This document shows, in pieces, positions 1 through 64,000 of a stretch of DNA of 64,000 nt. Position 1 is the first letter of the stretch. Every line of letters begins with the position of its first letter. A program made the position numbers and the translations under genes. The stretch covers positions 32,001 through 96,000 of the forward strand of contig JBFMCP010000001.1 of NCBI GenBank assembly GCA_040754455.1. The letters are read 5' to 3'. This stretch comes from Nitrospirota bacterium (GTDB taxonomy: Bacteria; Nitrospirota; Thermodesulfovibrionia; Thermodesulfovibrionales; Dissulfurispiraceae). Below the pieces are notes generated by a model. That model saw nothing but the letters and a program-made list of their open reading frames with translations. It did not search any database and was not told where the DNA came from.

Positions 1-30
1 CGGTCGAGAGCGCAGAGACCCTCATAAGGG

Positions 31-486
31 TTATCGCCTCATCCCTCTCCTCGACCAGGCAGGCACACCCTTTTCATCTCTGAGCGTTATCACCTTGTCT
101 CCCTTCTTTATTTCTGCAGCGATGATCGCAGGGTTATCTCCTATTGTCACACGGGACCCTTTGACGGTGATCGTGTCGCCTTTTTCTATTTTGGTGTCGA
201 GCTTTTCGATATACCAGCCGGGACCGAGGTGAACAGGGATGGTCTCTTTGTCGGTCTTGAGTCGTACATGCACGCCATATGACATTCCCTTCAGGGGAAT
301 AATTTTATCGACAGCCTCTACAGTACCCGAGACAGTCTCGACCGTCGCGGGGTTATACATCCTTTGGTACTGCGTTCCCATACCCCATCCCCCCATGCCG
401 CGGCCCTTCATAGGCTGGGCAAACACCAGGGGAGCAAACAAAACCATTGAGACAGCAATGATAAGTCCTCCTACCCTTCTTCCCAT
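31..486 (-). CDS. Secreted OB-fold protein (MamS/MamX-domain-like, often annotated 'DNA-binding protein')
   Basis: Signal peptide (..APLVFA), Gly/Met-rich linker, VHLGPGWY...KGSRV...LRDEKGVPAW motif; SD GGAGG upstream of the TTG start. Confidence 0.7.
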   Translation of the reverse strand: MGRRVGGLIIAVSMVLFAPLVFAQPMKGRGMGGWGMGTQYQRMYNPATVETVSGTVEAVDKIIPLKGMSYGVHVRLKTDKETIPVHLGPGWYIEKLDTKIEKGDTITVKGSRVTIGDNPAIIAAEIKKGDKVITLRDEKGVPAWSRRGMRR

Positions 487-511
487 TGCAATACCTCCTT
501 ACTTTTAGTGT

Positions 512-886
512 TTATCTTCTTCCTCTGCTGCCTTCGCCACGCCTTTCTCTCTCAGGACCGGCCGACTTTCCTCGGTGCTCTCTGATGGACTCCCTTTCCC
601 GGATGCTCTCCCGCTCTCTTAATCTTTCCCGGTCATCGGTACGCCCGCCGTCTCCCCGGTACATCGGACCGAGATATTTTTCTTTCTCCTCAGGCGTCAT
701 ATCGTACATCCTCCTCTGCCACTCCCGTTCGTATGCCCTCTGCTCGTCGAAAGGAGCGTCTTTCATGCCCTCCCTCATTTTCGCGAGCTCATCCGTGGGG
801 ATAAGACTGTAGTCGGCGCCGGATGCCGAAGAGAGCGCCACCACCGTACCTGCGAGTATGATTGCGACGACCACTTTGATCATCAT
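512..886 (-). CDS. Secreted hypothetical protein, DUF1104-like, with Arg/Glu-rich repetitive tail
   Basis: Signal peptide, ADYSLIPTDELAKMR...REWQRRMYDMTPEEK, RERESI repeats; SD GGAGG. Confidence 0.6.
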   Translation of the reverse strand: MMIKVVVAIILAGTVVALSSASGADYSLIPTDELAKMREGMKDAPFDEQRAYEREWQRRMYDMTPEEKEKYLGPMYRGDGGRTDDRERLRERESIRERESIREHRGKSAGPERERRGEGSRGRR

Positions 887-952
887 CGTTTTATCCCTCC
901 TTGACTCTCGATTATGAACAGACCATAGCGACAGGTCTCTATTTAAATTCTC

Positions 953-974
953 TCACAAAAGGGCCCTTTTGTGA
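953..974. promoter_or_regulatory. Perfect 22-bp palindrome in divergent intergenic region (candidate operator)
   Basis: TCACAAAAGGG|CCCTTTTGTGA. Confidence 0.45.
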
Positions 975-1019
975 ACCAGCTGCAGCCTTCCTGCCGGAGT
1001 TCGCTCTGTTTGAGGGGCG

Positions 1020-1047
1020 TGTATGCTAAAATATTGTTTAGCATACA
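1020..1047 (+). promoter_or_regulatory. 11-bp inverted repeat overlapping an extended -10 element (candidate operator/promoter of the RACo gene)
   Basis: TGTATGCTAAA-N6-TTTAGCATACA; TGcTAAAAT at 1024-1032. Confidence 0.5.
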
Positions 1048-1068
1048 ATAGATTAGAGGTGAATTTTA

Positions 1069-2952
1069 ATGAATATACGTTTGACATCGGACGAGACGGT
1101 TCCCGTTCAGGAAGGCGAGGATATTTATACTGCCCTGAAAAAGGCGGGCATTTATCTTGTCGCTTCCTGCGGGGGGAAGGGCACCTGCGGCAAGTGCAGG
1201 GTCAGGATTATAGAGGGAGACCATGAGGTCGCCTCCTATGGGAAGCTTACCTCCCAGGAAAAGGAATCACGCCTCGTCCTCGCCTGCCAGACCGTTCCGA
1301 AAGGAGACATCCTTGCAGAGATACCGAAGGAGTCGCGTCTGGTCGTCGGCGACAAGATCGCCATTGCAAAGACCAAGAACCTCGTCGATTATCTGAAATC
1401 CTACGGTGTCGCCATAAATCCGCCGATCAAGAGAATCTCCCTCGAGCTGCCGCCGCCGACGATCAGCGATAATATCAGCGACCTCGAACGGCTGAAGCGG
1501 GCGCTCGCTGAAAAGGGGCTCGACAACCTCCGTTTCTCCCACCTCTTCGTCTCGACGATGGGGAAGATATTGAGAGAGGCGAACTGGAAGGTATCGCTTA
1601 CGTACGTGCCGATGAACGGAACAGGCGGCGAAGCAATCTTCATCACCGCCCCGGAACACTGCTCGCGACGGTTCGGCATTGCCGTTGATATCGGCACCAC
1701 GACCGTCGTGGTTTACCTCGTGAACCTCTCGACCGGAGAGATCGTCGATGTCGGTTCGACCTACAACTCCCAGATGCGCTATGGCGATGACGTCATTACG
1801 CGCATCGTCCATGCTACCGAAGGCAAAGGCCTGCATGAGCTGAGGGATGCGGTCGTAACTGACATCAACACGATTGTAACATCGCTGCTCGACCGCCACA
1901 GCATTCACGCCTGCGAGATCGATTCCGCAACCATCGCCGGCAACACCACCATGTCGCACATCTTCTGGGATATGGACCCGGGATCGATCAGGGAGGAACC
2001 CTACATCCCGGCGCTCAACCATTTCCCCCTCTGGAAGGCGGGCACGGCAAAGCTCTCGATCAATCCGCAGGCGCCGGTATATACCGTTCCCTGCGTCGCA
2101 AGTTATGTCGGCGGCGATATCGTTGCAGGGGTGCTCGCGTCGAAGATGCACCGCAGTCCCGAGATCGCCCTCTTCATGGATATCGGGACCAACGGCGAGA
2201 TCGCCCTCGGCAGCAACGAGTGGCTTATGACTGCCGCCTGTTCAGCCGGCCCCTGTTTCGAAGGGAGCGGCATACGGTGCGGCATGCGCGCGACGCCAGG
2301 TGCCATCGAGGCAGTGAAGATCGATAAAGAGACCTTCGAGCCGGAAATAAAGGTCATCGGCGGCGGTGTTCCCCTGGGCATCTGCGGCTCGGGGATGATC
2401 GATGCCGTATCCGAGATGTTCCTCACAGGTGTTATCGATCTGAAAGGGAAATTCATCAGCAGCACCACCGAAAGGATCCGCGACGGTGAGGAGGGTCCTG
2501 AATTCGTCTTCTACAAAGGCGACGGGCACCATAAAGACATCGTCCTCACCGAAGTCGATATCGAGAACCTGCTCAGGGCAAAGGCCGCCATTTACGCCGG
2601 CGTCACCACCCTGCTCGGAGAGGGCGGCTTTACCCTCGATATGATCGAAAAAGTGTACATCGCCGGCGGCTTCGGCAACTATATTAATGTAGAGAGGGCG
2701 ATCACCCTCGGCATGCTCCCCGATCTGCCGAAAGAGCGCTTCGTCTTTATGGGCAACACCTCCATCACCGGCGCCTATCTCTGCCTGCTCTCCGAAGAAT
2801 TGAGAAAAGAGGCTGAAGAGATCGCTGCAAAGATGACGTACATAGAATTGTCCGTATCGCGGAACTTCATGGATGAGTACATGTCCGCCCTCTTCCTTCC
2901 CCATACGGATATCACGCAGTTCCCGACCGTGGCGGAGCTGATGCAGAAATAG
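1069..2952 (+). CDS. ASKHA/DUF4445 reductive activator of corrinoid proteins (RACo/AcsV-like) with N-terminal 2Fe-2S ferredoxin domain
   Basis: CGGKGTCGKC...LACQ 2Fe-2S motif; DIGTTTVV, DIGTNGEI, AGPCFEG, GICGSG, IAGGFG motifs. Confidence 0.9.
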   Translation: MNIRLTSDETVPVQEGEDIYTALKKAGIYLVASCGGKGTCGKCRVRIIEGDHEVASYGKLTSQEKESRLVLACQTVPKGDILAEIPKESRLVVGDKIAIAKTKNLVDYLKSYGVAINPPIKRISLELPPPTISDNISDLERLKRALAEKGLDNLRFSHLFVSTMGKILREANWKVSLTYVPMNGTGGEAIFITAPEHCSRRFGIAVDIGTTTVVVYLVNLSTGEIVDVGSTYNSQMRYGDDVITRIVHATEGKGLHELRDAVVTDINTIVTSLLDRHSIHACEIDSATIAGNTTMSHIFWDMDPGSIREEPYIPALNHFPLWKAGTAKLSINPQAPVYTVPCVASYVGGDIVAGVLASKMHRSPEIALFMDIGTNGEIALGSNEWLMTAACSAGPCFEGSGIRCGMRATPGAIEAVKIDKETFEPEIKVIGGGVPLGICGSGMIDAVSEMFLTGVIDLKGKFISSTTERIRDGEEGPEFVFYKGDGHHKDIVLTEVDIENLLRAKAAIYAGVTTLLGEGGFTLDMIEKVYIAGGFGNYINVERAITLGMLPDLPKERFVFMGNTSITGAYLCLLSEELRKEAEEIAAKMTYIELSVSRNFMDEYMSALFLPHTDITQFPTVAELMQK

Positions 2953-2971
2953 CGTGTACAATTAATACGGC

Positions 2972-5104
2972 ATGGGCTTTTTTCTTGACATAAAGAGGGA
3001 CTTCAGGGCGGTCTTCGAGCGCGACCCAGCGGCGCGGAATATCGTCGAGGTGCTCATCACCTATCCCGGCCTCCACGCCATTATCATACATCGCTTCAGC
3101 CATGCGCTCTGGAAATTGAAGATTCCGGTGATCCCGCGTCTGCTGTCGCATATCGGACGCTTTCTGACCGGTATCGAAATACATCCCGCAGCACGGATAG
3201 GACCGGGCTTCTTTATCGACCATGGGATGGGCGTGGTGATCGGCGAGACGACGGAGGTAGGCGAGGATTGTCTTCTCTATCAGGGCGTGACCCTCGGCGG
3301 TACGGGGAAAGAAAAAGGGAAGAGGCACCCTACCCTTGCGGACAACGTGGTCGTCGGCGCCGGTGCAAAGATTCTGGGGCCCATACGGATCGGCAGTCGC
3401 GTGAAGATCGGCGCCAATTCCGTCGTGTTGAAGCCTGTTCCCGATGATGCCATTGTCGTCGGCGTGCCGGGCAGGATCATAAAGAAAAAGATATATAGAA
3501 TAGAAGAGCGGGGCCCTGTCGAAGCGCTCGACCATGTACGGCTCCCCGATCCTATGGATGAGAAGTTCCAGGAACTGATGGACCACATCGAACGGCTCGA
3601 AACAAGGCTGGAAAAGATAGAGGGTAAAGGAGGAAGGATGAAGATCTACAACACCATGACGGGCAGGAAAGAGGACTTCATGCCGCTCTCGGACAAAAGG
3701 GTCGGGATCTATGCCTGCGGCGTCACGGTCTACGATTACTGTCATATCGGCCATGCACGGAGCGTTATCGTCTTCGATGTCATAAAGCGGTATCTCGCCT
3801 ACAAGGGGTTCGATGTGAAGTACGTGAGAAACTTCACCGACATCGACGACAAGATCATCAAGAGGTCCCATGAAGAATGCCTCACCTGGGACGAGGTGGC
3901 AAGAAAATATATCAGGGAATACTACGTCGATATGGACCGGCTCGGCGTTGCACGGGCGGATGTGGAGCCGAAGGCGACCGAGCATATCAGTGAGATGATC
4001 GATGTCATCAAGGCCCTTATCGAAAAAGGCCATGCGTATGAATCCGAGGGGAGCGTCTACTTCTCGGTCGATTCGTTTCCCGAGTATGGAAAACTTTCCA
4101 AGAAAGAGCAAAAGGACCTCCTCGCCGGAGCCCGCGTCGATGTTGAGGAAAAGAAAAAGAACCCTTCCGACTTCGCGCTCTGGAAGGCATCGAAACCGGG
4201 AGAGCCCTGGTGGGAGAGCCCCTGGGGCAAAGGCAGGCCCGGCTGGCATATCGAATGCACGGCGATGGCGATCAAGCACCTGGGTGAATCCATCGATATC
4301 CATGGCGGCGGCGCAGACCTCATCTTTCCCCATCACGAAAACGAGATCGCACAGTCCGAGGCCTACACCGGCAGACCGTTTGCCAAATACTGGGTACATA
4401 ACGGCTTCATCACCATCGACAAGGAAAAGATGTCGAAATCGCTCGGCAATTTCTTTACCATCCGCGAGATCCTCGACAAGTTCGACCCCGAGGTAGTCAG
4501 ACTCTTCATCCTCTCGAGCCACTACCGCAGCCCTATAGAATTCTCGAACGAACAGCTCAGGGATACCGAATCCTCGCTCGATAGATGCTATACCACTATT
4601 GCGAGGATCAACGATTTCCTCGCAGGTGTTCCGGCATCCTCTTCGAAAGCACAGAAGAGCAGCGAAACACACACGGAACTTGAGTCTGCGCTCAACGCCT
4701 TCAAAGACCGCTTTGAAGAAGCAATGGACGATGACTTCAATACCGCTCTTGCCATCGGCCATGTGTTCGAACTGATACGAATCATCAATAAATTCCTCGA
4801 TGCAAAGCCCTCGCGAGAGGAAGACCAGAAACTAATACTACGGGCCAAGGACACCCTGCGCACTGCCGGCGATGTCCTTAATCTCTTCCACAGGACACCG
4901 GCCCAATGGAATATCGATCTCCTGGCGATCAAACGGATTCCCCTCACACACGCCGAGATCGAACGGAAGATCAGCGACCGACGGATCGCCCGACAGAACA
5001 AGGATTGGACGCTTGCCGATGCAATCAGGAAAGAGCTTGAGGAGAAGGGAATACTTCTCGAAGATAAAAAGAGCGGGACGGACTGGAAGGTAAAAATCGT
5101 CTAA
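2972..5104 (+). CDS. cysE-cysS: Fused serine O-acetyltransferase (CysE) / cysteine--tRNA ligase (CysS)
   Basis: N-terminal [32 protein letters not shown] hexapeptide domain; from codon 223 [28 protein letters not shown]; no stop between the domains. Confidence 0.93.
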
Positions 5105-5109
5105 CTACC

Positions 5110-5248
5110 GTTTCAGGTTTCAAGGTGAGAGTTTCAAGTTAAAGAAGAATAAGAGGTTCATCTTCTTTTCGCCGCAATGGTACACTTTAAACTCAAAAAA
5201 TATTCTTTATGCTTTTGACTACAAACCTGAAACCCGAAACCTGAAACT
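5110..5248. repeat. Heptamer-period inverted repeat element (GTTTCAR)n ... (AAACCYG)n
   Basis: GTTTCAG GTTTCAA GGTGAGA GTTTCAA (5110-5137) and AAACCTG AAACCCG AAACCTG AAACT (5223-5248). Confidence 0.75.
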
Positions 5249-5253
5249 ATTAT

Positions 5254-6012
5254 ATGAGAGACCGAGAAGAAAAAGGAGCATGGATCTATGGCATCAATCC
5301 CGTCGCTGAAGCCGTCAAATCAGGGCGGATGATCACCGCCCTTTATGTCCACGAGCAAAGCCGCGGGCACAAACCTGTGCGCAAGATTCTCGATGCGGCA
5401 AAAGCAGCGGGCGTCCCGATAAAATTTGAGAAGAAAGAATTCTTCGAATCCCGCTTTCAAAAGGGGCATCAAGGCGTTGCAGCACTGACAGGGAAGAAAA
5501 AGACAATAAGCATAGAAGAATTACTCGAAATTCCTGCATCAAGAAACGAACCCCCTTTCTTTATCATCCTCGATGGCATCGAGGACCCGAGAAACTTCGG
5601 CGCAATCCTGCGTGTCGCCGATGCGTCCGGGGCGCACGGCGTCGTATTCCAGAGCCGCCGGTCGGCAGGCATTACGCCTGTCGTTGCCAAAGCATCGGCC
5701 GGGGCGCTGGAACACGTCAATCTTGCCGAGGCCGTCAACATCAAGCACGCCATGGAGAAGATGAAAAAGGCGGACATCACCATCATCGGTGCAGAGGCTG
5801 ATACGGAGCTGACGGTCTGGGATGTTGATCTGAGGGCACCTCTTGCCCTCGTCGTCGGCTCTGAAGGCGAAGGATTGCGGCGCACCGTACGGGAGATGTG
5901 CGATCACATAGTGCGGCTGCCCATGAAAGGGACCGTCAACTCGCTCAATGTGTCGGTTGCAACCGGAATCCTCTCTTATGAAATAATGCGGCAACGAAAT
6001 AAGCGCAGTTGA
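5254..6012 (+). CDS. rlmB: 23S rRNA (G2251-2'-O)-methyltransferase RlmB
   Basis: IYGINPV, HQGV, LDGIEDPRNFGAILR, GSEGEG, SLNVSVA SpoU motifs; usual position after cysS. Confidence 0.92.
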   Translation: MRDREEKGAWIYGINPVAEAVKSGRMITALYVHEQSRGHKPVRKILDAAKAAGVPIKFEKKEFFESRFQKGHQGVAALTGKKKTISIEELLEIPASRNEPPFFIILDGIEDPRNFGAILRVADASGAHGVVFQSRRSAGITPVVAKASAGALEHVNLAEAVNIKHAMEKMKKADITIIGAEADTELTVWDVDLRAPLALVVGSEGEGLRRTVREMCDHIVRLPMKGTVNSLNVSVATGILSYEIMRQRNKRS

Positions 6013-6032
6013 TATAAGAGCGGTCAAACACC

Positions 6033-6647
6033 ATGAAATACAGAATCGATCTACATGTCCATTCAAAATACAGCGGCGACAATGATGCCGAGCCCGAGGA
6101 ATTGATCGACCAGGCCATCAGGCTGAACCTGTACGGGATCGCCTTCACCGAGCACTATTCCTATGAGGCATCGGCGTTCGTCGAGCTCCTCCGGGAAAAA
6201 TACGGTGATAGGATCAGACTATTAAGGGGCGTCGAGCTTTCGGTAATCGAGGGACATTGCCTCGTCTTCGGCATCGACACCGACCGCCTCTCGTTGAAAG
6301 ATGCATCCATCACCGAAGTGGTGAAAGCGGTCAACCGCAGCGGAGGCGTGGTCATCCCTTCACACCCCTACCGAAAAGGAAACAGCCTGGGTGATATAGT
6401 GCAGCAGGTTTGGGGCTTCTGCGCGCTCGAAGGCTATAACGGCGCCAACATGCAAGCCTATAATGAAAAGGCGATCGCAACGGCGAGGCTGCTCGACTTA
6501 CGTTACACCGGAGGTTCCGACGCGCATGCGCCGAAAGAGGTGGGCCTCTGTGTCACCGAGTTCGACGACGCAATTACCTATGACAATTTCACCGAGATAT
6601 TGAAGCGCGGGCACTACCAGGGAATCGACTGCCGCAGGAAAAAATAA
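6033..6647 (+). CDS. PHP-domain protein (metal-dependent phosphoesterase)
   Basis: DLHVHS, AFTEH, GHCL, SHPYR, GGSDAH. Confidence 0.85.
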   Translation: MKYRIDLHVHSKYSGDNDAEPEELIDQAIRLNLYGIAFTEHYSYEASAFVELLREKYGDRIRLLRGVELSVIEGHCLVFGIDTDRLSLKDASITEVVKAVNRSGGVVIPSHPYRKGNSLGDIVQQVWGFCALEGYNGANMQAYNEKAIATARLLDLRYTGGSDAHAPKEVGLCVTEFDDAITYDNFTEILKRGHYQGIDCRRKK

Positions 6648-6690
6648 ACACACCGCACATGAAGCAGGCAGGAGTGCGGTGTGTTTGTTC
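6646..6690. terminator. Probable intrinsic terminator between convergent genes
   Basis: 13-bp stem AAACACACCGCAC / GTGCGGTGTGTTT. Confidence 0.65.
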
Positions 6691-6744
6691 CCGGAAACCG
6701 GCGGGGGGCACCGGTTGCCTCGGGTAAAACAGGAGCGTGGCAGG

Positions 6745-7191
6745 TTATGCGCTTGCCATCTGCTCTTTCTTCATTGACTCCATTTCGCTGCCCATAGTGT
6801 CGAGCTGGCTGCTTTCAAGGAGGTTCTGCGCCTTTGTGAAGAGATCTCCCTCTTCCTCCTCAATATGGTGCTCCACGTTCTCCTTAAGCACAGAGAGCTT
6901 GGCAAACCATTTCTCATCCTTGCTCTTGAGGCTGCTCATTTCTTTAAGGATCAGCTTTGCCACATGGTGCTCTTCGATCCCTTCGAGGATCATGGTATGG
7001 GTCTCGTCGTTATCCTTGAGCGCGGGGTAGAATATCGATTCCTCTCCCGACATGTGTATTTCAAGTTCCTGGCTCAGATTGCTGAAAAGCTTGTCAATGT
7101 CACTGCTTTTGCCCTCTTCCATCGATTCCAGCTTGTCGAACAGCTGCAGTGCCTCCTCATGGTCTTTCTTAAGCAATTCGATAATATTCAT
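6745..7191 (-). CDS. Hemerythrin/HHE cation-binding domain protein
   Basis: LKKDH, HMSGEESIFYP, EEHHVAK, HHIEEEE; SD GAGGAGG before the ATG at 7191. Confidence 0.88.
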   Translation of the reverse strand: MNIIELLKKDHEEALQLFDKLESMEEGKSSDIDKLFSNLSQELEIHMSGEESIFYPALKDNDETHTMILEGIEEHHVAKLILKEMSSLKSKDEKWFAKLSVLKENVEHHIEEEEGDLFTKAQNLLESSQLDTMGSEMESMKKEQMASA

Positions 7192-7237
7192 TGCTGCCTC
7201 CTCTTGGCCGTTATATTCGTTCATAAGGCACAACCGC

Positions 7238-7474
7238 TCACTCCTCTTTACTCCTCCATTGACCGCTCTCGGTCTTCCTGTATTTCTTTTTCATCGCTGC
7301 CCAGGCGACCTTGTGCGCCGTTGCCTCCTGAGACTCCTTCCCTCGCCGTTTCTTCGGGCTCTTGTATTCTTCAAGGGCCTTGTCGTGCGCTTTCTGATAA
7401 ATTTCTTTTGCATGTCCCGGCAATTTGCTCTTCGGTCCTTTCGGCAGATTTTTTACACTCCCCTCACGTGGCAT
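7238..7474 (-). CDS. chaB: ChaB family protein
   Basis: LPGHAKEIY..A..A...AHKVAWAAMKKKY..GQW. Confidence 0.9.
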   Translation of the reverse strand: MPREGSVKNLPKGPKSKLPGHAKEIYQKAHDKALEEYKSPKKRRGKESQEATAHKVAWAAMKKKYRKTESGQWRSKEE

Positions 7475-7492
7475 AGACCCTCCTTGTTCTGC

Positions 7493-8347
7493 TTATCCGT
7501 TTACAATTTCACCGCCGTTTGGATGCAGCACCTGCCCGGTCATGTAGGAAGCATCCCTCGATGCCAGAAAAACGAAGCATGGGGCGACCTCATCGGGCTG
7601 CCCGGCGCGTTGCAGCGGCACATTGCCGCCGAACTCTGATACATGTTCTGGTGAGAAGCTCGCAGGAATCAGCGGCGTCCAGATCGGCCCCGGCGCAACG
7701 GCGTTCACTCGGATGCCTTTGTCTGCCAGCGCTTTTGAGAGGGACCGGGTGAAAGAGACGATGGCACCCTTGGTCGATGAATAATCGAGCAGGGTCGGAT
7801 TGCCCCGGTATGCCGTCACAGAGGTGGTATTGATGATCGCGCTTCCTCCTTTCAGGTATTTCATTGCCGCCTTGGTCATAAAGAAATAGGAAAAGATATT
7901 GGTGCGAAAGGTACGCTCCAGCTGCTCCGCGGTAATCGCTTCAATACTCTCCCGTTCATGCTGTTCAGCCGCATTGTTCACCAGAATATCAAGCCTGCCG
8001 AAAGCGCGTACGGTCTTTTCAACCGATTCCCGGCAAAATGCTTCATCACCCACATCTCCGGCAATCGTAATGCAGCGCCGGCCCTCCTTCTCGACGAGCC
8101 TCCTGGTCTCTTCGGCATCCTGATGCTCGTTCAGATAGACGACGGCGATATCGGCGCCCTCCTTTGCAAAGGCAATGGCAGTCGCCCGTCCGATACCGCT
8201 CTCGCCTCCGGTGATGAGTGCTGCTTTATTCATAAGCTTGCCGCTGCCGCGATATTCAGGACGCTCCGCCTCGGGACGGGGCGTCATCTCAGCTTCGATA
8301 CCGGGCTGCCGTTCCTGCTTCTGGGGCGGCTGCTTCTTCTGTGGCAT
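7493..8347 (-). CDS. SDR oxidoreductase, general stress protein YdaD/YghA type
   Basis: PPQKQERQPGIE N-terminus, ITGGESGIG, NNAA, YSSTKGA, PGPIWTPL; SD before the ATG at 8347. Confidence 0.9.
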   Translation of the reverse strand: MPQKKQPPQKQERQPGIEAEMTPRPEAERPEYRGSGKLMNKAALITGGESGIGRATAIAFAKEGADIAVVYLNEHQDAEETRRLVEKEGRRCITIAGDVGDEAFCRESVEKTVRAFGRLDILVNNAAEQHERESIEAITAEQLERTFRTNIFSYFFMTKAAMKYLKGGSAIINTTSVTAYRGNPTLLDYSSTKGAIVSFTRSLSKALADKGIRVNAVAPGPIWTPLIPASFSPEHVSEFGGNVPLQRAGQPDEVAPCFVFLASRDASYMTGQVLHPNGGEIVNG

Positions 8348-8589
8348 CCCTCCTCCTTTACCGGCGGCATTCGGTGTGTACTTCAAAAGATAAAAGCACC
8401 TCACCTGCTTATGCTGTGCAGGATACTGTTAGGAAGTATGCTCCTGTTGAGCTAGAAAGATTGCTGGATACTGTAAAGTCCGGATGATCTTTGGAAGATG
8501 GAGATCCTGACGTATATTCCTACTTAAATTTGAGCATAAAAAAAGTCGAAAAGCAATATGGAATTTGCATTAGGGTGTGCATACACACC

Positions 8590-9234
8590 CTAGGTAAGCG
8601 GCCGCTCCGCTTCATATCGATCAACCCCGCGGTACTGTCCACCTCTGAGGACATCGAGAAAGTTTTCATAGGTGACGGGAACAAAGAATTCGGTATAGCA
8701 GCTGCCCACTTCATCAATTCTGTGTGAATCACTTCCCCCTGTGGTCGGCAGGCGCAAGGCCTGCGCCGCCTGCACGGCCTTTTCGTTCTCGGTGCGGTTG
8801 TTGTGATGGTTGTATGCCTCTATCGCACAAATGCCGTTGAGGCCGGAGAGATCGATGCGGAGCAGCGACCATTCCCGGAAAGGGTGAGGGATGATAATAA
8901 GACATTTTTGCTCGGCAACGATTTTTATAACCTCTCTAATGGGCGCATTTTGTTCGGCCGCAAGCAAGCGATCGTCCCTGATCCCGAAGATCAGCACATG
9001 CCCCTCTGCAGATGAATATTCCATTCCACGAAAAATTTTGATCGAGCCGTTATATCTCTCTTTCAACCGTTCAACAGGCTCCGATGCCTCATACGAGTTA
9101 TGCTCGGTAAAGGCGATGCCGTCCAGGCCGAGCTCGAGAGCCCGCTCTACGGATTCTTCAGGACTGACGGTGCTGTCCTCGCTGTAGTACGAGTGGTTAT
9201 GCATGTCGATTTTAAACACGTTATTACTCCTCAT
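8590..9234 (-). CDS. PHP-domain protein (second paralog)
   Basis: DMHNHS, AFTEHN, GHVL, PHPFR, GGSDSH. Confidence 0.85.
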   Translation of the reverse strand: MRSNNVFKIDMHNHSYYSEDSTVSPEESVERALELGLDGIAFTEHNSYEASEPVERLKERYNGSIKIFRGMEYSSAEGHVLIFGIRDDRLLAAEQNAPIREVIKIVAEQKCLIIIPHPFREWSLLRIDLSGLNGICAIEAYNHHNNRTENEKAVQAAQALRLPTTGGSDSHRIDEVGSCYTEFFVPVTYENFLDVLRGGQYRGVDRYEAERPLT

Positions 9235-9487
9235 CCATTATCCTATAGTTAACCTTTTTCATTATTCATAAACTACATGGCACATGCAAAGCAGTCGGGG
9301 AGGGGTGCAGAAAGGAGGCTTTCTCGCGCTTCCTTATTCTTCCACAAACGAAACAAACTCTGATACCAGATATCTTAAATAAGGGAGTAATGCAGATCTG
9401 TTCCAATAGATGCGCATGAGAAAGCTCCTTGAAGTGCCCCTCCCTGACTGCTCGTCCTAAGCCCTGAACTATTTATCTGAGCTGCGA

Positions 9488-11224
9488 TCATCCATTAAGA
9501 ATAGTTATTTCTTTTTTCAGCAAATCTGCATACTGTTGAACAAGCCCTCTGAACTTTGCGCCGTCTGGTTGCATGCCGAGGTCTCTTGCTGCGAACGTAG
9601 CGTATCCCAACCGATACGCCAGATAGGCAATACGGTAGAAGGACAGCCGTGCAGCGATATCCCTGTCATGAGACATGCGCTCATAGCGTTCGACAAGATA
9701 TGCGCTCCCCTTCTGATCGAGGCCGAACTCTATAATGGTTCCTGCGATGTCCCAGGCGATATCCTGGCAACAGGGGAAAAACTGATCTGCATGGTGGTCA
9801 ACGGTGTCTGTTTTTATGTACCCTCGTTCGGTAAGCAGCCATTCATTCGGCAGCATGCGTCCGTCGAGGGCAACAGGAGGGCTCTCCTCGAACAGGGAAC
9901 GGAACATGCCGAGCTTCCTCAGCCGGTGGACCCACTCTTTTCCGAGCCCCAGATAGGTGTTCCTTCTGATCATCCGGGCCATCTCGCTGAACTGCATGTC
10001 GCGGTCCACGGTAAAATTCTTTTTAAGATAAGAAAGATACCGGGCTACAGCGCTCAGCAGGCTTTCGCTTACGTCGTCACGCGTAAGGGGCCGCCCCTGA
10101 ACGAAAGGCGATGCTATAAAGCCATTGGCAAAGCCGATGGCAGGCGGAGAGAACCCTGCGTCGGCCAGAATGCTGGCGCGTTCGAATTTAACCCTTCCAT
10201 AACGCCCCAGTCCTGCAAATTTCACCAGGAGATCCCGGTGATTCCTGCAGAGGAATTTGCGTTTCTCATGGTGGGGATGCACAGCGGGGAAATCTCTCTC
10301 CCCTTCATAGAAAAGGCTACGCCACATCCCGGCCGAAATATTGCAGCAAGTGCCGTCTGAAAAAGGGCCCATGATCTTTCCGCTTTGATAGAGCACCTCT
10401 TCGAAGCCGGCAGTGTATTTTTTATGCCGCAGCCAGCGCTCACGGGCGCGTTCCGAAATAAAGTTCCGGCCGTCGGGCTCCCAGCTCGGGAAGAGCACAA
10501 TGCGTGTATCGGCAATGCCGGTTTCCGAGAGCTTTTGTGCAGCGCAGCAGATCGAGGATCCGCTCATGCCTGGTCCCTCATCGATAATGAGAACATACGC
10601 GTACGGCAGCGACCGCAGCACCTCCTCAAGCGTATGCTCGAGCAGGATGCGCCGGTCAAAAGGATCACCGCGCGGACGGAGAGTGCAGGACTCAACACGA
10701 TATCCCTCTTCCTCGAGCACGGCTGCAACGGCGAGAGACAGACTGGTCCCTATGCTCCGCAGTCCGATGCAAAGAACACTTTCTCTTGTATGCTCTTTCG
10801 CAAACGCTTTGGCTGCCTCGAGATAGGTTTCGGGATAGAGCCCGTAATGGGCGTATCCCTCATGTTCCCGAATGCAAATCATTTCCGGGATACTAAGAAA
10901 GTAGAGTTTCCGGAGAGCGCTGCGCAACTGTGTGCCCCAGTATTCCTCCTGCTCCCGCTTTCCTTCCCATGACGCGGAAAAGATATGTCCTACAATAAGG
11001 CCCGTTTTTCTAAGCTCATGCAGAATATCCCTGCTGCCATCCCGTTCCGGACAGAGGGCATCAGTAACAGCAGACTCGAAGACTCCCCACTCGATCAGCA
11101 GCTCGACGGCAGCTTCATGGGTAAACGTGCCGCCCTCTCCAAACTGCTCTGCGAGTGTCCTGATACGAGAGAGGCACGTCGCAGAGGCAACGCGCTGTTC
11201 CTGTTTTCTGTATACGATCATCAT
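9488..11224 (-). CDS. Conserved hypothetical protein with PRTase-like and kinase-like segments (last gene of glycosylation cluster)
   Basis: EGYAHYGLYPE, GLRSIGTSL, VLIIDEGPGMSGSS, DGRMLPNEW..KTD..DH; coupled to the upstream GT gene. Confidence 0.65.
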   Translation of the reverse strand: MMIVYRKQEQRVASATCLSRIRTLAEQFGEGGTFTHEAAVELLIEWGVFESAVTDALCPERDGSRDILHELRKTGLIVGHIFSASWEGKREQEEYWGTQLRSALRKLYFLSIPEMICIREHEGYAHYGLYPETYLEAAKAFAKEHTRESVLCIGLRSIGTSLSLAVAAVLEEEGYRVESCTLRPRGDPFDRRILLEHTLEEVLRSLPYAYVLIIDEGPGMSGSSICCAAQKLSETGIADTRIVLFPSWEPDGRNFISERARERWLRHKKYTAGFEEVLYQSGKIMGPFSDGTCCNISAGMWRSLFYEGERDFPAVHPHHEKRKFLCRNHRDLLVKFAGLGRYGRVKFERASILADAGFSPPAIGFANGFIASPFVQGRPLTRDDVSESLLSAVARYLSYLKKNFTVDRDMQFSEMARMIRRNTYLGLGKEWVHRLRKLGMFRSLFEESPPVALDGRMLPNEWLLTERGYIKTDTVDHHADQFFPCCQDIAWDIAGTIIEFGLDQKGSAYLVERYERMSHDRDIAARLSFYRIAYLAYRLGYATFAARDLGMQPDGAKFRGLVQQYADLLKKEITILNG

Positions 11225-12264
11225 CAGGCTCCTTCAATCAGCTTCCGATATTGTTCGATATAATGCTGCGTCATACGTTCAGCGGAAAATCGTCTCCGTG
11301 CGACCTCTCTGCATACTTCAGGATCGATCACTGCAGCAGCAATCATCGCCTCTGCCATTTCCTGCTCGTCATTCACGAGAAAACCCGTTTTTCCGTGCTC
11401 GACAATCTGCGCAAGCGCTCCTGAGGGAAAGGCAATCACCGGTGTTCCGCAGGCCAGCGCCTCCATTGCGACGAGTGAGCTCGTCTCCGGCGCCAGGCTC
11501 GGGACGAGGAGGCAGCGCGCAGCAGAGAGGAACCTCCGTTTCCGCTCAAAATCAAGCGGACCTATGAACACCCTCCGCTTATCTTCCAGTCTCGGCAATA
11601 TCATATTTATGAAGTAGCGCTCATGCGCCTCATAGCGGAACACCTCGCCTGCTAGGATCAGAGGGACATTTGCGCTCCGTGCCGCATTGAGGGCAATATG
11701 GAAACCCTTTTCAGGACATATCCTCCCCACTGCGAGGGCAAAACGACGCTTGCTCACCGGCGTTTCGAGACGCTCGACCGGCACCCCGTTCTCGATATCG
11801 GGCAGAAGTGACATGCCCTGAGGGCATGCGGCGCGCTGTGAGGCAGAGACGCAGTGAAAATAAGTCCCTGGACGGTCGGTAAGCAGTGCATCCCGGTCAT
11901 ACCATCCGGGAGGGAGATGCAGCGTCACTATCACCGGCGTCCCGGGGGGCGGCAGGTAATGGTTGAAATCGATGCCGTGGAGATGCACAAGGTCGACGTC
12001 CCACCGACGGAGCGCCTCTTCGATCGCTCTCCGGTGATATTCGCGGGCACGATGGCAGGCAGCATCATCGAGGAGGCCTTGCACCTTTGGCGTCGCAATG
12101 AGCTTGCCTCGTACAGCAGACCCCTCGCAGGCCAGCACGATCGACCGGTGCCCTGCGCGCACAAGCGCTTCATCAATGAGCCCAAGGACCTGTTCTGCAC
12201 CGCCTGCGGCATCAGGCGTCACTGGCGCCAGCGGGTAGGCCACATTAAGTACGGTAAGGCTCAT
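11224..12264 (-). CDS. Glycosyltransferase family 4
   Basis: AGGAEQV, GRICPEKG, ETSSLVAMEALACGTPV; start chosen by SD. Confidence 0.88.
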   Translation of the reverse strand: MSLTVLNVAYPLAPVTPDAAGGAEQVLGLIDEALVRAGHRSIVLACEGSAVRGKLIATPKVQGLLDDAACHRAREYHRRAIEEALRRWDVDLVHLHGIDFNHYLPPPGTPVIVTLHLPPGWYDRDALLTDRPGTYFHCVSASQRAACPQGMSLLPDIENGVPVERLETPVSKRRFALAVGRICPEKGFHIALNAARSANVPLILAGEVFRYEAHERYFINMILPRLEDKRRVFIGPLDFERKRRFLSAARCLLVPSLAPETSSLVAMEALACGTPVIAFPSGALAQIVEHGKTGFLVNDEQEMAEAMIAAAVIDPEVCREVARRRFSAERMTQHYIEQYRKLIEGA

Positions 12265-12274
12265 TCTCCCCCCC

Positions 12275-13159
12275 TCAGGTATAGCGCTGCACCATGCGGG
12301 CGCAGAATTCGGCATACTCCTCGACATTTTTGGGCGGACTTGTATGGTGAGGATGAATGCCACACGGCTCGGGAGTGAAGCAAAACGTGAGCGTCACCTC
12401 GAACTCGTCAAGGGCCTTCATCTGACGGTCGAACCAGGCATCGGCATGAGGCCTCAAACTGTCAGCCCAGCTGAGGCCGGTGCGCAGGTGTCGCACGCCG
12501 AGCTTGCGCAGCCAGCGCACCGCGTCGTCCAGGCGATGGTCCTCGAAGTGGAACCACTGACAGATGCCGAAGTGAGGCGTATATTCATGGAATTGGGAAA
12601 GCGCACGTTTCGGGACCCCGTCTTCGCGCAGCAGCCCCATATAGAAATGGCGATAATACGACGAACCTTCGGCCTCGCGATGGCGCGTGGTCGCGGGCCA
12701 TGCCCGCGGGAGGTCGAAGAGGCTGTACCAGTGGATGCGGTGCGCCTGTCCGATCAGGAGCTCAGCCGTGCGCCGCAGGCCGAATTCCTGGACCTCTTCC
12801 GCTCCGAACGTCGAAACGCCGACCTCCGATACCCAGACCGGAAGCGCAGTGATCGCCTGTATTTCTTTGAGCTTCTCCGGCCATTCATGAATGGTCCAGT
12901 GATTCCAGTCCAGAGGAAAGCCGTGCACGGCAACAACATCGGTATAATCGAGCACACCCTTAGCCTTCATATTGGCAATGAAGTTTGGATCGATCGGTGA
13001 TATCCCCCCAAGAACGCGTAGGAGCCACGGGTTCTCTGCAGCAACCGCTTCGGCAGCGGTCTTCACCATATTCGCATAGATTTCCCACTCCGGGTCAAGG
13101 TGAAAGTCCCAATGCGAGAGGTTGTTGGGTTCATTCCAGAGCATAACCGCCTCGATCAT
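12275..13159 (-). CDS. Clan GH-A type glycoside hydrolase ('beta-xylosidase'-like), circularly permuted
   Basis: LWNEPN acid/base motif at the extreme N-terminus, WVSEVG nucleophile, LRTGLSW segment at the C-terminus. Confidence 0.8.
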   Translation of the reverse strand: MIEAVMLWNEPNNLSHWDFHLDPEWEIYANMVKTAAEAVAAENPWLLRVLGGISPIDPNFIANMKAKGVLDYTDVVAVHGFPLDWNHWTIHEWPEKLKEIQAITALPVWVSEVGVSTFGAEEVQEFGLRRTAELLIGQAHRIHWYSLFDLPRAWPATTRHREAEGSSYYRHFYMGLLREDGVPKRALSQFHEYTPHFGICQWFHFEDHRLDDAVRWLRKLGVRHLRTGLSWADSLRPHADAWFDRQMKALDEFEVTLTFCFTPEPCGIHPHHTSPPKNVEEYAEFCARMVQRYT

Positions 13160-13911
13160 GAGAACACCCCTTTCCGCTCACCCCGGCGGCAGATAAAGAC
13201 CTCCTCTTCGGGATGATCGATGATATCGAAGCCCGCACTGCGGAGCATCGCCTCGACACAGGCACGGTTCGGCAGCCACCAGTTGGTGGGGTCGCCGGAA
13301 TATTTTCCCTCGATAAAATGCATCTTGGGGAAATCAGGGCGGTCGAAGATCCCGATCTCCTCGAAAGGATAATCATCCTGGAGGTGGGAAACGGTCCGGC
13401 TGCCGCGCAGCATGGACTGGAATACGAAGAGGTTACCGACCGCATGCTCATACAGGAGATCCAGCGCGAGGAGTGGATGGCGCAGGTGATAAAAGACCCC
13501 CATGAAGAGGACGATATCGAACGTCCTTCCCAGCTTCGCCACATCGTAGACCGAGAGGTGCAGCAGGTCGATGGCGACGCCGCATACTTCAGCGGCGAAG
13601 CGGGCCTGTGCGAGGTAGTCCTCGTCGGCATCAATGCCGAGGACATAATCGGCGCCGCGCCGCTTCATTTCGATCGAGTAGAAACCGGCATTGCACCCCA
13701 CATCGAGCACTGTCATCCCGCGGAGGTCGGAAGGGATGGCATGGGCAAAGCGGCTCCATTTTATTGCAGGGTAGTCGCCGAGGAAGTGATGAGGCGCCGT
13801 CTCTATCCCCTTAAGATTGATGTTATGGAACCATTCTCCGAGATCGCGTACACGGGCCCGGATCTGCTCCGGCGTCAACGCAGACGGTGCTGTAGAAGCC
13901 ATATGTCCCAT
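13156..13911 (-). CDS. TIGR04290-family SAM-dependent methyltransferase
   Basis: WFHNI.L.G..TAP.HFLGDYP, VLDVGCNAGFYS, GVFYHLRHPLLALD, DPTNWW. Confidence 0.88.
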   Translation of the reverse strand: MGHMASTAPSALTPEQIRARVRDLGEWFHNINLKGIETAPHHFLGDYPAIKWSRFAHAIPSDLRGMTVLDVGCNAGFYSIEMKRRGADYVLGIDADEDYLAQARFAAEVCGVAIDLLHLSVYDVAKLGRTFDIVLFMGVFYHLRHPLLALDLLYEHAVGNLFVFQSMLRGSRTVSHLQDDYPFEEIGIFDRPDFPKMHFIEGKYSGDPTNWWLPNRACVEAMLRSAGFDIIDHPEEEVFICRRGERKGVFS

Positions 13912-13938
13912 TGATTCTTTCTCCTTTACCTAACCTAC

Positions 13939-14024
13939 GTTTCGAGCTCCACGTTACGGCAAAAGAAAAATCCAGCAATGTTGTTGTCCTTAGACCTGAA
14001 ACTTGGAACGCACAACTTGAAACT
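13939..14024. repeat. Degenerate heptamer inverted repeat element (same family as 5110-5248)
   Basis: GTTTCGA GCTCCAC GTTACGG ... AGACCTG AAACTTG GAACGCA CAACTTG AAACT. Confidence 0.6.
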
Positions 14025-14750
14025 TCATTTCATGGTGCTGAGCAGCCTTATTGCTTCGCGGTACCCGTTGATGGTCCCCACGTCGACGTAGGAGCTTCCA
14101 TGGCGCACGCCGAGGACCACTCCCCCTCTTCTTATGTATTCATTGACAAGCGTCCCGAAGTATTCATCGCTCCGGCCGCGCTCATGCCAGAGTGCATATA
14201 AATCGTGAAGGATACCACCGTTGAGTTTAAAGGCACCCCATATCCATGACGAGCGGGCCTGCGGCTGTTTCACCTGGATCTCGATAACACGGCCATCGCC
14301 ATCGGTTACCACGGCATCGAAGAATTCGGGGCGTTCCACAGGGAAGAGGAGAAACGAGAGCAGGGAATCGCTCAATGAACAGAGACCGTTCTCAGGAAAC
14401 CAGATCGTATCAGGCAGACCGACGATCACCGCTTCTTCGCGGTGGATCATCGGCACGGCCCGGAAAATGGCATCACACAGTCCCGCAGGACGGGGCTGCA
14501 CTGCATAACAGATATGCGTCTCATGGATCGTGCCGCCGTAATACTCCAGGATATCCGACTTCCCCGGCGATATGACAAAGCAGATTTTTGTGGCACCGCC
14601 GAGTATCATGCGTTCGACGAGATATTCGCTCACCGCGCGCGGCCTCTCGATCCCGCCGTCGCGGCGGCTGCCTACGGGAAGGAGCTCTTTGGAAAATGCC
14701 AACGGCTGTATTCTGCTGCCGGCCCCTGCAGCCGGAATAATTCCCCACAT
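14025..14750 (-). CDS. Sugar-phosphate nucleotidyltransferase
   Basis: GIIPAAGAGSRIQPLAFSKELLPVG; YVDVGT. Confidence 0.88.
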   Translation of the reverse strand: MWGIIPAAGAGSRIQPLAFSKELLPVGSRRDGGIERPRAVSEYLVERMILGGATKICFVISPGKSDILEYYGGTIHETHICYAVQPRPAGLCDAIFRAVPMIHREEAVIVGLPDTIWFPENGLCSLSDSLLSFLLFPVERPEFFDAVVTDGDGRVIEIQVKQPQARSSWIWGAFKLNGGILHDLYALWHERGRSDEYFGTLVNEYIRRGGVVLGVRHGSSYVDVGTINGYREAIRLLSTMK

Positions 14751-14792
14751 GTCTCTACCCCTTGTAGCAGTAATGTTATTTTTGCTTCGTAC

Positions 14793-15863
14793 TCATCGTC
14801 GATACGCCGTTTCCAGTATGCGCTCGAGATCGTCGGCCCGGTTGTCTGCCGTATGTTCGCTGAGTGTACGCTCACGTGCTGCACGGGCGATCCTCAGCCG
14901 CTGCGCTTCGGACATCTCGAGGGCGCCGATAATCTCTTCAGTTGCCTGGGCGGTAATAATTTCTGATCCCGGTGCATAAAACCGATCGAGGCCTTCCCAT
15001 GTATCGCTCAGGATGGGGACGCCGCAGGAGGCCGCTTCAAAGAGCCTTCCCGACGGACAGTATCCCATATCGGCCATCGCACGACGCGTCACATTCAACG
15101 TAAACGACGAAGAGCAGTAGAATGCAGCATGCTCCGGCGGGGGAACGTGCCGTACATAATAAATGTTCTTTGTCCATGGAAACCCTTCCGGGTACAACGA
15201 GCCCCCTATGATGAAACGCCGGTCCGGCAATCTGCGTGAAGGTTCGATGAAAAGCATCTCGAGCAGACGCTGCCGGTCTTCTGCATACGTGCCGAGATAG
15301 GATAGGTCGGCATGGTATGAAGGGGTGCCGGTAACCGGATAGTGCACTGCGGGATCGACGCTCCCATAGAGAGGAGCGACGTGGCGGGCTCCCAGCCGGT
15401 TGCAAAGCTCATCCAGCGCTTTCCCTCCGGTATAGCTGAGCACCAGATCGAAATCACGAAAGCCGCGCGGCCCTATATACGCCACTGGCTGTCCTGAGCG
15501 AAGCCGCTCAAGAGTAACCGGCGTATCAAGGTCGTAGAACGCACGGAGCGGAGCGGCGGAAGAGAGCACGAGATCTGAAGCCGTAATCCCATCGGGACAA
15601 TAGGAGGTCACCATGCCAACATCGGCATCAGAGAGATGCTTTCGTGCAATGGGCAGCACATCGGTCCATTCCGCGTAAAGGTAAAGCTCCACTCCGGGGA
15701 GATCGACGAGATCGCGATGGGAGGCATAATAGGGGACATCCCTCTCGAAAAAGACGATGCGGTGCCCGCGCCGCGCCAGCGCACTGCAGAGGCCGCGCCA
15801 GATCGTCGCATGCCCGTTGCCCCAGGAGGAGCTGATGGTAAGGCCGAAAATAACCAGCTTCAT
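14793..15863 (-). CDS. CgeB-family glycosyltransferase
   Basis: SSSWGNGHAT, YDLDTPVT, LNVTR, SGRLFEAA, EHT. Confidence 0.85.
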   Translation of the reverse strand: MKLVIFGLTISSSWGNGHATIWRGLCSALARRGHRIVFFERDVPYYASHRDLVDLPGVELYLYAEWTDVLPIARKHLSDADVGMVTSYCPDGITASDLVLSSAAPLRAFYDLDTPVTLERLRSGQPVAYIGPRGFRDFDLVLSYTGGKALDELCNRLGARHVAPLYGSVDPAVHYPVTGTPSYHADLSYLGTYAEDRQRLLEMLFIEPSRRLPDRRFIIGGSLYPEGFPWTKNIYYVRHVPPPEHAAFYCSSSFTLNVTRRAMADMGYCPSGRLFEAASCGVPILSDTWEGLDRFYAPGSEIITAQATEEIIGALEMSEAQRLRIARAARERTLSEHTADNRADDLERILETAYRR

Positions 15864-15873
15864 ATTCCTCTCT

Positions 15874-16566
15874 TCAGGAAGCAGGGTTCGGGACCCCGTC
15901 CGTCTCCATAATCTGTTTAAAGTGCCGCAGTTCTTCTTCCACCTGACGCCCGGTAATCCCTTTGAGCACCTTCGCGACGGCAACACCGGCTTTACCAGCG
16001 GGGGGATAATATCTCATCTTTAACGTCACTTCGGTGCCGCGATTGCCCGGCGCATCCTTGAAGCGGACCGAGCCTTTATGTCGGATATCGGCATTCTCCG
16101 GCGTCCGCCACTTGATCACTTCGTTCTCTCGCTCTTCGGTTATCTCCGTATCCCATTCGATCCTGAGCCCTCCCGGCGCCTCTTTGGCGACCCAATGAGA
16201 GCGGCCGTTCGACGAGCGCACTGCAGCAAGGTGCTCCATAAAGAGCGGAAGGTTTTCAAAGTTACGCCAGAAACGGTACACCTCCTCACGGGGACGGTCC
16301 ACTGTAATACTCTTCTCAATCTTAATTCTTTCACGAAGGCCGATGCCGGCAGCATGAATACCGAGGGCGTGGTAGACCGGGCAGTATCCGGTCTTTCCAC
16401 GGTAGACAAGATAACTCCCTGCGAGAGCCATTGCCCTCCCGCGCCGCGAGTGCTTGGTCATGCCGTAGAGCGCAAGCAGGCTTCCGCTGATCATCGATAT
16501 CCATCGCTCCCTGGCCCCGACATTCATCTCCCGGGTCCTCTTTGACACCACTTGTGCTGACCTCAT
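15874..16566 (-). CDS. SRPBCC (cyclase/START-like) protein with N-terminal DUF2892/YgaP-like segment
   Basis: NVGARERWIS..TGYCPVY; VYRFWRNFENLPLFM.HL..V, LRHFKQIMET. Confidence 0.88.
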   Translation of the reverse strand: MRSAQVVSKRTREMNVGARERWISMISGSLLALYGMTKHSRRGRAMALAGSYLVYRGKTGYCPVYHALGIHAAGIGLRERIKIEKSITVDRPREEVYRFWRNFENLPLFMEHLAAVRSSNGRSHWVAKEAPGGLRIEWDTEITEERENEVIKWRTPENADIRHKGSVRFKDAPGNRGTEVTLKMRYYPPAGKAGVAVAKVLKGITGRQVEEELRHFKQIMETDGVPNPAS

Positions 16567-16627
16567 ATCACACCTCCTTGGATGGCTTCACCGTCGGATA
16601 CTCGCGCTTGTTCACATCGGGAGGCGC

Positions 16628-17719
16628 TCACCGCCGCACCTGTCCGGCATGCCATTCCTGCACGTATCCTTCGAGCTCGGCAGCACGGTGCGCTGCCGTA
16701 TGGCTGGCGAGGACGCGCGCGCGGGCGCGCGCGCCGAGCCGGCTCCGCTCCTCCCCGGAAAGCTCGCGGAGATAGCGCAGCGTATCCTCGGCAGAACGTG
16801 AAACTAGTATTTCCGTCCCCGGCACAAAAAACTGCTCGAGCCCCTCCCAGTAATCACTGATGATGGGAGTGGCACATGCCGCTGCCTCGAAGAGCCGCAC
16901 GCTCGGAGAAAAACCGGCGCGAACCATATCGGCGCGAGTAATGTTCAACGTAAATTTCTGGGCATTGTAGAAGCGACAATGCTCGGCGGGCGACAGGTGC
17001 TCGATTCGTTCCACATTGTCGGGCCACGCAATGATATCGGGGTACTGCGGTCCGGCAACGACATAGCGGCCGCTGCCCCACCGCCGGGCAGGCTCAAGCA
17101 TGAGCTGCTCGAGAAGCGGCTGCCGGTCATCGCTGTACGTGCCGAGGTATCCGATGTCCCATCGATATTCGGACGCAGCAGGAAAGTACAGCTCAGGATC
17201 TACGGAGCAGTAGAGCGGTCGTGCCATGGGAGACCGGTACTGTTCCTGGATGAGGCCGAGCAGGGGGCCGCCGGTAAAGGAGAGATACATATGATAGCGC
17301 GGAATCAATGTTGCCGACAGGTAGCTCACGCCGCCGTGTGCGAGCTTTGCCATGGTGACCGGTGTGTCGATATCGTAGAATGCAGTGATACCCTGTGCCG
17401 TCGTAACAACCCATTCGCCGACAGCAATTCCCTCCGGCACATAGGACCCGACGATCACCAGGTCCGCCTCTTTGATTGCAGGGCCGAAACGTTTTTTGAG
17501 GTCCGAGACGCTGAAATAGAGCTCTGTGCGGCCGTAGGGAGGTTTTGGGAGGTCCCGGTTCTCTGCATACCACGGCACCTCCCGCTCAAGAAAAAGGACC
17601 TGGTGCCCCCGGTCAGCAAGTCCACGAACCAAACCGCGGTAGGTCGTCGCATGCCCGTTGCCCCATGAAGAGGTTATCGATAATCCCAGAATAACGATCT
17701 TCAGTGCTGATAGAGTCAT
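16628..17719 (-). CDS. CgeB-family glycosyltransferase
   Basis: TSSWGNGHAT, YDIDTPVT, PSVRLFEAAAC; ATGA overlap with the upstream gene. Confidence 0.85.
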   Translation of the reverse strand: MTLSALKIVILGLSITSSWGNGHATTYRGLVRGLADRGHQVLFLEREVPWYAENRDLPKPPYGRTELYFSVSDLKKRFGPAIKEADLVIVGSYVPEGIAVGEWVVTTAQGITAFYDIDTPVTMAKLAHGGVSYLSATLIPRYHMYLSFTGGPLLGLIQEQYRSPMARPLYCSVDPELYFPAASEYRWDIGYLGTYSDDRQPLLEQLMLEPARRWGSGRYVVAGPQYPDIIAWPDNVERIEHLSPAEHCRFYNAQKFTLNITRADMVRAGFSPSVRLFEAAACATPIISDYWEGLEQFFVPGTEILVSRSAEDTLRYLRELSGEERSRLGARARARVLASHTAAHRAAELEGYVQEWHAGQVRR

Positions 17720-18816
17720 AAACAGCTCCCGGCGCTTGGACATCGGGCATCGAGGATATCTTCGAGCTGTGCTGCACGATGGGCATAGGTATGTTCGGCG
17801 AGAATACGCCGGTATGCCGCTTTTCCTATGGACGACGCGCGTTCAGAGGTAAGGGCACAGATATGCTCGACAACCTCGTTTCCGTTGCTGGCCGTAAGCA
17901 CTTCGCGACCCGGATCGAGGAACATCTCGATGCCGTCCCAATAATCGGTAATGATGCAGGCGCCTGCGCCGGCTGCTTCGAAGATGCGCGTCGGCGGCGA
18001 AAAGCCGTACTGTGCCATGCTCTCCCGGTTGATATTCAGCACTGCCGTCGGTGAGCAGTTAAAGGCATTGTGATCGCAGGTGTAGACGTGCCCGACATAT
18101 TTTATATTGTCGAGGACCGGTGCATCCCAGCCGTTTCCGCCTAGGATAAAACGACGCGTCGGGAGTTCGGCAGCGGCACTGACGAAAAATTCACGGACGC
18201 GGGCCTCGCGGTCAGGGAGACGATTGCCGATAAAGCCAATATCCCCTTCGAACCTCGGATCAGGTGCTACGGGATAGTGTGTCGAGGGGTCGAGGGCATT
18301 ATAGATGGGGATACATTCCCGGGCGCCGAAGGACCTGTAGGTTTTCACTACAGGGTCACCGCCGCCGTAGGTCAGCACGAGATCATAGCGAGGGACAAGT
18401 GCACGGAAGGGGTCGTCGGTATTCATGCGCATGCGATCGAGCGTTGCCGGCGCATCCACATCCCAGAAGAGGGCAAGCGCGCCAGGCCTTTTTACTTGGA
18501 GCACGGCTGCTTCAAGGAGCTCATCGAATACGCCTACCCCGCTCGCCTTGACGATCAGGTCCGCTCGCCGCGCCTCCTCGAGTGCACGATACACACCTTC
18601 GGTGTCCTCCGCTGTATACACAACAACCCGGGCCCAGGGAGGATCGGGGATATCGCGGTGCTGTTGCCGGCCGTAGGCATCGGGCTCATAAAAAGTAACC
18701 GAATGTCCGAGCTCGTGAAGTGCACGGATAATGCCGCGATAGTAGGTTGCAGCACCGTTCCAGTACGCCGACACAAGGCTCGAGCCAAAGAAGGCGATCG
18801 TCAGTCCCTTTTTCAT
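17716..18816 (-). CDS. CgeB-family glycosyltransferase
   Basis: SAYWNGAATYY, WDVDAPAT, PTRIFEAAGAG, EHTYAHR. Confidence 0.85.
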   Translation of the reverse strand: MKKGLTIAFFGSSLVSAYWNGAATYYRGIIRALHELGHSVTFYEPDAYGRQQHRDIPDPPWARVVVYTAEDTEGVYRALEEARRADLIVKASGVGVFDELLEAAVLQVKRPGALALFWDVDAPATLDRMRMNTDDPFRALVPRYDLVLTYGGGDPVVKTYRSFGARECIPIYNALDPSTHYPVAPDPRFEGDIGFIGNRLPDREARVREFFVSAAAELPTRRFILGGNGWDAPVLDNIKYVGHVYTCDHNAFNCSPTAVLNINRESMAQYGFSPPTRIFEAAGAGACIITDYWDGIEMFLDPGREVLTASNGNEVVEHICALTSERASSIGKAAYRRILAEHTYAHRAAQLEDILDARCPSAGSCL

Positions 18817-18837
18817 GTACCTGCTCCTAGCAAAAAT

Positions 18838-18900
18838 AAATTCTAAGCACGAAATTCTGAAATGTTTCGGATTTGTTTTTATGTTCAGGATTTAGTATTT
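18838..18900. repeat. Heptamer inverted repeat element (same family as 39333-39405)
   Basis: AAATTCT AAGCACG AAATTCT ... GTTTCGG ATTTG..ATTTAGT ATTT; 17/18 match to AAATTCGAAGCACGAAAT at 39340. Confidence 0.65.
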
Positions 18901-20027
18901 ATCCTCCTATTTGCCCTTTGTGGTGTGCTCTTATGTTCTCCCTCAAGCTCCTTATAAATGGAGAGCAGTTCGTCGATGCGGTGCGCGCACGTATGCCGCT
19001 CCCGTATGGTCTTCAATCCGTGCTCAGAAAGGGCGCGCGCCATCTCCCTGTCCTGCAACAGGGCTTTCAAGCATCGTTTCATCTCCCTGCCGTTCCGTGC
19101 AACAAGGAAGTCCTTTCCCGGGGTGAATAGTCCCTCATCATCATTCCACGGCGCACAGACCAGCGGGATGCCGCACGCAAGGGCCTCAAAGGGCCGTATC
19201 GTCGGAATACCCGGGAGCGCTTTGACATAGGGGCGTCGCGGGATATGGATCGTTATGCTGAACCGGGCAAAGACGTCCGGCACCGCGTAGTTGGGAAGCC
19301 AGCCGCTATAATGTATTCCTGCCTCCTCGATTGTTTTCAGCGCGCTGTGCGGATACCGCACCCCGTGCATCTGCGCCTTCAGACCGAGCGCCTTGACCGG
19401 CTCGATCAGAAACTCCTGCAGCTCAGAAGTCCGTTCGTCATCGCCCCAGTTCCCGATCCATACCAGGTCTCCTTCCCTTCTGCGCCGGTGTATCGGACGA
19501 AAGACCCGTGTATCCGCTGCCTCGTGCCAGGTCCATGCCCGTTCAGCCCATCCCTTCTCAATATAGAGCGTGCGGATGACTTCCCCAAAGGCCAGGACGC
19601 CGTCATAATGAGAGAGATCATAGACTGCCATGCTTTCAGGATCGGTGACCGAGCGGTGGTGCGTATCATGGAAAAAAAGCCTGAATCCCCCCACACGCGC
19701 CCGGTATTCGCCGATACGTCGTATCAGCTCATGCTCATTCCATTCATGGACGATCACCAGATCGGCCCCCTGAAGGACGCGGTCGAGGTCGAGCGCCTTG
19801 AGGTCGTACCGTGTGCTCTTGATCCAGGGATACACAGTCCGTAATCCGCGAAGCGGCTCGAGACCGTGCGCTGCCAGGAGATTCCTGAGACTCCAGGCAT
19901 CCCGGGGCTCGTAGACAGCGACTTCGTGTCCCCGCGACAGGAGCTCTGCAGCGATGCCGCGCAGGAAATGTGCGTTGCCGTGATTCCAGTCTGACAGCAG
20001 CGAATGATAAAACAATATTACACGCAC
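18885..20027 (-). CDS. CgeB-family glycosyltransferase
   Basis: SDWNHGNAHFLRG, HDTHHR, PTIRPFEALACG, RHTCAHR. Confidence 0.85.
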   Translation of the reverse strand: MRVILFYHSLLSDWNHGNAHFLRGIAAELLSRGHEVAVYEPRDAWSLRNLLAAHGLEPLRGLRTVYPWIKSTRYDLKALDLDRVLQGADLVIVHEWNEHELIRRIGEYRARVGGFRLFFHDTHHRSVTDPESMAVYDLSHYDGVLAFGEVIRTLYIEKGWAERAWTWHEAADTRVFRPIHRRRREGDLVWIGNWGDDERTSELQEFLIEPVKALGLKAQMHGVRYPHSALKTIEEAGIHYSGWLPNYAVPDVFARFSITIHIPRRPYVKALPGIPTIRPFEALACGIPLVCAPWNDDEGLFTPGKDFLVARNGREMKRCLKALLQDREMARALSEHGLKTIRERHTCAHRIDELLSIYKELEGEHKSTPQRANRRINTKS

Positions 20028-21157
20028 ACAGTATTCTCCTTTATAGAACGTCTCTTCTCCGCCATCATGGCCTGATAGACCGCCAGGTATCCTGATACCA
20101 TGCGATGCGGCGTGAACTCGAGTGCTCTCATGCGTGCCTTTGCCGCCATTGCAGCACGGTACGAATCATCGCGGATCAGTGCTTTCAGCGCCTCCCTGAG
20201 CATTTCCGTATCATCGGGATGAACAAAGAGGGCGGCATCGTCCCAGATCTCGCGCAGGCTCGGTATATCGCCAAGGACAAGGGCGCAGGCCGAAAGACCT
20301 GCTTCGAGTATAGAGAGCCCGAAGGGCTCATAGTACGCAGGAAGCGCATAGATCGATGCACGGGCAAGCCATGAGGCGATTGCCCTAGCCGAGAGGCGGC
20401 CCAGCCGCCGGAAGTTGTCCGTCCGCGCGGCGCCGTGCTCATCAGCCCCCGAGGGATACTGCTCCTCACCCGCACTATAGACGGGCCAGGAGAGAGAGGG
20501 AGCAATCCGATGCAGTGCCGCAACATTTTTTGCCCTGTCCCACAGACGCCCTGCAGTGAGCACGAACGGCTCTTTGATCCCCGGCAGAAAGAGCTCGGGA
20601 TCCCTTCCATTCGGCACGACCATCTCCCGGACAATCGGCCCATACTGCAGGTGCAGCATATCGAGCATCGCATGGGTCGGCGCAATCACAAAATCTGCTG
20701 CATGCAACCCCTGCGTAACCGCTTCCCGATACGTCTCCCACTCCCCGGGCGCAGGCTCATTCCTGACCGCCTGCCACCACGACAGGACACAGGAATGTCC
20801 GACGACCAGCTTCGGTGCGCGGAACGAGAGTACGCCATGCGCATATCCGTTAAGGTGAACAATGTCGGGGTCGATTTCCTCCTCGAGCGAGAGCAGCCAT
20901 GCTCCTGCGCTCACGATATCGTCCCAGGGCTGTTCCATCCATTCGAGCTTGAAGGCACTTTCATAAACCTTTATGTCAGGTATCCGGGCAATTTCCTTCC
21001 ACTGTTCTTCAGTTAGAGGTGCGCCCATCGTGGCAAGTACCACTTCGATGCCATGCTTCCAGAGCATATGTGAAAGCTCGACAGCATAGGTCCAGACGCC
21101 TCCCATCGTATCGGCAGTCATGAGGATCCGCTCGGGGAGTGGCGCTCCGTTACTCAT
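20018..21157 (-). CDS. Glycosyltransferase family 4
   Basis: ADTMGGVWTY, AGRLWDRAKN, YEPFGLSILEA. Confidence 0.88.
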   Translation of the reverse strand: MSNGAPLPERILMTADTMGGVWTYAVELSHMLWKHGIEVVLATMGAPLTEEQWKEIARIPDIKVYESAFKLEWMEQPWDDIVSAGAWLLSLEEEIDPDIVHLNGYAHGVLSFRAPKLVVGHSCVLSWWQAVRNEPAPGEWETYREAVTQGLHAADFVIAPTHAMLDMLHLQYGPIVREMVVPNGRDPELFLPGIKEPFVLTAGRLWDRAKNVAALHRIAPSLSWPVYSAGEEQYPSGADEHGAARTDNFRRLGRLSARAIASWLARASIYALPAYYEPFGLSILEAGLSACALVLGDIPSLREIWDDAALFVHPDDTEMLREALKALIRDDSYRAAMAAKARMRALEFTPHRMVSGYLAVYQAMMAEKRRSIKENTVCV

Positions 21158-22449
21158 CGCGTTCCACCCACTTCCAGCTCCTCCAGAGAGAGAAACTGTC
21201 TATCCTGAATATCACTGAAGACGCGATTACGGTGCACATAATCATCATGAGCCCGCTCCCAGGCCCGGTCATCGGGAGCTCCCCAATGCTTCCGGTACTC
21301 TGCCGAACCGGGATAGGGGAAGAGGGGAACCGGTTTGTTCGCCCACACCCCGAACCGGCGGAGGTGTTGTCTCCATTGTTCAATGGCCCCGCGCTCATCG
21401 GTATGCGCATCCATTAATGTCGCCTGTACGAACGGCACGCCCCGCTTCGCATGCAGCAGAAGCCGGGTAAGCTCTTCCGTCGACATCCGGCAGCTTTTGT
21501 TGAGCCGCATCCGGCCTTTTTCGGTGATGCTCTCGACCCCCGCCTCTATGGAAACGCACCCTGCCTCACCGAGCAGATCGAGCATTTCAGGCGACCATAG
21601 ATCGATCCTGGTCTGGATGCCGAACTTCACCGGACGCTCTTTCAGTGCAGAAAGCAGCGCTGCATCGGGCATGAAGAGCTCATCGATAAAGTAGAGATAT
21701 TCGATGCCGTGATCAAGGAGGCCGTCAAGCTCGCTGAGCACAGTTGCAAGAGGCCTTTTACGAAACGGCCCTCGGAAACTTTCCCGTGCGCAAAACGAAC
21801 AATGGTAGGGACAGCCCCGTGAGGCTTCCATTTCAGCGCCGGGACCGGCAGGTGCGGCATCAAAGCGGTGGTGATGGTGCCTGTGTTTCCCGATCATACG
21901 CCGCGGCCAGCTGAGCGCAGAAAGCGCGGCAACATCAGCAACATGCGGTGCGCCCTGCACCCGCACCTCTTCGCCCTCTCTCAAACAGAGTGATGAAATG
22001 GTGTGCCATGCAGCGCGATCGGTACCGGCGAGCCGGGAGATGACTTCTTCGGCTTCGCCCATGATGACCGCGTCAACATCGAGCTTCTTCAGCACCGCAC
22101 GCGGAGTTACCGAGCCGTGTGGTCCTATGGCGACAATAGCCTTGGTAAATTCCTTGACCGCGCTCACAGTCTCCTGCGGAATGCGGAGTTCGGGAGGAGG
22201 ACAGCGCCAGAAGAGATAGCTCGGCGCCGTTGTTACGACCGTCAGATCGGGACTGAATACTTTCGCCTTCTGCCGCAGAATCCCGCACGTAAGCCCCTCC
22301 AGATGTCCATCATGCAGGAGCACTTCGTGTCCGGCGGCTTCGAGGAGTTTTTGGGCATACCCGTATTCGAGCGGCAGATGGGGTTCGCGGCAACCGAAAT
22401 AAATACTGCCGTCATAGGTCCAGTGGGGATTAATCAGCAAGCACTTCAT
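21154..22449 (-). CDS. TIGR04295-family B12-binding radical SAM protein
   Basis: GSIYFGCREPHLPLE, APSYLFWRC, HHHRFD, SRGCPYHCSFC. Confidence 0.88.
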   Translation of the reverse strand: MKCLLINPHWTYDGSIYFGCREPHLPLEYGYAQKLLEAAGHEVLLHDGHLEGLTCGILRQKAKVFSPDLTVVTTAPSYLFWRCPPPELRIPQETVSAVKEFTKAIVAIGPHGSVTPRAVLKKLDVDAVIMGEAEEVISRLAGTDRAAWHTISSLCLREGEEVRVQGAPHVADVAALSALSWPRRMIGKHRHHHHRFDAAPAGPGAEMEASRGCPYHCSFCARESFRGPFRKRPLATVLSELDGLLDHGIEYLYFIDELFMPDAALLSALKERPVKFGIQTRIDLWSPEMLDLLGEAGCVSIEAGVESITEKGRMRLNKSCRMSTEELTRLLLHAKRGVPFVQATLMDAHTDERGAIEQWRQHLRRFGVWANKPVPLFPYPGSAEYRKHWGAPDDRAWERAHDDYVHRNRVFSDIQDRQFLSLEELEVGGTR

Positions 22450-24538
22450 CGTAGATTCCCTCGTTCACCACCCGGCCGGCGGACTGGCTGCGTGACATGA
22501 CCAGCCATTCATAGAGCTTCCCCACGCCCTCTCTCACCCCCACGCGGGGCGACCAGCCGGTCATGGCCTTGAACTTCCTCGAATCGGACACATAGTAGCG
22601 CTGGTCGCCATGGCGCCATTCGTCGAAATGGATATCGGGCCTCGCTTCATGGAGTACCTCAATGAGATCGATCAATTCGAGAAGGCTCAGGGTGTTGGCC
22701 GGACCTCCACCGATATTGAACGCCTGGCCAGAGAGGGCTTTTATATGCTCTTGGGCGAGCAAGAAAGCATTGACCAGGTCATCAACATAAAGCACATCCC
22801 GCACCTGCATACCGTCACCGTAAATCGTAATCGGGCGGTCGCTGATGGCGCTGAGCAGGAAGTGTGCAATCCACCCCTGGTCTTCGGTGCCCATCTGGTG
22901 AGGTCCATAGATACAGCTCATGCGGAACACCGTCGCCGGGATATTGAAGGTACGGGCATAATCGAGCACATACTGGTCCGCCGCTCCCTTTGAACATCCG
23001 TAGGGACTGCAGAAATCGATCATACAACGCTCGCTGATGCCTGACAGACGGGTCAGGAAATCGATAGGCTCGTACCGGTCGCCGTACCTGCGCAGGTAGA
23101 CATCCTGAAGGCTCCCGTACACCTTATTGGTTGAAGTAAAGACGAGCGGAGGAGGATCGTTCAGGGAACGCAGCACCTCGAGAAGGTTGATGGTACCGCG
23201 GACATTCACCGCGAAATCGTGCGCAGGATTGGCGATACTGGTGGTGACGGCGACCTGGGCGGCGAGATGGAATACCTGCTTCGCTCTCTGCACTTCCCTG
23301 CGTAGGGAGGCGGGGTCGCCGATATCAGCGATCTCCGCCTGCACCAGATCCCCATAGGTCTCCTGCAGCCACCGAAGGTTCTGTTCTACCCTGGGCCTCG
23401 ACAGATTATCGAAGATGACCACCGGTTGCTCGTTCTTCAGCAGGCGGTGCGCGAGGTTCGTTCCGATGAATCCTGCACCGCCGATGATAAGCGTCGGCTT
23501 TTGTCGCTGCGCCGGTTTTGTCGCACGTTTCATCACCTCTTGTACCGCCTCAATACCCCCGCTCTCCCAGAGACGGAAGAGCAGCTTCGGCCTCCCGTCG
23601 GCATACTTGAGACCCAGATGATAGTTCCGCTCATCGGCACGGATATCATCGGGAACAGCGGTCTCCCGGTCGAGATCATGGAGCGTTGACCAATACATGC
23701 GGCTCACCGGTGCCGCGATCGCTTTCAGAAAACAGCGCGCCTGTCCTGCCTCGCTGTGTTGCCATGTCGAATAGCCGGTTCCCGTAATCCAGAGCTCCCG
23801 TCTCAAACTGAAAGTGTCGAGCAGATCACGAATCTCGACGATCTTTGCACCCCACTCGTCCCAATCAAACTCCCACGTCCCGGGATAACCGTGGATGCCG
23901 ACAGCATCAATATAGGAAAGGACGCCGCGCTCGCACAACAGGCGGAGCCATCGCAGATCAGTCGGGCACATGCCACAGAGCACCGTGTTCTTATTGCTGT
24001 CCTTTGCCCTGTAGGCGGCGCCGGTGATCATATCCGAGAAAATGAGCCACTCAGGATCGAGCCTCCGGTCCCAGCTCATGAGCCTGTTCGGTTCGTTCCA
24101 TAACTCAATCCAGTCAAAATACTTTCCCGCCCTGGAGATAACATCGTCAATGAAACCGGCAAAGACACTCGGCTCGCGCGGCGGCGCGGAGGTTCTGGGT
24201 ACAAGGCCGAGCGATGGTGGTGTGGCGGTAACGCAGGGGAGGACATTGATGTCCCCGGCAAGACGCTGGAGCAGCCAGAGATACCACTCCATACCTTCGG
24301 CAGTCTGCCACTCAGCCCAGGATATCCCAGTGCGAAGCTCGGTAATCCCAAGGACCTTACAATCAGCGATGACCTTTTCAACACGGTCATGTTCACCGGG
24401 GCGAAACCATTCGCTGATGCCGATAACCGGCTGTACCACAACAGCACCCGGTTGATGACCTTGCCCGGTCAGGGCCGGCTGTTGTGGTCGTCCCCGCTTA
24501 TCCTTTATTTTAGTATTTATGTAATGCACCTCGCTCAT
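22430..24538 (-). CDS. Fusion: N-terminal GH-A-like TIM barrel + NAD-dependent epimerase (CDP-paratose 2-epimerase-like)
   Basis: LRTGISW..LWNEPN..HGYPGTW; then GGAGFIG, AAQVAVTTS, STNKVYG, YGCSK, EDQGW; ATGA overlap. Confidence 0.85.
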   Translation of the reverse strand: MSEVHYINTKIKDKRGRPQQPALTGQGHQPGAVVVQPVIGISEWFRPGEHDRVEKVIADCKVLGITELRTGISWAEWQTAEGMEWYLWLLQRLAGDINVLPCVTATPPSLGLVPRTSAPPREPSVFAGFIDDVISRAGKYFDWIELWNEPNRLMSWDRRLDPEWLIFSDMITGAAYRAKDSNKNTVLCGMCPTDLRWLRLLCERGVLSYIDAVGIHGYPGTWEFDWDEWGAKIVEIRDLLDTFSLRRELWITGTGYSTWQHSEAGQARCFLKAIAAPVSRMYWSTLHDLDRETAVPDDIRADERNYHLGLKYADGRPKLLFRLWESGGIEAVQEVMKRATKPAQRQKPTLIIGGAGFIGTNLAHRLLKNEQPVVIFDNLSRPRVEQNLRWLQETYGDLVQAEIADIGDPASLRREVQRAKQVFHLAAQVAVTTSIANPAHDFAVNVRGTINLLEVLRSLNDPPPLVFTSTNKVYGSLQDVYLRRYGDRYEPIDFLTRLSGISERCMIDFCSPYGCSKGAADQYVLDYARTFNIPATVFRMSCIYGPHQMGTEDQGWIAHFLLSAISDRPITIYGDGMQVRDVLYVDDLVNAFLLAQEHIKALSGQAFNIGGGPANTLSLLELIDLIEVLHEARPDIHFDEWRHGDQRYYVSDSRKFKAMTGWSPRVGVREGVGKLYEWLVMSRSQSAGRVVNEGIYDEVLAD

Positions 24539-25653
24539 ACGGTCAACCCCCGTCCGGCGAGTTCTGCACACGCCTCATCAACCCGGTCGAGGGCAACCCT
24601 TCCCTCAAACCATTCACGCAACTCGATCAATCCCTCTTCGAGCGTTACCTGCGGCTCGTACTGCAGGATGTCCCGGGCCCGCGAGATATCGGCGAAGCAG
24701 TGGCGTATATCGCCCATCCGGTATTTCCCCGTAATTTCCGGAAAGAGGCGCTTCCTTCCGAACACCGCAGCCATACGTTCGGCGACTTCCAGGATGGTAT
24801 ATTGATAGCCGCTCCCTATATTGAATACCTGGTACGCAGCCTCAGGCACTTCCAGTGCATGCCGGCACGCCCGTGCAACGTCATAGACGCTTACAAAGTC
24901 CCGCTGCTGATACCCGTCCTCATACACGAGCGGCGGCTTGCCGTTGAGAATACGCGCGGCAAAGATCGCCAGCACCCCGGTATAGGGATTCGAGGATGCC
25001 TGACGGGTTCCGAAGACATTGAAGAACCTCAGCGCCACTGTCGGAATGCTGTACGCCTGGCCGACCATCATGCAGGCACGTTCCTGATCGTACTTTGAAA
25101 GGGCATAGATGGACGAGAGAGAGGGCGTCTTTGTTTCCGGCGTTGCAATGGGAATCAACACCTCACCCTCACTGCTGTGGATCTCCCATATTCCCGACTT
25201 CAACTGCTCAAGGGTGCGCTTCATATCGGGATAGAGTCGTCCGTCGGGTGCGCAGTACAGCCCCTCGCCATAGATGCTCATGCTCGAGGCAACGACGAGA
25301 CGCTCGACGGGGCGCTTCGTCAGGGCTTCGAGCAGTACTGCCGTCCCCCTGCAGTTCACATCAGTATACTTTTCGATTTGATACATGCTCTGGCCGACGC
25401 CCACTGCCGCAGCGAAATGAAATACCGCATCGATGCCGCTCAGCGCACGCCCTACCGCATCAGGATCCCTGACATCTCCGATGATCAGTTCCACGTCAGG
25501 ATGCAGATACTCAGGCCTCTTTCGCTCCGGGCCATGAACCTGCACAGAAAGATTATCAAGTGCGCGGACACGGTATCCTTTGTTAAGCAGTTCGTCTGCG
25601 AGATGCGATCCGATAAAACCGGCTCCGCCGGTGATCAAAATATGCTTACCCAC
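24535..25653 (-). CDS. NAD-dependent nucleotide-sugar epimerase/dehydratase
   Basis: ITGGAGFIGSH, AAAVGVGQSM, SSMSIYGEG, YALSK, NPYTGV. Confidence 0.9.
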   Translation of the reverse strand: MGKHILITGGAGFIGSHLADELLNKGYRVRALDNLSVQVHGPERKRPEYLHPDVELIIGDVRDPDAVGRALSGIDAVFHFAAAVGVGQSMYQIEKYTDVNCRGTAVLLEALTKRPVERLVVASSMSIYGEGLYCAPDGRLYPDMKRTLEQLKSGIWEIHSSEGEVLIPIATPETKTPSLSSIYALSKYDQERACMMVGQAYSIPTVALRFFNVFGTRQASSNPYTGVLAIFAARILNGKPPLVYEDGYQQRDFVSVYDVARACRHALEVPEAAYQVFNIGSGYQYTILEVAERMAAVFGRKRLFPEITGKYRMGDIRHCFADISRARDILQYEPQVTLEEGLIELREWFEGRVALDRVDEACAELAGRGLTV

Positions 25654-26069
25654 TGTCGCCTCCTGAATGATACACCTGTATTTCTCACCATGCCTGCGGT
25701 GATACAGATCAGATACGGATGCTTCTGTCAGTAAGAATTTTTCGGGTACTTTGCAAGGAACAGATTATTATTCTTATTGCAGTGTTTAGTGAGAAATCCA
25801 ATGCCGCTGGTTAATAAGATACGGGGTCTCTCATTGCCTTATGGTGATCCGTGCTCGCTCGTGTGCAAAAGGCAGCGATGCGGAGGCATGCTGTTGGTGC
25901 TCGGTTGCAGCGGTCTGCTGCGAGTATCCTGCACGGGGAGAGGCATAGTGCATACGCTTCGTCTCTCCGATCATCATCATACCTCTTTTTAAACTTATAA
26001 CAGACGTTTTTAGGGTTGTCAAGCATTTGCAGGATGTTATGCAACAACAATCGATCTTCCTGCCGCGTA

Positions 26070-26789
26070 TTATCTCCCCTTTCTCACGCGCTTATAGAGT
26101 ATGGGCAGCAGGGTAAAAAGAACCACGAGCAGGAGCGCGGCGATGAACCGTGCAGAGAGCAGGTCGTTGACGGACTGGATCGTGCCGAGCTGTTTGCCAG
26201 CAAAGGAGTAGACCGCTGCACCGGGGAGCATACCCAAAAAGGTGGTCCACAAAAATGTTCTGTAGGTAATTCCGGTGAGGCCCGCAAGCATATTGACAAG
26301 GAAAAAGGGGAGCACCGGGACGACCCTCAGAATAATCAGATAGATATAGCCGTTTCGTTCTATCTCCCTGTTGAACTTTATCAATTGGCTTTTGTAGTGC
26401 GATTGTATTTTCTTGCCGGCAATATACCGCGCCGCCCAAAAAGAAAGGGACGCTCCTGCGGTTGCTCCTATTCCGGTGTACACTGTTCCTAAAACGACGC
26501 CGAAGAGGAACCCTCCGGCAAGGGTCAGCACAAGAGCGCCGGGTACCAGAAAAGCGGTAGAAATGAAGAGTCCGATATAGATTCCGACGGCGAGGAGGTA
26601 ATGTCCTTCCACATACGCCTTGAGAAATGCGCTGTTCTGCTTTATGTTCTCGAAAGTCAAATATTCGCTGAGTCCCGCGGCTCTCAGAACCCCTATGATC
26701 ATCAGCACGAGGACGAGCAGGATAATCTCTTTTTTTGATTTATAGAGCCACCCGTAGGAAGCCTTCCTTTTATCTCCGGCAGTTCTCAT
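26070..26789 (-). CDS. TVP38/TMEM64 (VTT/DedA-like) membrane protein
   Basis: PGALVLTLAGGFLFG, LRVVPVLPFFLVN, GMLPG. Confidence 0.88.
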   Translation of the reverse strand: MRTAGDKRKASYGWLYKSKKEIILLVLVLMIIGVLRAAGLSEYLTFENIKQNSAFLKAYVEGHYLLAVGIYIGLFISTAFLVPGALVLTLAGGFLFGVVLGTVYTGIGATAGASLSFWAARYIAGKKIQSHYKSQLIKFNREIERNGYIYLIILRVVPVLPFFLVNMLAGLTGITYRTFLWTTFLGMLPGAAVYSFAGKQLGTIQSVNDLLSARFIAALLLVVLFTLLPILYKRVRKGR

Positions 26790-27008
26790 TGCAGTTTTCT
26801 GTGATGCTGTTGTTATTTAAGTCTATATCAGTTAGTGCCACGGTGCAATGCAGTGCAACGATGCTCTTTTCTTACCACCGCGACTCGGGAATTCCGCAGT
26901 CGATTGCAGCAAATATCCTTCGCGTGTACGTCCTGAAGGTTGAGGTGACGTGCTCTTTCACTGTATAATAGTTGCAGAGCATTTCTTTGTTGTTCTGTCT
27001 GTACCATA

Positions 27009-27755
27009 ATGAAGTTATCAAAAAGCATCAGTATCATGACGTATAATGTCCACAGCTGTATCGGCAGGGACGGCAGAATTTCACCATTCAGAATCGCCAA
27101 TATCATTGCCCAGTACGACCCGGATATCGTTGCGTTGCAGGAGCTCGATGTCGGACGTGTCCGTACCGGGCACATTCATCAGGCAAAGATGATCGCCGAC
27201 CACCTCAATATGGATTTCCATTTTCATCCCTCAATCGAGATCAGAGAGGAACAGTACGGCAACGCGATTTTAAGTCGCTATCCCCTCCGCATGGTGCAGG
27301 CGGGCTCGTTGCCAACCCTGAAGGACCGCACGCTCGAAACTCGCGGAGCACTCTGGACCTCCATCGATGTTGAGGGGCAAGCAGTTCATGTTGTGAATAC
27401 GCATCTCGGGCTCAACGGACGGGAGCGCGCGACACAAGCGGAAGCGCTGCTCAGCTCGGAGTGGCTGGAGCACCCCTCGTGCTGCTCGCCCTTCTTTATC
27501 TGCGGAGATTTCAATGCCCTGCCGCTGTCGACGGTGTACCGCCGCTTTAAAGCAAAACTGCAGGATGTGCAGCACGGCAACGGCAACCGGCCCCGAAACA
27601 CCTATCCGAGCTTTTACCCGATTTTCCGTATCGACCACATCTTCACCAGTCCGGAGGTCGTCGTGCATTCCGTCGAGGTGCCGCGCACCTCTTTGACCCG
27701 TATTGCTTCAGATCATCTTCCGCTTATCGCGAGAGTAAGTATCCGGGAACCCTAA
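27009..27755 (+). CDS. Endonuclease/exonuclease/phosphatase family protein (YbhP-like)
   Basis: TYNVH, ALQE, GNAILSR, GDFN, IDHIF, SDHLP. Confidence 0.9.
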   Translation: MKLSKSISIMTYNVHSCIGRDGRISPFRIANIIAQYDPDIVALQELDVGRVRTGHIHQAKMIADHLNMDFHFHPSIEIREEQYGNAILSRYPLRMVQAGSLPTLKDRTLETRGALWTSIDVEGQAVHVVNTHLGLNGRERATQAEALLSSEWLEHPSCCSPFFICGDFNALPLSTVYRRFKAKLQDVQHGNGNRPRNTYPSFYPIFRIDHIFTSPEVVVHSVEVPRTSLTRIASDHLPLIARVSIREP

Positions 27756-27784
27756 GCTGCCGCACCCTCGCGGGAGGGATAACA

Positions 27785-29365
27785 ATGTCTCCCATACTCA
27801 AGCCAGGTCGCAATTGCTGGGATATCCAGGATGTTGTAGAGTCGGGACTCCTCATCGACGGCCGCGACTACTACCGCGAATTCTACCGTGCTGCGAAAAA
27901 AGCGCGACACTACATCCTCATTTCCGGCTGGCAGTTCGACAGCGAAGTAAAACTGCTCAGGGGCGATGACGAGCAAATGGCCGACGGCGATGTCCGCTTC
28001 ATCGATTTTCTCAACAGCCTCTGTGAGCGCAATCCCGAGTTGAACATCTACATTCTCGCCTGGGACTTCAGCTTCATTTTTATGCTCGAAAGAGAATGGC
28101 TTCAGGAGTGGATCTTCGGATGGGAAGCCAATGAGCGCATACATTTCTATTTTGACAGTAGCCATCCCATCGGCGCCAGCCAGCACCAGAAATTCGTTGT
28201 GGTCGACGGCTGCATTGCCTTTATCGGGGGGATGGATATTTGCGCACACCGCTGGGATGATCGGGAACACCGCACCGAGGATCCCGAGCGGGTCGATACG
28301 GACGGAACCCCCTATACCCCGTACCATGACGTTCAGGCCTATGTGACCGGCCCCATAGTGGAACAGCTCAATGAGATATTCAAAGCGCGGTGGTTGCGCA
28401 CGACCGGCGATATCCTCAGGCTCCCTCCCTCGCTCAACACCTATATCACCGATATACGGCCGAGCGTCGTCATCAATGCAAAGAAAGCGGCCTTCAGCAG
28501 AACCCAGGCGAAGACACTCACCGCACTGCAACATGATATCAAAGAAATCCACCGGCTCTACACCAATGCCATCAACGCCGCCGAGCATCTCATCTATATA
28601 GAAAACCAGTATTTCAGCTCGCAGGCGGTTTTCAAAGCCCTTGTGAACAGAATGCGAAGCTCCTACCGGCCCTTGCTGCAGATCATCCTGATGTTGCCGA
28701 AAGAGCCCCAGGCCTTTCTCGAGAAGATAGCGGTAGGCTATTCGCAGGTGAAACTCCTTCGCTCGCTCAAGGAGATTGCAAAAAATACCGGACACGCACT
28801 GGGCATCTACTATCCCGCCCCTTCTACGGAAAACGGGAATACCACACCCGTCTACATCCATTCAAAGGTCCTGATTGTCGACGACCGTTTCCTCTGTGTC
28901 GGCTCGGCAAACACCACCAATCGGAGCCTCGGCCTCGATGCAGAGCTGAACATCTCCTGGGAAGCCCTTACAGAGGATGATCAGGCCCTTATACGCTCGA
29001 TCCGTGAGGTGCGCGCCGCGCTTCTTGCCGACCATACGGCAACCACAGGCGATCAGTTATACCGGATCGATGGAGTCGTCGATTTTCTCAACCAGCTTGC
29101 CGATAATCCCCGCAACCGGCTCAGGTATAATGAGCTCGAAAATGTTTTTGACAACAACAAGCTGCTGAAGAACATATGGCCCGATAGCCTTATCTTCGAT
29201 TTCGATCCCGATCGTCCGCTCCTCGAGGAAGATATTCATGAAATACTATCCTCGGATAAAAACTCGATCTTCGCGGGGGGGATTACGCTTTTGAAAAAAT
29301 GGCTCTCCGGCAAACAGGAGCAGCCCGCAGGACCGCAGGAGTCATCGGACCGGCGTGAGCCGTAA
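27785..29365 (+). CDS. Phospholipase D family protein (cardiolipin synthase-like)
   Basis: Two HKD motifs: HQKFVVVD and HSKVLIVDD..GSAN. Confidence 0.9.
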   Translation: MSPILKPGRNCWDIQDVVESGLLIDGRDYYREFYRAAKKARHYILISGWQFDSEVKLLRGDDEQMADGDVRFIDFLNSLCERNPELNIYILAWDFSFIFMLEREWLQEWIFGWEANERIHFYFDSSHPIGASQHQKFVVVDGCIAFIGGMDICAHRWDDREHRTEDPERVDTDGTPYTPYHDVQAYVTGPIVEQLNEIFKARWLRTTGDILRLPPSLNTYITDIRPSVVINAKKAAFSRTQAKTLTALQHDIKEIHRLYTNAINAAEHLIYIENQYFSSQAVFKALVNRMRSSYRPLLQIILMLPKEPQAFLEKIAVGYSQVKLLRSLKEIAKNTGHALGIYYPAPSTENGNTTPVYIHSKVLIVDDRFLCVGSANTTNRSLGLDAELNISWEALTEDDQALIRSIREVRAALLADHTATTGDQLYRIDGVVDFLNQLADNPRNRLRYNELENVFDNNKLLKNIWPDSLIFDFDPDRPLLEEDIHEILSSDKNSIFAGGITLLKKWLSGKQEQPAGPQESSDRREP

Positions 29366-29451
29366 AGAGTATCTCCTTATCGATGAAACGGCTGCCGAAG
29401 TGCAGGACAACTATAAAATAAAGGCTAAAGGCGGGCTAAGTGAGTTCTGTA

Positions 29452-29718
29452 TCAAAATAAAAAGAGGCCGACCCTGAAGCGATCCCCCAGAGGCATACTC
29501 CACTGGACGACGGCATTGGCGACCATGCCGCCATCATGCATGCGGGTAAATTCGACGAATTGCCCGAACCTCAGGAAACTATCGCTGATAATGCCGATAC
29601 CGCTGTCACTGATGTCGACCGTCGTGCAGAAATGCCTCTTTCCGGAACGGTCTCCGTAATGAACGAAGGCAAGGTCCGTTTGATACGGTGTCCTTACCTC
29701 TCTTCTTGCCTCTTTCAT
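29452..29718 (-). CDS. PilZ-domain protein
   Basis: RREVR and DISDSG motifs, V.W..GL.F ending. Confidence 0.8.
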   Translation of the reverse strand: MKEARREVRTPYQTDLAFVHYGDRSGKRHFCTTVDISDSGIGIISDSFLRFGQFVEFTRMHDGGMVANAVVQWSMPLGDRFRVGLFLF

Positions 29719-29834
29719 CGGACATACCTTACCAAATAGGCGCGATAATAGCAACCCTCGACGACGAGCGGGGGGGCATAGTGACGATTATTTCTGGGAA
29801 TGTGCAGATCGATCAATTCCTCCCTTTTGCGAGC

Positions 29835-29883
29835 AAAAGAGCTGAGGAGGCGGGAAATGACACACTCCCTCCTCCTCAGCTCT
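29835..29883 (-). terminator. Intrinsic terminator downstream of dnaK
   Basis: AGAGCTGAGGAGG / CCTCCTCAGCTCT stem with U-tract on the minus strand. Confidence 0.7.
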
Positions 29884-30007
29884 CAGGATGGGTTATTCAG
29901 CTCTTACGGCAACCTTTCACGTCTTCACCGCAATACGGTCATATCCTCCTTGTAGCATTCTCTTTTACCGGTTTGTGGACCTTTACGGTCCATAATGTTC
30001 ATTACCT

Positions 30008-31906
30008 TCAAGCTCTCTTTTCTTCGAACTCCGCCTCATAGACGTTATCATCATGATGCCCATTGCCGTTACCGTTCCCACCGCAGCCGGAGCCGGCAGG
30101 CTGCTGGGTCTTGTAAAGCTGCTCGGCGATCTTGTGTGATGCCCTCATCAACTCTTCGAGAGCGGTCTTGATTGCCTGTGCATCGTTGCCGTCTTTTGCC
30201 TTTTTGCACTGCTCGATGGCTGCTTCGATTGCCTGCTTGTCAGCAGCGGAAATCTTATCGCCATACTCTTGCAGCGACTTCTCTATTGTGTAGGTCTGGG
30301 CCTCCGCCTGGTTGCGCGCTTCGATGAGCTCCTTCTTCTTTTTATCCTCTGCAGCGTGCGCTTCCGCGTCGCGCATCATCCTCTTGACCTCTTCCTCGGT
30401 GAGGCCGCTCGATGCCGTTATCTTGATCGACTGCTCCTTGCCGGTCCCCCGGTCCTTCGCAGAGACATTCAGAATGCCGTTGGCATCGATGTCAAAGGTG
30501 ACTTCTATCTGGGGAACACCGCGCGGTGCGGGCGGGATCCCGACAAGTTCGAAAATCCCGAGCAATTTGTTATCGTTCGCCATTTCTCGTTCACCCTGAT
30601 ACACCTTCACCGTGACCGCCGGCTGGTTGTCCGATGCCGTGGAAAATATCTGCGATTTCTTGGTAGGAATGGTCGTGTTCCTCTCGATGATCTTGGTGAA
30701 GATGCCGCCGAGCGTCTCGATACCGAGCGAGAGAGGCGTGACATCCAGCAGCAGCACATCCTTTACCTCTCCTTTCAACACCGCTGCCTGTATTGCGGCG
30801 CCGACCGCAACGACTTCGTCGGGGTTCACCGTCCTGTTCGGCTCTTTACCAAAGAACTTCTTGACCTCCTCCTGCACCTTCGGCATTCTCGTCTGTCCGC
30901 CCACCAGGATGACTTCATCCAACTGCGCAGCGGAAAGTCCTGCATCAGCGAGCGCCTTCCTGCAGGGCTCGATGCTCCGCTGCACCAGATCATCCGTCAT
31001 CTGTTCAAACTTTGAACGAGACAGTTTGAGCAGGAGGTGCTTTGGACCTGTGGCGTCGGCGGTGATAAAAGGCAGATTGATTTCAGTCTCCGCAGCAGTA
31101 GAGAGCTCTATCTTCGCTTTCTCCGCTGCTTCTTTGAGGCGCTGCAGTGCCATCTTGTCAGCTCTGAGATCGATGCCGTTCTCCTTTTTGAATTCGCTCA
31201 CGAGGAAGTCGATGATCCTCGCATCAAAATCATCGCCGCCCAGATAGGTATCGCCGTTCGTTGATTTGACTTCGATGACCCCCTCGCCGATTTCGAGCAC
31301 CGAAATGTCGAAGGTGCCGCCGCCCAGATCGTAGACAGCGACCTTCTCTTCCTTTTTCTTGTCGAGGCCATAGGCGAGCGCAGCCGCCGTAGGCTCGTTG
31401 ATGATTCTCAGGACATTGAGCCCTGCAATCTTCCCCGCATCTTTCGTCGCCTGTCTCTGGCTGTCGTCGAAATAGGCGGGGACGGTGATCACCGCATCCG
31501 TAACCGGCTCGCCGAGATAATCTTCTGCCGCCTGCTTCAGTTTCTGGAGGATCATGGCCGAGACTTCGGGGGGAGAGTACTGTTTTCCCTTTATTTCAAC
31601 ATGGGCATCGCCGTTTGCGGCGCTTACAATCTTATAGGGCAGACTCTTCCGCGCATGCTCTACATCAGCCGAAGCATACTTCCGCCCCATCAATCTTTTA
31701 ATAGAGAAAATGGTGTTTTCAGGGTTGGTGATCGCCTGCCGCTTTGCAATCTGGCCGACGAGCCGCTCTCCTTTATCGGTAATAGCGACAACCGAGGGGG
31801 TGGTCCTGTTTCCCTCCTGGTTCGGAATTACGACCGGCTCGCCGCCCGAGATAACAGCGACAACCGAGTTTGTTGTTCCTAAATCAATACCTATTGCCTT
31901 TCCCAT
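30008..31906 (-). CDS. dnaK: Molecular chaperone DnaK
   Basis: [41 protein letters not shown]. Confidence 0.97.
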
Positions 31907-31956
31907 TGTATTCCTCCTCTTGGTAGTTTGCCCGTAGTTTTATGATAATTTGTAGT

Positions 31957-32092
31957 AACAAAAGATATGCCATAAAACAAGAACGTGTGGTATCAAAGAC
32001 TTAGGAATTAACATGACGGACTAATAAAGAGCTAATAGGTCATTTTGTCCCGCCAACCCATAGGTCAGAGTGTCCTATGGGTCATTGTGTCT
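31957..32092 (-). promoter_or_regulatory. Sigma-54-type promoter of dnaK with IHF site and three upstream repeats
   Basis: TGGCAT-N5-TTGT (31972-31958); IHF consensus TATCAA-N4-TTA 31991-32003; GGTCA-N3-TGTCY at 32038, 32063, 32080. Confidence 0.65.
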
Positions 32093-32246
32093 ATATAATA
32101 TGGTGTCTTTGCAAATCTACACAAAGGCAGTGAGGGAGTGCGGAAAGGAAGCGCAAGAAAGCTTCCCGGAGCCCCTCCCTTCACCTGCGCATAAGCAAAC
32201 GAGTATATGCTGCTGTATCAATAAATATGAGAAACAACAGTAACCG

Positions 32247-33422
32247 TTATTTGCATAAAGTAAAGAGCGATATGAACGCTATGAGCAGTGCTGCGAGACA
32301 TACCGCGATGACCCCGGGCCAGCCATAGGCACTCCAGATGAGTCCGGGCAGTGCCGCGCCGGCGCTCCCGCCTATATAATAGGAAAAAAGATAGAGCGAC
32401 GTCGCGGAGCCTTTGCTCGTTGCTGCATTGTCGCCCACCAGTGCGCCTGCTGCGGGCTGTGTTGAGAAGAGCCCTGCGCAGAGCAGCAGGAGCCCGAAAA
32501 TGATCAATCCGAGCGAGCCGGTCAGGGTCAATAGAATGCCCAGGCCAGCGATGACCAGGCCCATACCGATGACCGGCCTCCTGCCGATCCTGCTCGAGAG
32601 CGCGCCCGCAAGAGGAGAAAGCACACCGGTGATGTACACGACAAAGATCAATCCCAGAAAAACAGGCGATAGATTAAAAGGCGGTGCGCTGAGATAGAAG
32701 GTGATATACGTAAAGGAACCGGTGAACGTAAAAAAGAGCATAAAGGCGATGAGAAATGCCCCCACAAGCCTCCTGTTCCGAAGGTGGCCGAACATTCCTG
32801 CATAAGAACTGAAGAGTCCTGCGCTGCGCTTGAAATGTCTCGATGCAGGGAGAAAGCGAAGCATGATCCCTGCGCCCGCCAGGTTCAGAATACTGAAGAC
32901 AACAAAGGTAATTCGCCAATTGAACAGTCCTGCAAGAACGCCGCTGAGCACCCTTCCCAGGAACCCTGCTGCCACCATAGAGCTCACGTAGATGCCCATC
33001 ATCCTGCCGACGACTGCAGAGGAGAACTCCTCTGCTATGTAGGCCATGGCAATGGCAGCGATCCCGGCAACGAGGAGCCCCTGCATGGTACGGAACAGCA
33101 GGAAGAATGAAAACGTATCGGCAAAAGCGATCAGTGCCGTGGGAACCGCAAGAAGGAATCCGGTGGTCACCATAACCGACTTTCGTCCCACATAATCCGA
33201 AACAGGGCCGTAGACGAGCAGCGCAAGGGAGAGTGCAAGGATGTTGAGCGATACTGCGAGGCTGGCAGTAGCCGGGCTTACGCCGAAACTGCTGCTCAAA
33301 AGGGGAAGAATGGGCTGGGCGACATAGATATCCGAGATCACCATCACAGTCCCCAGCCAAAGAGTCGCCAGAGCGGCCCGCTCACGCTCTTGTTCTGCTT
33401 CCGAAAACCCCGTTCCTCCCAT
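32247..33422 (-). CDS. MFS transporter (YnfM-like)
   Basis: About 12 hydrophobic segments, YVAQPILP, GPVSDYVGRK, SLYLFSYYIG. Confidence 0.88.
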   Translation of the reverse strand: MGGTGFSEAEQERERAALATLWLGTVMVISDIYVAQPILPLLSSSFGVSPATASLAVSLNILALSLALLVYGPVSDYVGRKSVMVTTGFLLAVPTALIAFADTFSFFLLFRTMQGLLVAGIAAIAMAYIAEEFSSAVVGRMMGIYVSSMVAAGFLGRVLSGVLAGLFNWRITFVVFSILNLAGAGIMLRFLPASRHFKRSAGLFSSYAGMFGHLRNRRLVGAFLIAFMLFFTFTGSFTYITFYLSAPPFNLSPVFLGLIFVVYITGVLSPLAGALSSRIGRRPVIGMGLVIAGLGILLTLTGSLGLIIFGLLLLCAGLFSTQPAAGALVGDNAATSKGSATSLYLFSYYIGGSAGAALPGLIWSAYGWPGVIAVCLAALLIAFISLFTLCK

Positions 33423-33438
33423 AATTCCCCGATGCGCC

Positions 33439-35439
33439 TTACCGCTCGCTTCGGGAAGGTGCTGCAAGGACCGCATGAACGGTCTCAATAAAATTATGTA
33501 CATTGATCGGCTTGGTGAGGAAGGCAGTAAAGCCTGCAGCCTTCCCCCGCTCGATGTCCTCGGGCATGGCGTTGGAGCTTACGGCAACAACAGGAATATC
33601 CCGCGTTGTCTCAAGCTCCCGCAACCGCTTCAGCACCTCATAGCCATCGATATCGGGCAGACTGATATCGAGCAGAATGATATCAATCCGCTGCTTCTGT
33701 GCCAACTCGACGCCCCTCATTCCATAGGGTGCCGAAAGAAAGGTAACCGTTGGATAGCGTGAGAATATCTTTGCTACGAGCAGGAGATTGGCAGGGTTGT
33801 CTTCGATATAGAGAATAGTACGTTTCCGCTCGGCCAGCTCTGGGTACTCGCAGACAGTAAGGGGGGCCTCCTCAGTGTAATCGCCCGGCTCCTTTTCGAT
33901 CAGCGGCAGGTCGACCCAGAAGTAGCTTCCCTCGTTGACCGCGCTCCGGACGCCGATTGAGCCGCCCATCAGTTCGATCAGACGCTTTGCAATAGTCAGA
34001 CCTATGCCTGTTCCCTCAGCTATGGTGCTATGCATCGGGAGCCGGGTGAAGGGTTCAAATATCTTCTTCTGTTCAGCTTCCGAAATCCCCGGACCGGTGT
34101 CGGCAATGCCGATGCGAATCATCTTTTGTGCAGTGCGCTCACAGGAAACCGTTACCGAACCTGCTTCGCGGTTGTACTTCACTGCATTCGACATGAGATT
34201 GAGCAGCACCTCCTGCAGGCGTGTCGGGTCAACGGTAACGACCCATCCCTCGCAGCCGGCGAGCTGATCGGTGAGCACGATATTTCTCTTTTGCGCCATC
34301 GGTTGGATAAGGTTGAGGCAACTGGCGATGATCGGCTCGACCGGAACAGTCTCGAAGGAGAGCGACATCCTCCCGGTCTCGATACGCGAGAGATCGAGGA
34401 TCTCATTGATGAGCTCGAGGAGGTGGTTGCCGGCGAGGAGGATCTCGTGCACCATTCTCTTGTGCTCCTTCGACAGCTGATCGGAAGCATCATCACCGAG
34501 CAGTTGTCCAAATCCCAGAATGGCGTTCAGCGGGGTCCGCAGCTCATGGCTCATCCTCGAGAGGAATTCCGACTTTGCGCGGTTTGCCTTCTCCGCCTCA
34601 TCCTTGCTCCGCGCCAGCTCTGCCTGGTGCCGTTTTATCCGCGCCTCCTCAACCCGGTATCTGAAAAGAATGAGGTAGGTTGCCATCGCCATCACAAACA
34701 CAAGAGAAAGGACTCCCATCACGTGGAGCCGCGCCACGCGCACGCCTTGCTGCCACGATGCTCCGTTGAAGTCGATCCCCAGTATGGCCTCCTGTTTTCC
34801 CGATGTGTCGTATATGGGCACAAAGGCACTGATCGCATACCCCCATTTGTCATTTGTGGCACTGTCCTGAAACCCCTCCTCGCCGCGGAAGGCCTGCTCC
34901 ATTTCAGGAACAACTTCGTCGTATTTCTCTCCTATGGGAACGCGGGCCTCCCTCTCACCTTCAATCACCCCATTGCGGTCGTAATCGGTTTCAGGGCCGA
35001 GGATGAAAATGACGGAATTATCCGGCAACTTCCGCATGGTATAGATGCTTTCGATCTCTGGGTTAAGTTTCATCCAATGGACCATTGTCGCGATGAGTGA
35101 AAGATAGTGCGGATCATCAGGAGCGGTGGTGCCTGTTATACGTCCATGCCCCATCGTGTTCAATTCATAGGCGAGGGTCGGCGCAATTCCCCTGACGATC
35201 TTTTTAAGGCGGACCTTTTCATTACGTTCAGCAATCTCTGCGAAAAACCATCCGGCGACAATGATCACTGCGATCATAAGCACCATGGCAAAGGGAAGGG
35301 TGCCCATGATATGCGCAGGTGCGGCATCTTGCTTTCTGTTGTGCAGGCCTGTGCGTTTCCAGTAATGCCGCATCCAGGCTTCGAGGAAGGTAAAACAACC
35401 TATGAGGATTGCGGAAAAGGTGAGATAATCCGTCTTCAT
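33439..35439 (-). CDS. Membrane hybrid sensor histidine kinase / response regulator
   Basis: TM segments + extracytoplasmic sensor, MSHELRTPLN, NAVKYN, DTGPG, GTGIGL, C-terminal REC (LLDISLP). Confidence 0.92.
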   Translation of the reverse strand: MKTDYLTFSAILIGCFTFLEAWMRHYWKRTGLHNRKQDAAPAHIMGTLPFAMVLMIAVIIVAGWFFAEIAERNEKVRLKKIVRGIAPTLAYELNTMGHGRITGTTAPDDPHYLSLIATMVHWMKLNPEIESIYTMRKLPDNSVIFILGPETDYDRNGVIEGEREARVPIGEKYDEVVPEMEQAFRGEEGFQDSATNDKWGYAISAFVPIYDTSGKQEAILGIDFNGASWQQGVRVARLHVMGVLSLVFVMAMATYLILFRYRVEEARIKRHQAELARSKDEAEKANRAKSEFLSRMSHELRTPLNAILGFGQLLGDDASDQLSKEHKRMVHEILLAGNHLLELINEILDLSRIETGRMSLSFETVPVEPIIASCLNLIQPMAQKRNIVLTDQLAGCEGWVVTVDPTRLQEVLLNLMSNAVKYNREAGSVTVSCERTAQKMIRIGIADTGPGISEAEQKKIFEPFTRLPMHSTIAEGTGIGLTIAKRLIELMGGSIGVRSAVNEGSYFWVDLPLIEKEPGDYTEEAPLTVCEYPELAERKRTILYIEDNPANLLLVAKIFSRYPTVTFLSAPYGMRGVELAQKQRIDIILLDISLPDIDGYEVLKRLRELETTRDIPVVAVSSNAMPEDIERGKAAGFTAFLTKPINVHNFIETVHAVLAAPSRSER

Positions 35440-35611
35440 AGTAAGGTAAGGCTCACCTCATAAACAATGCATAAACTATATTGTACTGTACTTTATATTA
35501 TCGTCGTTCTGGCCGGACACTTAACTGCCGTGTCCGGGAAGAACAACGGAGGTCTCGATCTGGCGATCGGCGATGTTCCAATCGGATGTCCTGACTTTAT
35601 ACGTGCTGCAT

Positions 35612-36052
35612 TCACTGCTGGTCTTTGTTGAGAATCATATCCACCATGGTAATCCTGGGCCGGGCGAATAACTTCTTCACCCGCTCTCTGAACTCTTCGG
35701 GAGTAATGTGCTCCTGGTGGGTTCCTACGACCACCTTGATGTCAGGGAATGTCTCTTCGAGCACCGCCCGGTATTTCTCTTTGAAGGGGCAGAGCGCCTT
35801 CAGGCAATTGGCAAAATGGAGCGCGTTGATCCTGAACTCGGTGAGCGCCCTGATACGCTGCAGCAGCTTTTCAGCGCCGGCAAGGGTCGGACATCCGGGA
35901 CAGTTGATGATCCCTACCAAGTCCAGCGGCTCTTCTGAAGGATAATCGGCAAAGGTCCCTCTCCTCTTCCGCAGGTCTGCCAGGCAGCTTACGGAAGAGC
36001 ATCCTAAATCCTGTGTTGCATTGGAACAGGTGAGAATACCTATACGCGGCAT
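35612..36052 (-). CDS. CGGC-domain protein
   Basis: GILTC..CSSVSC..GIINCPGCP..HFANC..CPF..VVGTH. Confidence 0.85.
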   Translation of the reverse strand: MPRIGILTCSNATQDLGCSSVSCLADLRKRRGTFADYPSEEPLDLVGIINCPGCPTLAGAEKLLQRIRALTEFRINALHFANCLKALCPFKEKYRAVLEETFPDIKVVVGTHQEHITPEEFRERVKKLFARPRITMVDMILNKDQQ

Positions 36053-36124
36053 AGTAACCCTCCGGTTCAAATTTTTAGCGCTCACACGCGGGAAAGAGCG
36101 GCTGATGCCACGCAGCTCGGGCTT

Positions 36125-37396
36125 TCAAAACATCAGCGTCTGCCCTTTTATCTCTTTCCTTTCGACTGCCTCGAATATTTTTATCTTCCCGAACTCACCG
36201 TCAAAGCCCGGCGCAATGTAGACCTTGCCGGTGCGCATCCGCGCTATGGCCTCTCTGATAAGAGGCGACCCCGCCTTTTCGATTTCGCGCACGGGAACAT
36301 CCATGAGGATGCTGAACTCATTACCAAGGACCTCGAGCAAAGCAAGATAAGCACGATGAACAGCTTTGCTGTTAACGCCGACCTTCAGCGCCTCAGCGAT
36401 GATTTCCGGCAGGGGTATAATTGAATGATAGCCCGGTGCCCCACCTGGTGTAAAACCTTCCCTCCTGTCGGCAAGCTTCTCGACCCTGTGCATCACCCCT
36501 ATGGTCAGACGCTTGCCGCACACAGGGCAGAGATAGTTATGCCTTATCGTTTCTTTGGGAGGAAGGCTGACATTGCACGCCCGATGTCCGTCATAGTGGT
36601 ACTTGCCCTCCTCGGGGAAAAATTCAATCGTCCCTGAAAAGCCCCGTTTCGATTTGAGCGCCTGCATGATGTCATTGTAGGAGATGCCGGTATCGAAGAT
36701 GTTCGCCTCACGGCCTATCTTCGCCGGTGAATGGGCGTCTGAGTTGGAAATCAGTGTCAGGCGGTCAAGGGCGGAAAGCCTCCAGTTCATGGGCGGGTCT
36801 GATGAAAGCCCCGTCTCGATAGCGTGAACATGCGGCGTCAGATCCTCGAAACATTCCTCGAGAGAATCGAATCCGGATTCTGCCCCGAATACCGAGAAGT
36901 GGGGTGTCCATACATGCGCCGGTACGAGCATGGCATCAGGAGCAACATCCAGGGCAATCCTGAGGAGCTCTTTCGCGTCCAGACCGAGAATAGGCCTGCC
37001 GTCGGCGTTGAGGTTTCCGATCTTCGCAAGCGCAAGGTTGAGCTTTGCAGCACCGGCGAAGTCAGGCAAAAAGATGATGGAGTGGACCTTTCTTGTCCTT
37101 TTGTTCTTGTTGTAAATGCAGCTGATCTCAGCGGAGAGGAGGAAGTAAACCTCCGCCCTGCATGCAGCGGGGACATCATCAGGGCAATACTCTTTTTTGA
37201 GTTTGAAGAGCCCGTTGCCGGCGGATTCGAGTTTTTCATTCAGCTCTTTGAACCACTTCGGATGCGTGCTATCGCCGGTGCCGATGACCGTAATCCCTTT
37301 GAGCTGTGCCCATTTCCAGATGGCTTCAGGAGACATGTCCCTGCTGGTGGCCCGTGAGTACTTCGAATGGATGTGGAGATCGGCAATAAAACGCAT
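36125..37396 (-). CDS. Endonuclease Q family protein (PHP domain + Zn ribbon)
   Basis: ADLHIHSKYSRATS, GTGD.THP.W, SNSDAHS, GKYH.DGHR.C, CPVCG; extended -10 TGGTATAAT 5 nt upstream of the ATG (leaderless). Confidence 0.88.
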   Translation of the reverse strand: MRFIADLHIHSKYSRATSRDMSPEAIWKWAQLKGITVIGTGDSTHPKWFKELNEKLESAGNGLFKLKKEYCPDDVPAACRAEVYFLLSAEISCIYNKNKRTRKVHSIIFLPDFAGAAKLNLALAKIGNLNADGRPILGLDAKELLRIALDVAPDAMLVPAHVWTPHFSVFGAESGFDSLEECFEDLTPHVHAIETGLSSDPPMNWRLSALDRLTLISNSDAHSPAKIGREANIFDTGISYNDIMQALKSKRGFSGTIEFFPEEGKYHYDGHRACNVSLPPKETIRHNYLCPVCGKRLTIGVMHRVEKLADRREGFTPGGAPGYHSIIPLPEIIAEALKVGVNSKAVHRAYLALLEVLGNEFSILMDVPVREIEKAGSPLIREAIARMRTGKVYIAPGFDGEFGKIKIFEAVERKEIKGQTLMF

Positions 37397-37717
37397 TGCA
37401 AATTATACCATGGGATCGATGGCGAGGAGGAACTGCTTTGTATGATTTGTGTGAGAGAACTACCCGAAAGGGGCATCTGCCGCCTTATTACGTCATTCAC
37501 TTACTTTCCGCTCTTTCCTTTTGCGGTGCCGGGCTGAGATGCCTCTGCACCGGTGCACGGTGCTTGTGCAAAAGACAGTACCGCAGAACGTGCTGTTGCC
37601 ATGGTAGCTTTTCACATTTTTCCTTCCGCTCAATGCATGGTGTGCTTTGAAGTACTCGGGTATGCTGCTCATTATTGCCATGACGATAGCGTAGCCTCCA
37701 TATTTTTTGATGAGTGT

Positions 37718-38200
37718 TTATGATGTGCTTTTTTGACAAAATTCGCCGAGGGCTTTACTCAAATCCTCCAGCCGGTACGGTTTGGTGAGGACACCGCTGA
37801 AACCGTATCTGCCGTACTCCTCGATCACCGGGTCACCCGCATTACCGCTCGAGGCAAAGGCCTTGACGGACGGGTCAAGTTCGATAAGCCGTGCAAGCGT
37901 CTCCCTGCCTCCCATGCCGCAGGGTATGGTGAGATCCAGTAGTACCACAGTGTAGGGGCGACCTGACTCACGGGCTCTTATAAATTCCTGAACGGCCTGT
38001 TCGCCGTTTTCGACACATTGGACCTCGAATCCAAGGTACTTCAACATCTCACCGGCAACATCCCGCACCAACTCCTCATCATCCATCACCAAGACCCTTC
38101 TCCGCGCATCGGATGACGGTCTTTCCTCTTTCCGGACGGGCCGGGACCCGACAGAACATGCTGTCGTGTCGGCAAAAATAGCTTCGCTGGCTTTCTTCAC
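37718..38200 (-). CDS. Single-domain response regulator
   Basis: VLVMDDE, LLDLTIP.GMGG, SSG, KPY; GTG start after SD, start uncertain. Confidence 0.85.
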   Translation of the reverse strand: MKKASEAIFADTTACSVGSRPVRKEERPSSDARRRVLVMDDEELVRDVAGEMLKYLGFEVQCVENGEQAVQEFIRARESGRPYTVVLLDLTIPCGMGGRETLARLIELDPSVKAFASSGNAGDPVIEEYGRYGFSGVLTKPYRLEDLSKALGEFCQKSTS

Positions 38201-38427
38201 TGCCGTTCCTCTCAATTATGTCTGGATCAACTGCTTGTATCTATATCAACTGTTCTTCAGGCACTATGCTCAGCGTCGCCTTTTAGTTATCGTGAGTTTT
38301 ATGCGCTTCCTCAGCATTGCTACATTAGTGTTCTATTATTCAATTTTGTATTATTTATTTCATTTTTGTACTTAACAAACAGCTTCCCCTAGCCCGCTTC
38401 CCTTGAAAAAACAACGACGCTCTGCTC

Positions 38428-38443
38428 TGGCACGGTGGTTGCT
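38428..38443 (+). promoter_or_regulatory. Sigma-54 (-24/-12) promoter of the nif operon
   Basis: TGGCACGGTGGTTGCT matches TGGCAC-N5-TTGCW exactly, about 40 bp upstream of nifH. Confidence 0.9.
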
Positions 38444-38447
38444 CTAA

Positions 38448-39326
<879 letters not shown>

Positions 39327-39332
39327 AAAACC

Positions 39333-39405
39333 AAATCCGAAATTCGAAGCACGAAATCCTAAAAATTCCGAAGTTTCGTATTTCGATATTCGTATTTCGA
39401 GCTTG
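39333..39405. repeat. Heptamer inverted repeat hairpin between nifH and nifD
   Basis: AAATCCG AAATTCG AAGCACG AAATCCT ... GTTTCGT ATTTCGA TATTCGT ATTTCGA GCTT. Confidence 0.8.
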
Positions 39406-39429
39406 ATACCACAAAGGAGGCATGAGGAG

Positions 39430-40857
39430 ATGAGTTCCGCGATCAAGACGACACAGAGGATGATAGAGGAAGTTCTGGAGGCCTATCCTGAAAAGACCAG
39501 AAAGGATAGAGCAAAGCACCTGACGGCCAATGATCCCACCGGCCAGTGCAGCACCTGCCAGGTAAAATCGAACATAAAATCCCGGCCCGGCGTTATGACC
39601 GTGAGAGGATGCGCGTATGCAGGCGCAAAAGGCGTTGTCTGGGGTCCGGTAAAGGACCAGGTGAACGTCAGCCACGGCCCGATCGGCTGCGGCCAGTACA
39701 GCTGGTGGTCGAGGAGAAACTACTACAACGGCCAGACCGGCATCGATACCTTCGGCACCATGCACATCACCACCGACTTCCAGGAAAAGGATATCGTGTA
39801 TGGGGGCGACAAGAATTTGCACGCGGCGCTTCACGAATTAAAGCAGCTGTTCCCCCTCGCGAAGAGCATAGGTATCCTCTCCGAATGCCCCGTAGGCCTT
39901 ATCGGCGACGACATCGAGGCGGTATCTAAAAAGGCATCCAAGGAATTGGGGATCCCGATCGTCCCGGTACGGTGCGAGGGGTTCAGAGGTGTGAGCCAGT
40001 CGCTCGGCCACCATATCGCCAACGATACCATCAGGGATTACATCCTGGGCAGGGGAAAGCTCGGGAAATCGACCCCCTACGATGTGGCGCTCATCGGCGA
40101 CTACAACATCGGCGGCGACGCCTGGGCCTCGCGGAAGATGCTCGAAGAGCTCGGCCTCAGGGTTATCGCGCAGTGGACGGGCGATGCATCGATCAATGAA
40201 ATGGGCATGGCCCATAAGGCAAAGCTGAACCTTATCCACTGTTACCGTTCGATGAACTATATCTGCAGACACATGGAAGAGGAGTACGGCATTCCCTGGG
40301 TGGAGTTCAACTTCTTCGGCCCGACCAAGATCTACCAGAGCCTGAGAAAGATCGCGTCGCACTTCGATGACAGGATCAAAGAGAACGCAGAGAAGATGAT
40401 CGAGAAATACAAGCCGGTGATGGATGCGGTCATCGAGCAGTTCAAGCCGCGGCTGGAAGGCAAAAGGGTCATACTCTATGTCGGCGGCCTGCGGCCACGG
40501 CACACCATCGGCGCTTACGAAGACCTCGGCATGGAGGTCGTGGCATCGGGATACGAGTTCGGCCACAACGACGATTACAAGAGGACCTACCCTGAAATGA
40601 AAGAAGGCGCGGTCATCATGGACGACGCCACCCTCTACGAGCTTGAGGAGTTCACCAGAAGATTGCGGCCCGACATGGTCGGCTCGGGAATCAAGGAGAA
40701 ATACTCCTACCACAAGCTGGGCATACCCTTCAGGCAGATGCACTCCTGGGATTACTCAGGACCATACCACGGTTTTGACGGCTTTCCGGTCTTTGCACGG
40801 GACATGGACATGACCGTGAACAGCCCGACATGGGGCTTAATTCGGAGGAAAAGATGA
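39430..40857 (+). CDS. nifD: Nitrogenase MoFe protein alpha chain
   Basis: [21 protein letters not shown] (FeMoco Cys), [18 protein letters not shown] (His). Confidence 0.97.
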
Positions 40858-42359
40858 AAATAAAAGACCACAATGAACTCTTTCTTCAGCCTGAGTATTG
40901 CAAGCAGTTTGAAGACAAGAAGGAGTTTGAAAACGCCCCTTCCGCCGAAGAGGTCCGGAAGATTTCCGACTGGACCAAGACGGAAGAGTACAAGGAGCTG
41001 AACTTCAAGCGGCAGCATATAAAGATCAATCCTGCAAAGGCCTGCCAGCCGCTTGGTGCGATTCTCTGTGCCGCGGGCTTTGAAGGGACGCTCCCCTTTG
41101 TGCAGGGCGCGCAGGGCTGTGTCGCCTATTTCAGGAGCCATCTGAACAGGCACTTCAAAGAGCCGGTAACCGCAGTCTCAACCTCGATGACCGAGGACGC
41201 GGCAGTCTTCGGGGGGCTTAACAATATGCTCGAAGGGCTCGAGAATGCGTATACCTTATATAAGCCCAAGATGCTCGCAGTTTCCACGACCTGTATCGCC
41301 GAGGTCATCGGTGACGACCTGAATGCCTACATTAGAACAGCACGCGAGAAGGGGATCATCCCAAAAGACCTCATGGTGCCCTTTGCGCATACGCCGAGCT
41401 TTGTCGGCTCGTATCTTACCGGGTATGACAATATGATGAAGGGAATCCTTACTACGGTTACGCAGGGGAAGAAGGGCGACCCGAACGGGAAGATCAACTT
41501 CATTCCCGGATTCGATACCTACACCGGCGATTACTTCGAACTGAAAAGGCTCATGGACATCATGGGCGTAAAGCATACGATCCTTGCCGACGTAAGCAAT
41601 GTGTTCGATGCGCCCAATACCGGCGAGTACAAACTCTACCCCGGCGGCACGCCGCTTGCTGATGCAATGGACTCCGTCAATGCCACGGCAACGATTGCGC
41701 TCCAGAAATACTCGACGCTTAAGACGATGGATTATATCAAGAAAGAGTGGGTGAACAAGGCCGTGGCGCTTCCACCTATCGGCGTGCGGAATACCGATGC
41801 ATTCTTTGCCGAGATCAGCACAATCACCGGGAAGCCGATCCCCCGGGAGATCGAGGATGAGCGCGGCAGGGCGGTGGACGCGATGATCGATTCGCACCCG
41901 TATGTGCACGGAAAGAGGTTTGCGCTGGTCGGCGATCCCGATATGCTGATGGGCCTTGTCAGCTTCCTGATGGAGATGGGAGGTATTCCCGTCCATATCG
42001 TCTGCAGTATCAGCGACAAAAAGTTCGGGGAGGATATGAACAGCCTCCTGAGCGAGAGCCCCTCTGGCGCAGAGGCCAAGGTGTATGCGGGCAAGGACAT
42101 GTGGCACCTGCGTTCACTGATATTTACCGATCCCGTGGACTTCATCATTGGGAACTCTTATGCAAAGTTCCTCTGGAGAGATACCGGAACACCGCTCATC
42201 AGGGTCGGGTTCCCTCTCTTCGACCGTCATCACCTGCACCGGTATCCGGTTATCGGCTATCAGGGGGTAATCAACCTGGTGAACTGGGTCGTCAACACGG
42301 TGCTCGATGAGATGGACAGAAAAACGATGCATACAACGAGCTTTGACGTTATCAGGTAA
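40854..42359 (+). CDS. nifK: Nitrogenase MoFe protein beta chain
   Basis: [41 protein letters not shown] overlap with nifD. Confidence 0.97.
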
Positions 42360-42363
42360 GAAA

Positions 42364-42393
42364 AGGACGAAGGCAGAATCCAGAAGTCAGAAG
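42364..42393 (+). repeat. Heptamer tandem repeat after nifK
   Basis: AGGACGA AGGCAGA ATCCAGA AGTCAGA AG. Confidence 0.5.
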
Positions 42394-42479
42394 AAAAGGC
42401 ACAAACAGCAAAGAAGATTATATACAGAAGACTGAGAACAAAGTACAAAGACGGTAAAAGAAGTAATAGAGAGGTAACC

Positions 42480-45092
42480 ATGTTAACCGGTATGGATAAA
42501 TTGCTGCAGAGCGGCTGTGAAACAGAGAAGAAGGACAAGGTGTGCAGGTCCCGGGGCGGAGAGTCGTGTGCCTTCGACGGCGCTATGATCGTGCTTCAGC
42601 CCATTGCGGACGCTGCCCACATTGTCCATGGGCCCATCGCCTGCTGCGGCAACTCATGGGAAGGGAGGGGCACCCTGTCGTCAAAGGGTGACCTCCACAA
42701 AATGGGCTTTACCACTGATATGGGAGAGATGGACATTGTCTACGGCTCTGCGCAGAAGCTCTACGATGCCATTGTGCAGATCTGCGAGAACGTAAAGCCC
42801 AAAGCGGCATTTGTCTATGCCACCTGCGTCAGCGGCCTCATCGGCGAGGACATCGAGGCAGTATGCAAGAAGGCCGAATCGGCTCTGGGCATTCGTGTCA
42901 TTCCGGTTAACGCGCCGGGGTTCGTGGGACCGAAAAACCTCGGCAACAGGATCGCCGGGGAAGTGCTCCTTGATTCAGTGATAGGTACAGGAGAGCCTTC
43001 TGTTACCACCGACTGCGATATCAATATTATCGGCGAATACAATATTGCCGGTGACCAGTGGCTCTTCGAGCCGCTGCTCAAAGAAGCGGGAATCCGGGTC
43101 CTCTCAAGGATCACCGGAGACTCGACCTTCGAGGAGATCACCTACGCGCACCGGGCAAAGTTGAATGTGGTCGTCTGCAGCCGCGCCTTGATCAATATCG
43201 CACGTGAGATGGAACGCAAGTACGGCATCCCTCATATTGAGGTCTCGTTCTTTGGAAAGACCGAGATCGCCAAGGCGCTGAGGCTGATCGCCTCAAATCT
43301 CGAATCTCAAACTCCAAATTCCAAATTGATGGAACGGGTGGAAACGATCATTGCCCGTGAGGAACGGCTGCTCGAGGAAAGATTGAAACCCTACGAGCAC
43401 CTCAGAGGCAAAAAAGCGGTGCTGTATACCGGCGGCGTCAAAAGCTGGTCCTTTATATCGGTCCTTTTGGATCTGGGCATAGAGCTTGTTGCCATCGGCA
43501 CCAAAAAGAGCACCTTTGAGGATGAAGAGAAGATGAAAGAAATCCTTGGAGAGAATGCTCCGCTGGTTGAGGATGTGGCCCCCAAAAATCTCCTCAAGCT
43601 CTTGAAGGAGAAAGGGGCTGATATGCTCGTCGCCGGCGGCAGAAACCAGTATCTGGCGGTCAAGGAAGGGTATCCCTTTGTTGACGTCAACCAGGAGCGG
43701 CATACCGCCTATGCAGGGTATCAGGGGCTCGTCAATCTGGCTGAACAGCTGAGCAACGGCATCAAATTTTATGGCAATCAGCAGTCAGCAATCCGCAATC
43801 CGCAAAAGAAAAAAGCTGAAGGCTATAAACTGAAAGCTGAAAGCTGTCTTATCAACCCTTTGAAGCATTCTCAATCCATCGGTGCTGCCATTGCGCTGCA
43901 GGGAATACACAGGGCGCTGCCCATTCTCCACGGCGCGCAGGGATGCACCTTTCTCGCGAAGGTGCTGCTGACAAAACACTTCAAAGAGCCCATTGCACTG
44001 GCGAGCACCAAGCTGTTTACCGAGAATGTGGTGATGGAAAGCGAAGAGCATATTACCGGTATTGTGCAGGATTTTGTAAAGAAGCAGAATCCCGGCCTCA
44101 TCGGAATCCTTACCTCCGGACTTTCCGAGGTAAAAGGAGATAATACCGCTGCCTTTGTCAAACAATTCGATGCGTCACGCTCGTCTTCGAAAATCATCTC
44201 TATTGCTACCCCGGACTACGAGGGGGGCATGGAGACCGGCTATGCAAAGGCCGTCGAAGCAATTCTGGATCTGGTGAAAAATCCGCTTACCCTAAAGCCA
44301 CGCCAGATACGAGAACGGCAGATCAATGTGCTTGTAGGGTGTCATCTTACTCCTGCCGACATTGTGGAATTGAGGGAGACAATCGAATCCTTCGCTCTCA
44401 GGCCGGTGGTCCTTCCCGATCTCTCCGCCCTGGACGGCAGCAGACAGGGCATGTCAGCGCTCGCTCTCGGAGGGACCACGATTGAAGAGATTGAGTCAAT
44501 GGGCTCCTCTGAGTTCACCCTCGCGATTGGAATGAGTATGGAGGCCCCGGCTCGGAAATTAAAAGAGCGGTTCGGCGTCGAGTATAAAGTACTCGGAAGC
44601 ATTGCCGGGCTGAAGGATACAGATGTGCTCATGGAAACACTCTCACTGCTGAGCGGAACCACTATTCCGGCACGCTACGAGCGGCAGCGGAGGATTCTGC
44701 TCGATGGGATGAGAGATGCGCATTTCTTCTACGGCAGTAAAAAGATCTGCTGCGCCCTTGAGCCGGATCTGGCGATACAGACATCACGATTGCTCGAAGA
44801 AATGGGCGTCTGGACAGAGCGTGCGGTCGTGCCCCAGTTCAGCTCATCGTTAAGCGGCATCAGGGCAAAAGAGATAATGGTAGGTGATCTTTCAGCACTG
44901 CCGGGTAATTGCGATCTTATTATTTCGAATTCGCATGCCGCTGATACCGCACAGCGGCTCAATGTACCGCTGTATCAGCTCGGGTTCCCGGTATATAAGA
45001 TCCTTGGGAAGACAGCACAGGTCACTATCGGGTATAGGGGAAGTCTTTCCCTGGTCAATGAGATCGCCAATGCGATGGGGTGCGGGCATTAA
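42480..45092 (+). CDS. nifEN: Fused FeMo-cofactor scaffold NifE-NifN
   Basis: CAFDGA, HGPIAC, YTGGVKSWS, DVNQER (NifE); INPLKHSQSIGA, HGAQGC, IGYRG (NifN). Confidence 0.93.
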   Translation: MLTGMDKLLQSGCETEKKDKVCRSRGGESCAFDGAMIVLQPIADAAHIVHGPIACCGNSWEGRGTLSSKGDLHKMGFTTDMGEMDIVYGSAQKLYDAIVQICENVKPKAAFVYATCVSGLIGEDIEAVCKKAESALGIRVIPVNAPGFVGPKNLGNRIAGEVLLDSVIGTGEPSVTTDCDINIIGEYNIAGDQWLFEPLLKEAGIRVLSRITGDSTFEEITYAHRAKLNVVVCSRALINIAREMERKYGIPHIEVSFFGKTEIAKALRLIASNLESQTPNSKLMERVETIIAREERLLEERLKPYEHLRGKKAVLYTGGVKSWSFISVLLDLGIELVAIGTKKSTFEDEEKMKEILGENAPLVEDVAPKNLLKLLKEKGADMLVAGGRNQYLAVKEGYPFVDVNQERHTAYAGYQGLVNLAEQLSNGIKFYGNQQSAIRNPQKKKAEGYKLKAESCLINPLKHSQSIGAAIALQGIHRALPILHGAQGCTFLAKVLLTKHFKEPIALASTKLFTENVVMESEEHITGIVQDFVKKQNPGLIGILTSGLSEVKGDNTAAFVKQFDASRSSSKIISIATPDYEGGMETGYAKAVEAILDLVKNPLTLKPRQIRERQINVLVGCHLTPADIVELRETIESFALRPVVLPDLSALDGSRQGMSALALGGTTIEEIESMGSSEFTLAIGMSMEAPARKLKERFGVEYKVLGSIAGLKDTDVLMETLSLLSGTTIPARYERQRRILLDGMRDAHFFYGSKKICCALEPDLAIQTSRLLEEMGVWTERAVVPQFSSSLSGIRAKEIMVGDLSALPGNCDLIISNSHAADTAQRLNVPLYQLGFPVYKILGKTAQVTIGYRGSLSLVNEIANAMGCGH

Positions 45093-45119
45093 GCGCATTT
45101 AATTTATGAGGAGGTGCCT

Positions 45120-45515
45120 ATGAAGATAGCGTTTGCAACGACCGACGGCGTCACTGTTGATGAGCATTTCGGCAGGGCTGGGATGTTCGCCGTGTACGAA
45201 TTAAATGAAAAAGGCTACCGGTTTGTCGAAACAAGAAAGTTTGCTGACGGACGTGATGCGGAAATCGAAAGCACGAAGGGCATGGGACAGGTCCATGATG
45301 ATAAGGTACAGCACAAGGTCGACCAGCTGGAGGACTGCAAGATTATTTACCTTACCGAAATCGGTGGCCCCTCGGCAGCGCGGCTGGTGAAGAAGGGTAT
45401 TATGCCGGTGAAGGTGAAAGAGGCGGTGTCGATCGAAGAATCGCTGCAGAGACTGCTGCAGACTGCCCAGGGTACGCCACCGCCATGGCTTAAAAAGGCG
45501 CTGCTCGGTGATTAG
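45120..45515 (+). CDS. nifX: Nitrogen fixation protein NifX
   Basis: IAFATTDG..VDEHFG, DCKIIY..EIGGPSAARLV, PPPWL. Confidence 0.92.
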   Translation: MKIAFATTDGVTVDEHFGRAGMFAVYELNEKGYRFVETRKFADGRDAEIESTKGMGQVHDDKVQHKVDQLEDCKIIYLTEIGGPSAARLVKKGIMPVKVKEAVSIEESLQRLLQTAQGTPPPWLKKALLGD

Positions 45516-45590
45516 CGGTCAGCATTCAGCAAAGGATAAAGAATGATTTATAAAATTTTCTGGAGGCTATTAGCTGATTGCTGATAGCTA
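45512..45590. repeat. Heptamer inverted repeat (TCAGC/GCTGA family)
   Basis: TTAGCGG TCAGCAT TCAGCAA ... GCTATTA GCTGATT GCTGATA GCTA. Confidence 0.75.
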
Positions 45591-45610
45591 TTTAAAAGGA
45601 GGAACGAACA

Positions 45611-45928
45611 ATGAAGATGATCAGGGCTTTTATAAGACCGGAGAAGGAACAGGACGTAGTGCTGGCGCTTGAGGGCGCAGGATTTCCCTCGCTCACCAAG
45701 ATGCCGGTGTTCGGAAGGGGAAAACAGAAGGGACTTCAGGTCGGGCCGGTGCATTACGACGAACTGCCGAAGACCTTAATCATGACGGTCGTTGATAATG
45801 AGGATGTCGACAAGGTGATCAGTATCATCCAAAACAAGGCACGGACCGGCTTCATTGGCGATGGCAAGATTTTTGTCAGCCCCGTCGAGTCCGCCTATAC
45901 GGTCAGAACAGGAGAATCGGCTCTATGA
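45611..45928 (+). CDS. nifI1: PII-family nitrogenase regulator NifI1
   Basis: IRPEK..V..AL..AGFP.LTK..VFGRGKQKG...YDELPK, GDGKIF. Confidence 0.88.
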   Translation: MKMIRAFIRPEKEQDVVLALEGAGFPSLTKMPVFGRGKQKGLQVGPVHYDELPKTLIMTVVDNEDVDKVISIIQNKARTGFIGDGKIFVSPVESAYTVRTGESAL

Positions 45929-46341
45929 AAGAGATTACGGCGATCATACGGAGGGACAAACTTCCGGAAACGAAAAAGGTGCTTGAGGAATTGGGCTGCC
46001 CGTCGCTCACCATCCAGAGTGTCGATGGCAGAGGGAAGCAGAAGGGCGCCATGTGCGCTGAGATGGATTCGGAAATGCCGGACAGCTTCTGCACAGCGGT
46101 GAAGCTGATCCCCACGCCATCGGCGTACGCCCTTGAGCATACGCTGCCGAAGGTGGCCCTGTATGTGCCGAAGAGATTGCTCACCATCGTCGTGCCCGAC
46201 GATGTGGTGAACAAGGCGGTCACGTCGATTATAAAGGTCAACCAGACCGGCAAACACGGCGACGGGAAGATCTTTGTCGCACCAATTGAAAACGCATTAA
46301 GGGTAAGGACTGGAGAACAGAACGGAGATGCGATTGCGTAA
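45925..46341 (+). CDS. nifI2: PII-family nitrogenase regulator NifI2
   Basis: MKEITAIIR..K...TK, GRGKQKG, extended T-loop, VPKRLL.IVV, NQTG..GDGKIF. Confidence 0.88.
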   Translation: MKEITAIIRRDKLPETKKVLEELGCPSLTIQSVDGRGKQKGAMCAEMDSEMPDSFCTAVKLIPTPSAYALEHTLPKVALYVPKRLLTIVVPDDVVNKAVTSIIKVNQTGKHGDGKIFVAPIENALRVRTGEQNGDAIA

Positions 46342-46430
46342 TGAGCGTTCAGCTTTCAGCACTCGGCCATCAGCGGGGCGCTACACATCGATCATTATGC
46401 TGAAAACTGACTGCTGAGAGCTGACGACTT
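46342..46430. repeat. Heptamer inverted repeat (TCAGC/GCTGA family)
   Basis: TGAGCGT TCAGCTT TCAGCAC TCGGCCA TCAGC ... GCTGAAA ACTGACT GCTGAGA GCTGACG. Confidence 0.78.
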
Positions 46431-46451
46431 ATTCTTCGGAAAGGAGGGAAT

Positions 46452-46727
46452 GTGGCAATAATCGGGTATACAAGAGGTGGACAGATATGGACGCCGAAAT
46501 TTGTCGAATCCATAGATGTCGAAAAGTGCATCGGCTGTGGACGCTGCTATAAAGCCTGCAGCAGGGGCGTGCTCGAGCTGATCGAAAAGCCTTTTGAGGG
46601 AGAAGATGAGTATGGCGACGACATGGGCAATAAGGTGATGTCCATCGCCCATCCCGAAAACTGCATCGGCTGCGAGGCATGCTCCCGCACCTGCACCAAA
46701 AAATGCCATATGCATATAGAACTATAG
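46452..46727 (+). CDS. fdxB: nif-specific 2x[4Fe-4S] ferredoxin III
   Basis: TRGG..WTPKFV..ID..KCIGCGRCYKAC, CIGCEACSRTC. Confidence 0.9.
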   Translation: MAIIGYTRGGQIWTPKFVESIDVEKCIGCGRCYKACSRGVLELIEKPFEGEDEYGDDMGNKVMSIAHPENCIGCEACSRTCTKKCHMHIEL

Positions 46728-46799
46728 AGACTCGTGAGCCGGGCGTAGCGAGTTATAGTTCTTTGCGCCCGGCGATCCGCGCAAAAAGGAGGCAACACC

Positions 46800-47690
46800 A
46801 TGATTCCCATACATACAAAAAAGAGGCCGATCATAGATTACCATCCCTGTTTTTCGGAGACTGCACACCACCGCTTTGGGCGCGTCCATCTTCCGGTGGC
46901 ACCGGCGTGCAACATACAGTGCAATTACTGCGTCAGGAAATACGACTGCGCCAATGAATCAAGGCCCGGGATCACAAGCAAGGTACTGAACCTTGAAGAG
47001 TCGATGGAACGTGTCAGGGTGCTCGTTGAACGGGGTGACACATTGCGCGTTGTCGGTATTGCAGGACCGGGAGACCCTCTCGCCAACGATACGACCTTCG
47101 ATGTCATGAGCGCGATACACCGTGAATTTCCCGACCTCATTCTTTGCCTCTCGACCAACGGTCTCCTCCTTTCAGACCGCCTCGAAGACATCATCAGGTC
47201 GGGCGTAAAAAGTCTGACCATTACCATCAACGCCCTGACGCCGGAAGCGGCCCGCAGGATTTATGCATGGATCACCTATAGAGGGAAGCGGCATACCGGC
47301 AGGGAAGCTGCAGAATGGCTTGTCTTTAATCAATGGAGAGGCCTCCATAATGCCATTGAGGCGGGGCTGTTCGTCAAAATCAATACCGTCTGCATTCCCG
47401 GCGTCAATGAAGAAGAAATTCCCCTCATTGCACGGTACGCAGGCATGAAGGGGGCAGAGCTTATGAATATTCTGCCGCTCATCCCTCAAGCGGCCTTCGA
47501 ACATCTGCAGCGGCCGTCGAGAGAGATGATCGCTGCACTACGCAAGGAGTGCGGAACCTATATTTCACAGATGACCCATTGCAGGCAATGCAGGGCCGAC
47601 GCGTGCGGCACCCTCGGCGAGGATAAGGATATGGAGCTCGAGGTTTTGAACGCACGCATCGGCGAAGAATACTGCGACATGGTCAACTGA
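46800..47690 (+). CDS. nifB: Radical SAM FeMo-cofactor biosynthesis protein NifB (single-domain form, no NifX tail)
   Basis: HPCF, HLPVAPACNIQCNYC, NESRPG, AGPGDPL, HCRQCRADA. Confidence 0.93.
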   Translation: MIPIHTKKRPIIDYHPCFSETAHHRFGRVHLPVAPACNIQCNYCVRKYDCANESRPGITSKVLNLEESMERVRVLVERGDTLRVVGIAGPGDPLANDTTFDVMSAIHREFPDLILCLSTNGLLLSDRLEDIIRSGVKSLTITINALTPEAARRIYAWITYRGKRHTGREAAEWLVFNQWRGLHNAIEAGLFVKINTVCIPGVNEEEIPLIARYAGMKGAELMNILPLIPQAAFEHLQRPSREMIAALRKECGTYISQMTHCRQCRADACGTLGEDKDMELEVLNARIGEEYCDMVN

Positions 47691-47701
47691 GAGGAGACGC
47701 T

Positions 47702-47866
47702 ATGATTGTCATGATGCTTCTCTTCGGTCTTTTGATTTTCGGCATTTCATATATTATGGGAAAAGAATCCACCAAGATGGAGAAAGGCGAGCTCTCGTTG
47801 TATATCGTCCTCATCTCCTGGGGCTCGCTGTTCATAGGGCTCTTTCTTGCACGAATCTCGAATTGA
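47702..47866 (+). CDS. Small 54-aa two-TM membrane protein (not in ORF track)
   Basis: SD GAGGAG 5 nt before the ATG; MIVMMLLFGLLIFGISYIMGKESTKMEKGELSLYIVLISWGSLFIGLFLARISN; fills the nifB-hesA gap. Confidence 0.7.
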   Translation: MIVMMLLFGLLIFGISYIMGKESTKMEKGELSLYIVLISWGSLFIGLFLARISN

Positions 47867-47884
47867 AGGAGCACTGCGCTGTTG

Positions 47885-48670
47885 ATGAACGCAATAACAC
47901 TAAGCGAGCGTGAGCTGGAGCGGTATCGTCGACAACTAATCCTGAGCGGATTCACCCAGGAGCATCAGCAAAGATTGAAAGATTCCACCGCTCTCATCGC
48001 CGGCATCGGAGGACTCGGCGGCACAGCTGCCCTCTACCTCGCGGTCGCAGGAATGGGCAAGATGATCTTTGCTCATTATGGCGACCTGACACTTTCCAAT
48101 ATGAACAGGCAGGTCCTGATGCGGCACGACTGGATCGGCAAGAGCAGGGTCATCCAGGGAATGAAGACGATAGAAGACATCAATCCCGATGTCGAGGTCG
48201 AGATCTACGATGAACGCACGACACAGGAAAATGTATATAAACTGCTCGACGGAGCGGATATAGCACTCTCGGCACGGCCCAACTTCAGCGAGCGCAGAAT
48301 TCTGAACAACACATGTGTACAAAAGGGCATTCCAATGGTCGAGGCGGCGATGAACGGCATGGAAGGCTACATCTTCAATATCATCCCCGGAGAAACTCCC
48401 TGCCTTAATTGTCTTTATCCTATCGATGACCCTGCTTGGGAGGAGTTGGGATTCCCCGTATTAGGTGCGGTCTCGGGCATGCTGGGATGTCTTATGGCAA
48501 TAGAAACAATAAAGCTTTTGACCGGATTCGGAAAACCACTGCGCTCGCAGATGCTGATATACAACACAATTGATATGGATTTCAGGAAGGTAAATATTCA
48601 CAGAGACAATCACTGTACGGTCTGCGGAGAGAAGAGGCATACTTCTCAGGAATACAGCTCCGACACATAG
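47885..48670 (+). CDS. hesA: HesA/MoeB/ThiF family protein
   Basis: ELERYRRQ, GIGGLGG, LSNMNRQ, CLNC, FPVLGAVSG, CTVCG; nif-linked. Confidence 0.88.
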   Translation: MNAITLSERELERYRRQLILSGFTQEHQQRLKDSTALIAGIGGLGGTAALYLAVAGMGKMIFAHYGDLTLSNMNRQVLMRHDWIGKSRVIQGMKTIEDINPDVEVEIYDERTTQENVYKLLDGADIALSARPNFSERRILNNTCVQKGIPMVEAAMNGMEGYIFNIIPGETPCLNCLYPIDDPAWEELGFPVLGAVSGMLGCLMAIETIKLLTGFGKPLRSQMLIYNTIDMDFRKVNIHRDNHCTVCGEKRHTSQEYSSDT

Positions 48671-48688
48671 GGAGTACGGATTTCGACC

Positions 48689-48966
48689 TGTAAGATGCTG
48701 ATGATTTTGAATGAGAACACCTACCATTCCCCGGAGACATCTCCCTACATACTTCAAAGCGAACTCTTCAAGAAGACCGGGGCTCAAAGAAGTTTCCGGC
48801 CACTATGCAAGTATAATTTTTCAGGTAATTTGAGAAAAGGAGAAAGGGAGGTCTCATGCTGGTAAGTTCCTAAGTTATAAGAGAAAAAGGTTATTAGAGT
48901 CTCCCAAAGCCAGTTTGAGAAAAATTACCAGTTTTACCACCTTTTTACCAACCAGAATGAGAAATT
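48689..48966 (+). repeat. Candidate prophage left end with transposase-binding repeats
   Basis: TGT at 48689; TGAGAA at 48712, 48831, 48916, 48958 and AGAGAA at 48880; three TTACCA repeats 48925-48950. Confidence 0.6.
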
Positions 48967-49033
48967 TAAAAGGGGCTGCAACAGGGTTTTAAAAAGGGGC
49001 GCGGATCACTTTTTATATCTGGCGCGATCGATT

Positions 49034-49693
49034 TTAAAGGCCGATTGCTCCCCTTGCCTTTTCGTCAGACTGGCTTTTCTTCACCGGCGCATTGTTTTTT
49101 GACGCTTCGCCCTCAAAAGCAATGGTGAAGAACTCTCTAAAAGCTGGCCGGGCAGTTGTGGGCCTATCCTGAGAAAAAGTCCCTTCCACATAGCTCTTAA
49201 TTGAGTTAATGCGAATGACAACCTTCTGTGCATTGATCATTTTTTGTAAAAGCGCCTTATCTATTAGATATTGCTTTGAGGACCAATTAGAAGGAGGGAT
49301 GAAAAAGCCTGGTAAAATCACTTTAGGCGAGTAAGCCGGTGGGAGATAGACCCCCTCAGTAGAGGAGTAATCAGTTATTGAATCGATCGATACAAGTTTA
49401 ATAATTTCTCCATCTATATTAAAAAATAAAGAAGGCTCTGAGAATGAAAATATCCCATCAACCATTGCGACCAGTATAATCTGGTCACCCGGCATCGTGG
49501 AGCGCCTTTGAAGTCCTAACTTAAATGCGCATCCACTGAGAGTTCCCTCTTTACATACCCATGCTGGCTCCATAGTAATTTCCTTGGCTCCATCAAATTC
49601 AGACTGCGCGGTTTTTATGGAGCCCGGCATCGATACACAGCCAACCAGAGATAATGCAACGACAAGTGTGACTACTACGCTAAAAATGCTCAT
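49034..49693 (-). CDS. Prophage lipoprotein, hypothetical (moron-like)
   Basis: Lipobox LSLVG-C after a hydrophobic N-terminus; visibly AT-richer DNA; downstream of the repressor. Confidence 0.75.
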   Translation of the reverse strand: MSIFSVVVTLVVALSLVGCVSMPGSIKTAQSEFDGAKEITMEPAWVCKEGTLSGCAFKLGLQRRSTMPGDQIILVAMVDGIFSFSEPSLFFNIDGEIIKLVSIDSITDYSSTEGVYLPPAYSPKVILPGFFIPPSNWSSKQYLIDKALLQKMINAQKVVIRINSIKSYVEGTFSQDRPTTARPAFREFFTIAFEGEASKNNAPVKKSQSDEKARGAIGL

Positions 49694-50054
49694 AATTTCC
49701 CCCTCAATTTTCTACGTTTCTCTCTGGCTTTAGCCAGAGCAATTTTTTCTTTAATAATTCTTCCATCATTACGAATTATTAAGCGAAAATAGGCCATTTT
49801 TTTATGCTTCAATCCAACGCCGGGATCGTCTAATCGTGCATCAGAACGTGCTCGGCGCTCCAGATCATCAAGAAGGAACTGAAACTCTGACATAGCCTCC
49901 TCAAAGCGGCCGGATAGGATATGGGAGAGTTCAGCATTAATTGCTTGGCTTCAGCCAGAGCAGCTATTGCTGATTCCCAAGCTCCCTCTTCTTTAAATGC
50001 AGTGGCCAGCCTCAGCAACTCAGATATCCTATCATCTTTATAAAGAGCAGACAA
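49690..50054 (-). pseudogene. Frameshifted TPR-like hypothetical gene (two overlapping ORF fragments)
   Basis: Frame 1 ..NSPISYP; shifted frame continues GRFEEAMSEFQFLLDDL..; junction near 49911. Confidence 0.55.
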
Positions 50055-50072
50055 GATATCTCTCGTTTCCTG

Positions 50073-50729
50073 TTATACTCCCTGCAGCACCCACTTTACC
50101 CTACCTATTATATTCTCGACCTGGAATTCTTTCAGAGGTATTGAGAAGTCAGGGTAACGCTTGTTTCGTGACCGGAAAATAATAGCCTCTGGCGTTGTAT
50201 AAATCTCTTTCAGCACGGTACCTTCATACGGCAGCCAGATCGCGTAGACTCTCCCGCTCATGATCTCACGGTCAGTCGTATCGATACCCACGAATGCTCC
50301 GTCGTGAATGTAATCTTCCATACTGTCACCGCGCACCTTTATCACTCGAATGGACGGCTTATAAAACTGCTGCGGTATAATGATTGTTTCAATAGGCTCA
50401 ATCTCGACAAGTTGTTTTCCCATTCCGGCTCCCCCCAGAGCATATATATGAACTTCAACAGATCGTTCCTCACCAAGGATCGGCTTCGCTTCTGCGACCG
50501 CCAGCGGCTTCCCTTCTATGAGCATCGGGCCTATACCTTCTAACACCCATTCTTCCCTTGCTCCAAACTCATGATAGAGAATCTTCGCTATAGTTGGAGA
50601 TAATTCAACTTTGCCCGACTCCAGATCCTTCACCTGATACCATTTCAGGCCGATCCTTTTGCCCAGTTCGCTTTGTGTTATACCGATTGATTTTCTAAGG
50701 GTTTTTAGCCTTTTCCCAGGCGTGTCCAT
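50073..50729 (-). CDS. Phage repressor, XRE HTH + S24 peptidase domain
   Basis: RLKTLRK..GITQSELG HTH; GAG cleavage-like site; VRGDSM, VLKE; IIGRV. Confidence 0.92.
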   Translation of the reverse strand: MDTPGKRLKTLRKSIGITQSELGKRIGLKWYQVKDLESGKVELSPTIAKILYHEFGAREEWVLEGIGPMLIEGKPLAVAEAKPILGEERSVEVHIYALGGAGMGKQLVEIEPIETIIIPQQFYKPSIRVIKVRGDSMEDYIHDGAFVGIDTTDREIMSGRVYAIWLPYEGTVLKEIYTTPEAIIFRSRNKRYPDFSIPLKEFQVENIIGRVKWVLQGV

Positions 50730-50745
50730 AGCCGCCTTTTCCCAA

Positions 50746-50788
50746 TAGCTAAATTTCTCTTGACAAAATAGCGAATAATCGCTAAAAT
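50746..50788 (+). promoter_or_regulatory. Early promoter with repressor operators
   Basis: TTGACA-17-TAAAAT (50760-50788); palindrome TAGCGA-N4-TCGCTA 50769-50784; degenerate copy TAGCTA-N4-TCTCTT 50746-50761. Confidence 0.8.
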
Positions 50789-50795
50789 GTCGCCG

Positions 50796-51080
50796 ATGGA
50801 TGAAAATTCAACCAAACCGAAGCACAAATATAGCACAAATAAGGAACTTATAAAAGGCCTTATTTATCTTGCCGGATTCCGCACTGAGACGAGCTTTGCC
50901 AAAGAAGCCCTGGGCACCACCATCAGGCAATTTTCCCGTGTGATCTGCGGTGACCGCTTTGGCGGCGCTATGCGCCTCGCCATCGTCCGGGAGATCCGGA
51001 AGGGGCTTCGCAGAAAAAAGATAAAGGGCATCAGGGTCAAATACGAAGACCTCTGGCCCACGCAGGACGCTGCGGCATAG
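50796..51080 (+). CDS. Cro/Ner-like early regulator
   Basis: Divergent from the repressor; FAKEALG.TIRQFSRVICG HTH-like; ends DLWP; ATG at the predicted +1 (leaderless). Confidence 0.7.
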   Translation: MDENSTKPKHKYSTNKELIKGLIYLAGFRTETSFAKEALGTTIRQFSRVICGDRFGGAMRLAIVREIRKGLRRKKIKGIRVKYEDLWPTQDAAA

Positions 51081-51089
51081 GAGAAAGCA

Positions 51090-51326
51090 ATGGAACGTCC
51101 AGTCGCAATGCAGCACAGAAGAGTGAAAGGTGATCTTCCGGATGAAGATTGGTGCAAAGGGTGGATAGAGGTTGGCCGTTGCATGTACGTCACTCCTTGC
51201 GCCCCAGGCGAGATCGTCGACCTTTACTTCGATCCTCTAAAGCCTGGACTCGTTTTTCTAATTCGGCCAGGCGGCGATTTGCTTGAATTGAAGCCTCCAA
51301 TATTAGAGAGAGGCAGCGAGGTTTAA
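51090..51326 (+). CDS. Phage hypothetical protein
   Basis: SD AGGAG; follows the Ner-like gene; overlaps an antisense ORF. Confidence 0.45.
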   Translation: MERPVAMQHRRVKGDLPDEDWCKGWIEVGRCMYVTPCAPGEIVDLYFDPLKPGLVFLIRPGGDLLELKPPILERGSEV

Positions 51327-51576
51327 CATGGTACTCTTCACAGTCAGTTTCGTAGAAACCGTTCGTCTGACACCTATAAGCGTTCTCGCATCTCGCAAAC
51401 ATATAGAAGATCGTCTTCAGGTCCCTCACGCCATCCAGCTCCGCAGGATACAGAAAAGCCCCGCACTGTTTGCAGATCAGTCTCGGGTACCGCTTCACCG
51501 GCCAGCCCTCGGGAGGATCACACTGGATCACCTCTTTGTGCCCGTAGATGCATCGATAAAGAACCTCGTTTTTCAT
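51190..51576 (-). CDS. Hypothetical Cys-rich (Zn-ribbon) + coiled-coil protein, antisense to the early operon
   Basis: CIYGH..CKQCG pattern, C-terminal LAELEKRVQALE coiled coil. Confidence 0.55.
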   Translation of the reverse strand: MKNEVLYRCIYGHKEVIQCDPPEGWPVKRYPRLICKQCGAFLYPAELDGVRDLKTIFYMFARCENAYRCQTNGFYETDCEEYHVKPRCLSLILEASIQANRRLAELEKRVQALEDRSKGRRSRLGRKE

Positions 51577-51610
51577 GCCCTTAGTTTAAGTGTTTCCCCC
51601 ACAGGGGTCA

Positions 51611-52249
51611 ATGTCAAAAACCTCAACTTTTTCAGGAGTGGATGTGAATAGATTTGAGCAGTACAAGAATTCTTATGAAGTCCTCGACGCCATTATAGAT
51701 GAATGGTGCGACGCCGAGCGTGAGCGCCGCAGGCAGGCCGGTCTGCCGGTCCTCTCGAAGCTTGAGCTTAAGAACGAGCTGGGCCGCGCAGTCGGCCTGG
51801 GCAACGGAGACGATTCCAACTCAGCAGGCAAGGGCATCTACCGCTACTGCAGCGGAGAGACGCCCATATCGATAGAGAAAGCCATCCTCATCTGCAACTA
51901 CATCAATAATAACGAGCTCGTCCAGTGGATGGGCTATCACACCGGCATGCTCATGACGCCCCGCACCGTGATCGAGAGCATAGGGGACCTCGAAGAAGAG
52001 GACATGTTCAGCGAGATCGTGAAATGCCTGAAGGACACCACCAAGTTTGTCGAGACCCTTTCGAGCACCTACCAGTCCAAGGCCAACGCCGGAGCCCTGA
52101 TGGTGATAGAGGAAGTATTCATGCGCGCACTCCTGCAGATGGAAAAAACGCGCCTCATGCTCAAGAAGCTCGTCGAGCGCATGCTCAAGCCCGGCACCCA
52201 GGGCGCACTCTGGTGGACCGAAGAGAAGAAGAAGCGGAAGAGGGGATAG
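51611..52249 (+). CDS. Phage regulatory protein (CII-like), hypothetical
   Basis: Position after cro/ner; IYRYCSG..ISIEKAIL HTH-like then helical domain; start uncertain (51611 or GTG 51644). Confidence 0.6.
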   Translation: MSKTSTFSGVDVNRFEQYKNSYEVLDAIIDEWCDAERERRRQAGLPVLSKLELKNELGRAVGLGNGDDSNSAGKGIYRYCSGETPISIEKAILICNYINNNELVQWMGYHTGMLMTPRTVIESIGDLEEEDMFSEIVKCLKDTTKFVETLSSTYQSKANAGALMVIEEVFMRALLQMEKTRLMLKKLVERMLKPGTQGALWWTEEKKKRKRG

Positions 52250-52251
52250 CG

Positions 52252-52455
52252 ATGGAAACGAACAGGAGAGAAGCGATTATCAGAATGTTCCTAATTTCGA
52301 AACCTTACGTCGTCTCTTACGAGTACCGGAAACAAGCCTATAGGGAAGATAAACCCATACTCGATGAGCTTCTGCGAGAGGGATTGATCGAGCAGGTTAG
52401 CAAGGATAACAAGCGGGTCGTTTTCAGATATATAGGTCCAGAAACTCATCAATAA
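52252..52455 (+). CDS. Phage hypothetical protein
   Basis: 67 aa; fits tightly between neighbours, with SD. Confidence 0.55.
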   Translation: METNRREAIIRMFLISKPYVVSYEYRKQAYREDKPILDELLREGLIEQVSKDNKRVVFRYIGPETHQ

Positions 52456-52466
52456 AGGAGAAGAGT

Positions 52467-53351
52467 ATGCCCAAAAAACAGGATAAGAAGACCGCAAAAA
52501 AAGAAGTGGTGAGAACGCAGAAAAATTCCACAGATGTGGAAAATGTGAAAGATAAGTCGTTGAATTTCCGCGAGACGCTTTCCACAGCTGTGGAAAATTT
52601 CAGCTCTCAGCCTTTGTCTTATATTGAAGGGTTTCTTTCTCGCCGAGAGGTCACCGATTCGTTCAATGAGATGGTCGATGCCCTCGCACTCTATGAGGTC
52701 AAACATCGTGAGCTTTATAGAGAGGCAGGCTTTAAAAACTTCGCTGATTATTGCGAGTCGAGAGGCATTTCCAAAAGCCTGGGCTATGCATGGGCGAAGC
52801 ACGTCGAGGAGATCGGCCCTGATAGCTTCCCGGCCCTCGCCGAGAAAGTCGGTCTCAACCGCACCTTCTTCCGCGCTTTTGCCCTCATCCCTCACGAGAT
52901 ACAGCAGGCCGTTGTGAAAGGCAACAAGATCGAGGTCGACGGCAAAGAGTACGACTTCTCCGCTGATGGCGAATCGGTCAAACAGATTGTCATCGGCCTC
53001 GTGAAGTATGCAGAGAAACAGAAGGAAGAGGCGAGCAAAGAGCTTCAGGAAAAGGACAAGAAGCTGCGCCTCCTGGAGACCGAGAAGAACAATCTCCAGC
53101 GCATCCTGGATGAGTTCAACGAGCTCATCCCCGACAGTGTCGGCGAAACCAAGTGGGCAAAGTCCCGCGCCCTGGCTTCGGCGCTTTACGACAAGTTCGA
53201 TTCTGTCATGAGTTTCATCATCTTCGAGCAGCTCGATCTCAATGACGGCTCAGGCGTTGCCGCCTTAGAGGCCGATCTCCAGCGCATGTACAGCAGGATC
53301 ACCCACAAGATGGAGGAGCTTCAGAAATACAAACGGGGCGAGGCCCGGTAA
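52467..53351 (+). CDS. Phage protein, DUF3102-like with coiled coil
   Basis: L.EVK..ELYREAGFKNFADYC..RGIS motif; directly upstream of the transposase. Confidence 0.65.
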   Translation: MPKKQDKKTAKKEVVRTQKNSTDVENVKDKSLNFRETLSTAVENFSSQPLSYIEGFLSRREVTDSFNEMVDALALYEVKHRELYREAGFKNFADYCESRGISKSLGYAWAKHVEEIGPDSFPALAEKVGLNRTFFRAFALIPHEIQQAVVKGNKIEVDGKEYDFSADGESVKQIVIGLVKYAEKQKEEASKELQEKDKKLRLLETEKNNLQRILDEFNELIPDSVGETKWAKSRALASALYDKFDSVMSFIIFEQLDLNDGSGVAALEADLQRMYSRITHKMEELQKYKRGEAR

Positions 53352-55303
53352 TGAACCCCTCGGGCGAATTCCCCCTCATGAACGCGCAGAATCTGCATCA
53401 GCAGGTATGCCCTCCCGTTGCCGGAGCCGACGCCTCTGACGGCGTCCCCGAAAAAGCCCGGCAGGAGGCCATTGCCCGTCTCACGCTCCTACGCATGCGC
53501 GACGAATATCGGGCCGCGCATCCAGGACGGAAAAAGACCGAAGTAGACAAAGAATTCGTCGATTCATACAACACCGGGCTCATCTATCAGCAACTCCACT
53601 CAATAGTGGGCAAGACCTCAGTGCAGACACTGTATCGTTGGGACAGCGAGCTCGATGGCACGCAGGACTGGACCCGCCTTGTACCTCGCTATTATCTGAA
53701 GGACAAAACGCCTCGGCTCAACCCCATCGAAGAACGCGTGTTCCTCGCCTTCCTTCTGAGCCCTAACAAGATACCGGTCGGCACCGCCACCAGATTCACC
53801 AGGCTCCTGCTGCAGCAGCGCGGCTATAAGACGGATAAATCAGATATGACCTTCCGCCGCTACGCCGAAGACTTCATGGCAAAGCACTACGATCTCTGGA
53901 CCCTCATGCGCGACGGCCAGAAAGCGCTCAGGGACAAAGTAGAGCCCTACATCAAACGCGACCCCTCTGTGCTTAATGTTGGAGACGCCCTTGTTGCAGA
54001 CGGCCATAGGCTCAACTTCCAGATCATCAATCCCTTCACCGGCAAGCCTTGCAGGGCTTGCATGGTGGCCTACATCGACTGGAAATCTTACGACCTCGCC
54101 GGGTACGAAATCATGGTCGAGGAAAACACCCAATGCGTTGCCTCGGCAATGCGCAACGCCATACTCCGGCTCGGCAAGACCCCAAAGGTCGCCTACCAGG
54201 ACAACGGCAAGGCATTCAAGGCCCGCTTCTTCCTGGGCTCCCCGAGCTTCGAGGAAGCGGGCTTCTACGGCCTCTTCGGCCGACTGAATATCGTCCCGCT
54301 CTTCGCTGCCCCTTACAACGCCCGCGCAAAGATCATCGAAAGGTGGTTTAAGGAGTTTTCTAACACCTTTGAGCGGCTCTTTCCGAGCTATGTCGGCTCA
54401 TCCATAGCAGACAAACCCGCCTATATGCTCAGGAACGAAAAGTTCCACAAAGCGCTTCATAACGAGTACATCCCCACAATCGAAGAGACCGTCCACCTCC
54501 TGGAGGCCTGGCTCGAATTCCACCGCTCACAGGAGTGCCCTCACGTTAAAGGCAAGTCGATCGGCCAGGTATTCGACGAAGGCAAAGGCCCCGGCGTTGA
54601 TGTCAATGCGCTTGACGACCTCATGATGGACGCCAGGATCACCCGCATCGATCGCAACGGCATCCGGTTCCTGGGCGCCGACTATTACGATGACAATCTC
54701 TACGGCCTCAAAGAGCAGGTCGTCATCAAATACAGCCTCTTCGACCTTTCCTATGTGAAGGTCTTCGCCATGAATGGAGAGTTCATCTGCCTGGCCCAGC
54801 GCATTATGCCGGTCCATCCGCTCGCACGCATCACCGGCACTGCTACAGATTACGAAGCAGTCAAGCGCGGCATCGCACAGCAGAAACGCCTCGAACGTCA
54901 GACCGTCAAACTTGCGAAGGAATACAACAGAGCAGGCGGAGCCGTCGAGCTTGACTGGCAGAAGGTCACCGAGATCACGCCACGCATAGTCGAGAAGCTT
55001 GAGCTGGAGGGCATTGCACTTCCTGCTATTGAAGAGCATATTCCCGACGAAGCGGTAAGCACCGAGCCTATCACCGAGAGCCTTGAGCCCAGAGAGGAGT
55101 CGATGGAAGTAACACGATTGGAGCCGCTGAAGAGGCCGTTCTTCGAGACGAATACTGAGCGCTACGAGTGGCACCTCAAGCATGGCATCTTTACCGACGA
55201 AGATGAAGCCTGGTGTGTATGGTTCAGAACAACAGATGAGTTCAGGATGCTTTATTCGGCATTTCAAAATCAGGGAAAGGAGGCAGCCCAAATTAAAAGT
55301 TAA
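53351..55303 (+). CDS. Mu-type DDE transposase (A protein)
   Basis: SVQTLYRW HTH, VADGH, YQDNGKAF, PYNARAKIIERWF, Mu-transposase C-terminal region. Confidence 0.93.
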   Translation: MNPSGEFPLMNAQNLHQQVCPPVAGADASDGVPEKARQEAIARLTLLRMRDEYRAAHPGRKKTEVDKEFVDSYNTGLIYQQLHSIVGKTSVQTLYRWDSELDGTQDWTRLVPRYYLKDKTPRLNPIEERVFLAFLLSPNKIPVGTATRFTRLLLQQRGYKTDKSDMTFRRYAEDFMAKHYDLWTLMRDGQKALRDKVEPYIKRDPSVLNVGDALVADGHRLNFQIINPFTGKPCRACMVAYIDWKSYDLAGYEIMVEENTQCVASAMRNAILRLGKTPKVAYQDNGKAFKARFFLGSPSFEEAGFYGLFGRLNIVPLFAAPYNARAKIIERWFKEFSNTFERLFPSYVGSSIADKPAYMLRNEKFHKALHNEYIPTIEETVHLLEAWLEFHRSQECPHVKGKSIGQVFDEGKGPGVDVNALDDLMMDARITRIDRNGIRFLGADYYDDNLYGLKEQVVIKYSLFDLSYVKVFAMNGEFICLAQRIMPVHPLARITGTATDYEAVKRGIAQQKRLERQTVKLAKEYNRAGGAVELDWQKVTEITPRIVEKLELEGIALPAIEEHIPDEAVSTEPITESLEPREESMEVTRLEPLKRPFFETNTERYEWHLKHGIFTDEDEAWCVWFRTTDEFRMLYSAFQNQGKEAAQIKS

Positions 55304-55328
55304 AAAAAAAAGGCTGCCTTTGGCAGCC
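55302..55328 (-). terminator. Hairpin + U10 terminator on the antisense strand between transposase and ATPase
   Basis: A10 followed by GGCTGCC-TTT-GGCAGCC. Confidence 0.55.
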
Positions 55329-55360
55329 CGAATCTTAAAGGTTAAGGAGATGATAGCACA

Positions 55361-56044
55361 ATGAGAAAAATATTTGCCCGTACCAGCAATGTGGGGGCTT
55401 TTGTTTCCGCGATGACACGGCTGCTAAAGCGCGAGGACGGTATTCCCGGAATGTCATTGATTTTTGGCGAGCCTGGACTTGGAAAGACGAGGACAACGCT
55501 CTGGTGGTGCGCTCAGAATGACGGCGTATTCATTCGCACAAAAAAGCTCATGACAGGCAGATGGTTACTTGAGGAGATAGTTGCCGAGCTCGGAGAGGCT
55601 CCGATGCGGAGGACTTCGGATTTATTCAGGCAAGCGGTTGATCAGCTCCTTGAAAGGCCGAGGACGCTCTTCATAGACGAGGCAGATTATCTTGCCCATG
55701 ACGCACGGGTTATCGAGACGCTCAGAGATTTGCACGACACAACAGGCACGCCTCTTGTGCTGATAGGCATGGATCAGGCGGACAAAAAGCTCATGCGCTT
55801 TAAGCATCTCTATGATAGGTTCTCAGAGATAGTCAGATTCCATCCTCTATCTGAATCGGATGTCGAATCAGTAGCCGAGCAGATGTGCGAGGTCAAGCTC
55901 TCTGATGATGCTGTCTCTTATATACATAATCAGGCAAACCGCTTCCGCAAGGTCGTTATCTGGTTGTATCGCTGCGAATCTATCGCTAAGGTGAATTCTT
56001 TGAAAGAAATTAACGCTGCGCATCTGCAAGGGGTGCGGAAATGA
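55361..56044 (+). CDS. AAA ATPase, transposition B protein
   Basis: GEPGLGKT Walker A, LFIDEAD Walker B, LRDLHD, LIGM. Confidence 0.9.
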   Translation: MRKIFARTSNVGAFVSAMTRLLKREDGIPGMSLIFGEPGLGKTRTTLWWCAQNDGVFIRTKKLMTGRWLLEEIVAELGEAPMRRTSDLFRQAVDQLLERPRTLFIDEADYLAHDARVIETLRDLHDTTGTPLVLIGMDQADKKLMRFKHLYDRFSEIVRFHPLSESDVESVAEQMCEVKLSDDAVSYIHNQANRFRKVVIWLYRCESIAKVNSLKEINAAHLQGVRK

Positions 56045-56397
56045 CAGTCATATTACCGAGAGATAAAAGCGAGGCAAGGCAGGGCGAGGCAAGGCAAGGG
56101 GGCGGAGTTCGCTCCGCCCAACAAAAAATTTGGGCAGTCATTAGAGGGCTGCGTGAGTTTGGTTTTGAAGAGGTCTCCGTGCTTGCTGAATTACCTTATA
56201 GCGCAGTATCAAGCTACCTAAAGTCGCTATATCATGCCGGATATATCCGGCAGGCCGGCAAAAGAAAAGAGGCGGACGGAAAGCGAAAAAACATCTGGAG
56301 GCTTGCAAAAAACAGCGGGCCTCGGGCGCCAATCCCTTGCAAATGCCTCTATGACCCTAATATTGACGGGCTTGCGGAGGTCAAAGATGTGGATTGA
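56041..56397 (+). CDS. Phage winged-helix-like hypothetical protein
   Basis: IW..IR.LR.F, YLKSL..AGY, WRL..NSGPRAP; conserved-looking post-B gene. Confidence 0.7.
   Translation: MTVILPRDKSEARQGEARQGGGVRSAQQKIWAVIRGLREFGFEEVSVLAELPYSAVSSYLKSLYHAGYIRQAGKRKEADGKRKNIWRLAKNSGPRAPIPCKCLYDPNIDGLAEVKDVD
56068..56099 (+). repeat. Pentamer GGCRR tandem repeat inside a CDS
   Basis: AGCGA GGCAA GGCAG GGCGA GGCAA GGCAA GG (encodes EARQGEARQG). Confidence 0.75.
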
Positions 56398-56701
56398 TAT
56401 TCTGCGGAAAGAGGTCGCTGCAAAGGGGCCACGAATGGTAGCGCGGGAATTGGGCATCAGCAGAAGCACTGTTGACATGGTAACTCAAAACAAATATCAG
56501 GCATCAACTGTGAAGATCGAGGAGCGCGTGAGGAAAATCTATGGCAGGGACGGAAAAGTTGAATGCCCTATTAAAGGGCTTATAACGCCGATTGAATGCG
56601 CTGAAAATTTTAAAAAGGCAAAGGCTATAGGCCTCAAGGCGTCTAATCCCGAGACATTGCGTTTGTACAAAACCTGTAAGGCATGCAGTGTGAGGAGGTA
56701 G
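56387..56701 (+). CDS. Phage HTH protein with Cys motif
   Basis: VARELGISRSTV..KY; V.CP..C..C..C; SD GGAGG. Confidence 0.75.
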   Translation: MWIDILRKEVAAKGPRMVARELGISRSTVDMVTQNKYQASTVKIEERVRKIYGRDGKVECPIKGLITPIECAENFKKAKAIGLKASNPETLRLYKTCKACSVRR

Positions 56702-56703
56702 CC

Positions 56704-57162
56704 ATGCAGAAGCCAATCGACAAACGGCAGATCCGCAAGATCCACACCCTGAAGAGCGCACTCAAGCTCTCTGATGATGAGTACCGCGAGAAGGTGCAGG
56801 AGATCCACGGCTTCAGCGGCACATCCAAGGACCTCACCTACGACGAAGCTGAAACGCTTATACGGGCCATGGAGTCCGAGGCGCTTTCAAAAGGAGTATG
56901 GCAGCGGCGCGTGTCCAGAAAATCGAAATACGAGTATCTGGGCGATCGTGAGGGCATGGCTACGCCCAAGCAGCTACGCATGATCGAAGCGATATGGAAA
57001 GACGTTTCTCGGTACCACGCCGAGGACGAACGGGCCAGGGCGCTGCGCTCGTTCCTCTTCAAGCGCTTCAAGGTCTCCGACGTGAAGTTCATCACGTCAC
57101 GGCAGGCGTCAAAGATCATCTGGTCCTTATTCAATATGTCGAGGGAGGGAAAGCAACAATGA
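56704..57162 (+). CDS. GemA / Mu gp16 family (DUF1018) protein
   Basis: QIRKIH..K..L.L.DDEYR, SKDLT..EA, TPKQLRMIEAIW, ALRSF. Confidence 0.88.
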   Translation: MQKPIDKRQIRKIHTLKSALKLSDDEYREKVQEIHGFSGTSKDLTYDEAETLIRAMESEALSKGVWQRRVSRKSKYEYLGDREGMATPKQLRMIEAIWKDVSRYHAEDERARALRSFLFKRFKVSDVKFITSRQASKIIWSLFNMSREGKQQ

Positions 57163-57344
57163 TATGCATCTATCGGTTCAAATGTAAAGATGGATCATAT
57201 GAATGCCTCAGCGCGGTGCACTGGAAGCGGAAGTGCGGGGCCTTTCATGTGCTGAGGTGTATCGCAGCAGGGTTTGTGGTCGATGTAAAGCACGCAGTAC
57301 GCATCAGGCTGTACCGGCTGAAAAGAAGGCTATCAAGGAGGTGA
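57159..57344 (+). CDS. Phage hypothetical protein
   Basis: ATGA overlap with gemA, SD GGAGG. Confidence 0.5.
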   Translation: MICIYRFKCKDGSYECLSAVHWKRKCGAFHVLRCIAAGFVVDVKHAVRIRLYRLKRRLSRR

Positions 57345-57351
57345 AAATCGC

Positions 57352-57654
57352 ATGCAGATCGTAGTCATTATTCCCGACGCACATGCAGAGGACCTGAAGA
57401 ACTGGCACAAGGGTCTGGCACAATTCAAGCGCGGCCTCGCTGAAAGCTCCAAGAGCGAGGCGTCCAGGTCAATACTCAAAGCGCAGGCCGATATGTCCGA
57501 CTCTATCGCGGCAAACATAGAGCGGATGCAGCTCGCCGACGGCAACATCCACATCACCCTGCAGCATCTCCTTGAGCCGCACATAAAGAAGCACGGTAAA
57601 GAGACGGTGCAGTCAGTGGTGATGGATTGTATCAAACAGGGCTGGCGGATGTGA
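57352..57654 (+). CDS. Phage hypothetical protein
   Basis: Strong SD AAGGAGGTG; in-operon. Confidence 0.65.
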   Translation: MQIVVIIPDAHAEDLKNWHKGLAQFKRGLAESSKSEASRSILKAQADMSDSIAANIERMQLADGNIHITLQHLLEPHIKKHGKETVQSVVMDCIKQGWRM

Positions 57655-57676
57655 AGTAGTGGCTAACGGAGGACCA

Positions 57677-57865
57677 ATGGTAACAGACATGGGAGTGAAC
57701 ATCGTAGTCAGCATGATCGCGGTGCTTGGACAGTTGACAGTTGTAGATATTCTGCACGGCCTTGCCGCGATTGCAGGAGTCGCGGGCCTCTGCATTGCGC
57801 GCTACATCGGCGCTCTGGGGGCTGTGCTCTACAACTGCGCCTGGGTCTGGCGATCATCATGGTGA
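57677..57865 (+). CDS. Phage small membrane protein
   Basis: SD GGAGG; hydrophobic 62 aa. Confidence 0.5.
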   Translation: MVTDMGVNIVVSMIAVLGQLTVVDILHGLAAIAGVAGLCIARYIGALGAVLYNCAWVWRSSW

Positions 57866-57909
57866 TGTACTTAATGCTCGGATAAGGAGAAAAAGGAGGA
57901 ATCAGGATC

Positions 57910-58398
57910 ATGACGACAATGGCAGCAAAGTTGGGTAAAGCGGGGGCGGTGGAAACCGTCACGCTCAAGAAAGGCAGAGAGACAACAACGATATCGGTGC
58001 CGAGGCTTGCGGATACCATCAGATCGGCCCGCGGCCTCACGATCGAGATGAAGAGCCTGGAGCCCGCGCTCAAGGAGTACAGGGATTACATTGCGTCCGT
58101 GGCAAAGGATTACATCGATGCAAGCGGGACGCTCACATTCATTATCGACGGCATCCGATGCAAGGTGACCTTCGGCTACGAGTGCGTAATTCCGGAGGAG
58201 CATGTGGCTGAGGTCAGGAGGCTCCTCGGAGAGCGTTTTGATGACCTGGTCAGGACAAAGATCACCCATAGCGGTACCTCCAAGCTCATCGACATGGCGG
58301 CGGATGGAGACCGGGGAAAGGCAATCGCTGGCTGTCTGGTCATCAAAGAGAAAACGCCGGGGGTTTCCTTCGAAGATGAGCTGAACAAGCAGAGGTGA
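57910..58398 (+). CDS. Phage hypothetical protein
   Basis: Strong SD, phage-like codon use. Confidence 0.7.
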   Translation: MTTMAAKLGKAGAVETVTLKKGRETTTISVPRLADTIRSARGLTIEMKSLEPALKEYRDYIASVAKDYIDASGTLTFIIDGIRCKVTFGYECVIPEEHVAEVRRLLGERFDDLVRTKITHSGTSKLIDMAADGDRGKAIAGCLVIKEKTPGVSFEDELNKQR

Positions 58399-58625
58399 GC
58401 GGCATGAGCACCGACGCATTGGCGTGTAATTATCTGAAATGCCGTCTTTGCTCCTGGAAGACCGTAAAGCGGCACACTCGCAATAACGGCTCTTTCAGCG
58501 ACATCGAGAATGCCTTTAATAGGCTTCGGACGCACTACTATCAGAAACATCCGGAGGTAATGAGAATGATCGAAGAGAGGGAGGCTGCAGATGCTATATC
58601 CGGGGTGCAACATGCTGAAGCGTAA
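58395..58625 (+). CDS. Phage hypothetical protein, C2H2-like Zn motif
   Basis: CRLCSW...H...H; GTGA overlap. Confidence 0.55.
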   Translation: MSGMSTDALACNYLKCRLCSWKTVKRHTRNNGSFSDIENAFNRLRTHYYQKHPEVMRMIEEREAADAISGVQHAEA

Positions 58626-58848
58626 GGTCGAGATTGGCTACAGGAAGGCAATACGGGCCACAGATAAGCAGCGCCGGTGCGGTAACTGTGCGAACCGGGT
58701 ATGGGCAGATATCTACGCCTGCAGCGGCGGTGAAGTCGTAGGGCAAGGATGGCGCTGCAAGGTGGTCGGAGTTCAGAACTCCCGGAAGTATTCCGTTGCT
58801 GAGGATCACGTGTGCAATCATTTTGAGGCGAAAAAGGAGACGGCATGA
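58612..58848 (+). CDS. Phage small Cys-rich protein
   Basis: RCGNCA..C..VCNHF. Confidence 0.6.
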   Translation: MLKRKVEIGYRKAIRATDKQRRCGNCANRVWADIYACSGGEVVGQGWRCKVVGVQNSRKYSVAEDHVCNHFEAKKETA

Positions 58849-59114
58849 AGGTCAAGCTCTTCTTTGCGTGGTATGACGGATGGGTCGGCTACTACTGGGA
58901 CCGGTATGAGCGTGCTCTCTATGTCTGTCCGCTGCCTTGGGTAGTGATCAAGCTCTCACGCCCTCCCAAAGAAGAGCAGGAAAGTGAGGTCAGGCGGATC
59001 TGCAAAAAGTGCAGAGCCTATAAACGCCCCAAGTGCAGACGGGAGAAAAAGTTCGTCGGCAAGTTTGACGAAGGCTGTGAACATTTCAAAGCAAAGGAGG
59101 AAGCAAGGTCATGA
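58845..59114 (+). CDS. Phage hypothetical protein
   Basis: FFAWYD.WVG.YWD..LYVCPLP motif + C..C..C..CEHF; ATGA overlaps. Confidence 0.65.
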   Translation: MKVKLFFAWYDGWVGYYWDRYERALYVCPLPWVVIKLSRPPKEEQESEVRRICKKCRAYKRPKCRREKKFVGKFDEGCEHFKAKEEARS

Positions 59115-59386
59115 CAAAGACGGAGTTGATTAACAAGATGGCAGGAGATGCAGGAATTTCAAAGAAGGACGCAGAGAGCGCGATGAATGCCCTGGTGAGC
59201 GGCATCCAGAACGCGCTCAAAAGCGGAGACAAGGTCCTGATATCAGGACTGGGGACTTTCAAGGTCAAAGAGCGGGCGGCACGGAAAGGCCGCAATCCGA
59301 AGACCGGCGAGGAAGTAACGATAGCGGCGAGCAAGAAGGTTGCCTTCTCAGCCTCAAAAGAGCTTAAAGAGGCTGTGCAGGGATAA
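59111..59386 (+). CDS. hup: HU-family DNA-binding protein (phage encoded)
   Basis: MTKTELI, GLGTFKV..RAARKGRNPKTGE, FSASKELK. Confidence 0.95.
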   Translation: MTKTELINKMAGDAGISKKDAESAMNALVSGIQNALKSGDKVLISGLGTFKVKERAARKGRNPKTGEEVTIAASKKVAFSASKELKEAVQG

Positions 59387-59558
59387 CATGAATTCGGCGG
59401 TGTCCGTATTTAAAACCATCGGTGAGGAGTTAATACAGGCGAAAACAACCGAGCCGCCGTGCAGGCTCATAGGCCGAAACCACCATCTCCCTGACATCAG
59501 GAAAATGGTGGTCGCAGCGTGAGGCGCTGCCTGATGACGGCCAGGATGGAGGGCACAC

Positions 59559-59816
59559 ATGAACGATTTTGAAAGAGCTATACAGCGCATGGAAAAAGTA
59601 ATAGCGGCCTGTGATGAACTGATAGCAATGGCAAAGAAGGATATCTCAGATTTACAGAAGCGCAAAAAGAGAGCCCGAATATTGATTGAAGGCTTTAAAG
59701 TGCTCCCTAATGCTGAGCAAGATGAATATAGGAATCTGGCAAAGAAAACCGCCATAGAGATCGCCGATGGAGAGTTGAAGATGGTTTCCTGCATGGGCGT
59801 CGGGATAAGGATTTAA
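59559..59816 (+). CDS. Phage hypothetical protein
   Basis: SD GGAGG; helical 85 aa. Confidence 0.6.
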   Translation: MNDFERAIQRMEKVIAACDELIAMAKKDISDLQKRKKRARILIEGFKVLPNAEQDEYRNLAKKTAIEIADGELKMVSCMGVGIRI

Positions 59817-59817
59817 A

Positions 59818-60144
59818 GTGAGCATGAAGCGGATCAAGAAGCTATATGCCGAGATGCCGTCCTTCACCTGTCTTGAGGGATGCACGGAGTGCTGCGGTCC
59901 GATTCCTTTCACCCGCGATGAATGGAAACGGGTTAAGGATAAGAGAAAGGCCACGAGTGTGGATTGTCCTTATTTCCTGAACGGGCGGTGTGACATCTAT
60001 GCCGATAGGCCGTTCATCTGCCGTCTATACGGTGCTGCTGAGGATTTGAAATGTCCTTACGGCTGCAGACCCGAGAAGCTTCTGACAGCGGAAAAATCCG
60101 CAGAACTAACCAAGGCATACCTGAAGTTGATGCACGAGGGTTAA
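59818..60144 (+). CDS. YkgJ-family cysteine-cluster (Fe-S/Zn) protein
   Basis: C..GC.ECC, CPYF..GRC.IY.DRPFICRLYG. Confidence 0.85.
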   Translation: MSMKRIKKLYAEMPSFTCLEGCTECCGPIPFTRDEWKRVKDKRKATSVDCPYFLNGRCDIYADRPFICRLYGAAEDLKCPYGCRPEKLLTAEKSAELTKAYLKLMHEG

Positions 60145-60149
60145 GGGAG

Positions 60150-60896
60150 ATGAGCACTGCATTGCACATACAGCAGAGAGCGCAGAGGGTACAGTTGATC
60201 TGTGAGGCATGCCATAAGCCTTTTTCCGTCTCTCCGCATCGCGTCAGGGATGGGAAAGTGGTGCGCTTTTGTTCCCGGTCTTGCAGGAACAAGCTGCCGT
60301 GTCTGCGCAGTAGACCTCGCAAATACGAGTTCACTGCTGAAATGGATGCCATGGTCCGTAAGGTCTACGAGAACAACCTGGGCAAGCGGGGCCTTGTGAA
60401 TGCAGTGGCCAGGAAATTGGGAGTGCCGAGATGGAAAGTCTCTCGCCGAGCTGCTGAGATCGGAGCATATGTACCGCTCAAGAAAGAGCCTGAGTGGTCG
60501 GAGAGTGAGCTGAGGATTCTTCAGAAGTATGCTCATACCACTCCCCTATTCATTCAAAAGAAATTGAAGAGGGCCGGGTTCCACAGGAGCGAGACGGCCA
60601 TTACACTCAAGCGCAAGCGGATGAGGCTCCTGCAGAATTTAGACGGCATGTCGGGTCGGCAATGCGCTGAATTCTTTGGGGTGGATTCTCATTGGATTAC
60701 AGACAAGATAGAGAGAAATCTTTTGAAGGCTGAGAAGAGGCAAACCGCGAGAACAGAGAAGCAAGGGGGCGATATCTATTACATCAAAGAAAAAGATATA
60801 CGCCAATTTATCATCGATAACCCTGACCTGATCGATCTGAGAAAGGTGGAGAAGTTCTACTTTATCGAGCTTCTGTCGAAGGGGGGGGTACATTGA
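60150..60896 (+). CDS. Phage DNA-binding protein (Zn finger + Myb/HTH-like repeats)
   Basis: CEACHKPF..FCSRSC; WSESELRIL; AEFFGVDSHWI. Confidence 0.65.
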   Translation: MSTALHIQQRAQRVQLICEACHKPFSVSPHRVRDGKVVRFCSRSCRNKLPCLRSRPRKYEFTAEMDAMVRKVYENNLGKRGLVNAVARKLGVPRWKVSRRAAEIGAYVPLKKEPEWSESELRILQKYAHTTPLFIQKKLKRAGFHRSETAITLKRKRMRLLQNLDGMSGRQCAEFFGVDSHWITDKIERNLLKAEKRQTARTEKQGGDIYYIKEKDIRQFIIDNPDLIDLRKVEKFYFIELLSKGGVH

Positions 60897-60905
60897 AGTG
60901 CGGCG

Positions 60906-61259
60906 ATGGAGCAAGCGAGATTTGATTTTGATTTAACGGATGAGGAGCGCATGGTTCTCGCAGCATTGCGAGAGGGCAAGAGAAATGCCATTTTGGGAGC
61001 TGAGATCGTGAAATTAACAGGGATAGGATACGACAGAGTCAGACAGGTAATCTCTCATCTCGTCAATGATCACTATTATCTGATCGCAAGCTATTCGCGT
61101 GGCTATTACATCCCCACAAGTGCCGAGGAGGTTCTGGAGACCACTCGGAGCCTGCGGCATAGAGGTATCTCTATATTGGTAAGAGCGGCACGGCTGCAGA
61201 AAACCAGTGTCGAGGAAATATTCAAGCAATCAAGGATGGAGTTTCATGCGATGGTATGA
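60906..61259 (+). CDS. Phage winged-helix protein
   Basis: GKRNAI..EI..RVRQVISHL..IAS..GYYIP..EE. Confidence 0.75.
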   Translation: MEQARFDFDLTDEERMVLAALREGKRNAILGAEIVKLTGIGYDRVRQVISHLVNDHYYLIASYSRGYYIPTSAEEVLETTRSLRHRGISILVRAARLQKTSVEEIFKQSRMEFHAMV

Positions 61260-61557
61260 AGAATTAAAGATAGAGGAGATCGTCGAGCAGCTCGAAAAGG
61301 ACCCGCGCCTGGTGTATGAGCACGCCGGACTGCATGTGCTGATGATCCTATGGGAGAAGCTTCCCGGCATCTCCATCTATCTGTCCGAGAAGAGGCTCTT
61401 CGACATCAAGCGGACTTATGTCCGGCAGAAGTACAATCCGGATGATCCCCGCTATTCGGTCAAAGCTCTCGCGGCCCGGCTCGGGGTGTCTGAAAAATTC
61501 GTACAGACGGCGTTGTATGAAAAAGAAGACAACGATAAGCAGAATCAGCTTTTCTGA
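61246..61557 (+). CDS. Mor/C-family transcription activator
   Basis: L..L.E..PG..IY, VKALAARLGVSEKFV HTH, QNQLF tail; last early gene. Confidence 0.75.
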   Translation: MRWYEELKIEEIVEQLEKDPRLVYEHAGLHVLMILWEKLPGISIYLSEKRLFDIKRTYVRQKYNPDDPRYSVKALAARLGVSEKFVQTALYEKEDNDKQNQLF

Positions 61558-61582
61558 CAAGGGGCGTCTGAGCGTAAGGCGC

Positions 61583-62077
61583 TCACTGGTGAGGCTTTAG
61601 ATATTCCTTAATCGCCTCTTTAATCTCCTCAATATCGCTATCAGTAAGCTTTAGGAAAGGCCTCGCCGGTATCGTCACCTTTCTGCCTCTGCCGGCCTTC
61701 CCTCCGAACTGATGAATGGCGGCATAGACTTTATTGGTGCCTACTCGGGCGGATCTGGCATCCGATTTCCTGCTGATCGAGGCGGCGAGCTGCCCGGAGT
61801 CCTGGAGGATCTTCCGTCCGGCGAGCTTTTTGGCGATGCTCTTCCTCACCGCGCCCTTTTTGGTGTTCCACTTCCTTGCCCCTCCGAAAGCGCCCATTAT
61901 GGTCGATGCTGCAAGCGGTCTCCACCGGGGCCGTCCTTCGGCCTCGAAGTTCTCCTCCACCGCATCGTGCATGATTTCGGCTATCCGCCGCATCACCGGC
62001 GTCATATTGGTGCTGCGCCTCTGCAGCTCGGTGAGAAACCGCAGCGCCTCTTTATCTTTTACACTGATTTTAATCAT
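61583..62077 (-). CDS. Phage virion morphogenesis protein (Mu gpG-like)
   Basis: ENFEAEGRP.W.PL, ILQDSGQL..SI, VGTN..YAAIHQFGG, IPARPFL. Confidence 0.92.
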   Translation of the reverse strand: MIKISVKDKEALRFLTELQRRSTNMTPVMRRIAEIMHDAVEENFEAEGRPRWRPLAASTIMGAFGGARKWNTKKGAVRKSIAKKLAGRKILQDSGQLAASISRKSDARSARVGTNKVYAAIHQFGGKAGRGRKVTIPARPFLKLTDSDIEEIKEAIKEYLKPHQ

Positions 62078-62091
62078 GACCGCGCCTCCTG

Positions 62092-62100
62092 TGGTAAAAT
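62092..62100 (+). promoter_or_regulatory. Extended -10 promoter pointing against the head operon
   Basis: TGgTAAAAT, 6-7 nt upstream of the structured element. Confidence 0.55.
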
Positions 62101-62106
62101 AGAATC

Positions 62107-62188
62107 AAAGCCTGTGGAGGCAAGGCCACCTTATCTGGGGCCGCTAACGGACCGGGTTATCCGGCAGGATGCTCCACGGGTTTATTTT
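62107..62188 (+). ncRNA. Candidate structured small RNA convergent with the MuF-nuclease gene
   Basis: 12-bp closing stem 62108-62119/62172-62183 with two G-U pairs (plus strand only), two internal hairpins, U-rich tail, upstream promoter. Confidence 0.55.
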
Positions 62189-63510
62189 GTATAGAGCAGC
62201 GTGCCTGTCCTCTGCGCATCGAGATACTTCAGCTTGTCCGGCGAGAATGCCGTCGTCCCCTGCCATATATCGTCCACCAAATCAAAGACCACATATCCGG
62301 TTGCCTTGTCTGCCTTGTCCTGGTAGATGCCGATGTACCTTTTGCAGAGCCTGGTCTTATCTTTTCCCTTCACCCAGGTGAGCCAGATCTCCACGGGATC
62401 TTTAATGGTGTCCGCCAATAGTTTGAGATAGACCTCCCGGTCATCTCTCAGTACCTTATAGCCGCCTTTTAAACGATCTATAAACAGATCCTCTGAGATC
62501 ACCACCGGGTCATTGATCACGTCGCGGTAGACGATGGGCTTGCCGGCGCTGGTGCCAAACTCGCCGAGGAATGCGTTGACGTACTCTTCATTGCTCCACT
62601 TGCTCTTCTGATGAGGCGGCAGCAGCATATCCTTCTTCAGCGGTTTCGCAGGGAGCTTGTCGATCGGCGGCTTCTCGGAGATCGCAGCGCCGATAGTCTT
62701 GTAGCCTCTCTCCATCTCGGAAGGGTCAAAGGGCTTCGGGGTGAACGGCTCAAATGCCGCCTTGCCCGGATTGTAGTTCCATCCTGCATCCGGAGCGATC
62801 TTCATGCCGGTGACAGGATCTCTATAGGCCGTCACCTCCGTGAGCTCTCCGGTCTTCTTCGATATGAGTGCGTCCTGAGAGGAGAGCTTGCCCTCCGATG
62901 ATTCGACCGTCAGCCGTCTGCTCTTGAGATTGCCCTTGCTCAGTGCTCTTACTCTGCATCGGCATCCCCAGCCGTTCGGCGGGTAATGAGAGTTCCAAAA
63001 AGGATCGTCATATCTGAAGACCTTGCCGTGCAGCGCTGCATGGGCCGGTCTCGTGCGTGAGTCCATCACCGCGACATATTGCCAGTAGGGGCGATCATCG
63101 ATATTCTCCATAAACTCCTTATAGCGCCCGGCCATGTATGCGGTCTGCAGATTCGTCTGGTAGATCGTCCTCAGCCGGCGCGGCGAGCCGAGCTGCACTT
63201 CAGACGCCTTGCCCTCGGCATCCATTATCATCTTTTTGCCCCACCAGCCCTTTGCCTGGAGCCTGGTCGTGAGCTGCTTGCGAAACTCCTGCAGCGTAAG
63301 CCCTTCATTGAGAGACTTCTGCACCATGCCCCTGATGTCCTGAAGGATGTCCATGCGCATGACCTTTGCGACTGTGAAGGCTTTGGCATGGGCCTCCTGC
63401 CATGTATCCCACCAGTCCCAGCTGAAGGTATAGCCCTTGGATTTGAAGTACTCGATGGCCTTTTCGGGAGGCAGGCCTATCGCATAGAGGAGATCAGGCT
63501 TTGTCGGCAT
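62182..63510 (-). CDS. MuF (gpF) head morphogenesis protein with C-terminal PBECR2-like nuclease domain
   Basis: AFTVAK, L..KGWWG, RL.TIYQTN..AY.AG, YVAVMDSRTRP.H, YPPNGWGCRC, WNYNPG; C-terminal ISEDLF..LLADTIKDPVEIW..WQGTTAF..R.G.LLY. Confidence 0.88.
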   Translation of the reverse strand: MPTKPDLLYAIGLPPEKAIEYFKSKGYTFSWDWWDTWQEAHAKAFTVAKVMRMDILQDIRGMVQKSLNEGLTLQEFRKQLTTRLQAKGWWGKKMIMDAEGKASEVQLGSPRRLRTIYQTNLQTAYMAGRYKEFMENIDDRPYWQYVAVMDSRTRPAHAALHGKVFRYDDPFWNSHYPPNGWGCRCRVRALSKGNLKSRRLTVESSEGKLSSQDALISKKTGELTEVTAYRDPVTGMKIAPDAGWNYNPGKAAFEPFTPKPFDPSEMERGYKTIGAAISEKPPIDKLPAKPLKKDMLLPPHQKSKWSNEEYVNAFLGEFGTSAGKPIVYRDVINDPVVISEDLFIDRLKGGYKVLRDDREVYLKLLADTIKDPVEIWLTWVKGKDKTRLCKRYIGIYQDKADKATGYVVFDLVDDIWQGTTAFSPDKLKYLDAQRTGTLLYTK

Positions 63511-64000
63511 TCAGTCTTCCCCACAGCTCGGCCACGAAAATCGCACGTGCGAGCATCTCTTCGATTGCCGACGTATCCATGTTCGGATACGCCTCGGTGA
63601 GCTTTTCCATTATCTCCTCCGGAGAGCTGCCCTCATTTATAAGGTCAATAACAGGCTTTAAAACGCCTTCTACCTGCTTTTGCAATTCCTCGGGTGAGAT
63701 GGATTCGATAAGGTCATCTATGGCCTGCTGATCGGGAAAGAGTTCAGTTGAGCGCTCTGCGAACTCGGCCTCTGTGCTTCCGGGCTTCCGGGCTTCCGGA
63801 CTGACGACCTCGATGTCGCCTTCCTCAAATCCATATTCCCGCATGAAATATTGCTTCGTGAACTTCACCTGGCCGGTGTCGCTGAGAGTCTTGTCCCTCT
63901 CGGCCAGCGTCTTGTCCACGTCTTCTTCCTCGTAGAGCGAAAAAACCGGGCGCTCTCCACTGCCGAAGTTTAGCTCGAAGATCCACCCGATGAGCGTGTT
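63494..64000 (-). CDS. Portal protein Mu gp29 / DUF935 (3' part, truncated by the window)
   Basis: Open from the window edge: NTLIGWIFELNF..AERD..YF.R.YG..FAE..YP.MD...L.RAIFVAELWGR. Confidence 0.85.
   Translation of the reverse strand, partial: NTLIGWIFELNFGSGERPVFSLYEEEDVDKTLAERDKTLSDTGQVKFTKQYFMREYGFEEGDIEVVSPEARKPGSTEAEFAERSTELFPDQQAIDDLIESISPEELQKQVEGVLKPVIDLINEGSSPEEIMEKLTEAYPNMDTSAIEEMLARAIFVAELWGRLNADKA

Follow-up and report, generated by a model that had tools for sequence, protein, structure and literature searches.

A covarying small RNA gene behind a MuF-PBECR2 gene of a Mu-like prophage: a candidate partner of the predicted RNase

Polymorphic and phage-delivered toxins are thought to require protein immunity. 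The locus described here raises the question of what may take the place of an immunity protein where a predicted RNase is fused to a phage head protein and the adjoining gene encodes a structural protein. It belongs to a Mu-like prophage within a stretch of 64,000 nucleotides from a Nitrospirota bacterium (contig JBFMCP010000001.1, positions 32,001 to 96,000; the whole stretch is referred to as the window) and comprises the gene of the 442-amino-acid head protein gpF, that of gpG and the gap between them (Table 1). The original prediction had assigned to gpF a C-terminal extension of about 190 residues carrying a PBECR2 nuclease. Pfam profiles confirm this architecture: residues 57-187 match Phage_Mu_F (PF04233; E 6.8e-30, 104.5 bits, cut-off 29.6) and PBECR2 (PF18810; E 2.1e-28, 99.4 bits, cut-off 27.1) is fused to it on the C-terminal side, both scores lying above the curated cut-offs. 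Fusions of PBECR RNases to MuF or portal proteins were published in 2017, and the PBECR passages of that paper predict those fused to MuF to be packaged and injected RNases (Iyer et al. 2017, PMC5512222).

An AF2 model of gpF residues 250-442 attained a pLDDT of 77.7. A Foldseek search of the PDB with the modelled PBECR2 region returned no match at E <= 0.001. The five top hits of a VIA wide structural search are all BECR RNases or toxins (3ao9, Z 3.9; 1tfk, 3.8; 5znm, 3.7; 7vd7, 3.5; 5i4q, 3.4), values below 5 being weak by the rating of the tool. The best of them, with a weak Z of 3.7-3.9, are the RNase domains of colicin E5 and colicin D. The predicted BECR-type character of the domain is borne out by the PBECR2 profile, its structural similarity to these colicins being weak. 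Among the BECR enzymes, colicins E5 and D cleave tRNA anticodon loops. The family-conserved residues R109, E125, R142, T170 and R185, among which the catalytic ones are presumed to lie, are all present in the gpF protein of the window.

The gap between gpF and gpG extends over 104 nt (62078-62181). Seven ORFs of at least 20 amino acids overlap it, yet none lies wholly inside, which agrees with the original statement that no space is left for an immunity ORF ahead of the structural gene. Likewise, no small immunity ORF was found directly after gpF, the next gene being gpG. The prophage might still code for an immunity protein at some other place. In the passages of Jamet et al. (2017, PMC5576092) on MuF toxins, a small ORF is reported to follow 89.4% of 191 MuF toxin genes. 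No DNA match to this region of the window was found in the phage collection, and the public read runs which contain it are DNA metagenome runs only.

Table 1. Features of the gpF-gpG region in coordinates of the window.
Feature	Position	Strand	Basis
gpG (Phage_tail_S)	61583..62077	-	ORF, Pfam
Extended -10 TGgTAAAAT, putative promoter of the small RNA	62092..62100	+	sequence read
Predicted gene of a structured small RNA of ~80 nt (class a), lying antisense to the gpF-gpG operon	62107..62188	+	covariance model R1, family covariation
P1 (closing stem of 12 bp), 5' strand	62108..62119	+	sequence, fold, family pairs
P2 hairpin with invariant loop region ACCUUAUC-N-GG	62124..62142	+	family alignment
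J2/3 junction, conserved GYNAACRNA	62143..62151	+	family alignment
P3 hairpin, stem kept, loop variable	62152..62164	+	family alignment
J3/1 junction, conserved YAGGAUG	62165..62171	+	family alignment
P1, 3' strand, overlapping the gpF stop codon	62172..62183	+	sequence, family pairs
U-run UUUAUUUU, likely RNA 3' end, opposite the last gpF Lys codon(s) and stop	62181..62188	+	sequence
gpF, head protein of the MuF type ending in PBECR2, a predicted RNase	62182..63510	-	ORF, Pfam
PBECR2 domain of gpF (residues 313-440)	62191..62574	-	Pfam, AF2 model, weak structural matches

Anatomy and covariation of the small RNA gene

What the gap holds was largely anticipated by the original prediction. The extended -10 facing gpF is present on the + strand, where it abuts the Shine-Dalgarno sequence of gpG (62085-62090); it constitutes the entire promoter, as there is no usable -35. 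P1 begins at the predicted position and includes two G-U pairs on the + strand which turn into A-C mismatches on the - strand, and it encloses the two hairpins P2 and P3 as described. The motif UUAUC, said to mark both hairpin loops, does so in the window, but the members of the family do not share the copy in the P3 loop. P1 is followed by the U-run UUUAUUUU under which, in accordance with the prediction, the gpF stop codon (62182-62184) is found. A simple terminator scan, confined to loops of 3-8 nt, reports 0 terminators.

Folded on its own, the + strand reaches -36.6 kcal/mol (z -2.33, 2 of 200 shuffles being as good) compared to -29.0 for the - strand (z -1.48, 11 of 200 shuffles). Since the single-sequence fold of the gap RNA is only modestly above chance, the weight of the structural claim lies on the family. 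The covariance model R1, which matches the window at 62105-62189 on the + strand with 93.4 bits, also matches 13 further loci (12 distinct sequences), each of them directly after a close PBECR2-MuF homologue. Across the 12 distinct sequences of the RNA family 96.0% of the 272 pair cells are paired, a level which none of 500 shuffles attained and which compares to 34-54% in slid controls. Both sides have changed in 14 of the 23 pairs, with compensatory changes in all but one of the 12 pairs of P1 and double changes in two of the five pairs of the P3 stem. A covarying structure beside homologous domains, which the original prediction had named as a check, is thus present. Nucleotides of the junction and of the P2 loop are invariant across homologues which are 53-74% identical, and the same U-run follows P1 in every member. 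Because G-U cells outnumber A-C cells in the family pair table (14, counted pair by pair, versus 3), the RNA is assigned to the + strand, antisense to gpF.

A circularly permuted version of the three-way junction occurs either by itself or tandemly with the unpermuted one, and in three loci two unlike copies are present. The existence of the permuted junction points to a folded module rather than to a linear antisense sequence. Taken at the level of sequence comparison, the small RNA gene is real and conserved.

Several other identities were considered for the gap. Neither the Rfam search over the gap (E <= 10) nor ARAGORN, which reports 0 tRNA genes over the window, supports a tRNA, and this candidate was rejected. 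Scanning positions 61500-62700 with cmscan and Rfam 15 yielded six weak matches (best E 0.13), none of them in the gap, and the ribozyme and riboswitch models remained unmatched. A hammerhead-like ribozyme, considered on account of the permuted three-way junction, was discarded, as the junction strands do not fit the hammerhead core and Rfam gives no match. A repeat or mobile element was dismissed because the sequence is single-copy in both window and genome, with one copy found by blastn and one match of the covariance model. As for a hidden peptide, the AGGAUG motif does open a frame of 70 amino acids on the + strand (62169-62381), but no Shine-Dalgarno sequence precedes this frame at a suitable distance, and it continues beyond the U-run in antisense to gpF, so that it was rejected as a gene. 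Ultimately, P2 was compared to the anticodon loops of the host; no similar loop was present among its 48 tRNA genes (ARAGORN; tRNA-Ile not assembled), and mimicry of a host anticodon loop by P2 is speculation.

Occupants of the slot behind MuF genes

R1 is confined to a narrow genomic context. It gave no match in a set of 63 loci and, in a set of 100 loci, one stray match only, which is weak (E 0.46); apart from the close PBECR2-MuF homologues, it is thus missing from more than 150 other MuF loci. The 3.27-Mb host genome contains a single match, and among 151 genomes of the same order only one other was matched, again between gpF and gpG. An element of this kind behind MuF genes devoid of a toxin domain would have spoken against the original prediction; R1 has no such matches, and a gap is rare in short MuFs. 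A gap of 60-170 nt is present in 32 of 53 distinct long MuFs and in 3 of 86 short ones, 46 of the latter having a gap of 20 nt or less. In a kin-controlled test comprising eight independent long/short pairs on supported branches, the gap trait changed the same way in about 4.5 pairs, the opposite way in about 1.1 and not at all in about 2.4; the association is not significant (median sign-test p 0.375), the test being underpowered at eight pairs.

The RNA apparently also follows the state of the domain. Mu, Tongde, L133, L080, MuM16 and MP22 have lost the H-x-DS-x-KH and NAY motifs and possess no gap, while the RNA is found in 8 of 8 motif-intact relatives. Cupriavidus L023, which is devoid of the conserved R109 and T170, has a gap of 11 nt. 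As judged from the sequences, degenerate domains without the family-conserved residues have no RNA. Section 19 of Iyer et al. (2017, PMC5512222) lists the MuF-C of Mu itself as an inactive PBECR. The PBECR2 domains of L191, L192 and L194, which are 68-75% identical to that of the window, are accompanied by a quite different RNA, and so is the PBECR2 domain of L195. This weakens the case for a strict specificity of RNA for domain.

A convergent promoter motif beside homologous domains, likewise implied by the original prediction, is discernible: the antisense strand carries a -10 or -35 motif in 24 of 39 distinct gaps, the sense strand in 1 of 39, and several loci show the consensus TTGACA-N16-17-TGnTATAAT. 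In an independent phylum-wide sample of PF18810, all 8 assessable C-terminal PBECR2 ORFs have behind them a -10 motif on the antisense strand and, after it, sequence able to form stems, as judged by eye rather than by folding. It is very improbable, in our view, that the element has no dedicated function and represents a structured spacer or bidirectional terminator at the boundary of a cassette brought in by the C-terminal domain, with a promoter-like motif arisen by chance. P1 does lie between an A-rich run and the U-run, the promoter of the window is weak, and the kin-controlled test falls short of significance. A terminator, however, requires neither a conserved three-way junction nor invariant loops nor permuted variants, and would account neither for the strand bias and consensus of the promoter motifs nor for the tRNA-like genes which relatives carry in the same slot.

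These relatives reveal that the slot accommodates RNAs of more than one class. Class b is cloverleaf-like, with compensatory changes in 9 of 20 pairs. Aligned by hhalign, the C-terminal domain of its MuFs shares with PBECR2 only the common motif at the MuF end, and with MuF_C 67 columns at 58% probability (E 9.6e-5). In enterobacterial Mu-like prophages, related phages with MuF_C-type domains bear a tRNA-like gene at this position, which PGAP labels tRNA-OTHER in E. coli prophages; among 5426 complete genomes, 230 had a match to the gpF-gpG region. These tRNA-like RNAs have an acceptor stem as well as D and T arms, and in 3 of 11 loci searched they pass the Rfam tRNA cut-off (RF00005; 34-46 bits, cut-off 29). 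The 7-nt anticodon loop is replaced by a long hairpin, visible as inserts of 24-26 nt in the Rfam alignments, and ARAGORN, run on 34 loci, finds a 2-nt 'anticodon' in one of them and none in the other 33. A replacement tRNA, which would take over decoding from a host tRNA that the nuclease has cleaved, is practically negligible as an explanation. The two colicins which are the top structural matches cut tRNA anticodon loops, and tRNA-like genes do occupy the slot in enterobacterial prophages; the RNA of the window, however, is unlike a tRNA, and the tRNA-like relatives have the long hairpin where an anticodon loop would be.

Where the domain fused to MuF is ART, DRAT or unknown, small ORFs occupy the slot, and several of these are antisense. 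Behind long MuFs whose domain is of the BECR type, by contrast, antisense promoters and several classes of structured RNA are to all appearances the general rule. As far as comparative analysis can establish them, we regard as established the anatomy and conservation of the gene, the strand on which it lies and the fact that it is linked to MuF domains of the BECR type exclusively.

Candidate functions of the RNA

The reading we prefer, though with a confidence somewhat short of even, is that the RNA is an immunity partner or a pseudo-substrate of the PBECR2 RNase of gpF; its transcription, its binding and an inhibition of the RNase are what we infer from the sequences. In the proposed mechanism, an independent small RNA of about 80 nt would be transcribed on the + strand (approximately 62107-62188) from its own sigma-70-type extended -10, its 3' end being formed by the closing stem and the U-run over the gpF stop codon. 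The transcript would fold into the three-way junction, of which the P2 loop and the strands joining the helices are conserved, and would, in this form, bind the PBECR2 domain as a pseudo-substrate or decoy. Up to the packaging of gpF, the bound domain would do no harm to the lysogen or to the cell producing the phage, and lysogens might perhaps be shielded from RNase injected by sibling phages. The RNA would thus stand in for an immunity protein. The idea of a tRNA decoy receives indirect support from the related phages with MuF_C-type domains and their tRNA-like slot gene.

Regulation in cis has to be weighed against this. The RNA could pair, in the manner of type I systems, with the intercistronic gpF-gpG mRNA, the duplex being cut or translation blocked, so that gpF (and gpG) would be lowered in the lysogen and the nuclease never be bound. 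The original prediction had argued against simple antisense silencing from the overlap of only a few nucleotides with the ORF. This argument is flawed, because the late mRNA of gpF and gpG, if it is a single transcript as the gene order suggests, spans the whole RNA gene and is fully complementary to the RNA. Since gpF and gpG share a strand, the gap is all that separates them and the scan detected no intrinsic terminator, a type I-like mechanism has to be reckoned with, although we consider it unlikely. The RNA gene faces gpF and runs into its 3' end, an arrangement also known for antisense antitoxins from type I systems of Bacillus; the loop of P2 contains a CUUA turn, and such YUNR-like turns occur in antisense RNAs; the joint loss of RNA and conserved domain residues fits equally well. 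Complementarity, however, is given by construction at this position, and it explains neither why junction and loop nucleotides are invariant among homologues as divergent as those aligned nor why strand-specific G-U pairs preserve a fold of the RNA itself. The circular permutation of the junction and the tRNA-type D and T arms of the enterobacterial versions are left unexplained as well.

Alternatively, the RNA might be a working partner of the RNase: a cargo, cofactor or guide packaged or injected together with gpF, or a tRNA-like decoy for host defence nucleases, the RNase processing the RNA or acting along with it. The linkage evidence is the same as for an immunity partner. According to section 19 of Iyer et al. 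(2017, PMC5512222), PBECR domains may target RNA-based defences of the host and inactive ones may bind RNA, and the part of PMC11662646 concerned describes a phage protein-RNA anti-CRISPR complex with t(m)RNA fragments. Nevertheless, we judge this to be improbable: the RNA disappears along with the conserved, presumably catalytic motif, which is not predicted for the cofactor of an RNA-binding inactive domain, and other MuF toxins fill the same slot with small ORFs of immunity size.

If the RNA is indeed an immunity partner, the finding conceivably extends further. An entire superfamily of BECR RNases packaged by phages (PBECR2, MuF-C and related domains) would then have structured RNAs as cognate immunity factors, some of these RNAs mimicking a tRNA that lacks its anticodon loop; made from constitutive antisense promoters in lysogens, the RNAs would act as uncleavable pseudo-substrates and provide Mu-like phages, from groundwater bacteria to E. 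coli, with an RNA-based toxin-immunity (kin-recognition) system. We offer this generalisation with clear reserve, as a possibility rather than an expectation. Were it true, the conserved RNA gene in place of an immunity ORF would account for the tolerance of producers towards PBECR RNases, RNase and RNA would make up a toxin-antidote pair of new architecture, and the tRNA-OTHER genes of E. coli Mu-like prophages would acquire a function. The slot RNAs could further be handles for the natural substrates of these RNases or serve as specific RNase inhibitors.

Comparison with known systems

In type III toxin-antitoxin systems (ToxIN, CptIN, TenpIN) the toxin is an endoRNase and the antitoxin a structured RNA, which neutralises it by binding to the protein. 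The likeness lies in an RNA gene free of ORFs which adjoins an RNase gene. In contrast to these systems, the toxin considered here is a predicted BECR fold fused to a virion protein and is not ToxN-like. The type III antitoxin is an array of tandem direct repeats located upstream on the strand of the toxin, whereas the RNA described here is single-copy in window and genome, downstream and antisense.

Type I systems such as Bacillus txpA/RatA and bsrG/SR4, as well as the phage antisense RNA oop of lambda, share with the present locus a convergent small RNA over the 3' end of the controlled gene and a promoter of constitutive appearance. The convergent overlap is found here, too, as the RNA covers the gpF stop codon and the intercistronic stretch of what is probably a co-transcript. 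The type I toxin, however, is a small hydrophobic peptide and not a 442-amino-acid MuF-PBECR2 protein, and the RNA described here has a conserved fold of its own with permuted or tRNA-like forms. Compared to tRNA (RF00005), the RNA of the window consists of two hairpins within a 12-bp stem and is not matched by the tRNA model; the enterobacterial slot RNAs share the acceptor stem and the D and T arms but not the anticodon loop.

The locus is also close to MuF polymorphic toxins with protein immunity (Zhang et al. 2012; passages on MuF toxins in Jamet et al. 2017, PMC5576092). Common to both are the N-terminal MuF with its variable C-terminal toxin, the packaging module and the slot after the toxin gene, which in the present case contains a covarying RNA gene and no ORF. 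The searchable literature, subscription journals and supplements lying outside this scope, yielded no description of this RNA or of such an RNA-RNase pairing. The PBECR-MuF fusions among the phage polyvalent proteins treated in the corresponding passages of Iyer et al. (2017, PMC5512222) have the same domain architecture as gpF. The PBECR section (section 19) and the PBECR/MuF passages of that paper name no immunity factor or RNA partner, and what the present analysis adds to them is the linked RNA genes.

The gpF locus within the prophage

The right end of the window is occupied by part of a Mu-like prophage whose early region (50073-61557) also encodes a CxxCxxCC protein and a zf-FCS protein. 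The packaging module, comprising small and large terminase (TerS, TerL), portal, gpF and gpG, lies on the minus strand. This module (window 61583-64000 and beyond; G000:C1:93583-99048 on the host contig) is inverted relative to the other Mu-like prophage genes, being convergent with the early operon (end at 61557) and divergent from the genes for protease, capsid and tail, the first of which begins near C1:99767. As stated in the original prediction, the 104-nt gap between gpF and gpG offers no immunity gene since it contains no ORF of at least 20 aa, and the promoter element, stem, hairpins and U-run described there are all present at the positions given. The gap is single-copy in the host genome, and neither Rfam nor ARAGORN gave a match within it. 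Among public sequencing runs, none from RNA was found to contain this region. ARAGORN makes 48 tRNA calls in the assembled host genome, including one tRNA-SeC and a tRNA-Cys(gca) with an unusually long body (95 nt); tRNA-Ile is absent from its calls.

The BECR-type domain expected at the C-terminus of gpF is borne out by Pfam, with 99.4 bits for PBECR2 (cut-off 27.1). The structural side of this assignment is less firm. With the AF2 model of residues 250-442 (pLDDT 77.7) Foldseek found no significant match, and an all-against-representatives structure search ranked colicin E5 first, followed by colicin D twice, an enteric toxin-antitoxin toxin and CdiA-CT NC101. With Z of 3.4-3.9 these matches to the model are weak; they are consistent with the PBECR2 assignment, but weakly.

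Features of the gpF locus and of related loci (window coordinates unless a collected MuF locus, L, is named)
Feature	Position	Strand	Remarks
S24/HTH repressor	50073-50729		early region
Mu transposase, MuA (Mu-transpos_C)	53351-55303		early region
MuB-like AAA ATPase, GemA, HU-like protein	within 50073-61557		early region
gpG type gene, Phage_tail_S	61583-62077		adjoins gpF-gpG gap
Extended -10 TGgTAAAAT	62092-62100	+	
P1, 12-bp stem	62108-62119 with 62172-62183	+	two G-U pairs; 10-12 bp across family
J1/2			GCAA or GA
P2, P3 hairpins	62124-62142, 62152-62164	+	P2: invariant loop region ACCUUAUC-N-GG; P3: variable
J2/3			GYNAACRNA
J3/1			YAGGAUG
U-run UUUAUUUU			follows P1 3' strand; covers gpF stop codon; in family opposite last MuF codons (Thr-Lys-Lys) and stop codon
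gpF	62182-63510	-	442 aa; Phage_Mu_F residues 57-187, PBECR2 residues 313-440
Tandem unlike RNA copies, permuted then normal	L085:2718-2895, L182:2156-2333, L185:2135-2312		
tRNA-like gene, tRNA-OTHER	L225:1735-1814		E. coli NZ_CP027340; also in L163, L138, L143, L158, L227
MuF gene with intein	L067:13-2292		760 aa; Hint_2 and Intein_splicing matches

Fold, strand and promoter of the RNA

Folded as a single sequence, the + strand of the gap reaches -36.6 kcal/mol (z -2.33) and the - strand -29.0 kcal/mol (z -1.48). We assembled 160 MuF loci out of viral and genome collections, and a search with the PBECR2 part added 31 more. Immediately behind the stop codon of close PBECR2 homologues (53-74% identity over the C-terminal 193 aa) the same RNA element is found on the strand antisense to MuF. 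R1, the covariance model of this RNA (class a), recognises 13 loci at E <= 1e-16, which represent 12 distinct sequences. In the R1 alignment, which is fitted to the model and biased toward structure, although an independent segment-wise count agrees, 96.0% of the 272 pair cells hold a base pair, and the covariation sought beside homologous PBECR2 domains is found in 14 of 23 pairs as double-sided changes, P1 accounting for 11 of its own 12. None of 500 shuffles matches the observed pairing and covariation, and sliding the partners by 1-3 columns leaves pairing of only 34-54%. Fourteen cells hold G-U, while A-C makes up three of the unpaired cells; since this excess would be reversed on reading the gpF sense strand, the functional strand is the + strand of the window, in agreement with the original assignment.

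A circularly permuted form of the class a junction exists as well, its ends lying within P3 and P1 being capped by a loop. It occurs alone in L003 and L169 and together with the normal form after one MuF gene in L085, L182 and L185; L188 and L189 carry a more diverged permuted junction.

R1 gave no match in a set of 63 MuF loci; among 100 further ones it found close PBECR2 loci only, plus one weak stray (E 0.46). It matches the 3.27-Mb host genome once and one other genome among 151 of the same order, there between gpF (67% identical) and gpG. Because PBECR2 domains 68-75% identical to that of the window (L191, L192, L194), and likewise that of L195, adjoin a different three-way-junction RNA, the RNA class does not strictly track the domain. 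By eye, the hairpin loops of this RNA in L191, L192 and L195 contain complementary 7-mers (AGUCAGC/GCUGACU) which could kiss.

The convergent promoter, too, recurs beside homologous loci: of 39 distinct gaps behind long MuFs, 24 have an extended -10 or TTGAC-N15-19-TAnnnT motif on the antisense strand, versus 1 on the sense strand; three of the antisense hits fall within the RNA and are probably spurious. Several loci show a near-consensus TTGACA-N16-17-TGnTATAAT with its -35 over the gpG start region. The window's RNA has an extended -10 only, with ATGACC 13 nt upstream of TAAAAT; for ATGACC-18-TAGAAT, the promoter scan's alternative, the start would fall inside P1. As 7-8 nt separate the end of the -10 from P1 both here and in the closest relative, L179, the RNA is predicted to start near 62107.

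RNAs and small ORFs behind other MuF genes

In a survey of 140 distinct loci, whose raw counts overstate independent events, the gap to gpG after 53 long MuFs (at least 370 aa) measures 60-170 nt in 32, <= 20 nt in 5 and > 170 nt in 8, gpG not being found in 8; for 86 short MuFs (< 335 aa) the corresponding numbers are 3, 46, 33 and 4, and one MuF is of intermediate length. A kin-controlled test of the association between long MuF and gap yielded 8 independent pairs on supported branches, in which presence of the gap shifts in step with MuF length in ~4.5, against it in ~1.1 and not at all in ~2.4 (median p 0.375). The 33 wide-gap short-MuF loci, mostly from Gastranaerophilales and rumen MAGs (e.g. 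L054, L057-L065, L108-L137), have ~800-960 nt to gpG, room for one extra gene. In an independent sample, a PF18810 search of 401 genomes of the window's phylum, all 8 assessable ORFs ending in PBECR2 show, as judged by eye, an antisense -10 motif and then stem-forming sequence. The position of the RNA tracks MuF rather than gpG, since in L009 it adjoins MuF though gpG is inverted and in L069 another ORF separates it from gpG.

The type of RNA varies with the C-terminal domain of MuF. Other PBECR2 clades (L006/L082/L200; L020/L021/L174/L193; L175; L128) have closing-stem RNAs of their own. Class b RNAs accompany MuFs of 403-430 aa whose C-terminal domain, unnamed in Pfam, shows a weak relationship to MuF_C (hhalign probability 58%, E 9.6e-5); these RNAs are cloverleaf-like, with compensatory changes in 9 of 20 predicted pairs, an invariant U-G pair and a potential kissing contact between CUCCC and GGGAG loops. 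MuF_C-type phages carry a tRNA-like gene in the gap, antisense to MuF, in which a longer hairpin replaces the anticodon arm. Three of 11 loci searched exceed the Rfam tRNA cut-off of 29 bits, with 46.0, 37.9 and 34.2, and in the remaining MuF_C-type loci GGUUCGA-type T arms are visible by eye; ARAGORN calls a tRNA in 1 of 34 loci, with an 'anticodon' of 2 nt. The gpF-gpG region of an E. coli Mu-like prophage, tRNA-like gene included, has a match in 230 of 5426 complete E. coli genomes; PGAP names the gene 'tRNA-OTHER' in 9 of 10 among the matches listed, and in one strain it lies on the opposite strand with its start 2 nt past the F stop and a length of 80 nt. Between their F and G genes, Mu-like prophages of enterobacteria and Pasteurella have such an antisense gene, which lacks an anticodon loop. 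The RNA of the window itself is not tRNA-like.

Long MuFs without a gap include those of phage Mu, Yersinia phage Tongde, MP22, Shewanella MuM16-1, L133 and L080, and the MuF_C of all these is devoid of the H-x-DS-x-KH...G and NAY motifs. Both motifs are present in 8 of 8 relatives with tRNA-like RNA (L163, L143, L138, L155, L158, L050, L157 and Pasteurella Pmp9). Two cases are ambiguous, the motif being partial in Ralstonia L229, where no RNA is seen, and in L160, where one is present. In the PBECR2 family, Cupriavidus L023/L090 have a gap of 11 nt and do not possess R109 and T170, residues conserved elsewhere in the family. According to Iyer et al. 2017 (PMC5512222) the MuF-C of Mu is an inactive PBECR with probably active orthologues, and a 2026 preprint (10.64898/2026.08.28.747851) describes the active site of colicin-like BECRs as containing a Lys-His pair.

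The position directly after MuF is an immunity slot. Jamet et al. 2017 (PMC5576092) report a small ORF behind 89.4% of 191 MuF toxin genes and interpret these ORFs as immunity genes. Small ORFs occupy the same slot behind MuF-ART (L074), MuF-DRAT (L094) and unknown domains (L013, L140, L049, L104), several of them antisense to MuF; those of L074, L094, L013 and L140 (66-107 aa) are candidate immunity proteins.

Possible action of the RNA

The element is real and conserved, a predicted small-RNA gene whose occurrence goes with BECR-type MuF domains across phyla. Its likeliest role, which we propose tentatively from sequence comparison, would be to counter the predicted packaged RNase, either as an immunity factor or as a decoy, the RNA binding the PBECR2 protein in either case. 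Since the RNA is fully complementary to the gpF-gpG intercistronic stretch, it is also possible that it pairs with this part of a presumed late gpF-gpG co-transcript in a type I-like antisense manner. Pairing with a message, however, would not call for an RNA which preserves its own fold via G-U pairs and keeps its junctions and loop invariant, nor for circularly permuted forms or for the tRNA D and T arms retained in relatives; for these reasons we rank protein binding, as judged from the sequences, higher than antisense action.

In a full-text literature search covering main texts we came across neither an account of an RNA that partners MuF or PBECR proteins nor one of the Mu-like 'tRNA-OTHER'. 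By its defining features the window's RNA/RNase pair falls outside both the type III toxin-antitoxin family, where an RNA antitoxin binds the RNase, and the type I family, where an antisense RNA acts on the toxin mRNA; in its action it probably resembles one or the other.
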